From NCBI RefSeq assembly GCF_015999265.1, contig NZ_JAEAGR010000001.1, positions 387,330-411,329 on the forward strand: 24,000 nucleotides of DNA, in the 5' to 3' direction. Source of the stretch: Mobilitalea sibirica (GTDB lineage Bacteria; Bacillota; Clostridia; Lachnospirales; Lachnospiraceae). The translations under genes were made by a program, and so were the position numbers. The notes under the pieces were generated by a model that made no database searches, had not been told where the DNA came from, and was given only the letters and a program-made list of their open reading frames with translations. Within the stretch, counting starts at the first letter, position 1. Every line of letters starts with the position of its first letter. Of this stretch, positions 1-24,000 are shown in pieces.

Positions 1-215
1 ATATTAATGGGGTGCCCGTAGGGTTGATTGTAGATAAAGTGGAGGAAGTTATTAGCATCCCAGATGAAGATATAGCCATCCCACCGGAGGTTAGTACCTA
101 TACAAATAGATATATTAAAGGTATCGGAAAAGTTGGAAATGAAGTCAAGTTATTACTCGAATGTGATCGATTATTAAATGATCAGGATATGAATGATTTA
201 TCGAATATTATTTAA
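1..215 (+). CDS. cheW: CheW-like chemotaxis coupling protein, C-terminal fragment (5' end outside window)
   Basis: The frame is open from nt 3 (INGVPVGLIVDKVEEVISIPDEDIAIPPE...IKGIGKVGNEVKLLLECDRLL), which is the typical C-terminal half of a CheW domain. Stop TAA at 213-215. The GTG at 12 in the ORF track is probably internal. Confidence 0.75.
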   Translation, partial: INGVPVGLIVDKVEEVISIPDEDIAIPPEVSTYTNRYIKGIGKVGNEVKLLLECDRLLNDQDMNDLSNII

Positions 216-229
216 TGGAGGACTAATAC

Positions 230-1936
230 ATGAGATGGTTTACTAATATGAAAATAGGGGTCAGATTAACAGTAAGTTTTATTTTTGTGGCAATGATAGC
301 AGCTATAATAGGTGGAATTGGGATATATAACCTTTATACAACTGACAAAAACTACAATCAATTAAATGAAGATTTTGGTGTTTCCTTAAGTCACATTGCC
401 GATGCGTCTATCAGCTACCAAAGGATACGTGTGAATGTCCGAGACCTTATTATTGAGGATGATCCTGATTTAATTAACAAGGCTATAGAGAATATGAACA
501 ATTATAACAAGATTATCGACGAAGAGTTAAAGCTGTTTGAAGAATCATTGTGGACAGAAGAGGGCAAACAGGTTTTTGCTGCATTAATCACAGCAATTGA
601 GAATTACAGAGAAGTAGAAGAGAAAATTATTGATTTGTCACTTTCAAACCAAAAAGAACAAGCGTTGGCTTTGTTAAAAGAGGAAGGAAAAGTATATGCT
701 GATAGTGCTGTCTCGTACATAGATCAGCTCTTTGAAATGAAGAATACAGTAGGAAAAGAAATGTCTCAACAATATTCTGCTGCTGCTGTGTCAACAATGA
801 TTACAATGTCGATTATAGTTGCAATTGGAATGATAGTAGCAATCCTATTAGGTGTATTAATTTCCCGAAGTATCAGTAAACCAATCAGTAAAGTCGTAAG
901 TGTTGCAAAGGAAGTTACCGATGGAAACCTGGATGCAAAAGCAGATATTAAATCAAAAGATGAATTAGGCACTCTTGCAGCAACCTTTAACCGTATGGCT
1001 GATAATTTAAATGAAATTATGCATAATATAAGTGCTGCCGCTGAACAGGTTACGTCTGGATCTGAACAGCTTTCTAATAGTAGTATGGCACTATCACAGG
1101 GAGCTACGGAACAAGCCAGTTCAGTTGAAGAATTATCCGCTTCCATAGAACAAGTATCTTCCCAGACAAGAATAAATGCCGATAATGCCAAAGAGGCAAA
1201 TAAGATAGCTGAAGACGCGAAATTTAAGGCACAGGAAGGCAACAGCCAAATGAATGCGATGATTAAGGCGATGGAGGATATTAATGAAGCTTCCAGCAAT
1301 ATATCAAAAATTATAAAAGTTATTGATGAAATTGCTTTTCAAACCAATATTCTTGCTTTGAATGCAGCTGTAGAGGCAGCTAGAGCGGGTCAGCATGGAA
1401 AAGGTTTTGCTGTTGTAGCAGAGGAAGTAAGAAATCTGGCGGCTAGATCTGCAAAAGCAGCAAAAGAGACAACTGAAATGATAGAAGGCTCGGTAAAACG
1501 TGTTGAAGGTGGAACCAAGATAGCCAATGATACGGCGGAAGCGCTAGACAAGATTGTAAGTAGCGTAACCAGTGTAGCTAATCTAATTAATAATATTGCT
1601 TCAGCATCTAACGAACAGGCAGCTGCAATCACACAAATAAATCAAGGAATAATACAAATCTCTAATGTGGTGCAGACGAACTCAGCTACCTCCCAAGAGA
1701 GTGCAGCTGCCAGCGAAGAATTAGCTAGTCAGGCTAGTATGTTAAAGGAACAAGTAAGTAAATTCAGATTAAAAAATTTGAGTAGCTCTACTTCCTATAA
1801 AGGTTTAGAAGATAACAGGGCACGAACAAAACAGCTAACAGATCAATACGAAGAAAAAAATAAAGATAAAGATTTGAAAATAAGTGAACAAAAAAAAGTA
1901 ATACTTCTGAATGATAATGAATTTGGTAAGTATTAA
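230..1936 (+). CDS. Methyl-accepting chemotaxis protein (2 TM, helical-bundle sensor, HAMP, MCP signalling domain)
   Basis: 568 aa. GGAGG at 217-221 lies 8 nt before ATG 230. Two hydrophobic segments (aa ~8-35 and ~188-212) flank a ~150-aa sensor region. HAMP-like PISKVV...[17 protein letters not shown]. Conserved MCP hairpin [40 protein letters not shown]. The Ala/Ser/Glu-rich heptads account for the spurious antisense ORFs. Confidence 0.92.
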
Positions 1937-1942
1937 CTTGAT

Positions 1943-1975
1943 AATAGAGGATAGGCATTATGCTTCTCCTCTATT
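1943..1975 (+). terminator. Possible weak terminator or attenuating hairpin after the MCP gene
   Basis: AATAGAGGA (1943-1951) pairs perfectly with TCCTCTATT (1967-1975) across a 15-nt loop, starting 7 nt after the MCP stop. No clear U-tract follows, so the call is weak. Confidence 0.3.
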
Positions 1976-2064
1976 AGGCTTATCATGTGGATTTTGTAAA
2001 ACAATATAAAATAACACTACTTTATGGCACTTAATAATAAAAATATAAAACTCGGAAAGATAAA

Positions 2065-3090
2065 GTGAAAATGGAAAAAAAGAAAATAAAAGTATTGGTA
2101 GTCGATGATAGTTTTGTATTCAGAGAAGCAATTATAAGAGGTATCATGAAGGACCCGGAGATAGAAGTTGTGGCAAAAGCGGGTGATCCATTTGAGGCAA
2201 GAGATAAAATTCTGGAATTCGAACCTGATGTAATGACCTGCGATGTAGAAATGCCAAAGATGAATGGTATAGACTTTGTCAAAAGACTTCTTCCCCAATA
2301 TCCCATACCGGTTGTCATGGTGAGCGGAATAAGTGGTTCTGTTTTTGATGCAATGAAAGCAGGGGTGGTAGATTTTGTTGTAAAGCCATATAAAAGTGGA
2401 CCGGAGCAAATACAGTTGTTTATAGATGAATTAATTCGAAAAATTAAAATAGCAGCGGCATCCAAGGTGACTTTAGGAAAAAATAATACCTCAAATCAGA
2501 TTTTAGAAGCTAAAAATTTGAGGAATGACAAAATTGTTGCTATTGGTGCATCTACTGGTGGAACAGAAGCAATATCCAAGATTTTGGTTCAACTTCCTTC
2601 AGATTTTCCGGGAATTGTCGTGGTACAACATATTCCACCTATGTTTTCCCGCATGTTTGCCGAAAGACTTAACAATCAAACAAAACTTCATGTGAAAGAA
2701 GCCGAAACCGGTGACTATATCGAACAGGGAAAAGTATTGGTAGCACCAGGTGATCAACATATTTTGGTAAAAAGAATCGGAACCCGTTTTAGAATTGAAG
2801 CTTTCTATGGAGAGAAGGTCAATGGGCATTGTCCTTCTGTTGATGTTTTATTTGACTCAATAGCAAAAGAGGTAGCTGATAAAGCAATAGGCGTCATATT
2901 AACCGGTATGGGTAATGATGGTGCCAAGGGTTTACTGGCAATGAGAAGACAAGGAGCGCATACCATCGGGCAAGATGAGATCTCTTCAGTCGTATATGGC
3001 ATGCCAAAAGTAGCTTACGATATAGGCGCGGTAGAAAAGCAAATGGCCCTATCAAATATATCTAATGCATTAATCAATATGTTAAAATAA
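2065..3090 (+). CDS. cheB: Chemotaxis response regulator protein-glutamate methylesterase CheB (REC + CheB_methylest)
   Basis: 341 aa. REC domain: KVLVVDDS...VMTCDVEMPKMNGIDF...VMVSG...KP. Methylesterase motifs: AIGASTGG (Ser), VVVQHIPP (His), LTGMGNDGA (Asp). The track start is GTG 2065; ATG 2071 is an equally plausible start. Confidence 0.92.
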   Translation: MKMEKKKIKVLVVDDSFVFREAIIRGIMKDPEIEVVAKAGDPFEARDKILEFEPDVMTCDVEMPKMNGIDFVKRLLPQYPIPVVMVSGISGSVFDAMKAGVVDFVVKPYKSGPEQIQLFIDELIRKIKIAAASKVTLGKNNTSNQILEAKNLRNDKIVAIGASTGGTEAISKILVQLPSDFPGIVVVQHIPPMFSRMFAERLNNQTKLHVKEAETGDYIEQGKVLVAPGDQHILVKRIGTRFRIEAFYGEKVNGHCPSVDVLFDSIAKEVADKAIGVILTGMGNDGAKGLLAMRRQGAHTIGQDEISSVVYGMPKVAYDIGAVEKQMALSNISNALINMLK

Positions 3091-3136
3091 TTATTAGATT
3101 TTTCAAATTTTTAACCTGAAGTGGGGATATAACTGT

Positions 3137-6100
3137 ATGAGATTAAATCAAGATAAACAATGCCTATCAATTCGTCAAATTATTTTAGTTATATTTGTTT
3201 TAACCTTTATAATAGGTGCGGGTATGATTATATATTTAAATAATTATTCATGGAAAAAATCTATTGATAAAACAATTGTAGAGTATGTAAATAATATGAA
3301 TAATGAAATCATAAGAGAAATCGATGATATGGTTAGCATACCAATTAAAATGAATGAAAATAACCAGTTTATGATTAAAAATGAAATAATTGATATTAAC
3401 AATTCTGCAGAGAGAGAGCCATTTTTAGCTAATATAGTAAATACCAGTATCGATGAAATCTATAGTGTAAGTTATGGTTTGGAGAATGGGGATTTTTATG
3501 GGGCAAGAAGAAATTCTAATAATGAATTGGAACTTTATCAAAGTACAAAAGAAACGAAAGGCCATTCATTATATTATTCTGTAAATGAGAATTTAACTGC
3601 TGAGCATTTAATAAGTGATTTTGGTTTGTTTGACCCAAGAACCAGAGATTGGTATATAATTGCAAAAGAAAAAGGTGAACCAGTATTTGCTCCATTATAT
3701 AAGCATTTTGTAAAAGAGGATTTGGTGCTATCAGCTGCCTATCCTATATATAAGAATGATATTATACAAGGAGTTTTGGGCGTTCACCTTACATTGAATA
3801 GATTAAATTCCAATTTAAAAAAACTAGTAGAGAAAACCAATACCAAAGCTTATATCATTGAAGCTGATGGGCAAGCTCTCGTTGCGAATTCTATGGAACA
3901 ATCTAACTTTACGATTTTGGAAGATGGTACATATGATAGAAGAAAATTAGAAGATATCGCTGACTCTTCTATTATGAAGGCCTTTGAACTTTATGAGAAT
4001 GAAAATACAAGTTTACAATTAATGAATACGGAGAATGATAAATTTCATATAAACATAACGGATTACCAAAAACATGGTTTACAATGGAGTGTTATTATCT
4101 CTGTGCCTGAGCAATTATTCATGAAGGATAATTCTTTATTGTTCAAGATTTCAATGATGTTGTTGTTTCTAATAATTATTGTATCAATTTATATTTTTGC
4201 CAGAGTGTCAAAGCATTATCTCAAACCGGTGAATGATTTAGTCCAAGCTGCTGACAGTTTTTCAAAGGGGGACTTAACAAAAAGAGCTATTATATATAGA
4301 AATGATGAAATAGGTTCAATATCAAAGTCTTTCAATCATTTGGCAGATAAAATTCAGTCACTTATTAATAACCTGGAAGATAAAGTTGCCGAAAGGACGA
4401 AAGAATTGGAGGCAGCAGTTACTGAGTTAAAAAAAGTGAATAAAAATTTAAGTCTCGAGAAAAATAGAGCGGAAGCAGCCAGTATAGCAAAAAGTCAGTT
4501 TTTAGCTAATATGAGTCATGAAATCAGAACACCCATGAATGGTATAATCGGTTTTTTGCAACTTCTTGATGATTCTCCTTTGAATGAAGAGCAAAAAGAG
4601 TATATTCAATTGATTCAGAGTTCTACTGATACATTATTAACTGTTATCAATGATGTTCTTGATATTTCTAAAATTGAAACAGGAATGATGAAATTAGAAA
4701 GCATACCGTTTCATTTAACTTCCTTGATAGAAACAGCAGTAACACTTTTTGGAACCAGAGCAAAAGAAAAGGGATTGGAACTAAATTTAATGATTAGTTC
4801 GCAAGTGCCCTATAATGTAATAGGAGATCCTACACGAATTAGACAAGTGTTAAATAATCTTATCAACAATGCTATTAAATTTACTGAGAGTGGAGAAGTC
4901 TATGTTGAGGTATCACTTGTGAAGGAGAACGAACAAGAGATAGTAGTTTTATGTAAGGTGAAAGATACCGGAATAGGTATTAATAAGTCGGATATTAATA
5001 AATTATTCCGACCATTTAGTCAGGTGGATACTTCCATGACGAGAAAATATGGGGGTTCCGGATTAGGTTTGTCAATATGCAAAAAAATAGCAGACCTTAT
5101 GGGGGGCGATATTAAAGTAATAAGTAAAAAGAAGAAAGGCAGTACATTTTCATTTACTTTTCCACTACTCAAAAATGAAAAAGCAACAGCGCTTGAAATT
5201 TCTGACTATGCTATCTTAAAAGATAAAAAAATATTAATTATTGATGATGTAGCAATGAACCGGTATATTGCTGCTGCATACCTAACAGAGTTTGGGTGTA
5301 TGGTTGCAGAAGCAAAATCAAATGATTATGCACAGATATTACATAACAAAGCACAAAATAATGACTTTTATGATGTAATATTAATAGATTACCGATTAAA
5401 CGAAACCACTGGATTTGATGTGCTTCATAAGATAAAAGGGTCTATAAAAACAATGAATACTGCCTTCGTTTTAATTACTACGATAGCCTCTAATCAAGAA
5501 GCAGAAGGAGCAGGCCAGATTGGGTTTGAAGGTTTTATTACGAAACCATACAAAAAAGTAGAACTGTTAGATTGCATTGCAGTCGTTTTAGGAGAAAAAG
5601 AATTAATGAGAAATGATCCGATTGAACTTATAACAAAACATAAGATTCGGGAATCAAGATATAATGACAGATTAAAAATATTACTCGTAGAAGATAATGT
5701 AATTAATACAAAGTTTTTCATCAAATTAATAAACAAGCATAACCTTTTTTGTGATGTAGCTAAAAACGGGCTGGAAGCTGTAAAAGCATGTGATATGAAA
5801 CAGTATGATTTAATATTCATGGATTGTCAGATGCCGATCATGGATGGATATGAAGCAACGAAACAAATACGTGCGAAAGAAAAATCCGGAAAGCATACAA
5901 TAATCATTGCCATGACAGCCTTTGCTATGTCTGGAGATGCGGAAAAATGCATGGAAGTAGGTATGGATGACTATCTAAGTAAACCAATCATTGCTGATCA
6001 GTTGATGGATTTGATCAATAAATACAGTAATAAAATTTTTAATAAAGAGTCATCGAATGATGATGATGATTATTTTGAAAAAGTAATTAAACAACTGAGG

Positions 6101-6403
6101 GAAGATACTGATTTCAGCCATGAAGATGCGGAAGAAATTATCATTGAATTTCGTGATCATGCCCTCAAGACAGTTGAAACAATTAAGCAGTTATTTGAAG
6201 ATGGAAAAATAGAAGAGGTTCAATTATATCTACATCAATTAAAGGGGTCAGCAGGAAATGTTAGGGCTAAAGAGATTGCATCCCTAGTTGAGGATATGGA
6301 AAAGCATCTAAAAAAAGACGTTAGTATTGCAGAAATCAATAATGTCTTAGAGAGTATTTTATCAAAAGTAAAACAGTTATTTGTTAAGGTAGGGAGGTCT
6401 TAA
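3137..6403 (+). CDS. Hybrid sensor histidine kinase: TM - Cache-like extracytoplasmic domain - TM - HAMP - HisKA - HATPase_c - REC - REC - HPt
   Basis: 1088 aa. Cache-type signature DPRTRDWYIIAKEKGEPVFAPLY...VLSAAYPIY. HAMP: PVNDLVQAADSFSKGDLTKR. H-box: FLANMSHEIRTPMNGIIG. N/G boxes: NLINNAIKFT, DTGIGI, GGSGLGLSI. REC1 has acceptor D in VILIDYRLNETTG. REC2 is canonical (DLIFMDCQMPIMDGYE...MTA...KP). C-terminal HPt motif: HQLKGSAGNVRA. Confidence 0.92.
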   Translation: MRLNQDKQCLSIRQIILVIFVLTFIIGAGMIIYLNNYSWKKSIDKTIVEYVNNMNNEIIREIDDMVSIPIKMNENNQFMIKNEIIDINNSAEREPFLANIVNTSIDEIYSVSYGLENGDFYGARRNSNNELELYQSTKETKGHSLYYSVNENLTAEHLISDFGLFDPRTRDWYIIAKEKGEPVFAPLYKHFVKEDLVLSAAYPIYKNDIIQGVLGVHLTLNRLNSNLKKLVEKTNTKAYIIEADGQALVANSMEQSNFTILEDGTYDRRKLEDIADSSIMKAFELYENENTSLQLMNTENDKFHINITDYQKHGLQWSVIISVPEQLFMKDNSLLFKISMMLLFLIIIVSIYIFARVSKHYLKPVNDLVQAADSFSKGDLTKRAIIYRNDEIGSISKSFNHLADKIQSLINNLEDKVAERTKELEAAVTELKKVNKNLSLEKNRAEAASIAKSQFLANMSHEIRTPMNGIIGFLQLLDDSPLNEEQKEYIQLIQSSTDTLLTVINDVLDISKIETGMMKLESIPFHLTSLIETAVTLFGTRAKEKGLELNLMISSQVPYNVIGDPTRIRQVLNNLINNAIKFTESGEVYVEVSLVKENEQEIVVLCKVKDTGIGINKSDINKLFRPFSQVDTSMTRKYGGSGLGLSICKKIADLMGGDIKVISKKKKGSTFSFTFPLLKNEKATALEISDYAILKDKKILIIDDVAMNRYIAAAYLTEFGCMVAEAKSNDYAQILHNKAQNNDFYDVILIDYRLNETTGFDVLHKIKGSIKTMNTAFVLITTIASNQEAEGAGQIGFEGFITKPYKKVELLDCIAVVLGEKELMRNDPIELITKHKIRESRYNDRLKILLVEDNVINTKFFIKLINKHNLFCDVAKNGLEAVKACDMKQYDLIFMDCQMPIMDGYEATKQIRAKEKSGKHTIIIAMTAFAMSGDAEKCMEVGMDDYLSKPIIADQLMDLINKYSNKIFNKESSNDDDDYFEKVIKQLREDTDFSHEDAEEIIIEFRDHALKTVETIKQLFEDGKIEEVQLYLHQLKGSAGNVRAKEIASLVEDMEKHLKKDVSIAEINNVLESILSKVKQLFVKVGRS

Positions 6404-6406
6404 TGA

Positions 6407-7285
6407 ATGGAAAAAGTGATGATCATTGATGATTCTCCGATTGACCGTAAAATGATTAAATTAGCATTGAAAAGTAAATTACCTGACATTCAGTTGATAG
6501 AAGCAGACCATGGTAAAAATATTGAAGAGATTTTATATTCACAGAAAGTCGATGTATGTATACTTGATATCATGATGCCGGAGAGGAATGGATTAGAGAT
6601 ATTAAAGGAAATAAAAGAAAAGGAAAGATATAGGGATATACCGATTATTGTTTGTTCAGGATTATATGATTGTGATATCTTAGAAAAAGCACTGGAGTTA
6701 GGGGCGCATGATTATTTTTCAAAACCACTGGGAAAAAAAGAAATCTCTATTTCTCTTCCTTTAAAAGTAAAAAATGCAATCGAACTTATGAAGTGGAAGG
6801 AAAAAATATTATACCTAAGTTATCATGATGTATTAACCGGATTATATAACAGAAGATTTGTGGAAGAAGAACTAATTCAATTAGATGAATTAGAAAAATT
6901 CCCCATATCTATTATTTTAGGCGATGTCAATGGATTGAAACATACAAATGATGTCTTCGGTCACGAAGCAGGTGATGAGATGTTAAAAAGAATTGCTCAT
7001 ATACTTCAAAAAGAATGCGTTAATGGTAGAGTGGCCCGTTATGGCGGCGATGAGTTTGTAGTTCTATTACCTGAAACAAACATTATGGAAGCTAAGAAAA
7101 TGATTGAATCAATTAAGGACCATTGTATAACGCAAACAAAAGACTCTGTAAAATTATCCATATCTTTAGGTTGTGCTATGAAGAGCAAAGGTAAAAAGAG
7201 CATGAAGCGCATTTTACAAGAAGCGGAGGATATGATGTATAATGATAAACTTCAGTATAGACAAATATACCAAACTAATCCGTGA
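6407..7285 (+). CDS. Response regulator-diguanylate cyclase (REC-GGDEF)
   Basis: 292 aa. The start lies 3 nt after the hybrid-kinase stop, with GGGAGG at 6391-6396. REC: MIIDDS...VCILDIMMPERNG...KP. GGDEF domain: HDVLTGLYNRR...GDVNGLKHTNDVFGHEAGD...RYGGDEFVVLL. The GGDEF codons are 7043-7057. Confidence 0.92.
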   Translation: MEKVMIIDDSPIDRKMIKLALKSKLPDIQLIEADHGKNIEEILYSQKVDVCILDIMMPERNGLEILKEIKEKERYRDIPIIVCSGLYDCDILEKALELGAHDYFSKPLGKKEISISLPLKVKNAIELMKWKEKILYLSYHDVLTGLYNRRFVEEELIQLDELEKFPISIILGDVNGLKHTNDVFGHEAGDEMLKRIAHILQKECVNGRVARYGGDEFVVLLPETNIMEAKKMIESIKDHCITQTKDSVKLSISLGCAMKSKGKKSMKRILQEAEDMMYNDKLQYRQIYQTNP

Positions 7286-7404
7286 AAAAAGTTAACAATT
7301 TCTTAGATATTAGACTTACATGACAATACTGGTGAAATTTTTACTAAAATAACAATAATTACCAAGCTGTCAAATAACATAATAAATACTGAGGAGAAAC
7401 AGAT

Positions 7405-9210
7405 ATGGAGAAAACACAAATGAAAAAATTTGTTGATGGTAAGGTTTTATTACAATGGTTTTATTTTGGGTTTCAGGAGGTGTACCAAAATAAGAAGTAT
7501 CTAAATGCGATTAATGTGTTCCCCGTTGCTGATGGTGATACCGGCACTAACTTATCTATAACACTAAAGGCAATGGTAGAAAAACCAATAAAGGTTAATA
7601 CATTTTCAGGAATGCTTCAGGCTATTTCTGAGGCGGGTCTAGCCAATGCAAGAGGTAATTCTGGTATTTTATTTGCATCTTACGTAAATGGTATTGCCTC
7701 TGAGGGAAGTAGCTATAAGGAAGTGACTTTGGAACAATTTTCAAGCATAGCCTATAAAGCAGTTTCTTATCTTTATCAGGCTGTGGAAAAGCCGATAGAG
7801 GGTACCATGATCAGTGTAATAAAGGATTGGGCTAATTACTTATATCAAAATTTTCAAAATTACGATAATTTCAAAGACCTTTTTGCTAATGCTTACCTAA
7901 CAGCTCAAAATTCGCTGAAAATGACAACATCACAGTTAGAAGTGCTTAAAAAAAATAAAGTTGTAGACTCTGGAGCGGATGGTTTTGTAAGATTTTTAAA
8001 TGGAATTAATTATTATTATTTGGCGAAAAAAGAAGTTAAAAGTGATAATGAAGTACAAGACAGTTTTAATCTCAGTAACCATGAGCAAAGTAACTATCTA
8101 TATTGTACTGAATTTTTTATGGATATATCCGAAAAGGATATCGTACCTATACGCAAAGATTTAAAAAAAATAATTCGGGACAAAATCAACCAGTTGGGTG
8201 ATTCTTTGATAATTACATCGTTTCAGGATAAAGTAAAAATTCATATTCATACAGATGTACCAGAAATAGTGGCACAAAGTTTGCGACCCTTTGGTACATT
8301 CATTGAACATAAAGTTGATAACATGCATCTTCAAAATAGTATAAAAACAAGACAATTAAGTAGGATTGGAATAGTTACAGATTCAATTGCTGATATACCG
8401 GAGGACTATAAATTAAAACATCAAATACATACATTACCATTGGGGCTGCTTATTGATGATTCCGTATATCTGGATAAGTCAACGATTAAGTTGGAACAGC
8501 TTTTTCATCTTATGAAAGATGCTGAAAGTTATCCAACGAGCTCTCAACCGGAACCTGGCAGAGTTTCTATTTTTCTTGATAACTTATTAGAAACCTATGA
8601 TTATTTAATTTTCATAACAGTTTCAAGTGAGTTGAGTGGTACATATCAGACAATACAGCAAGAAATTAAAAAGATAAAGGATGCTGAAAAAAAGATAACA
8701 TTGATTGATTCAAAAACGAATTCCGGTGCAGAAGGCTTACTGGTAAAATATGCTTCCAATCTACTCAATAATGGTTTATCTTATGAAGAGATTGCTAAAA
8801 AGGTAAAAGAACAAATTCCCAAGACTTATATCTATGTATGTCTGAATACCCTGGAATATGCAGTAAGAAGTGGGCGTGTACCCAACACAGTAGGTAAGGT
8901 TGGTATGAAGTTGGGCCTAAGACCAATCATGACAATAGATAGGAACGGAAAAGGGGCAGCTTTTGGTGTTGGATTTAGTCAGAAGGGTATGACAAAGAAA
9001 ATATTCAACCTCATAAAATCAACGATTGCCAGAAAAGGAATTCAGAGTTACTGTATCGTACATGCAGATAATCTGGAATTAGCTATGGAATATAAAAGTG
9101 AATTAACGAAAATGATTGGTAAAGAACCTGAGTTTATTACAGAAATATCTTCTGTCGTAGCTATACATTCCGGTTTAGGGTGTGTTGCAGTCTGCTTTAC
9201 TGAAAATTAA
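7405..9210 (+). CDS. Dak2 (DhaL/FakA-like N-terminal + central region) fused to a DegV (FakB-like fatty-acid-binding) domain
   Basis: 601 aa. N-terminus has INVFPVADGDTGTNL (the Dak2 nucleotide-binding DGDTGTN motif) and ARGNSG. The central region has YLYCTEFFM...KVKIHIHTDVPE, as in YloV/FakA. From aa ~320 (nt ~8362) there are DegV signatures: RIGIVTDSIADIPEDY and YPTSSQPEPG. RBS GAGGAG lies upstream of ATG 7405. Confidence 0.85.
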   Translation: MEKTQMKKFVDGKVLLQWFYFGFQEVYQNKKYLNAINVFPVADGDTGTNLSITLKAMVEKPIKVNTFSGMLQAISEAGLANARGNSGILFASYVNGIASEGSSYKEVTLEQFSSIAYKAVSYLYQAVEKPIEGTMISVIKDWANYLYQNFQNYDNFKDLFANAYLTAQNSLKMTTSQLEVLKKNKVVDSGADGFVRFLNGINYYYLAKKEVKSDNEVQDSFNLSNHEQSNYLYCTEFFMDISEKDIVPIRKDLKKIIRDKINQLGDSLIITSFQDKVKIHIHTDVPEIVAQSLRPFGTFIEHKVDNMHLQNSIKTRQLSRIGIVTDSIADIPEDYKLKHQIHTLPLGLLIDDSVYLDKSTIKLEQLFHLMKDAESYPTSSQPEPGRVSIFLDNLLETYDYLIFITVSSELSGTYQTIQQEIKKIKDAEKKITLIDSKTNSGAEGLLVKYASNLLNNGLSYEEIAKKVKEQIPKTYIYVCLNTLEYAVRSGRVPNTVGKVGMKLGLRPIMTIDRNGKGAAFGVGFSQKGMTKKIFNLIKSTIARKGIQSYCIVHADNLELAMEYKSELTKMIGKEPEFITEISSVVAIHSGLGCVAVCFTEN

Positions 9211-9239
9211 TATTACTATAATGATAAAGGAGAATTACT

Positions 9240-10022
9240 ATGAAGATTATTGAGTTATCATCTTTAAGACGGTTTAATTTTTTTATGGGAATACTACATT
9301 TCCTCCAAGGTTGTTTTATGCTTTTTGTATCATTGAATATAGAAAAGGTTAAAAGCTTTACACCAGCTATTTTATCATACTATTTAACCTTTGATACAAA
9401 TCAAATGCGCCTGGTTACTGATGTGAATGAATTATTTCATTTACCATTTGGTATTTTGGTTTCTGCCTTTTTATTTGTCTCTGCAATAGCCCATTTTATT
9501 ATTGTCTTACCCGGAACCAATGGAATATATAACAGAGGACTGGAGAAAGGAATTAATCATTTCCGATGGTATGAATATTCTATCAGTTCTTCTATTATGA
9601 TCGTACTAATCTCGGTTTTATTTGGGGTTTATGATATTGGTGCATTAATTTTAATCTTTGCAGTAAATGCATCTATGAACTTATTTGGTTTATTAATGGA
9701 AAAGATAAATCAGTTTACAAAAAAATCTGATTGGAGTCCTTTTATATATGGAACAATCGCCGGTATTGCTCCTTGGATTGTAATACTGCTATATGCATTT
9801 GGTAACAGTGAACCGGATAAAATTCCATGGTTTGTATATGCCATTGTCTCTTCCTACTTTATATTCTTTAATCTATTTCCGATTAATATGGTTCTTCAGT
9901 ATCTTAAGGTTGGAAGATGGAAGAACTATCTGTATGGTGAGAAAATTTACATTGTTTTAAGCTTGGTTGCAAAATCAATATTAGCATGGCTTGTTTTTTC
10001 CGGTGTTATGCAACCTAATTAA
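9240..10022 (+). CDS. Heliorhodopsin (7-TM retinal-binding protein)
   Basis: 260 aa, about 7 hydrophobic helices. AAAGGAG at 9226-9232 lies 7 nt before the ATG, and only 29 nt separate it from the upstream stop. Motifs: GILHFLQ (H20), AIAHFI (H85), FRWYEYSISSSIMIVLI (E112, codon 9573-9575), VNASMNLFG, YIVLSLVAKSILAWLVFSG (K245, codon 9972-9974). They align with the heliorhodopsin 48C12 motifs I recall: FRWVEYSLSSS, NASMILFG, YIVLSLVAKSALAW (Schiff-base Lys). Confidence 0.85.
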   Translation: MKIIELSSLRRFNFFMGILHFLQGCFMLFVSLNIEKVKSFTPAILSYYLTFDTNQMRLVTDVNELFHLPFGILVSAFLFVSAIAHFIIVLPGTNGIYNRGLEKGINHFRWYEYSISSSIMIVLISVLFGVYDIGALILIFAVNASMNLFGLLMEKINQFTKKSDWSPFIYGTIAGIAPWIVILLYAFGNSEPDKIPWFVYAIVSSYFIFFNLFPINMVLQYLKVGRWKNYLYGEKIYIVLSLVAKSILAWLVFSGVMQPN

Positions 10023-10312
10023 TTAAGTGGTATGAGAGATAATACTATAAGAAAGACCATGAATTAATAGATAACCACTAGATGCTTACTTAATTACATA
10101 AACCATTATTATAAGAATGAATAATGATGGCAATAAGTATATATTGTATTACAGAATTCTGAACATGAGATATCAGTGCCATTTGCACTGTGAATAATGA
10201 CGAAAGGCACTTTTATTCATGGGTTTATTATTATAGTATAACTATGTAGAGAATATCTACTAACATATACTTATGTCTCCCCCCCAATGACATAGTGATC
10301 CTTTTTTCCACC

Positions 10313-10350
10313 TTAAGATACGCCCTGTTATGTAACAGGGCGTATCTTAA
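10313..10350. repeat. Perfect inverted repeat with 18-nt arms and a 2-nt spacer (strong hairpin or operator candidate)
   Basis: TTAAGATACGCCCTGTTA TG TAACAGGGCGTATCTTAA, read directly. It has a GC-rich core in an AT-rich spacer. A T6 run lies just upstream (10302-10307) and no T-run follows. It ends about 4 nt before the AAAGGAG at 10354-10360. Confidence 0.7.
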
Positions 10351-10399
10351 ATCAAAGGAGACTTTTTAATTGGAAACTATAATGCTGAGGAGTGGTACT

Positions 10400-11335
10400 A
10401 TGGAAAAAACAGAAATTATTATTCATACTAAATTAACAATTGGAGTTAGTGCATGTTGTATGGGAAGTCCAGTAAGATACAACGGAAAGGGGTGGGATTT
10501 ACTTAAAAATCTAGGACGGGAAAAGAATGATTTTCGATGGTGTCCTGTTTGTCCTGAGTGTATGGCCGGTTTAGGAGTGTTAAGAGAACCTATACGTCTG
10601 TCTGGAGGAGATGGAACTAAAGTATGGACCGGAGATGCTGAAGTGAAAAATCGTAAAGGTGAGATTGTTACTAATAAGGTGATAGAAGGTGCTTTAGCAT
10701 GTATAGAGGCCTTAAGCAGGGCTGGTGCCATAGCATATGTGTATATGGACGGAAGTCCCTCCTGCGGAGTGTACCGGACAACCCTAAAAAATACAAACAG
10801 AGGAAATCCTCCAGGTGTTTTTGGTGCAAAACTTTTGGAACTTGGATTTTTCCTAATACCGGCATCTGATTTACAAAGTCCACTAAAGTGGTGGGATTGG
10901 AGGAGACGTTTATTAGCTTTTTATTGGTTGAAAAATGTGCCATTGGATTCGAAAAACCAATTATATGAGGCTTGGTATAAAACAAAATTCTTATGCAGAG
11001 AGCTTAATCAAGAATGGACTCAAAATATTGGAAGAAATCTTGCATTAATCGTAGAAGAAGATGTTAAGGAGTTTGGTGATAGGTTTCGTAAGGAAGCCTT
11101 GGATTTACTTCGAAAGCCTTCTAATACAAAAAAAATTACCAATAGTTTATGGGCACAGTATTCATATTATAAAAAACTTCAAGGAAAATCAATAGAAGAA
11201 ATAAATGCTCCGGAAATCAAAAGAAATGTTACGTCAATTGCAAAAGAACTGTTACTTATGGAACGAAAAGCACATGAAGATAAAGTGTTTTTTGGCACTT
11301 CTCCTGTGCTTTATCGCGATAAAAGAAGCAATTAG
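10400..11335 (+). CDS. DUF523 (TudS-like [4Fe-4S] 2-thiouracil desulfidase domain) fused to DUF1722 (YbgA-like)
   Basis: N-terminal IGVSACCMGSPVRYNGKG, CPVCPECMAGLGVLREP and DGSPSCGV give the three-Cys DUF523 pattern. The C-terminal ~170 aa are helical and Trp-rich (WWDWRRRLLAFYWLK...), like YbgA/DUF1722. I prefer ATG 10400 (GAGGAG at 10387-10392). The track start TTG 10370 (AAAGGAG at 10354-10360) cannot be excluded. Confidence 0.8.
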   Translation: MEKTEIIIHTKLTIGVSACCMGSPVRYNGKGWDLLKNLGREKNDFRWCPVCPECMAGLGVLREPIRLSGGDGTKVWTGDAEVKNRKGEIVTNKVIEGALACIEALSRAGAIAYVYMDGSPSCGVYRTTLKNTNRGNPPGVFGAKLLELGFFLIPASDLQSPLKWWDWRRRLLAFYWLKNVPLDSKNQLYEAWYKTKFLCRELNQEWTQNIGRNLALIVEEDVKEFGDRFRKEALDLLRKPSNTKKITNSLWAQYSYYKKLQGKSIEEINAPEIKRNVTSIAKELLLMERKAHEDKVFFGTSPVLYRDKRSN

Positions 11336-11354
11336 GAGAGGAGGATTAATTACA

Positions 11355-12113
11355 ATGATTCATACGATGCTTTTTATTTTTGCCTATTTTCTATTATTCT
11401 TTATCATAGGAACGATAAGAAAAAACAATTCTATTGTAGATATAGGATGGGGATTAGGATTCGTTGCAGTCGCTTGGGACATACTTCTGATTACAGATGA
11501 AATCAAACTAAGTCAATGGCTTATTGTTCTATGTGTTTCTACTTGGGGTTTAAGGTTATTTATACATATTTATAAACGAAATAAAGGAAAGCCAGAGGAC
11601 TTTCGGTACGCAGCTTGGAGGAGAGAATGGGGAAAATGGCTCATACCCAGATCATTTTTTCAAATCTATATGCTACAAGCGTTTTTTATGTTTATAATCG
11701 CACTCCCAATTATTTTTACCCGGTATATTAATGATGAAGTACAATTAGGAATACTTATCATTGGATTCTTAATTTGGATAACTGGGTTTTGCTTTGAAGT
11801 GGTAAGCGACAATCAACTGAGAGTTTTTTTAAAGAAACAGGAAAATAGAGGTAAGCTTATGATGGATGGTCTCTGGCGCTTTACCAGACATCCTAATTAT
11901 TTTGGCGAAGCTACCTTGTGGTGGGGAATATATTTAATGGCATTGAGCTTAGGAGTGCCGGTACTTACAATTATCAGCCCAATTACGATCACTGTGCTTT
12001 TAGTTTTTGTATCTGGAATTCCCCTGTTAGAGAATTCAATGAAAAACAAACCAGAGTATCAAGAATATGCTGAAAAGACGAGTATATTTATACCCTGGTT
12101 TCCAAAAAAATAG
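11355..12113 (+). CDS. DUF1295 family polytopic membrane protein (steroid-5-alpha-reductase / ICMT-like fold)
   Basis: SIVDIGWGLGFV, WGLRLFIHIYKRNKGKPEDFRY and LWRFTRHPNYFGEATLWWG are the hallmark DUF1295 motifs. I prefer ATG 11355, with GGAGAGGAGG at 11335-11344. The 11205 start in the track would overlap the upstream gene by 131 nt. Confidence 0.8.
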   Translation: MIHTMLFIFAYFLLFFIIGTIRKNNSIVDIGWGLGFVAVAWDILLITDEIKLSQWLIVLCVSTWGLRLFIHIYKRNKGKPEDFRYAAWRREWGKWLIPRSFFQIYMLQAFFMFIIALPIIFTRYINDEVQLGILIIGFLIWITGFCFEVVSDNQLRVFLKKQENRGKLMMDGLWRFTRHPNYFGEATLWWGIYLMALSLGVPVLTIISPITITVLLVFVSGIPLLENSMKNKPEYQEYAEKTSIFIPWFPKK

Positions 12114-12130
12114 TGGAGGTAATAATTATT

Positions 12131-12526
12131 ATGCAACTTATCCGTAATTACATAATTACTCTTGTGGTGTTTTTAATCATTGATATGGTTTGGCTTTCTG
12201 TTATAGCAAGGCCAATCTATAAAAAGTATCTGGGATACATAATGGCTGAAAAAGTCAATCTTTTTGCTGCGTTTTTGTTCTATACCATCTTTATACTTGG
12301 AATTGTAGTATTTGTACTTAATCCAGCATTTATGAAAGGTAATTGGTCTTCAGCTTTACTTATGGGAGCATTCTTTGGTTTAGTAACCTATTCAACCTAC
12401 GACCTTACAAATCTTGCGACTGTGAAAGAGTGGCCCATATTTATTACGGTAGTTGACTTATTATGGGGAAGTTTTGTAAGTGGAATTACTTCATTAATTA
12501 GTTATCTGATTATAAAATCAATGTAA
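12131..12526 (+). CDS. DUF2177 family small membrane protein
   Basis: 131 aa, 4 predicted TM helices. LVVFLIIDMVWL...Y...L and GLVTYSTYDLTNLATVKEWP...VDLLWG match the DUF2177 pattern I recall. GGAGG at 12115-12119 precedes ATG 12131. The alternative GTG 12113 overlaps the upstream stop. Confidence 0.7.
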   Translation: MQLIRNYIITLVVFLIIDMVWLSVIARPIYKKYLGYIMAEKVNLFAAFLFYTIFILGIVVFVLNPAFMKGNWSSALLMGAFFGLVTYSTYDLTNLATVKEWPIFITVVDLLWGSFVSGITSLISYLIIKSM

Positions 12527-12548
12527 TAAAAGAGTGCTTTTTGCATTT

Positions 12549-12578
12549 CTTAAGATGACTTATGGCACTTATCTTAAG
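12549..12578. repeat. Inverted repeat CTTAAGAT-N14-ATCTTAAG downstream of the DUF2177 gene
   Basis: Read directly: CTTAAGAT (12549-12556) and ATCTTAAG (12571-12578). The arm sequences CTTAAGAT and TATCTTAA are the same 8-mers that form the outer arms of the 10313-10350 palindrome. It may be a weak terminator hairpin or a shared protein-binding motif. Confidence 0.4.
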
Positions 12579-12714
12579 TGTTTAAAAATTATAAAATTAG
12601 ATAGAAACTTGATATGTCAAGCAAAACTTATTAAAAATGTCATCATTAAAGCAATCTTTTGGCAGGCATATGTATTTGGCAAACTGAAAAATTATAATAA
12701 TGGAGGAAAAACTA

Positions 12715-12873
12715 ATGAAAAAATATGAATGCCCATGTGGCTATGTTTACGATCCTATTGCAGGGGATCTTGAAAACGGGATTGAACCTGGGACTACTTG
12801 GGAAGAGCTTCCTGATACATGGACTTGTCCATTATGTGGTCTTGAAAAAGAAACCTTTACTGAAGTTGAATAA
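12715..12873 (+). CDS. Rubredoxin (52 aa), absent from the ORF track because of its size
   Basis: My translation: [57 protein letters not shown] at 12702-12706 lies 8 nt before the ATG. It aligns with Clostridium pasteurianum rubredoxin (GY.YDP...G..PGT.F..LP..W.CP.CG). The first Cys knuckle reads C-P-C-G rather than C-x-x-C-G. Confidence 0.85.
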
Positions 12874-12917
12874 TTATTTCTATGTTAAGTCAATAATTTA
12901 GAGAATGAGGGTTAAAA

Positions 12918-13304
12918 ATGAAAAAAAATCTTGAATTTTATAGGTGTAAGCATTGTGGAAATTTAATAGTTTTTATTAATAAATCTATAGAACAGGTGAC
13001 TTGTTGTAATGAAAAAATGATGAGTATTTCTCCCAACACAGTAGAAGCTTCTGTTGAAAAGCATTTACCGGTTGTTCGATTTGAAGGTAACAAAACTAGC
13101 GTATCTGTAGGTAGTATTGAACACCCCATGAATCCTGAGCATTATATTGAGTGGATCGTACTTGAGACAGATCATGGTTTCCGGATTGAATATCTGGAAC
13201 CAGGTAATAAACCTGAAGTATTCTTTAATAAGGATGAGGCTATGCCGATAGCCGTTTATGCATATTGTAATTTGCATGGATTATGGAAAACAGATATGGT
13301 ATAG
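12918..13304 (+). CDS. dfx: Desulfoferrodoxin (2Fe superoxide reductase)
   Basis: 128 aa. The N-terminal desulforedoxin-like site is YRCKHCGNLI...VTCCNEKM. The SOR domain has EKHLPVV, HPMNPEHYIEWI and AYCNLHGLWK (His/Cys ligands of centre II). It is collinear with Desulfovibrio Dfx as I recall it. Confidence 0.9.
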   Translation: MKKNLEFYRCKHCGNLIVFINKSIEQVTCCNEKMMSISPNTVEASVEKHLPVVRFEGNKTSVSVGSIEHPMNPEHYIEWIVLETDHGFRIEYLEPGNKPEVFFNKDEAMPIAVYAYCNLHGLWKTDMV

Positions 13305-13344
13305 ATTAAATATTTATGTATCATCATGTGAAAGGATGAAGCAA

Positions 13345-13857
13345 ATGCTAAACAAAGAAGTGCTACATTTATTAAATCAACAGATCAACAAAGAGCTGTA
13401 TTCCGCATATCTTTATTTGGATATGGCAAATTATTATGCAGATCAAAATCTTAGTGGATTTGAGAACTGGTTCTATGTACAGGCTCAAGAGGAACGTGAC
13501 CATGCAATGTTGTTTCGTCAGTATTTGATAAACAATGGCGAGCGTATCGTATTAGAAGAAATTGCTGCCCCGGATAAAAAATATATCTCATTTCGAGATC
13601 CCCTTATAATTTCTTTCGAGCATGAGAAATACGTAACAGATTCTATTAATATAATATACAATGCTGCAAATCAAATAAAAGATTTTCGTACAATGCAATT
13701 TTTAGATTGGTTTATCAAAGAGCAGGGTGAAGAAGAAAAGAATGCCGATGATAATATTAAAAAGTTTGATTTATTTGCCGGTGATTCAAAAGGACTTTTT
13801 ATGTTGGATAATGAGATGAAATCCAGAATTTATAATCCACCGTCTTTGCTATTATAA
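13345..13857 (+). CDS. ftn: Non-haem ferritin
   Basis: MLNKEVLHLLNQQINKELYSAYLYLDMANYY...QAQEERDHAM...EHEKYVTDSIN...FLDWFIKEQGEEE shows the ferroxidase-centre E, ExxH, E and QxxE pattern. I prefer ATG 13345 (AAAGGA about 8 nt upstream). The track start 13258 overlaps dfx and is unlikely. Confidence 0.85.
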   Translation: MLNKEVLHLLNQQINKELYSAYLYLDMANYYADQNLSGFENWFYVQAQEERDHAMLFRQYLINNGERIVLEEIAAPDKKYISFRDPLIISFEHEKYVTDSINIIYNAANQIKDFRTMQFLDWFIKEQGEEEKNADDNIKKFDLFAGDSKGLFMLDNEMKSRIYNPPSLLL

Positions 13858-14005
13858 AACGGAGTATATAATATAGTTGCTAATTCATAGAGGGGAATAT
13901 ATGTAGCTAGAGCCGGTGTTCAAGCTGATTTATACTGAGAGTATACGGTGGATCATACGGGAAGATAGATTGAGATGTAATTATAAAATAATAGAAATAA
14001 TCAGT

Positions 14006-14042
14006 AAAGGCTTGCATCAATTTGATGTAGGCTTTTATCTTT
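14006..14042 (+). terminator. Rho-independent terminator candidate downstream of ferritin
   Basis: AAAGGCTTGCATCA (14006-14019) pairs with TGATGTAGGCTTTT (14023-14036): 14 bp including 3 G-U pairs, with a 3-nt loop. A T-rich tail TTTTATCTTT follows. Confidence 0.5.
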
Positions 14043-14281
14043 AATATATTAAGTGCTATAAATCATTTTTGAAATATAAAATTGGATATTAATGCGGATC
14101 TGGTAGAAAATATCCGGTCATCACTGTAACTTTCGTTCATCCTACCTCGGACAAAATTCTCACCCACGCGCTCATAATTTCTTTCGAGAGAAGCATACCC
14201 GGGATTTTATAGTTGTTTTTGATTGGATACCGAATACGAATAGTTTCGCTGGAAACAATAAGATTTGGAGGTGATTTTACT

Positions 14282-15055
14282 ATGATATCACGAAAATCAG
14301 TTATAACGTTTGGTATGGTCGCAATCCCAATTGCGATGTTTACAGCTACACAGGATAACGACATTCATTTTAATCAGCTGCATAAGGAAGATAATAGTCG
14401 CATTCGTTACAAGAAAAGTTGTGCCCATTGTGGAAAAGAAATTAAAGGTGAAGATATTGTTAAGGGATTTGAGTATGATGATGACAAGTATGTCGTCATT
14501 ACAGACGAAGAAATAGAGAAAATTAAAACAGAAAAAGAAAAGTCAATCCAGATCTTACATTTTGCCCAGTTAAACCAGATTTCCCCTGTCTACTATGAAA
14601 AGACCTATCAGGCGGCCCCTGAGGCAGGAGGTGAAAAGGCCTTCGAGTTGCTCAGGTCTGCTTTGATGGCAGAACAAAAGATTGCCATAGGTAAAACTGT
14701 CCTGGGAACCAAGGATACACTGATGGCAATTATACCGCGGGAGGATGGTGTGCTCATTTCCACTATGCACTATGCTGACGAGGTTAAAGCGCTACAAAGA
14801 CAGTATAATAAGCCGAATATATCCGAACAGGAGCTTGGCATGGCAAAAATGCTAATCAATTCAATGGATACACCCTTTGATCCTTCGAAATATAAAGACG
14901 AATACCAGACAAGACTTCGGGAGCTTATCGAGACTAAAATATCCGGCAAAGAGGTTGTGGCTGCTGAACCTGTAAGCGAAGGTAAGGTAATTGATCTTAT
15001 GGAGGCCCTTAGAGCGAGCGTGGAAAAAGCAAAGACAGACAAAGAAACGGCTTAA
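14282..15055 (+). CDS. ku: Ku DNA end-binding protein (bacterial NHEJ)
   Basis: MISRKSVITFGMVAIPIAMFTAT...IRYKKSCAHCGKEIKGEDIVKGFEY...YVVITDEE...PVYYEKTYQAAPE..GEKAFELLRSAL is the canonical bacterial Ku core. GGAGG at 14267-14271 precedes ATG 14282. The track start 14213 is probably too early. Confidence 0.9.
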   Translation: MISRKSVITFGMVAIPIAMFTATQDNDIHFNQLHKEDNSRIRYKKSCAHCGKEIKGEDIVKGFEYDDDKYVVITDEEIEKIKTEKEKSIQILHFAQLNQISPVYYEKTYQAAPEAGGEKAFELLRSALMAEQKIAIGKTVLGTKDTLMAIIPREDGVLISTMHYADEVKALQRQYNKPNISEQELGMAKMLINSMDTPFDPSKYKDEYQTRLRELIETKISGKEVVAAEPVSEGKVIDLMEALRASVEKAKTDKETA

Positions 15056-15058
15056 TAT

Positions 15059-17524
15059 ATGATAGGAGAATTAAAAGAATACAATCAAAAAAGGAATTTT
15101 GATAGAACCCTGGAGCCGGAAGGAGAAGCAGAATACTCAGAAGAAGGTCTGAGATTTGTCATCCAACACCACATGGCACGAAGAGAACATTACGATCTAC
15201 GTCTGGAGTGGGCAGGCGTTCTCTTAAGCTTTGCGGTACCCAAGGGACCATCCTATAAAACCAAGGATAGAAGACTAGCAGTACAGGTTGAGGATCATCC
15301 GTTGGAATATAGGAATTTTGAAGGGACGATACCCAAAGGGGAATACGGTGGAGGGGTAGTTATGCTCTGGGATGAAGGCTTTTGGGAGCCTTATATTAAT
15401 GTGGAAGAAGGCTTGCGAGAAGGTGTACTGAAGTTTGTATTAAAAGGTAGAAGACTTAAGGGAAAGTGGGCTCTAATTCGGATAAAAGGGAGTCCAGGAG
15501 AGAAAGCGGACAACTGGCTTTTTCTAAAAGAGAAGGATGAGTATGTGAAAGATACTGACGGGATATCAGGATTTGTTACCAGCATCAGGACCGGCCGCAC
15601 CATGGAGGAAATTGAGAAGGGGGAAGATGAGAAATTCATAAAAAACCCTTTTCAAGTGGCGCAGGTGCAGCTGGCTAAGCTAGTGAAGACCATACCTGAG
15701 GATGAGAATTGGCTCTATGAACTGAAATATGACGGGTATCGAATCATGGCCTTTGTGGAAGGTAACAGCGCCCGTCTAATCACTAGGAACGGGAATGATT
15801 TCGCTCATCGCTTTCATGACATAGTATCCTCTCTTTTAAGTTTCTCTTCAGGAAGAGCAATGGTTCTGGATGATGAAATCGCAGTGACAGACGCAGCGGG
15901 TAAGACCGATTTTCAGGCGCTTCAAAACTATATGAAAAACCCGAAAGGTAAAAATCTTACTTATATCGTCTTTGATCTTCTGGCGTTGGATGGGGTAGAT
16001 CTTCGTAACCGCCCTCTTATCAAGAGAAAAGAGATGCTTGAGACACTTATGAAGGATACTCCCAAAAACCTTTATTATAGCCGCTATATCAGAGGAAAAG
16101 GGAAAGAAAGCTTTGCTGTGGCCTGTGAGGCAGATATGGAAGGAATTATCGGCAAGAAGGCTGACTCTGTCTATAGCGGAACAAGAAACGGTGACTGGAT
16201 TAAAGTAAAATGTGATAAAAGGCAGGAGTTCGTAATCGGAGGCTATACCAGGTCCGAAAAAAGAACCAATGGCATAAGCTCGTTGCTCCTTGGTGTCTAT
16301 GAAAAGGAAGAACTAGTTTTTGCAGGACGTGCCGGCACAGGTTTTAGCGAAGCTGAAATGAAGAGACTGGAAGAGAAATTTGACAACATACAGAGGATGG
16401 CTTCACCTTTCCGAGTAGAGCCAAAACTAAAAGCCGATGAAAGGATTATATGGCTTGAGCCTGTATTTGTTGCGGAGATAAAATTTGCCGAATGGACCCA
16501 GGAGAATCTGTTAAGGCAGGCTAGTTATAAAGGCTTGCGAGAGGACAAGGATCCCAAAGAGGTAAGAAGAGAAAAAGCAGAGAAGGAAACAGAGGAAGAA
16601 ATAGAGGAAGAAACTCTACCTCAGTCATCTGTAGAAGAAGAGGAAAAGCCAGTGATAGATACAGACAGCCGTCTCAGGATTCAGGGAGTGAAGATTACCA
16701 ATCCAGATAAGGTGTTATTCGATGATCCTAAGATCACGAAGGAAGAGGTAATCAGGTATTATGCGGAGGTATCGATACGGATGCTGCCGTATGTGAGTCA
16801 TAGGCTTCTTAGTGCGATCCGCTGCCCCAAGGGAATATCCCAGACCTGCTTCTTTAAAAAACATCCCGGACCAGGGAGTAAACAGGTAATTGCATATCCA
16901 GTATCTACTAGTAGTGGAGAAACAGAAGATTACTTTTATGTTGAAAATGCAGCCGGACTGATAGAGGAAGCTCAGATGGGTACACTAGAGTTTCATATCT
17001 GGGGCAGCAGTGTCGAAACCCTTGAAATGCCCGATATGATGGTTTTTGATTTAGATCCGGATGAAGGAATGGAGCTTGACAGAGTACGACAAGGCGTACT
17101 GGATGTGAGAGGGATTCTTACTGAACTATCACTTAACTCCTATCTTAAAACCAGTGGAGGTAAAGGTTATCATGTGGTTGTTCCTCTTAAGCCGGTGGCT
17201 TCCTGGGAGGTTTTTCATGATTTTGCAAGACGGGTAGCAGAGGTTATGGAGCAGAAGTGGCCGGATCGTTATACCAGTAATGTAAGAAAATCCAAGCGTA
17301 AAGGCAAAATCTTCATCGATTGGATGAGAAATGGAAGAGGGGCTACCAGTATTGCACCCTATTCACTAAGAGCAAGAAAAGGAGCCAGGGTGTCTATGCC
17401 AATTTCATGGGATGAGCTTGATACGGTGGCACCAGACAGCGTCACTATGAAGGAAGCGCTTATAAGAAGCGGTGGAGACGACCCTTGGAACGGTTTTTTT
17501 GAGAACAATCAAATGCTAAAATAA
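15059..17524 (+). CDS. ligD: Multifunctional DNA ligase D (3'-phosphoesterase - ATP-dependent ligase - primase/polymerase)
   Basis: 821 aa, starting 3 nt after the ku stop. PE domain: FVIQHHMARREHYDLRLE...VEDHPLEY..FEGTIP. Ligase motif I: YELKYDGYR (Lys codon 15725-15727). OB region: VKCDKRQEFVIGGY. Glu-rich linker. Pol domain: MVFDLDPDEG, KTSGGKGYHVVVPL, IDWMRNGRGATSIAPYSLR. Confidence 0.92.
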   Translation: MIGELKEYNQKRNFDRTLEPEGEAEYSEEGLRFVIQHHMARREHYDLRLEWAGVLLSFAVPKGPSYKTKDRRLAVQVEDHPLEYRNFEGTIPKGEYGGGVVMLWDEGFWEPYINVEEGLREGVLKFVLKGRRLKGKWALIRIKGSPGEKADNWLFLKEKDEYVKDTDGISGFVTSIRTGRTMEEIEKGEDEKFIKNPFQVAQVQLAKLVKTIPEDENWLYELKYDGYRIMAFVEGNSARLITRNGNDFAHRFHDIVSSLLSFSSGRAMVLDDEIAVTDAAGKTDFQALQNYMKNPKGKNLTYIVFDLLALDGVDLRNRPLIKRKEMLETLMKDTPKNLYYSRYIRGKGKESFAVACEADMEGIIGKKADSVYSGTRNGDWIKVKCDKRQEFVIGGYTRSEKRTNGISSLLLGVYEKEELVFAGRAGTGFSEAEMKRLEEKFDNIQRMASPFRVEPKLKADERIIWLEPVFVAEIKFAEWTQENLLRQASYKGLREDKDPKEVRREKAEKETEEEIEEETLPQSSVEEEEKPVIDTDSRLRIQGVKITNPDKVLFDDPKITKEEVIRYYAEVSIRMLPYVSHRLLSAIRCPKGISQTCFFKKHPGPGSKQVIAYPVSTSSGETEDYFYVENAAGLIEEAQMGTLEFHIWGSSVETLEMPDMMVFDLDPDEGMELDRVRQGVLDVRGILTELSLNSYLKTSGGKGYHVVVPLKPVASWEVFHDFARRVAEVMEQKWPDRYTSNVRKSKRKGKIFIDWMRNGRGATSIAPYSLRARKGARVSMPISWDELDTVAPDSVTMKEALIRSGGDDPWNGFFENNQMLK

Positions 17525-17541
17525 TGAGGATTATTGCAGTT

Positions 17542-18831
17542 TCATATGATCCGAAAGCGTACCACAAAGGTCGCTCCGCCACCGACCGTATCACGAACTG
17601 ATATTTTACCGCCCTGAAGCTGCACTAATTCCTTCGCAATACTTAAACCAAGTCCAAAATGCTTCTTATCATTCCGGGATTGATCCACTCGGTAAAAGCG
17701 GTCAAAGATTAATTTTTTCTCCTGATCGTCAATTCCTAAGCCCTGATCCTCCACTTCCAGATTTATATGGTTGTTAGATATAAATCCACGCAAAATAATA
17801 CGTTTATGTATTGGTGTATAGGACAATGCGTTATCCAATAGGATTGCCAAAACTTGTTGTAAGCGTTCCTTATCCCCATAGAGAACGGGCAGCTCCCTTT
17901 CCGGAAGTTCTATAGTAAGAGTTCGTTCGTTTTGCCGAAATAAGGGTAAAAACATCTCATAGGTTTCAAGTAAAAGAGTATCGGTTTCAACCGGCTCTTT
18001 TTTCATGTGCCAGGATTTTGCATCAATGGAGGCTAAAAGGAGCATGTCGTCGATTAAGCGGGACATCCGTTTGCATTCCTTATCAATTCCATTAATAAAT
18101 TTCTGTGAATTTTGGGAGGCATCTGTAATGGCCGCATTGTTTGCATGGATGACTGACAGAGGAGAGCGTAACTCATGAGAGGCAGCAGCAATAAAACGGG
18201 TTTGCCTACGGTTACTTTCCTCCAAGGGTTTTAAGATGCGGCTTACAAAGCTTAGGCTTACGAGGAATAGTGCGATGATTCCTGCGAAGGCTAATAGACA
18301 AAATAGAATGCGCTGTTTAAAAATCACAGAGGAATAATTTGGTAAAAATTGAAGTAATAACAGACTTCTCCAACCGGAATCTGTGGGGATAATAACAGCA
18401 CAGCCATAATAAATCTCATCTTTTGCTCCTTTTATCGTAAAAATGTTACTTTTAGTCGTTTGATAGAAGATAGGATTTTTTTTAATATCTATCCCATTCT
18501 CGAAAGCAAGAGTAGTAAGTTGCTGCATTAACTGATTACGATTTGTCGGCGTTAATAAAACACCCTTATATGTTAGAGGAATTCCATTGTCCTCAATATG
18601 CATGAGTAGGTTATTTTTCTTTTCCAGTTGGGAAAGCCAGGAATGATTTATGGTATTCTCGAATTGAAGTTTGTTGGTGATTGTACTAACATTATTATGA
18701 AATGTAGCCAGTCTTTTTTCTGCTATTTCTTTCTCGGTATATACTAGAAGGACGATAATAACAATAATCAGAATAAATCCTGTAGACATAGAATATAGAA
18801 TGACCAACTTATTCCTTAGTGATTTAAACAT
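17542..18831 (-). CDS. Two-component sensor histidine kinase (2 TM, HisKA + HATPase_c)
   Basis: H-box: FIAAASHELRSPLS. N box: LLDNALSYT. G boxes: DQGLGI and FGLGLSIAKELV. Two hydrophobic segments flank a ~140-aa extracytoplasmic region. I prefer the ATG at 18831 (GGAGG 5 nt upstream) over the track's TTG at 18843. It converges on ligD with a 17-nt gap. Confidence 0.88.
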   Translation of the reverse strand: MFKSLRNKLVILYSMSTGFILIIVIIVLLVYTEKEIAEKRLATFHNNVSTITNKLQFENTINHSWLSQLEKKNNLLMHIEDNGIPLTYKGVLLTPTNRNQLMQQLTTLAFENGIDIKKNPIFYQTTKSNIFTIKGAKDEIYYGCAVIIPTDSGWRSLLLLQFLPNYSSVIFKQRILFCLLAFAGIIALFLVSLSFVSRILKPLEESNRRQTRFIAAASHELRSPLSVIHANNAAITDASQNSQKFINGIDKECKRMSRLIDDMLLLASIDAKSWHMKKEPVETDTLLLETYEMFLPLFRQNERTLTIELPERELPVLYGDKERLQQVLAILLDNALSYTPIHKRIILRGFISNNHINLEVEDQGLGIDDQEKKLIFDRFYRVDQSRNDKKHFGLGLSIAKELVQLQGGKISVRDTVGGGATFVVRFRII

Positions 18832-18890
18832 ATCTTCCTCCAATCTAATAGATTGCTGATAATAATTCCATTACATAGTATTATTAACTT

Positions 18891-19565
18891 CTATATTTCC
18901 TCAAGCTGATAGCCTACGGAATGTATTGTCTTAATGCGTGCCTTACAATTCACTGTCTTAAGTCTTCGTCTGACAAAATAGATATAATTGTCTAAGTTAC
19001 CGTCTTCCACAACAGAATCAAGTCCCCATACTCTGGTAAGGATCTGCTCTCTTGTAAGTATTTGCCCACGATTTCGAATTAGATATTCTAATAAGCAGGT
19101 TTCTTTATTCGATAATGTGACGGTTTTTGATTCAGCCGTTAAGGTATGTAGTTCAGTATCCAATGAAAAATTGGAGAACTTAAGGATTGTATTACTCTCA
19201 ATCGTTCTGGGACGTCTTGATAAAGCACGTATTCTCGCCAGCAGCTCACCGGTGTCAAAGGGCTTAACAAGATAATCATCTGCACCGGCATCCAGGCCAT
19301 CAATTCGATCGTTAATTCCGTTCATCGCAGTAACCAAAATAATTGGAGTTGTTATATTGTTTTTACGCAAAACTTGTAAAATCGTTAATCCATCCAAATA
19401 GGGAAGCATACGATCTAATATAATCACATCATAGGAGGCAGAAGAGCCGTAATAAATCGCTTCGTCACCCCGTAAACAGGTATCTACGATATATCCATTT
19501 TGCTTAAGCGTAAAGCTTAGGGCCTGACATAGATCCTTATCATCTTCAATCAGCAAAACTTTCAT
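18891..19565 (-). CDS. OmpR/PhoB-family response regulator
   Basis: REC: MKVLLIEDDKDL...VIILDRMLPYLDG...LVTA...VKPF. Winged-helix C-terminus: LTRVWG...YIYFVRRRL...IKTIHSVGYQL. I prefer the ATG at 19565 (GGAGG 9 nt upstream) over the track's TTG at 19580. Confidence 0.92.
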   Translation of the reverse strand: MKVLLIEDDKDLCQALSFTLKQNGYIVDTCLRGDEAIYYGSSASYDVIILDRMLPYLDGLTILQVLRKNNITTPIILVTAMNGINDRIDGLDAGADDYLVKPFDTGELLARIRALSRRPRTIESNTILKFSNFSLDTELHTLTAESKTVTLSNKETCLLEYLIRNRGQILTREQILTRVWGLDSVVEDGNLDNYIYFVRRRLKTVNCKARIKTIHSVGYQLEEI

Positions 19566-19954
19566 TGTAAATTCCTCCAATCATACCAAGAAACTTAGAG
19601 CTTATAAGGGTATATCACACTATTATAACATTATATCTGGGATTTCTCTAATAAATATCTAAAAAATATTTCCATATTTAGAGATTGATTGGAAAATTAA
19701 TTGTTATAATCAGGAGGAAGGATACACAAGAAGAATATAAAATAATTACAAGGGATAATTTTGTTCAAGGATTAAAGTTCAATACAATGTTAAAAAATTT
19801 ATACTTAAAATTACATATGACTATGACTTTAGGAATGAGGCCTATATTGGAGAGATTACTTGGTAAAAATATAATCTGGAAACAGGTTGATCATTTAGAA
19901 GCTACTGAAAAGAATAGTGAGAATAAAGTTAACAAGGAATAGGAGAGTTTTAGT

Positions 19955-22183
19955 ATGAAAAAGAAAATATCAATCATAATGAGTTGTTTACTACTGCTTT
20001 TAACTCTATCAGGATGTAGCAATGGAGGTAAAGGAGAAACAGAGGAGGAGAATATCACTGTAGAAGGTAAAATCGCAATGGGAAGATATGTGGAAGAGAC
20101 AATTGACTTTCCAAAAGAAGTAGATCCGGACGACTATATCTCTCTTACGGTTACTCCTTATGGAATTATAGAACTATATACATATAAGAACTTTGGTTCT
20201 TATGAAAAATATGTTTATACCGATAAAGAATGGACCAAAGAAAATGCAGATGAATTACAAGGTTTTAATAGAACCAATACGATGCGAATTACAGATGTAT
20301 TTTACGGTGAGGACGGGAGACAGTATTTATTAGGTAACTCCACAAAATATAAGAATGTACTCTATAGACTTTCTGACCAAGGAGAATATGAGAAGTTAGA
20401 AATAAAAAAATTTGAGGAGAAATATGCTGAGTATGATATGTACTATAGACCGCTGATTATAAAAGTGCTTAAGAATGGTATGATAGCCGCTAGTTATCTA
20501 AGGGGAGAAATTGAAGTATATTCGTCGGATGGACAGTCAGTAATAGCTGAGCTTACCAGTAGTTATGACGCTAAATTCACGGTAGAAGAGAATAACCTAT
20601 ACTATACAAGTCAAAACAAAGATGAGTTATTCACGATTGATATGGAAACCAAGGAAGAAGGAACCCCCAGAGCAATTGAGATTGATTTATCGAATATAGG
20701 CATCTTAGAATATGACAGTACAACGGCATATTTCTGTGATACCTCCGGAATACACCTAAATAAGGAGGGAAGCTCCCTATGGGAAACCATCGTGGATGGC
20801 AATCAAAGCAGTCTGAATATGCCATCCCTCACCCTTTCTAAGTTTATTGTAGGAGCCGAGGATGACTTTTACTGTGTGTATCAGGATATCAATAAAGCGG
20901 TTATAAAGTATTTATATTATGATGAAAACTTGAGTACGATACCTTCGGTCGAGCTTTCGATCTTTTCTTTGACGGATAGCAAGACGATCCGTCAGGCAAT
21001 AGCGATGTTTCGTGAAAAACATCCGGATGTGTTTATTAATTACCGGGTAGCAAAACAAGATCAGGGTAAATATTATACATACGGAATTGAAGACCCGGAA
21101 CAAACAGTAACGGACACGGATTATATCAAAACCTTGAATACGGAACTCTTGGCGTCAAAAGGAGCGGATATCTTAGTGTTAGATGGTCTGCCGGTCGATT
21201 CCTATATAGAAAAGGGTGTTCTTGAGGATATGGGTAGCATTTTTACTCCAATGTTGGAAAACGGAGAACTTATAGAAAATATCGCAGATAATTATATCGA
21301 TGATGGTAAGGTTTATGCTATGCCGGTTCGATTTAAGTTTCCAATTATTTATGGTAATGCGGAGGCTGTGAATTTTGCCGGTTCAATAAAGGAGCTTGCT
21401 GACTATACTAAAAGTAACCAAGAGATACCTTTACTATATGAAAGTAATTATCGGGCCTTGGCAGCTTGGTTTTTATTGATCTATTATGATCAGATTTTGA
21501 ATGATAAGAATGTTATCGATGAAGGAATGCTTCAGGATTTGTTAGAAGCTATGAATATCATAGCTTCTAACATTGGAGCCTCTAACGATGCAACTTTAGA
21601 TCATATGAATAAGTCCATAGGACATACAGTATTTGGATATTGGGTAGGCGCAATGGGATACTTACATAAGAAATTAATCCAAAGTAATATAGCTTTGATG
21701 AATGGAATCGCTGATTTTGCAATACCATTGGAAGCAACGAGACAGTGGAAGGGAACCTATAATGCAATGAATCATACTTATGTAGCAAGTGCGCTCATCG
21801 GCATTAACAGTGCAGGGAAACAGAAGGAATTAGCGAAAGAATTCATCCATTTGTTGTTCTCTGAAGAAGTGCAAAGCTTTGAGTTGGAGGATGGTTTCCC
21901 ATTGAATACAAAAGCTATGGACGGATGGATACAGCGAGATCAGTCAATGGGTATGAGTATCTTATTTGACGATGGTTATACAATTGTTTCTGACTATCCG
22001 ACATCATCGGTTAGAAAAAAAATATATGAAATAATATGCAGTTTGTCAAAGCCAATGATGAATGATACCACTATGTTAAACATGATTTTAGATGAGGCAG
22101 AGCGTTATCTAAGAGGTGATATTACAGCAGAGCAGGCAGCGAAAAATGCAGTAAGCAGTATCAATACCTATTTGAATGAATAA
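19955..22183 (+). CDS. Large lipoprotein: uncharacterised N-terminal ~320-aa domain + C-terminal extracellular solute-binding-protein-like domain (copy 1)
   Basis: 742 aa. Signal peptide with lipobox LLLLLTLSG-C (Cys21). AGGAGAG RBS. From aa ~330 the sequence looks like SBP_bac family proteins: ELSIFSLTDSKTIRQAIAMFREKHPDVFINYRV...ELLASKGADILVLDGLP...GVLEDM...DDGKVYAMPV. Confidence 0.8.
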   Translation: MKKKISIIMSCLLLLLTLSGCSNGGKGETEEENITVEGKIAMGRYVEETIDFPKEVDPDDYISLTVTPYGIIELYTYKNFGSYEKYVYTDKEWTKENADELQGFNRTNTMRITDVFYGEDGRQYLLGNSTKYKNVLYRLSDQGEYEKLEIKKFEEKYAEYDMYYRPLIIKVLKNGMIAASYLRGEIEVYSSDGQSVIAELTSSYDAKFTVEENNLYYTSQNKDELFTIDMETKEEGTPRAIEIDLSNIGILEYDSTTAYFCDTSGIHLNKEGSSLWETIVDGNQSSLNMPSLTLSKFIVGAEDDFYCVYQDINKAVIKYLYYDENLSTIPSVELSIFSLTDSKTIRQAIAMFREKHPDVFINYRVAKQDQGKYYTYGIEDPEQTVTDTDYIKTLNTELLASKGADILVLDGLPVDSYIEKGVLEDMGSIFTPMLENGELIENIADNYIDDGKVYAMPVRFKFPIIYGNAEAVNFAGSIKELADYTKSNQEIPLLYESNYRALAAWFLLIYYDQILNDKNVIDEGMLQDLLEAMNIIASNIGASNDATLDHMNKSIGHTVFGYWVGAMGYLHKKLIQSNIALMNGIADFAIPLEATRQWKGTYNAMNHTYVASALIGINSAGKQKELAKEFIHLLFSEEVQSFELEDGFPLNTKAMDGWIQRDQSMGMSILFDDGYTIVSDYPTSSVRKKIYEIICSLSKPMMNDTTMLNMILDEAERYLRGDITAEQAAKNAVSSINTYLNE

Positions 22184-22216
22184 GTAAAAATGAGCAATGA
22201 ATAGGAGAGTTTTAGT

Positions 22217-24000
22217 ATGAAAAAGAAAATATCAATCATAATGAGTTGTTTACTACTGCTTTTAACTCTATCAGGATGTAGCAATGGAGGTAAAGGAGAT
22301 AAGGAGAAGGAGAATATCACTGTAGAAGATAAAATCACTATTGGAAGATATGTGGAAGAGACAATTGACTTTCCAAAAGAAGTAGATCCGGACGACTATA
22401 TCTCTCTTACGGTTACTCCCTATGGAATTATAGAGCTATATACATATAATAACTTTGGTTTTTATGAAAAATATGTGTATACCGATAAAGAATGGACCAA
22501 AGAAAATGCAGATGAGTTACAAGTTTTTAATAGAACCAATACGATGCGAATTACAGATGTATTTTACGGTGAGGATGGGAGACAGTATTTATTAGGTAAC
22601 TCCACAGGATATAAGAATGCATTCTATAGACTTTCTGACCAAGGAGAATATGAGAAGGTAGAAATTAAAAAATTTGAGGAGAAATATACAGACCTTGATA
22701 TGTTCTATAGGCCGGTGATTATAAAAGTTCTTAAGAATGGTATGATAGCCGCTAGTTATCTAAGGGGAGAAATTGAAGTATATTCGTCGGATGGACAGTC
22801 AGTAGAAGCTGAGCTTACCAGTAGTTATGACGCTAAAATCACGGTGGAAGAGAATAACCTATACTATACAAGTCAAAATAATGATGAATTATTGACCATT
22901 AATATGGAAACCAAAGAAGAAGGAACACCCAGAGCTATCGAGATTGATTTATCGAATATAGGCATCTTAGAGTATGACAGTACAACGGCATATTTCTGTG
23001 ATACCTCCGGAATACACCTAAATAAGGAGGGAAGCTCCCTATGGGAAACCATCGTGGATGGCAATCAAAGCAGTCTGAATATGCCATCCCTCACCCTTTC
23101 TAAATTTATTGTAGGAGCCGAGGATGACTTTTACTGTGTGTATCAGGATACCAATAAAGCGGTTATAAAGTATTTATATTATGATGAAAACTTGAGTACG
23201 ATACCTTCGGTCGAGCTTTCGATCTTTTCTTTGACGGATAGCAAGACGATCCGTCAGGCAATAGCGATGTTTCGTGAAAGCCATCCGGATGTGTTTGTTA
23301 ATTACCGGGTAGCAAAACAAGATCAGGGTAAATATTATACATATGGAATTGAAGACCCGGAACAAACAGTAACGGACACGGATTATATCAAAACCTTGAA
23401 TACGGAACTCTTGTCGTCAAAAGGAGCGGATATCTTAGTGTTAGACGGTCTACCGATCGATTCCTATATAGAAAAGGGTGTTCTTGAGGATATGGGTAGC
23501 ATCTTTACTCCAATGTTGGAAAACGGAGAACTTATAGAAAATATCGCAGATAATTATATCGATGATGGTAAGGTTTATGCTATGCCGGTTCGATTTAAGT
23601 TTCCAATTATTTATGGTAATGCGGAGGCTGTGAATTTTGCCGGTTCAATAAAGGAGCTTGCTGACTATACTAAAAGTAACCAAGAGATACCTTTACTATA
23701 TGAAAGTAATTATCGGGCCTTGGCAGCTTGGTTTTTATTGATCTATTATGATCAGATTTTGAATGATAAGAATGTTATCGATGAAGGAATGCTTCAGGAT
23801 TTTTTAGAAGCTATGAATATTATAGCTTCTAACATTGGAGCTTCTGACGATGCAGTCTTAGACCATTTGGGTAAATCCACAGGGTATGTCGAATATGGTT
23901 ATTGGGTAAGTGCAGTCGGGGATGTACATAAAAAATTAATACAAAGTAATATAGGTTTGATGAATGGAATCGCTGATTTTGCAATACCATTGGTAGCAGC
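22217..24000 (+). CDS. Paralogous lipoprotein (copy 2), 3' end outside the window
   Basis: It is not in the ORF track because no stop is reached. I translated 22217-24000 and found no stop codon. It is collinear with copy 1 at a constant +2262 nt offset with no indels. The signal peptide and lipobox are identical, and it is roughly 90-95% identical overall by eye. Confidence 0.85.
   Translation, partial: MKKKISIIMSCLLLLLTLSGCSNGGKGDKEKENITVEDKITIGRYVEETIDFPKEVDPDDYISLTVTPYGIIELYTYNNFGFYEKYVYTDKEWTKENADELQVFNRTNTMRITDVFYGEDGRQYLLGNSTGYKNAFYRLSDQGEYEKVEIKKFEEKYTDLDMFYRPVIIKVLKNGMIAASYLRGEIEVYSSDGQSVEAELTSSYDAKITVEENNLYYTSQNNDELLTINMETKEEGTPRAIEIDLSNIGILEYDSTTAYFCDTSGIHLNKEGSSLWETIVDGNQSSLNMPSLTLSKFIVGAEDDFYCVYQDTNKAVIKYLYYDENLSTIPSVELSIFSLTDSKTIRQAIAMFRESHPDVFVNYRVAKQDQGKYYTYGIEDPEQTVTDTDYIKTLNTELLSSKGADILVLDGLPIDSYIEKGVLEDMGSIFTPMLENGELIENIADNYIDDGKVYAMPVRFKFPIIYGNAEAVNFAGSIKELADYTKSNQEIPLLYESNYRALAAWFLLIYYDQILNDKNVIDEGMLQDFLEAMNIIASNIGASDDAVLDHLGKSTGYVEYGYWVSAVGDVHKKLIQSNIGLMNGIADFAIPLVA

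Follow-up and report, generated by a model that had tools for sequence, protein, structure and literature searches.

Organization of the heliorhodopsin locus of Mobilitalea sibirica

The window, by which we mean the whole analyzed stretch of 24,000 nt of DNA from Mobilitalea sibirica, a bacterium isolated from a microbial mat, contains a heliorhodopsin (HeR) gene that directly follows a gene encoding a Dak2–DegV fusion protein. The features of this region are as follows:

7286..7404, + strand: upstream spacer of 119 nt, with a mediocre sigma-70-like match (GTGAAA-16-AATAAT, 7332–7359)
7405..9210, + strand: Dak2 + FakA-middle + DegV fusion, 601 aa, putative single-chain fatty-acid kinase (Pfam, NCBIfam, AF2, Foldseek)
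9211..9239, + strand: junction of 29 nt with the Shine–Dalgarno sequence AAGGAGA (9227–9233); no hairpin and no credible promoter
9240..10022, + strand: heliorhodopsin, 260 aa, with predicted Schiff-base lysine K245 and counter-ion E112 (Pfam, NCBIfam, alignment)
10023..10399, + strand: structured non-coding spacer (fold z = -5.2)
10400..11335, + strand: DUF523/2-thiouracil-desulfurase-like gene with a weak DUF1722 C-terminal half (YbgA-like; PF04463, E 7e-26)
11355..12113, + strand: DUF1295 gene (Pfam, E 3e-72)
12113..12526, + strand: gene of the small membrane protein DUF2177 (Pfam, E 4e-44)

The HeR protein matched 242 of the 242 positions of Pfam model PF18761 (E 3e-101; 338 bits versus a cutoff of 26.7), and it also exceeded the cutoff of the NCBIfam equivalog NF038020 (322.7 bits versus 100). 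Lysine 245 was aligned with the SLVAKS lysine of TaHeR, which forms the retinal Schiff base in TM7, and glutamate 112 in TM3 was aligned with the position occupied by glutamate in TaHeR (6is6) and by aspartate in the E108D mutant (7clj). Residues H20, H85, E112, and K245 were invariant among 22 HeRs. As judged from its sequence, HeR is encoded intact. No retinal-synthesis gene was found within the 24,000-nt window.

The DegV-family, DUF1295, and DUF2177 genes are all + strand genes, no more than 2.6 kb from HeR; the latter two, downstream from HeR, were missed in the preliminary description of this DNA. The protein encoded between HeR and DUF1295 scored 91 bits against PF04463 (cutoff 34.7), while its DUF1722 half (PF08349), though at the expected position, remained below the cutoff of 22.5 bits (15.8–17.9 bits, E 0.004–0.017). 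This gene has an alternative start at TTG 10370, and members of the same DUF523-like family were also found 3′ of DUF1295 in two of the compared loci (L094, L158). The longest DUF1295 open reading frame begins at 11205, but it matches the family only from residue 65 onward, and therefore ATG 11355 is the likely start. Genes of a superoxide reductase, a ferritin-like protein, Ku, and LigD lie further downstream on the same strand.

The fusion protein combines FakA-type and FakB-type modules

The comparison with Pfam assigned residues 40–201 of the fusion to Dak2 (E 4e-28), residues 231–311 to the FakA-like middle domain (FakA-like_M, PF21645; E 2e-17), and residues 321–600 to DegV (E 2e-64). 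The DegV match was full-length (218 bits for PF02645, and 242.5 bits versus a cutoff of 99.7 for TIGR00762). Ten residues (N37, D43, D45, T46, N85, D188, C234, H280, H282, and R491) were invariant among 28 homologues and matched the catalytic residues of FakA and FakB, the roles of which have been described (PMC9136124). The Dak2 site N37/D43/D45/T46/N85/D188 corresponds to N32/D38/D40/T41/N82/D185 of Staphylococcus aureus FakA, with the +5 offset of the numbering taken from the match to 7rm7. The invariant C234/H280/H282, with the H-phi-H motif in KIHIHTD, corresponds to the FakA Cys-His-His triad C240/H282/H284. The invariant R491 was aligned with the arginine of the GGR motif of 2dt8, 1pzx, and 3fys, and is the counterpart of R173 in FakB1, with the correspondence of DegV residues to S. 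aureus numbering being an inferred, ungapped offset. In the carboxylate-binding network S411 was invariant among the same homologues, while T378, S379, and H588 were conserved in at least 90% of the sequences.

The predicted fold leads to the same assignment. In the AF2 model of the fusion (pLDDT 88, pTM 0.85) the N-terminal domain was matched by Foldseek to S. aureus FakA_N with a TM score of 0.93 and an rmsd of 1.6–1.9 Å, and the C-terminal domain, which has the EDD fold, was matched to more than 40 FakB/DegV chains with TM scores of 0.84–0.90. The fusion thus resembles the FakA/FakB systems of S. aureus and Streptococcus suis (7RM7, 7W7H, 6ALW) in the Asn/Asp/Asp/Thr residues that bind Mg-ADP in Dak2, in the Cys-His-His middle domain, in the catalytic arginine of DegV, and in the fold of both modules. 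On the other hand, those systems consist of two components, while here there is one polypeptide, in which the C-terminal FakB-docking domain of FakA is absent and a full fatty-acid-binding DegV domain stands in its place. The fusion also scored far below the NCBIfam cutoffs for FakA (NF038248, 149.6 bits versus 975), YloV (TIGR03599, 249 bits versus 396), and FakB1, and its operon partners, DUF1295 and DUF2177, differ from those of the housekeeping Fak system. Hence, the domain assignments of the preliminary description, an ATP-binding module of FakA and an acyl-chain module of FakB type, were correct, and the predicted protein unites a kinase module of the FakA type with a fatty-acid-binding module of the FakB type, as a putative functional analogue of FakA plus FakB rather than a FakA orthologue. 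It looks catalytically complete, with kinase activity suggested by the conserved residues and the predicted fold.

Junction and spacers

The stop codon of the fusion (TAA, 9208–9210) and the ATG of HeR at 9240 are separated by 29 nt, and the AAGGAGA sequence ends 6 nt before this ATG. The scan of the gap for terminator-like or promoter-like sites on the + strand found none; the TATAAT at 9217–9222 has neither a TG extension nor a good −35 element. The region 9180–9270 folded worse than its shuffled versions (z = +1.55), which indicates that it is unstructured. The description of the junction given earlier, with a separate ribosome binding site and neither hairpin nor credible promoter, was therefore confirmed. 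Because the two genes are on the same strand, 29 nt apart, with no terminator or promoter between them, the fusion and HeR are probably co-transcribed in M. sibirica.

The limits of the transcription unit are less clear than had been proposed. The spacer of 119 nt was found as described, between an upstream REC-GGDEF gene and the fusion, but it contained no terminator-like hairpin (fold z = -1.1). The spacer 3′ of HeR, which had been given as 375 nt long and AT-rich, is also present; it is 347 nt long if TTG 10370 is the start of the next gene, and 377 nt long if the start is ATG 10400. Its GC content (31.5%), however, does not fall below the 31.2% of the HeR gene. A possible terminator-like hairpin is located at 10175–10211 in this spacer, with UUUAUU after it; a second hairpin, which is perfect, GC-rich, and of 17 bp, lies at 10313–10350, just 5′ of the ribosome binding site of the DUF523-like gene. 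A simple scan of this spacer found no sigma-70-like site on the + strand. The search of Rfam, with gathering thresholds for the whole window and with E ≤ 1 for 7200–10450, gave nothing credible, so a known riboswitch or sRNA in this spacer was rejected. A pseudogene remnant in 10023–10400 was rejected as well, given that there was no blastx match to any open reading frame of the loci collected in the scans of genomes and metagenomes, and the DNA of this segment was not similar to any of the 168 fetched loci. The 17-bp hairpin occurs only once, and is thus not a dispersed repeat. The view that the two spacers delimit a two-gene unit has to be abandoned: because there is no upstream terminator hairpin and no downstream promoter match, and because the downstream genes belong to the same conserved set, the boundaries of the unit cannot be set from sequence alone. 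Since the structured spacer of 347–377 nt separates HeR from DUF523-DUF1295-DUF2177, the five genes may be transcribed as two units.

Heliorhodopsin loci with and without the lipid genes

The 80 HeR loci nearest to the HeR of the window, taken from species-representative genomes, contained the fusion in six cases, a stand-alone DegV in two, DUF1295 in seven, and DUF2177 in five, in counts that ignore phylogeny and include many truncated contigs. Iterated profile HMMs and single-sequence phmmer searches identified the same eight DegV and six Dak2 loci. Any member of the module was present in about 10% of these loci, which makes the association sparse; the HeRs of Geodermatophilaceae are found without it. 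At a random-neighbor rate of 0.7–2%, the probability of at least six fusion-positive loci in 80 is ~2e-5 to 5e-3 when phylogeny is ignored, and a single-copy gene would be expected within 10 kb in less than about 1% of loci. The enrichment over random neighbors, which the preliminary description had proposed to examine, was thus observed in this sample, phylogeny ignored, as well as in a test on thousands of HeR loci (Chazan et al. 2021, bioRxiv 10.1101/2021.02.16.431466). The explanation that the genes adjoin by chance, with no functional meaning, could draw on the ~7–10% of the nearest HeR loci that have the fusion or another module member, and on the lack of HeR at metagenomic fusion loci described below. 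We consider it hardly credible, and already disfavored, given the six observed loci, the significance of the independent large-scale test, and the recurrence of the same four families with HeR in at least three lineages in varied arrangements.

The loci of the fusion itself gave a different picture. DUF1295 was located immediately 3′ of the fusion in 50 of the 71 evaluable metagenomic loci, and also directly 3′ in L161, L162, and L165–L168; DUF1295 is the constant partner of the fusion. HeR, in contrast, was near the fusion in none of the 80 metagenomic fusion loci. In L165–L168 the trio of fusion, DUF1295, and DUF2177 was present and HeR was absent, and two of these loci (L166, L167) have flanking genes in common with L161 and L162, in which HeR is present. 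The data showed that the conserved core is a three-gene operon, fusion-DUF1295-DUF2177, which is widespread without HeR, and that HeR was added to it in a minority of monoderm lineages, normally at the 3′ end after DUF2177. Among loci with the same flanks, some have HeR along with the trio and others lack it, and HeR would therefore seem to be an optional light input on an autonomous lipid module.

The set of HeR and lipid genes recurs in Lachnospiraceae, in Izemoplasmatales, and in another Bacillota MAG, with differing orientations. In the orthologous loci L001 and L161, the proteins of which are 57–77% identical to those of the window, the order is fusion-DUF1295-DUF2177-HeR with gaps of 13–45 nt; the canonical order is found in [Clostridium] fimetarium DSM 9179, a second cultured relative. 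Given this order in the closest relatives, the direct contact between fusion and HeR in the window is therefore, by gene order, a local rearrangement; among the loci examined, only the window has the two genes abutting on the same strand. In the Izemoplasmatales loci L033, L043, and L060 the fusion is the immediate divergent neighbor of HeR, with gaps of ~205–210 nt in the first two. Hence, the conservation of the adjacency among HeR loci holds for the co-location, in at least three lineages, but not for the direct same-strand order. Where the set is co-directional, the commonest direct neighbor of HeR is DUF2177 and not the kinase: it is immediately 5′ of HeR in L001, L072, L075, L161, L162, and L163, and the same-strand spacing is 4–45 nt in several lineages. 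These adjacency statistics favor DUF2177 over the kinase as the candidate direct partner of HeR.

These comparisons bear on the model of the preliminary description, in which HeR signals specifically to the fusion and light switches fatty-acid phosphorylation, so that the two proteins make a dedicated sensor–effector pair. The model is consistent with the juxtaposition and probable co-transcription of the genes in the window, with the divergent neighbors in the three Izemoplasmatales loci, and with the predicted retention of all catalytic residues of the fusion. It would also agree with the docking of DegV proteins on membranes for fatty acids and with the lipid bound at the retinal fenestration in HeR crystal structures (both summarized in Chazan et al. 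2021). However, DUF1295 and DUF2177 separate the two genes in the orthologous Lachnospiraceae-type loci, no HeR accompanies the 80 metagenomic fusions, and the trio is unchanged in syntenic HeR-less loci. Moreover, the fusion of the window shows the same identity (58–59%) to fusions linked to HeR as to those without it, and therefore there is no sign of an HeR-specific adaptation or subtype of the kinase. For these reasons we regard a dedicated pair as improbable.

DISCUSSION

The association of HeR with lipid genes is already known as a class, and this locus adds no new kind to it. Chazan et al. (2021) found that DegV and DUF2177, often with DUF1295, are the most HeR-specific neighbors when compared with the background and with proton-pump rhodopsins, reported that Dak2–DegV fusions adjoin HeR in some Firmicutes and Chloroflexi loci, and put forward the remodeling or repair of lipids in a light-dependent manner as a hypothesis. 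The statement that this coupling had not been described was therefore wrong; the neighborhood has also been cited by later papers, and DUF2177 is among the ten frequent operon neighbors of HeR. No paper naming both heliorhodopsin and fatty acid kinase, and no experimental work on the pair, was found in the literature. The window has the same four families on one strand around HeR in a Firmicute, including the Dak2–DegV variant, and leads to the same hypothesis. It differs in the position of HeR directly 3′ of the fusion, and in the YbgA-like gene and the structured spacer of ~350–380 nt before DUF1295-DUF2177. What is added to the published neighborhood is that fusion-DUF1295(-DUF2177) is an autonomous operon, which HeR joins only optionally and then usually at the 3′ end.

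The explanation that we find rather probable is that the fusion, HeR, YbgA-like, DUF1295, and DUF2177 genes are a same-strand, rearranged version of the published HeR-DegV-DUF2177-DUF1295 cluster, with HeR as the light input to a lipid module. As its conserved residues, fold, and family suggest, the fusion would be a single-chain fatty-acid kinase, in which the DegV domain would pick a free fatty acid from the membrane, and Dak2 together with the Cys-His-His triad would phosphorylate it to an acyl-phosphate that could return to phospholipid synthesis. The kinase would work alongside DUF1295, which is membrane reductase- or methyltransferase-like, and the small membrane protein DUF2177. By analogy with the pairs of HeR with glutamine synthetase, photolyase, and an ABC transporter, HeR could provide a light input to this module, which would maintain membrane lipids or repair photo-oxidative damage, probably through the binding of HeR to one of the module proteins. 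For a strict anaerobe in a microbial mat, light would predict exposure to oxygen and reactive oxygen species, and the nearby genes for defense against reactive oxygen species and for DNA repair would fit this role.

Alternatively, the genes could merely share a promoter and a light/oxidative-stress island, with HeR functioning elsewhere and no physical regulation among the products. Most neighbor families of HeR, such as those of oxidative stress, photolyase, and transporters, also adjoin proton-pump rhodopsins, which suggests common regulation and not partnership (Chazan et al. 2021). Photolyase was as frequent near HeR as DegV (each in 8 of 80 loci), the superoxide reductase, ferritin-like, Ku, and LigD genes lie downstream in the window, and HeR is gained or lost with the trio undisturbed. 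On the other hand, DegV and DUF2177 are reported to set HeR neighborhoods apart from those of proton pumps, the same-strand spacing to DUF2177 is tight in several lineages, and the operon neighbor was a direct binding partner in all three HeR systems tested so far. Co-expression as the whole explanation is thus rather unlikely.

These three systems are the experimentally studied pairs of HeR with glutamine synthetase, class II photolyase, and the OmrDE ABC transporter (PMC11109279; bioRxiv 10.1101/2024.05.16.594530). As in them, the HeR of the window is in a predicted operon with a non-photoreceptor protein, and the expected logic would be light-dependent allostery by contact; unlike in them, the candidate partners are several, namely a soluble kinase and two membrane proteins.

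Among related systems is the sigma-E/ChrR regulon of Rhodobacter sphaeroides. Another is the singlet-oxygen regulon of Chlamydomonas, in which DUF2177 and DUF1295 are induced together with cyclopropane-fatty-acid synthases and DUF1365 in a SAK1-dependent manner (PMC4067076). This regulon also places both families and fatty-acid-modifying enzymes under a light-derived oxidant, but the control is transcriptional, with neither a rhodopsin nor a Dak2–DegV kinase, and the link to the window consists of shared families only.

A more specific version of the light-input hypothesis, which we put forward as doubtful, is that HeR, gated by light, allosterically regulates a membrane-lipid repair pathway that is complete in itself and consists of the single-chain fatty-acid kinase, an ene-reductase-like DUF1295, and DUF2177; a DUF1295-like enzyme is known as a membrane ene-reductase. 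In monoderm bacteria light would in this case stand for photo-oxidative damage, and would directly raise the re-activation or editing of membrane acyl chains.

Only three types of HeR effectors have been shown experimentally, and the association with the lipid module is the most HeR-specific genomic signal reported. Our data refine the hypothesis built on it, in that they identify the fusion-DUF1295-DUF2177 operon as the conserved unit and HeR as optional, with DUF2177, not the kinase, tracking HeR most closely. The locus offers a practical test system, with a cultured type strain, M. sibirica P3M-3T, and with all candidate partners of HeR within 5 kb. If the allosteric reading were true, the module would be a fourth, mechanistically new class of HeR effectors, DUF1295 and DUF2177 would gain their first biochemical roles, and the syntenic loci, some with HeR and some without, could be used as natural controls.

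Conservation of the gene neighborhood of heliorhodopsin

The heliorhodopsin (HeR) gene of the window and the genes around it are as follows.

230-7285, + strand: genes of an MCP, CheB, a hybrid histidine kinase and a REC-GGDEF response regulator
7405-9210, + strand: fusion gene, 601 aa, with Pfam domains Dak2 (40-201), FakA-like_M (231-311) and DegV (321-600)
9240-10022, + strand: full-length HeR gene, 260 aa, Pfam E 3e-101
10023-10399: non-coding spacer, strongly structured (fold z = -5.2, MFE)
10370 or 10400 to 11335, + strand: DUF523/2-thiouracil-desulfurase-like gene with a weak, YbgA-like DUF1722 half
about 11355-12113, + strand: DUF1295 gene
12113-12526, + strand: DUF2177 gene
12918-17524, + strand: genes of desulfoferrodoxin (superoxide reductase), a ferritin-like protein, Ku and full LigD

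The locus falls, in rearranged form, into a published class of HeR-DegV-DUF2177-DUF1295 neighborhoods. Thousands of prokaryotic HeR neighborhoods were previously compared with background and with the neighborhoods of proton-pump rhodopsins by Chazan et al. (bioRxiv 10.1101/2021.02.16.431466), who found that the families most characteristic of HeR are DegV and DUF2177, often with DUF1295 alongside, chiefly in Firmicutes and Chloroflexi. The enrichment of HeR and DegV-family adjacency over background, which the preliminary description proposed to examine, was thus already positive in that study. Dak2-DegV fusions beside HeR in Firmicutes were mentioned there as well. The same authors hypothesized light-dependent remodelling of membrane lipids or repair of oxidative membrane damage, so the coupling cannot be called undescribed, as it had been; the idea of a link between light and lipids is reasonable, and it is already published. 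Our literature search found no paper naming heliorhodopsin and fatty acid kinase together. The association with lipid genes was cited again later (PMC9385722), and DUF2177 is among ten frequent HeR operon neighbors (PMC11109279), while a preprint on Geodermatophilaceae reported that the association is not universal.

The 80 loci nearest to the window's HeR (56-75% identity) were collected from GTDB species-representative genomes, and neighbors within 10 kb of HeR were assigned using phmmer, iterated HMMs and blastp clustering.

Table. Genes found near HeR in the 80 HeR loci
Dak2-FakA_M-DegV fusion: 6/80; L001 ([Clostridium] fimetarium), L075 (Lachnospiraceae), L033, L043 and L060 (Izemoplasmatales), L039 (Bacillota)
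Stand-alone DegV: 2/80; L018, L019
DUF1295: 7/80; L001, L033 (partial), L035, L039, L043, L072, L075
DUF2177: 5/80; L001, L035, L039, L072, L075
Class II photolyase: 8/80; L036, L039, L045, L053, L055, L057, L065, L067 (directly adjoining and divergent from HeR in six; only nearby in L036 and L039)

The data showed that the fusion occurs near HeR more often than the 0.7-2% expected of a random neighbor for a single-copy gene (p ~2e-5 to 5e-3, uncorrected for phylogeny). The adjacency of the two genes noted earlier therefore recurs as a neighborhood, but direct contact between fusion and HeR was seen in the window and in no other locus examined. The order fusion-DUF1295-DUF2177-HeR on one strand was observed in L001 and L075, and also in L161 and L162, the nearest metagenomic relatives (HeR 77% identical), where the gaps are 13, 23 and 45 nt. 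DUF2177 is immediately 5′ of HeR in L072 and in the further locus L163, while in Izemoplasmatales the order is DUF1295-fusion, divergent from HeR. Because the four proteins of the window are 57-77% identical to their counterparts in the differently ordered L001 and L161, the window contains that set of genes, with their order rearranged. Chance could in principle have placed such genes side by side, but the recurrence of the set across three lineages, together with the published statistics, makes this unlikely.

Some HeR loci had further peculiarities. In L039 the photolyase, fusion, DUF1295 and DUF2177 genes occur together on the strand opposite to HeR. In L013-L015, L018, L019, L021, L023 and L024, Syntrophomonadaceae-type loci among them, HeR is extended at its N-terminus by MORN repeats to a total of about 392 aa; beside it are a divergent gene of a DUF1475 small membrane protein (L018, L019, L021, L023, L024) and a divergent DUF3159 gene (L018, L019, L021 and L024, absent in L023). 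A DUF1475 gene is also located between DUF1295 and DUF2177 in L075.

Conservation of the gene neighborhood of the fusion

The fusion belongs to a large family, with E <= 0.001 for 4375 of the 8000 candidate proteins scored, and its architecture is common to all of the best 120 matches. Among 80 metagenomic fusion loci, 71 could be evaluated for DUF1295, which in 50 of them directly follows the fusion on the same strand; DUF2177 was adjacent in at least 19 loci, and HeR was found in none of the 80. On the long contigs L165-L168, which carry four of the nearest homologues, the arrangement was in each case fusion-DUF1295-DUF2177 without HeR. Two of these, L166 and L167, with fusions that share 64-66% identity with the L161 one, have the same flanks as the HeR-positive L161 and L162: upstream galT, an epimerase, galK, two HTH regulators and an AsnC-type regulator, and downstream ApbE, an unannotated gene, UbiA and a polyprenyl synthase. 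ApbE directly follows the three genes in the HeR-less pair L166 and L167. Hence, HeR is polymorphic in presence at a syntenic site after DUF2177, while the trio of fusion, DUF1295 and DUF2177 is unchanged. The HeR-less loci, the lack of HeR in the metagenomic sample and the shared flanks together show that the trio is a conserved autonomous unit and HeR an optional gene, usually appended at its 3′ side.

These observations bear on the model of a dedicated HeR-to-kinase pair, which was proposed in the preliminary description. Such a pair is possible, and the two genes are neighbors in the window, but it is disfavored by the uniqueness of this gene order, by the distribution of the fusion independently of HeR, and by the fact that no HeR-specific kinase subtype was seen.

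Transcriptional organization of the locus

The fusion-HeR junction was re-found as originally described, with the fusion stop codon at 9208-9210, AAGGAGA at 9227-9233, TATAAT at 9217-9222 and the HeR ATG at 9240. The TATAAT has no usable -35 element, and a consensus scan of the + strand of the gap detected neither promoter-like nor terminator-like sites. The region 9180-9270 also folds less than its own shuffles (z = +1.55). Because the gap is unstructured and has no such matches, co-transcription of the fusion and HeR genes is a sound inference from the sequence.

There is less support for the view that the flanking spacers mark off a unit of two genes. The spacers exist (119 nt upstream, 347-377 nt downstream), but the upstream one has no terminator-like hairpin, and no terminator was detected between the signalling genes at 230-7285 and the fusion gene. 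The downstream one has no sigma-70-like match on the + strand, its GC content, described as low, is not below that of the HeR gene, and the genes past it are members of the same conserved set. This downstream spacer contains a possible terminator-like hairpin (10175-10211) followed by UUUAUU, and, at 10313-10350, a GC-rich hairpin of 17 perfect base pairs that lacks a U-tract on both strands. The spacer could be a terminator, attenuator, operator or processing site. It matched no Rfam family, and it contained no coding remnant and no sequence similar to any in 168 related loci.

The DUF523-like, DUF1295 and DUF2177 genes, on the same strand downstream of HeR, were absent from the preliminary description. 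The true starts of DUF1295 and DUF2177 are probably further downstream than those of the longest ORFs (11205, giving a 131-nt overlap with the preceding gene, and GTG 12113, respectively); ATG 11355 and ATG 12131 agree better with family matches and orthologues. The first long-stem terminator-like site on the + strand past DUF2177 is at 14004-14038. The interposed DUF523/YbgA-like gene separates HeR from DUF1295, and the same family occurs 3′ of DUF1295 in two metagenomic fusion loci (L094, L158). Thiouracils, the substrates of TudS-type enzymes, are chromophores in the near UV, and E. coli ybgA shares an operon with photolyase.

The hybrid histidine kinase upstream of the fusion has 1088 aa (dCache-HAMP-HisKA-HATPase-2xREC-Hpt). 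In L001, too, the fusion is preceded by a REC-GGDEF gene, and 17 of the 80 HeR loci have GGDEF/HD-GYP-type genes at most 10 kb from HeR, a frequency that may be background.

Properties and possible functions of the encoded proteins

The initial domain-level reading of both proteins was correct and the feature is real; each protein is 100% identical to an NCBI entry of Mobilitalea sibirica (Lachnospiraceae). The N-terminal two-thirds of the fusion align with S. suis FakA (7w7h_A, residues 22-325) and the S. aureus FakA N-domain, and the C-terminal third with many DegV/FakB structures. In FakA, residues N32, D38, D40, T41, N82 and D185 contact ADP-Mg2, while C240, H282 and H284, and R173 of FakB1, are further catalytic residues (Subramanian et al., PMC9136124). 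Their counterparts in the window (N37, D43, D45, T46, N85, D188, C234, H280, H282, R491) are all ten invariant among 28 homologues of 49-59% identity. The AlphaFold2 model is confident (pLDDT 88, pTM 0.85), with its N-domain matching S. aureus FakA_N (TM 0.93, rmsd 1.6-1.9 Å) and its C-domain FakB/DegV chains (TM 0.84-0.90). Given these matching residues and folds, the fusion is best read as a putative single-chain fatty-acid kinase, which differs from FakA in that it carries the fatty-acid-binding domain itself, where FakA has a C-terminal FakB-docking domain. It is not an orthologue of FakA, FakB1 or YloV, because its NCBIfam scores are far below those cutoffs. HeR scored 322.7 bits against an NCBIfam equivalog cutoff of 100 and retains K245, its Schiff-base lysine, and E112, its counter-ion glutamate; the latter is aligned with the site changed in the TaHeR E108D structure.

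The fusion would bind free fatty acid and convert it into acyl-phosphate, a step for which family knowledge and the conserved residues give good grounds. The roles of DUF1295 and DUF2177 beside it are inferred. DUF1295 belongs to the steroid-5-alpha-reductase/ICMT/PEMT superfamily (Pfam), and a fungal DUF1295-like enzyme is a membrane ene-reductase (PMC8597850). The SAK1-dependent genes that singlet oxygen induces in Chlamydomonas include DUF2177 and DUF1295, as well as DUF1365 and two cyclopropane-fatty-acid synthases (PMC4067076). M. sibirica was obtained from a microbial mat and is strictly anaerobic (PMC8104048), and the genes after DUF2177 form an anaerobe-type set for defence against ROS and double-strand-break repair. 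The most economical reading is that the trio would serve membrane-lipid maintenance and the response to photo-oxidative damage, with HeR as a light input added onto this lipid module. HeR probably binds some protein of the module, as the three HeR systems studied to date suggest by analogy (summarized in PMC11109279 and the Geodermatophilaceae preprint); adjacency points to DUF2177 as the first candidate partner, and the fusion or DUF1295 may also serve. Co-regulation alone, with no contact between HeR and the lipid proteins, is a further possibility.

The locus has practical value, as the strain is cultured and the genes of all candidate partners fit into about 5 kb. The hypothesis is also sharper now, with the trio as the core, HeR optional, and DUF2177 the closest tracker of HeR.

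Follow-up and report, generated by a model that had tools for sequence, protein, structure and literature searches.

The gene at positions 9240-10022 (forward strand) of the window, the whole 24-kb stretch of Mobilitalea sibirica DNA analyzed here, encodes a 260-aa protein with an ATG start that is, by homology, a genuine full-length heliorhodopsin (HeR) of this organism. The most informative feature of the locus is the set of genes flanking HeR, which encode DegV, DUF1295, and DUF2177 family proteins and which were absent from the first-pass annotation of this DNA. HeR is part of the published, HeR-specific DegV-DUF1295-DUF2177 module, whose gene order is changed here and which has acquired a RudS-like gene. 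The explanation that we lean towards, with some reserve, is that an HeR charged with scavenged retinal regulates a membrane-lipid repair module in a response to light and oxygen stress.

The HeR protein matched the Pfam Heliorhodopsin family (PF18761) with an E value of 2.8e-101 and a score of 338.3 bits (cut-off 26.7), and the match extended over model positions 1-242 of 242. It also matched the NCBIfam HeR equivalog NF038020 at 322.7 bits, where the cut-off is 100. Heliorhodopsin was the only Pfam family to match at E <= 0.01, and the bacteriorhodopsin-like family of type-1 microbial rhodopsin pumps gave no Pfam match at this threshold. RefSeq lists the same protein, at 100% identity, as "heliorhodopsin HeR [Mobilitalea sibirica]". 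A look-up of the exact HeR gene sequence returned no record. An AGGAG ribosome-binding site is located ~7 nt 5' of the ATG. HeR is a member of a seven-helix family. A crude hydropathy scan fused helices 3 and 4, leaving only six segments, and placed 7 loop charges on the N-terminal side versus 10 on the other. When the fused segment was split by hand, a manual count gave ~12 Lys and Arg residues on the N-terminal side versus ~4 on the other, and these numbers would be consistent with an N-in orientation.

Among solved structures, the HeR sequence matched TaHeR (6is6, E 7e-58) and 48C12 (6su3, E 9e-53) with ~46% identity to each, and the alignment spans the solved HeR structures from end to end. 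In the PDB alignments, residues H23, Q26, S76, H80, N101, R104, W105, E107, Y108, S237, and K241 of 48C12 correspond to H20, Q23, S81, H85, N106, R109, W110, E112, Y113, S241, and K245 of the M. sibirica protein, respectively. Likewise, H23, H82, E108, and K238 of TaHeR correspond to H20, H85, E112, and K245. In other words, the Schiff-base lysine K245 is aligned with both 48C12 K241 and TaHeR K238, and the counterion E112 with 48C12 E107 and TaHeR E108. H20, H85, E112, and K245 are the four residues that had been numbered as functionally critical before any alignment was made, and the numbers proved exactly right. All four are unchanged across 19 close HeR homologues. The dN/dS of HeR was 0.06-0.10 against three relatives, with saturation of dS limiting the comparison: six pairs were computed, the three with saturated dS were dropped, and the values come from the other three. 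The HeR gene is intact and under purifying selection, as its key residues are aligned and invariant and its dN/dS is low. The earlier description of an intact, functional-looking HeR is thus borne out by a significant, full-length profile match and by this selective constraint.

The gene directly upstream of HeR (7405-9210, forward strand) encodes a 601-aa fusion protein composed of Pfam Dak2, FakA-like_M (FakA-middle), and DegV domains. When compared with the PDB, its N-terminal part matched FakA and its C-terminal part matched FakB/DegV. The fusion is predicted to act as a fatty-acid kinase made of a single chain. Its gene is on the same strand as HeR, with 29 bp between its stop codon and the HeR start codon, and no terminator-like site was found between the two genes. 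Co-transcription of HeR and Dak2-DegV is most likely, given the short gap, the ribosome-binding site of HeR, and the lack of a terminator-like site between them.

The other two partners are encoded downstream of HeR. A DUF1295 membrane protein of the steroid-5-alpha-reductase/ICMT-like superfamily (Pfam DUF1295, E 2.6e-72) is encoded at 11352-12113 on the forward strand. Its ORF opens at 11205, and the true start is likely ~11352; the homologues found inside the HeR operons of three related loci (L002, L081, and L082) are 251 aa long. A four-helix DUF2177 membrane protein (Pfam DUF2177, E 3.9e-44) is encoded at 12113-12526 on the same strand. Judging from the 131-aa RefSeq protein, its start would be at 12131. 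The DUF2177 protein carries many invariant polar residues within its helices, and its AlphaFold model has a pLDDT of 93.4. A Foldseek comparison of this model with the PDB returned no match at E <= 0.001, and the fold therefore gave no clue to function. The gene order in the window is DegV-HeR...RudS-like-DUF1295-DUF2177, with all genes on the same strand.

The association of HeR with these families is known. The two neighbors most characteristic of HeR are DegV and DUF2177, often together with DUF1295 (Chazan et al., 10.1101/2021.02.16.431466). The same study pointed out Dak2-DegV fusions beside HeR in Firmicutes and proposed a role for the HeR neighbors in membrane lipid remodeling (10.1101/2021.02.16.431466). 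DUF2177 is also among ten groups that recur in HeR operons (Cho et al., PMC11109279). The linkage of HeR to lipid genes was considered as a new observation and rejected as such, as it has already been published (10.1101/2021.02.16.431466; PMC11109279). In Chlamydomonas, DUF2177, DUF1295, and cyclopropane-fatty-acid synthases are encoded by singlet-oxygen-induced, SAK1-dependent genes (PMC4067076), and this induction ties DUF2177 and DUF1295 to photo-oxidative lipid stress.

How far is the module conserved? HeR loci from related organisms were compared, comprising 80 from reference genomes (among the matches listed) and 3 from metagenomes. In L002 ([Clostridium] fimetarium), L081, and L082, the four genes are organized as a tight DegV-DUF1295-DUF2177-HeR operon, and the HeRs of L081 and L082 are 77% identical to that of M. 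sibirica. In L005, the order is HeR...DegV-DUF1295-DUF2177. Full-length homologues of the Dak2-DegV fusion adjoin HeR in all four of these loci. In L001 and L019, as in L002, L081, and L082, DUF2177 immediately precedes HeR. The set of four families thus occurs in three gene orders among the closest relatives, including the window, and the retention of linkage through these rearrangements argues for functional coupling. However, most of the 83 loci lack the module, including several that have 70-71% identical HeRs and full flanks. The link to HeR is therefore not universal but specific to the nearest subclade. Unbiased clustering of all ORFs in the 80 reference loci yielded no universal HeR neighbor. 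The commonest clusters within 3 kb of HeR, ORFs overlapping HeR aside, were flavin oxidoreductase-like (9 loci) and ABC-type ATPase (6 loci), as judged from sequence starts only, and neither cluster is present in the window.

The L002 locus has an additional feature. Directly upstream of its HeR operon lies a gene for a 285-aa protein that combines an XRE-type HTH with two B12-binding domains. This protein carries W-x9-EH and E-x-H-x-x-G motifs, which we take to be the signature of CarH/LitR B12 photoreceptors. It would suggest light-regulated transcription of the HeR operon in L002. A search of the other loci and of the window found this regulator in L002 alone. Other cultured hosts with the same module are known, [Clostridium] fimetarium DSM 9179 among them.

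The comparison of loci also bears on a different partner for HeR. Directly upstream of the HeR locus, on the same strand and separated by short gaps, Pfam identified genes for a methyl-accepting chemotaxis protein (MCP, 230-1936), CheB (2065-3090), a hybrid histidine kinase (3137-6403), and a REC-GGDEF protein (6407-7285). HeR may be a sensory receptor that acts through these proteins, such that light sets motility or the c-di-GMP level and the anaerobe leaves lit oxic zones. A GGDEF gene is also found ~1.4 kb upstream of the HeR module in L002. The signaling genes are, however, not kept beside HeR: L081, L082, and L005 lack them, and elsewhere among the 80 loci only scattered matches of 23-34% identity were found. 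Furthermore, two-component genes are abundant in Clostridia, making a chance adjacency to HeR likely. We know of no transducer-like partner for any heliorhodopsin, which also counts against signaling through this route. Genes with HisKA, HAMP, MCP_signal, GGDEF, and Response_reg domains have been found in HeR neighborhoods of several phyla (PMC8612252). Weighing both sides, we regard a sensory pathway through the upstream genes as doubtful. On the other side of the locus, a non-homologous end-joining pair, Ku (14213-15055) and LigD (15059-17524), both identified by Pfam on the forward strand, is mentioned as context only; no counterparts of either gene were found near HeR in the 80 related loci.

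The module in the window is interrupted by a long spacer and an extra gene. The spacer between HeR and the next gene is 347 bp long (10023-10369) and contains a perfect palindrome at 10313-10350, with arms of 18+18 nt that are 100% complementary and with no second copy in the window. The RNA hairpin of the spacer has a folding energy of -31.2 kcal/mol (z -6.2), and its outer stem covers the ribosome-binding site of the downstream gene. The palindrome is a candidate that could serve as a terminator or attenuator hairpin, or as an operator. Because of the long spacer and the strong hairpin after HeR, the module is probably transcribed here in more than one unit. A search of the whole window against Rfam gave no match, and hence no known riboswitch is present in the spacer.

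The extra gene (10370-11335, forward strand) encodes a TudS (DUF523) domain (Pfam 2-thiour_desulf, E 7e-26) followed by a weak DUF1722-like C-terminus. The TudS motifs SAC, CPE, and GSPSCG of the product align with those of the TudS structure 6z92. The DUF1722 match (17.8 bits, E 0.004) falls under the cut-off of 22.5 and covers about half of the model. The product is a RudS-like, putative tRNA 4-thiouridine desulfidase. RudS is a TudS-DUF1722 fusion that strips photosensitive 4-thiouridine from tRNA and is typical of light-responsive operons (PMC11417400). A RudS-like gene adjoining HeR was found in none of the 83 related loci, among the matches listed. The only feature new to this locus is the insertion of this gene into the HeR module.

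The genes that follow the module fit an oxygen-sensitive host. M. sibirica P3M-3T, a strict anaerobe of the Lachnospiraceae, is an isolate from a microbial mat (PMC8104048). Like HeR, the DUF2177 protein encoded in the window is 100% identical to an M. sibirica entry, so the oxygen sensitivity previously surmised for the host from its genes agrees with the organism. The rubredoxin and desulfoferrodoxin genes on which that view had been based are also genuine. Rubredoxin (12700-12873) matched Pfam Rubredoxin at E 1e-20 and has an atypical first knuckle, C-P-C-G. Desulfoferrodoxin, a superoxide reductase (12918-13304), matched Pfam Desulfoferrodox (E 1.2e-18) and Desulfoferrod_N, and its NCBIfam TIGR00320 match (E 1.9e-35, 121.8 bits) is under the cut-off of 146.9. 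Both belong to a context of defense against oxygen and reactive oxygen species. A non-haem ferritin at 13336-13857 (Pfam Ferritin, E 8e-36; NCBIfam non-heme ferritin match under the cut-off) adds a context of iron sequestration. All three genes are on the forward strand.

Where would such a host obtain retinal? Pfam scans of all substantial ORFs detected no phytoene synthase, phytoene desaturase, lycopene cyclase, Blh, or RPE65-type family in the 24-kb window. The ORF that leaves the window at its 3' end is a paralogue of a solute-binding lipoprotein, with 92.6% identity. The retinal-forming carotenoid cleavage enzymes so far known need O2. The first-pass annotation had noted the lack of carotenoid and retinal biosynthesis genes in the window, which these scans corroborate, and had gone on to speak of a genome with no visible retinal source; that statement holds for the 24 kb, but as a claim about the genome it reaches past that scope. 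The puzzle of the chromophore source that it raised is likewise real but not new. A complete de novo retinal pathway was found in 1 of 381 HeR-only genomes, and HeR clusters mainly of strict or facultative anaerobes have been reported (Bulzu et al., 10.1101/2021.02.01.429150). Strictly anaerobic Firmicutes with heliorhodopsins were described by the same authors (PMC8612252; 10.1101/2021.02.01.429150). The presence of HeR in an anaerobe without a retinal pathway is, in other words, an already known and documented general property of HeR hosts. The blh gene and HeR co-occur mostly where another rhodopsin is present (Chazan et al., 10.1101/2021.02.16.431466). The family as a whole gave 6,695 matches at E <= 1e-20, and the best 120 of these 6,695 came mostly from Clostridia, Tissierellia, Syntrophomonadaceae, and Alkalibacterium.

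One answer to this question is that no chromophore is used. HeR would then have a light-independent membrane role in the strict anaerobe, such as lipid binding, or would be mostly idle. The lack of retinal genes in the window and the oxygen requirement of the known cleavage reaction speak for this, as do the description of the source mats as non-photosynthetic (PMC5187383) and the bound lipids seen in HeR crystal structures (10.1101/2021.02.16.431466). However, the Schiff-base lysine, the counterion, and their polar surroundings are invariant in 19 homologues and the dN/dS is low, a pattern to be expected only where chromophore binding is important. The neighbors of HeR also belong to light-associated families, and a life without chromophore is quite unlikely.

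A second answer is that strict anaerobes get the HeR chromophore without O2-dependent cleavage, either by an endogenous route or by using a chromophore other than retinal. M. sibirica would make retinal or another polyene by an unknown O2-independent route in which the reductase-like DUF1295, DUF2177, and Dak2-DegV proteins might take part. In that case, these proteins would serve to supply the chromophore and not to repair lipids. The existence of a still undiscovered retinal pathway has already been proposed, as functional rhodopsins are formed in a bacterium that lacks blh (Nakajima 2020, as cited in 10.1101/2021.02.16.431466). The trio of DegV, DUF1295, and DUF2177 is characteristic of HeR genomes (10.1101/2021.02.16.431466), and DUF2177, a protein with no known fold relative, has many intrahelical invariant polar residues. 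On the other hand, no carotenoid precursor pathway is present within the window, the three families show no sign of polyene chemistry, fatty acids are the ligands of DegV proteins, and the module is wholly missing from many HeR loci. Both the general idea of an O2-independent chromophore supply and its specific form in M. sibirica are very unlikely.

The remaining explanation concerns what HeR does rather than what it binds. HeR groups with the prokaryotic 48C12 and TaHeR, for which we know of no ion transport in the published characterization, and its conserved operon partners point to regulation rather than transport. That HeR is a light-gated channel or transporter for ions, as are some viral heliorhodopsins, one of which is reported to transport protons (PMC11109279), is hardly credible.

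The lipid-repair explanation that we favor would work as follows. HeR would be a seven-helix, retinal-binding protein that senses light rather than pumping ions. M. sibirica would make no retinal and would take it from pigmented aerobic neighbors in a thin, air- and light-exposed mat. Light-activated HeR would then modulate the fatty-acid kinase, DUF1295, and DUF2177 by direct contact, as reported for other HeRs and their partners glutamine synthetase, photolyase, and an ABC transporter, and the outcome would be the remodeling or repair of membrane lipids. We know of no physical interaction of HeR with DegV or DUF2177, which counts against this mechanism. For an anaerobe living at an oxic interface, light may serve as a signal of imminent photo-oxidative damage, a view that agrees with the presence of genes for rubredoxin, superoxide reductase, and ferritin beside the module.

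Several published observations bear on these steps. A neighboring ABC transporter is up-regulated by light-activated HeR (PMC11109279), and photolyase and glutamine synthetase are regulated by operon-linked HeRs, as cited in 10.1101/2024.05.16.594530. Efficient uptake of exogenous retinal has been reported (Shihoya et al. 2019, as cited by Bulzu et al.). The mats from which M. sibirica was isolated are 1-2 mm thick and colorless to pink or pinkish (PMC5187383). Aerobic Flavobacterium and Hydrogenophaga are present in them (PMC5187383). The mats are termed non-photosynthetic, however, so a rich supply of retinal is not obvious, which counts against scavenging.

The role of HeR and the source of retinal in its hosts have been standing questions since the family was described in 2018. 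The locus adds no new principle to them: the protein is named in RefSeq, the paradox is documented, and the partner module is published. What it offers is a strictly anaerobic type strain in culture (DSM 26468) that carries the full set of HeR, fatty-acid kinase, DUF1295, and DUF2177, together with a RudS-like light-operon marker and O2-defense genes, within ~6.5 kb. M. sibirica is thus a usable model for the lipid-remodeling hypothesis and for the source of retinal under anoxia.

How does the locus compare with known systems? The M. sibirica HeR is known here from its sequence, and its likeness to 48C12 and TaHeR is by alignment. It is identical to both in the Schiff-base lysine, the glutamate counterion, the two histidines, and the nearby Ser, Asn, Arg, Trp, and Tyr residues. 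It differs from 48C12 in having Met in place of Q213, as does TaHeR, and Leu in place of W146. The hosts differ as well, as 48C12 and TaHeR come from a freshwater actinobacterium and an archaeon, respectively, whereas M. sibirica is a strictly anaerobic member of the Lachnospiraceae.

The light-responsive operons typical of RudS contain photolyase and LitR/CarH genes. The window resembles them in that the gene for a photoreceptor is accompanied by a TudS-domain gene whose catalytic motifs are intact, and differs from them in having neither a photolyase nor a MerR/LitR gene and in the weakly detectable DUF1722 part. Compared with the neighborhood described by Chazan et al., all three partner families are present in the window on the same strand and within 2.5 kb, including the Dak2-DegV fusion. 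In contrast to that neighborhood, HeR directly follows DegV rather than DUF2177, and HeR and DUF1295 are separated by a TudS/RudS-like gene. Finally, the HeRs linked to glutamine synthetase, photolyase, and the OmrDE ABC transporter have other partners than the fatty-acid-kinase-like fusion and the two DUF membrane proteins of the window, which are known here from their genes alone. As in those systems, the M. sibirica HeR adjoins its presumed target and is probably co-transcribed with it, and the role proposed is one in regulation, not transport.

A gene for a putative tRNA 4-thiouridine desulfidase (TudS/RudS-like; 10370-11335) separates the heliorhodopsin (HeR) gene from the DUF1295-DUF2177 pair. 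Light-responsive operons are the typical setting of RudS genes (PMC11417400). None of the 83 related HeR loci, 80 from reference genomes and three from metagenomes, carried a counterpart of this gene adjoining HeR. The spacer upstream of the TudS/RudS-like gene contains a perfect palindrome (10313-10350) with two 18-nt arms separated by 2 nt, and a window-wide search found it only once. As RNA, it folds with a predicted energy of -31.2 kcal/mol (z -6.2), and in the predicted outer stem CCUUUU is base-paired to the TudS/RudS-like gene's ribosome-binding site. The palindrome may serve as a terminator, in translational control, or as an operator.

AlphaFold models the DUF2177 protein (12113-12526) as a four-helix membrane bundle at high confidence (pLDDT 93.4). 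Numerous invariant polar residues lie within its predicted helices. The invariant positions are D18, Y30, and Y51, followed by the stretch Y87-x-T89-Y90-D91-x-T93-N94-x-x-T97 and then W101-P102. A Foldseek comparison of the model with solved structures in the PDB returned no match at E <= 0.001.

Further downstream, the first metal-binding knuckle of the rubredoxin (12700-12873) reads C-P-C-G in an alignment with a reference rubredoxin, which leaves it a residue short of the canonical C-x-x-C-G. The protein scored 80.1 bits against the NCBIfam rubredoxin model, below the cut-off of 90. Directly after the O2-defence genes lies an end-joining repair pair of Ku and a full-length LigD (14213-17524), the latter with phosphoesterase, ligase, and primase-polymerase domains. 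No counterpart of the Ku/LigD pair was found near HeR in the related loci. Towards the window end, a large solute-binding lipoprotein is present as two tandem paralogues (19955-22183 and 22217-24000) that share 92.6% identity over 594 aa; the second copy extends beyond the window.

HeR homologues with 65-69% identity were also found in metagenome bins named Sphaerochaeta, Spirochaetales, Muribaculaceae, Thermotogales, Thermotogaceae, and Kosmotogaceae (loci L021, L025, L028, L038, L039, L049, L050, L054, L056, and L062). Heliorhodopsins are reportedly almost absent from double-membraned bacteria. These occurrences may therefore reflect binning errors or gene transfers. In nine loci, a protein of ~767 aa is encoded within 3 kb of HeR, represented by a Syntrophomonadaceae bin (L033, 5851-8154). 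By the start of its sequence alone, it resembles flavin oxidoreductases of the old-yellow-enzyme/dienoyl-CoA-reductase type.

In [Clostridium] fimetarium (locus L002), a protein combining an XRE-type HTH with two B12-binding domains is encoded at 5951-6808, directly upstream of the DegV-DUF1295-DUF2177-HeR operon. This protein contains the motifs W-x9-EH and E-x-H-x-x-G, which we take to be the signature of CarH/LitR B12 photoreceptors. The protein could be a light-responsive regulator resembling CarH/LitR whose DNA-binding domain is unusual.

Follow-up and report, generated by a model that had tools for sequence, protein, structure and literature searches.

The question raised by the locus described here is whether the genes that follow a heliorhodopsin (HeR) gene in an anaerobic Firmicute form a single unit devoted to light stress, or whether they belong to units that are conserved apart from each other. 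The DNA stems from Mobilitalea sibirica, a strict anaerobe whose isolation source is a microbial mat, an origin that renders exposure of the organism to light plausible. The initial annotation had regarded the three genes downstream of HeR as one set. On balance, the locus is probably composite: two modules, each conserved on its own and linked to light, would have been joined in M. sibirica. The window, i.e. the whole stretch of 24 kb that was analysed, harbors the following features around HeR:

7405..9210, + strand: FakA-like kinase/DegV fusion gene, first gene of a conserved trio (Pfam, NCBIfam)
9240..10022, + strand: HeR gene, 29 nt 3' of the FakA/DegV gene (PF18761, NCBIfam)
10023..10399, no strand: spacer of 377 nt between HeR and gene 1, without recognised gene or RNA family (from the sequence)
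10313..10350, + strand: inverted repeat/hairpin, 18+18 nt, 100% complementary
10400..11335, + strand: gene 1, TudS-like, 311 aa (PF04463)
11355..12113, + strand: gene 2, DUF1295, second gene of the trio (PF06966)
12131..12526, + strand: gene 3, DUF2177, third gene of the trio (PF09945)
12700..13857, + strand: rubredoxin, desulfoferrodoxin (superoxide reductase) and ferritin genes (Pfam, NCBIfam)

Genes 1 to 3 lie on the + strand exactly where they had initially been placed and are packed as tightly as claimed: the gaps measure 19 and 17 nt, and the ribosome-binding sites are of the GGAGG type. The product of gene 1 is 100% identical to the NCBI protein P0001 of Mobilitalea sibirica, that of gene 3 is 100% identical to P0121, and HeR is 100% identical to P0241, an NCBI protein from M. 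sibirica. Ku and LigD genes are located beyond the rubredoxin/desulfoferrodoxin/ferritin block (Pfam, NCBIfam). Together with these two, the remaining large ORFs of the window encode an MCP, CheB, a hybrid kinase, an RR-GGDEF protein, an OmpR-type two-component pair, and a solute-binding protein (Pfam).

Gene 1, a probable RudS-like desulfidase

The gene 1 product shows a two-domain layout, with a TudS-type [4Fe-4S] desulfidase domain (residues ~12-155) and a six-helix C-terminal domain (~161-293). Residues 14-153 match positions 1-137 of the 141 positions of the 2-thiouracil desulfurase/DUF523 profile (PF04463; E 6.7e-26, 91.4 bits, Pfam cut-off 34.7), a family that is matched by 49/49 members of the subfamily. 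Across the alignment of 49 homologues (A1), C19, C51, C122, E53, S119, and R62 are invariant, as are R26 and Y27; N28 is conserved in at least 90%, and nearly every member displayed carries S or T at the position of S121. These residues correspond to the functional C17, C49, C114, E51, S111, S113, R60, R24, Y25, and N26 of RudS_KT, where mutagenesis demonstrated the importance of R24, Y25, N26, and R60 for tRNA binding and catalysis. The reference residues of TudS are the Cys ligands C10, C43, and C104, the catalytic E45, and S101/S103. The A1 profile matches the TudS structure 6Z92 (E 2e-7) with the SAC..G, CPE, and GSPSCG motifs aligned, and the TudS fold of the N-terminal domain was recovered by Foldseek with the AF2 model of gene 1 (pLDDT 88.6; 6Z93_A, E 1.1e-6, probability 1.00, target TM 0.75).

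The family assignments for genes 1 to 3 were upheld by Pfam HMMs for DUF523, DUF1295, and DUF2177, whereas DUF1722 (PF08349), assigned to the C-terminal part of gene 1, stayed below threshold with 15.8-17.7 bits vs a cut-off of 22.5 and a match confined to profile positions 1-64 of 117. DUF1722 is matched at E<0.1 in 34/49 subfamily members (best 6.3e-5). Alignment of the C-terminal domain with E. coli YbgA by hhalign yielded a probability of 6.5% (E 0.0056), and a profile of the domain retrieved just 63 matches from 1.84 billion representative proteins, with no Pfam DUF1722 call in the 10 weaker matches that were scanned. Neither hhalign nor the profile searches provided a bridge from the domain to confirmed DUF1722 proteins, and DUF1722 is no more than a candidate assignment. 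In the AF2 model, the domain is all-helical and of a size similar to its RudS counterpart. Because it is not demonstrably DUF1722, the tRNA specificity of gene 1 is something we infer. Judged from its sequence, the product has a RudS-like architecture and is probably a tRNA 4-thiouridine desulfidase; possibly, it instead resembles stand-alone TudS in its role and recycles thiolated nucleotides. The RudS-like subfamily defined in this way comprises hundreds of members in anaerobes, with a C-terminal domain that is not recognisably DUF1722.

The FakA/DegV-DUF1295-DUF2177 trio

The fusion encoded at 7405..9210 consists of kinase and fatty-acid-binder segments (Pfam: DegV 1.6e-64, Dak2 4.3e-28, FakA-like_M 2.4e-17; NCBIfam: YloV 8e-74 for residues 16-316, DegV 4.6e-72 for residues 321-598). 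The DUF1295 protein matches PF06966 over its full length (E 1.2e-72, 244.7 bits, cut-off 20.4, profile 1-235 of 235) and additionally Steroid_dh (4.6e-9), PEMT (1.7e-6), and ICMT (2e-4); a weak match to the bacterial SRD5A structure 7C83 extends over the RHPNYxGE cofactor motif. The DUF2177 protein (PF09945; E 3.4e-44, 150.3 bits, cut-off 26.9, profile 3-124 of 124) possesses four transmembrane helices, also seen in its AF2 model (pLDDT 92.9), and a conserved polar/aromatic motif, YDLTN..T...WP...T..D..WG. No significant match to its model was found among solved structures. One DUF1295-like protein of fungal origin acts as an ene-reductase; we know of no bacterial DUF1295 or DUF2177 protein with known biochemical function.

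Genes for DUF1295, DUF2177, and a Dak2+DegV fusion of ~600 aa occur together in 8/8 DUF2177-anchored contexts, which are independent Firmicute loci (the window, L085, L087, L088-90, L091/92, L098, L099-101, and L042/44). An orthologue of the fusion gene is situated immediately 5' of DUF1295-DUF2177 in L085, L087, L088, L091/92, L098, and L099-101. As the FakA/DegV gene of the window lies upstream of HeR, both HeR and the TudS-like gene are placed within the trio. This gene, 5' of HeR, is a trio member that the earlier reading had left out.

HeR itself was confirmed (PF18761, E 2.8e-101; NCBIfam HeR equivalog, E 1.4e-96). It is a variable add-on of the trio: in the window it lies within the trio, in L091/92 it sits at the 3' end of the trio after a gap of 44 nt, and it is absent from the trio loci L085, L087, L088, L098, and L099-101. 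In L102, HeR adjoins DUF2177 with a 9-nt gap. This distribution is in line with the published association of HeR with DegV, DUF2177, and DUF1295 and with the DUF2177 group described among HeR operons. A function of the trio in making or handling the retinal chromophore was considered, given that SRD5A-type enzymes reduce isoprenoids, and was rejected as the main reading because most trio loci are devoid of HeR.

Neighbors of the TudS-like genes

Loci with TudS-like genes were collected by a metagenome scan with alignment A1, and the counts cover 84 loci other than the window; a scan of genome contigs with the single gene 1 protein yielded at least two loci. The sample is small and consists mostly of metagenome contigs, and near-duplicate loci (e.g. 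L018/L019/L081, L062-64, L077-79) cause the counts to overstate independent events. With this restriction, the commonest neighbor is a photolyase gene, adjoining and on the same strand in 22/84 loci, and in 15 of 46 when both flanks are required to extend over 1.5 kb or more. The photolyase is of class II in 18 loci, mostly directly upstream of the TudS-like gene, and of class I in four, where it lies downstream. Carotenoid or glutathione-peroxidase genes accompany the TudS-like gene in several other loci, with phytoene desaturase/synthase genes at L003, L059, L075, and L076. HeR adjoins the TudS-like gene in 0/84 other loci and is therefore not its specific partner.

The modules mostly occur apart, as the trio is absent from 82/84 of these loci and six of the eight trio contexts are without a TudS-like gene, so that any coupling between them is facultative. 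In the two loci that combine them, L042 and L044, a class II photolyase gene and the TudS-like gene share 8 nt, and DUF2177, FakA/DegV, and DUF1295 come next in this order. Across the four proteins, this second lineage is just 39-63% identical, and its gene order is unlike that of the window. The link of the gene set to light is supported by the photolyase genes adjoining TudS-like genes and by the joining of both modules in L042/L044. The light/photo-oxidative theme of the initial annotation is supported by the frequency of photolyase and by published ties of the families to HeR, singlet oxygen, and LitR operons.

The same data speak against the operon originally envisaged, in which a YbgA-like gene, DUF1295, and DUF2177 constitute one photolyase-less light-damage unit with HeR as its sensor, akin to Proteobacterial ChrR-sigmaE/LitR photolyase-cfa-DUF1365 clusters. 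The narrow gaps, the ties of all three families to light or singlet oxygen, and the position of HeR as the next gene upstream agree with such an operon, but DUF1295-DUF2177 travel with FakA/DegV in every context, a TudS-like gene leads them only in the window, and HeR is missing beside all other TudS-like genes. Moreover, the 24 kb contain no ChrR/sigmaE, LitR/CarH, cfa-like, DUF1365, amine-oxidase, or SDR gene (Pfam), which speaks against the proposed cluster type. A photolyase gene was indeed not found in the 24 kb window; this is, however, true of the window locus alone, since the subfamily is typically photolyase-linked. The conserved unit is FakA/DegV-DUF1295-DUF2177, with the TudS-like gene as an accessory in 2/8 contexts; genes 1 to 3 are not a conserved unit, and the operon as a whole appears improbable.

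Chance juxtaposition, i.e. a rearrangement that put the TudS-like gene and HeR between FakA/DegV and DUF1295 with no functional tie of the former to the trio, is judged to be improbable to the same degree. It would account for the rarity of joint occurrence noted above, and the 377-nt spacer with its unusual hairpin resembles a junction. Yet the divergent L042/L044, with another gene order, keep a TudS-like gene by the trio, accompanied by photolyase; random adjacency twice in ~8 contexts is very unlikely, and each module associates independently with light-related genes.

A probable composite of two modules

The composite reading builds on observed gene order, family membership, catalytic-residue conservation, and neighborhood statistics, whereas we infer all of its biochemistry and any regulatory part played by HeR. 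Module A, comprising FakA/DegV (7405-9210), DUF1295 (11355-12113), and DUF2177 (12131-12526), would serve membrane-lipid handling. A fatty acid bound by the DegV domain would be activated by the FakA-like kinase. The DUF1295 enzyme, with its steroid-reductase/PEMT fold, would alter a double bond of a lipid, with NADPH-dependent reduction as the most likely and SAM-dependent methylation as a less likely reaction, and DUF2177 would be its putative four-helix membrane partner. Module B, gene 1, would remove sulfur from tRNA 4-thiouridine (s4U) by analogy with RudS. The near-UV chromophore of tRNA 4-thiouridine crosslinks tRNA and stalls growth; loss of the sulfur would eliminate this chromophore. 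HeR and gene 1 lie between FakA/DegV and DUF1295, the first two genes of module A, and HeR would provide light input through contact with one of the membrane or lipid-binding proteins. In other bacteria, HeR contacts glutamine synthetase, photolyase, and an ABC transporter.

A bolder proposal is that the trio constitutes a dedicated path by which anaerobic Firmicutes repair or remodel membrane lipids damaged by light, and that it swaps partners between HeR, class II photolyase, and RudS-like desulfidase, with HeR as a light-gated allosteric regulator of DUF1295/DUF2177. We rate it as unlikely. If true, HeR would gain a defined enzymatic output and two widespread DUF families a first function. 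The window and L042/L044 tie the trio to all three of these light-related partners. M. sibirica P3M-3T, a strict anaerobe of microbial-mat origin, is available in culture, so that the lipid-remodelling hypothesis is testable in the host.

Least probable among the explanations weighed, and very unlikely in our view, is a general O2/peroxide stress island of a strict anaerobe, i.e. a PerR-like oxidative-stress response that the Fe-S desulfidase and lipid genes would share with rubredoxin, superoxide reductase, ferritin, Ku, and LigD rather than a light module: rubredoxin, desulfoferrodoxin, and ferritin genes do follow immediately 3', with Ku and LigD beyond them, the nearest homologue of gene 1 (P0002, 69% identity) is encoded between glutathione peroxidase and tocopherol-cyclase-like genes with rubrerythrin and Fur genes near, and oxidative-stress families are also found near HeR (Chazan et al., bioRxiv 10.1101/2021.02.16.431466), but the oxygen-stress genes of 12700..13857 are absent from the DUF2177-anchored loci examined, the downstream O2 genes accompany neither the trio nor the TudS-like gene in other loci, and the strongest recurrent partners, photolyase and HeR, are strictly light-dependent proteins. 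The light and oxygen-stress readings overlap, as light in combination with O2 leads to photo-oxidative stress.

Relation to known systems

An association of HeR with DegV, DUF2177, and DUF1295, strongest in Firmicutes and Chloroflexi, and a hypothetical involvement of HeR in membrane lipid remodelling have been reported (Chazan et al., bioRxiv 10.1101/2021.02.16.431466), and a DUF2177 group was described among HeR operons (Nat Commun 2024, PMC11109279). The window shares all four families, on the + strand within 7405-12526, and the set recurs in L091/92. It differs from the reported neighborhood in that HeR is located inside the trio and not at its end, DegV is fused to a FakA-like kinase, and a TudS/RudS-like gene is inserted; DUF523 has 0 occurrences in the main text of that paper. 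With this association and the occurrence of RudS in light-responsive operons (see below), most of the link to light had been published before. What is new, the presence of two modules in one locus, is modest, and the window is an instructive example and not a new system. The published lipid-remodelling hypothesis is nevertheless strengthened, as the evidence for light-related partners of the trio is independent of HeR.

RudS, a TudS-DUF1722 tRNA 4-thiouridine desulfidase from photolyase/LitR light operons, cuts the s4U level of tRNA and makes the growth delay caused by UVA shorter (Nucleic Acids Res 2024, PMC11417400). Gene 1 shares with it the N-terminal TudS domain, three Cys ligands, the catalytic Glu/Ser/Arg, the R-Y-N tRNA-contact motif, and a helical C-terminal domain of like size, and its subfamily is often found by photolyase and carotenoid genes. 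In contrast, the C-terminal domain does not reach the Pfam cut-off for DUF1722, the hosts of the subfamily are anaerobic Firmicutes and Spirochaetes rather than Proteobacteria, and no LitR or MerR regulator is located near gene 1 within the 24 kb window. The statement that ybgA lies immediately before phr in E. coli is correct, with both genes overlapping by 4 nt. A gene overlapping that of photolyase recurs in the TudS-like subfamily (e.g. L042, 8 nt), whereas YbgA of E. coli consists of DUF1722 on its own, without a desulfidase domain, and the window lacks photolyase.

In Chlamydomonas, genes for DUF1295, DUF2177, CFA synthase, and DUF1365 are induced by singlet oxygen in a SAK1-dependent manner (eLife 2014, PMC4067076). 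DUF1295 and DUF2177, whose genes are switched on there by photo-oxidative stress along with lipid-modifying ones, are shared with the window. Unlike the singlet-oxygen regulons (SAK1; the furan fatty acid operon under ChrR-sigmaE of R. sphaeroides, JBC 2020, PMC7380195), the window is devoid of cfa-like, DUF1365 (UfaO), UfaD, and ECF sigma/anti-sigma genes, the partner gene being the fatty acid kinase/DegV fusion. No literature joining DUF1365, photolyase, and cyclopropane was found. With the FakA/FakB system of Firmicutes, the fusion has the Dak2 and FakA middle domains and a DegV (FakB-like) fatty-acid-binding domain in common. It differs by combining kinase and binder in one 601-aa polypeptide, where DegV replaces the usual FakA C-terminal domain, and it remains far under the equivalog cut-offs (149.6 vs 975 bits for FakA, 96.1 vs 350 bits for FakB).

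The spacer between HeR and gene 1

HeR is located upstream of gene 1 as annotated; the description of the genes as directly downstream of it needs qualification, as the 377-nt spacer with a strong hairpin intervenes. This palindrome (10313-10350) is a perfect 18+18-nt inverted repeat that forms a 17-bp hairpin without a U-tract, 50 nt before the ATG of gene 1, and a 116-nt part of the spacer folds with -39.5 kcal/mol (z -5.7). Neither the window nor the spacer gave an RNA family in the Rfam gathering scan, and the E-value scan yielded only chance-level matches on the hairpin; a simple scan revealed no sigma-70-like site on the + strand of 10023-10399. The hairpin may be an RNA processing/stability element, an attenuating structure, or an operator. 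It is single-copy in the window (0/100 shuffles reach 2 matches) and was sought and not found in the other fetched loci; with no second copy in either, its reading as an operator or repeat element is unsupported. Likewise, the apparent recurrence of the CTTAAGAT motif at either end of the three-gene block was dismissed, its 80% over 15 nt being at chance level. Judged by its length and its strong hairpin, the spacer weighs against assuming co-transcription of HeR and gene 1. At the other end of the gene set, an alternative GTG start of gene 3 at 12113 overlaps the stop codon of DUF1295.

Gene organization of the heliorhodopsin locus

The locus belongs to a strictly anaerobic strain of Mobilitalea sibirica that came from a microbial mat (PMC8104048); NCBI has proteins of this species that are 100% identical to its TudS-like, DUF2177 and heliorhodopsin (HeR) proteins. 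The genes are arranged as follows:

6407-7285, +, RR-GGDEF response regulator, 120 nt upstream of the FakA/DegV gene
7405-9210, +, FakA-like (Dak2) + DegV fusion, 601 aa
9240-10022, +, HeR
Spacer of 377 nt between HeR and the TudS-like gene
10400-11335, +, TudS-like (RudS-like) gene
11355-12113, +, DUF1295 (PF06966, E 1.2e-72)
12131-12526, +, DUF2177 (PF09945, E 3.4e-44)
12700-17524, +, rubredoxin, desulfoferrodoxin, ferritin, Ku and LigD, downstream of DUF2177

Re-reading of the sequence confirmed the coordinates of the TudS-like, DUF1295 and DUF2177 genes and the gaps of 19 nt and 17 nt between them. Translation of DUF2177 could also begin at a GTG (12113) that overlaps the stop codon of DUF1295 (TAGTG); the product would have 137 aa, as homologues usually do. 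The ribosome-binding site of the annotated ATG at 12131 is the better of the two. The rubredoxin-to-LigD run resembles an oxygen/DNA-damage "stress island", but other genomes do not have it beside the module.

The FakA/DegV-DUF1295-DUF2177 trio

DegV and DUF2177, accompanied by DUF1295, were described as the most characteristic HeR neighbors, notably in Firmicutes and Chloroflexi, and a role in membrane lipid remodeling was proposed (Chazan et al., bioRxiv 10.1101/2021.02.16.431466). HeR operons also include a DUF2177 group (PMC11109279). Look-ups anchored on DUF2177 gave L085 (a Mobilitalea sp. MAG) and the loci L087, L088-90, L098 and L099-101; those anchored on HeR gave L091/92 and L102. 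Since a gene for a ~600-aa Dak2+DegV fusion, DUF1295 and DUF2177 are present in all eight independent DUF2177 contexts, these three genes form the conserved unit. Their order is constant with short gaps in all DUF2177 contexts except L042/L044, the FakA/DegV gene coming first in every Firmicute context seen. The initial annotation, which had combined the TudS-like, DUF1295 and DUF2177 genes into a light-stress operon with HeR as its proposed sensor, was largely correct in observation and is partly supported in interpretation, most of which is already published, but it drew the unit wrongly.

HeR is a variable addition to the trio. In the window it separates, together with the TudS-like gene, the first gene of the trio from the second; in L091/92 it is located at the 3' end, in L102 it adjoins DUF2177, and five contexts do not have it. 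The trio is missing from three further HeR loci. Other neighbors observed were LexA directly upstream of the trio on the same strand (L099-L101, 3486-7420); a same-strand SAM methyltransferase and Y-family DNA polymerase (IMS) following DUF2177 and HeR, themselves 9 nt apart (L102, 393-4085); and a UV damage endonuclease (UvdE) fused to a Pfam-called DUF1722 domain 4.4 kb from a HeR gene (L095, 13173-14426, -), another case tying DUF1722 to UV-damage functions.

The 601-aa protein joins Dak2 and a middle domain to a full DegV/FakB-like domain. It scores far under the FakA and FakB equivalog cut-offs and is therefore, judged by sequence, probably a specialized single-chain fatty acid kinase. 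DUF1295 is closest to the steroid reductase family, followed by PEMT and ICMT; in a fungus, a DUF1295-like protein acts as an ene-reductase. The DUF2177 model predicts a confident four-helix bundle, for which no significant PDB match was found. In Chlamydomonas, singlet oxygen induces DUF1295 and DUF2177 genes alongside CFA synthase and DUF1365 genes (PMC4067076).

The TudS-like protein

Of the four families initially called, DUF523 (PF04463, E 6.7e-26), DUF1295 and DUF2177 are solid in Pfam; DUF1722 stays sub-threshold, with 15.8-17.7 bits where the gathering score is 22.5, and the match does not extend beyond the profile's first half. The N-terminal domain is clearly a TudS domain: the model superposes on TudS 6Z93 (E 1e-6), and it contains, conserved across 49 homologues, the three cluster cysteines, the catalytic Glu/Ser/Arg and the tRNA-contact motif R-Y-N of RudS_KT. 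The C-terminal domain, modeled as a confident six-helix bundle, is possibly related to DUF1722, if very distantly. The DUF1722 profile is matched at E<0.1 by 34 of the 49 subfamily members (best 6.3e-5), and hhalign gives a probability of 6.5% for E. coli YbgA. A profile of this domain retrieved only 63 matches among 1.84 billion representative proteins; the 10 weaker ones scanned carried no Pfam DUF1722 call.

Genomic neighbors of the TudS-like subfamily

Neighboring ORFs of 84 loci encoding subfamily members (48-69% identity) were clustered into families, the largest being named via Pfam and NCBIfam. Photolyase is the commonest specific neighbor, on the same strand in every case (22/84 loci; 15/46 among those with 1.5 kb or more of flanking sequence on each side): class II (TIGR00591, E 1e-148) in 18 loci, where it usually lies directly upstream, and class I in four, where it lies directly downstream. 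A larger number of loci (28) contain a member of an ABC-type ATPase family, mostly not adjoining the TudS-like gene. Carotenoid genes lie downstream in four loci, and HeR was found in none of the 84. The photolyase and carotenoid neighbors agree with the published light-responsive operons of RudS genes; RudS lowers tRNA 4-thiouridine (s4U) and shortens UVA-induced growth delay (PMC11417400).

The closest homologue (69% identity; L003, 9484-14787, and L004) lies in an operon of overlapping genes, preceded by glutathione peroxidase and followed by a tocopherol-cyclase-like gene, with phytoene desaturase, phytoene synthase, rubrerythrin and Fur genes close by. A PLP-dependent enzyme (PALP) is encoded immediately upstream in about 11 loci (L020, L035, L039, L045, L050-L055), accompanied by a divergently oriented alanine-racemase-N/D-serine-dehydratase-like gene. 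GGDEF diguanylate cyclase genes adjoin the TudS-like gene repeatedly (family 4; 11 loci, including L020, L026, L027, L035, L039, L045, L059, L066, L071); given these and the RR-GGDEF gene upstream of FakA/DegV, a c-di-GMP link is possible.

Joining of the two modules

The four proteins of L042/L044 share 39-63% identity with those of the window. In these loci the TudS-like gene and a class II photolyase gene share 8 nt; DUF2177, FakA/DegV and DUF1295 come next. Two divergent lineages hence combine the two modules, the trio and the TudS-like gene, in different gene orders; one of them also carries HeR, the other photolyase. This speaks against pure coincidence and links the lipid trio to light by a route that does not depend on HeR. 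The joining of a RudS-like gene to the HeR-associated trio is the new, albeit modest, element.

In the lipid arm, the DegV domain would bind a fatty acid for activation by the FakA-like kinase, and DUF1295, with DUF2177 as partner, would modify a lipid double bond. In the tRNA arm, the TudS-like enzyme would remove the UVA-absorbing sulfur of s4U. By analogy to HeR-partner interactions elsewhere (PMC11109279), HeR may modulate membrane components on light.

A palindrome in the spacer

Within the 377-nt spacer, 50 nt upstream of the TudS-like gene, lies a perfect 18+18-nt palindrome (10313-10350; 17-bp hairpin, no U-tract). It is unique within the window, without a copy in any fetched locus or a match to an Rfam family. 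The surrounding 116 nt fold at -39.5 kcal/mol (z -5.7). The palindrome may act in RNA processing or stability, or as an operator.
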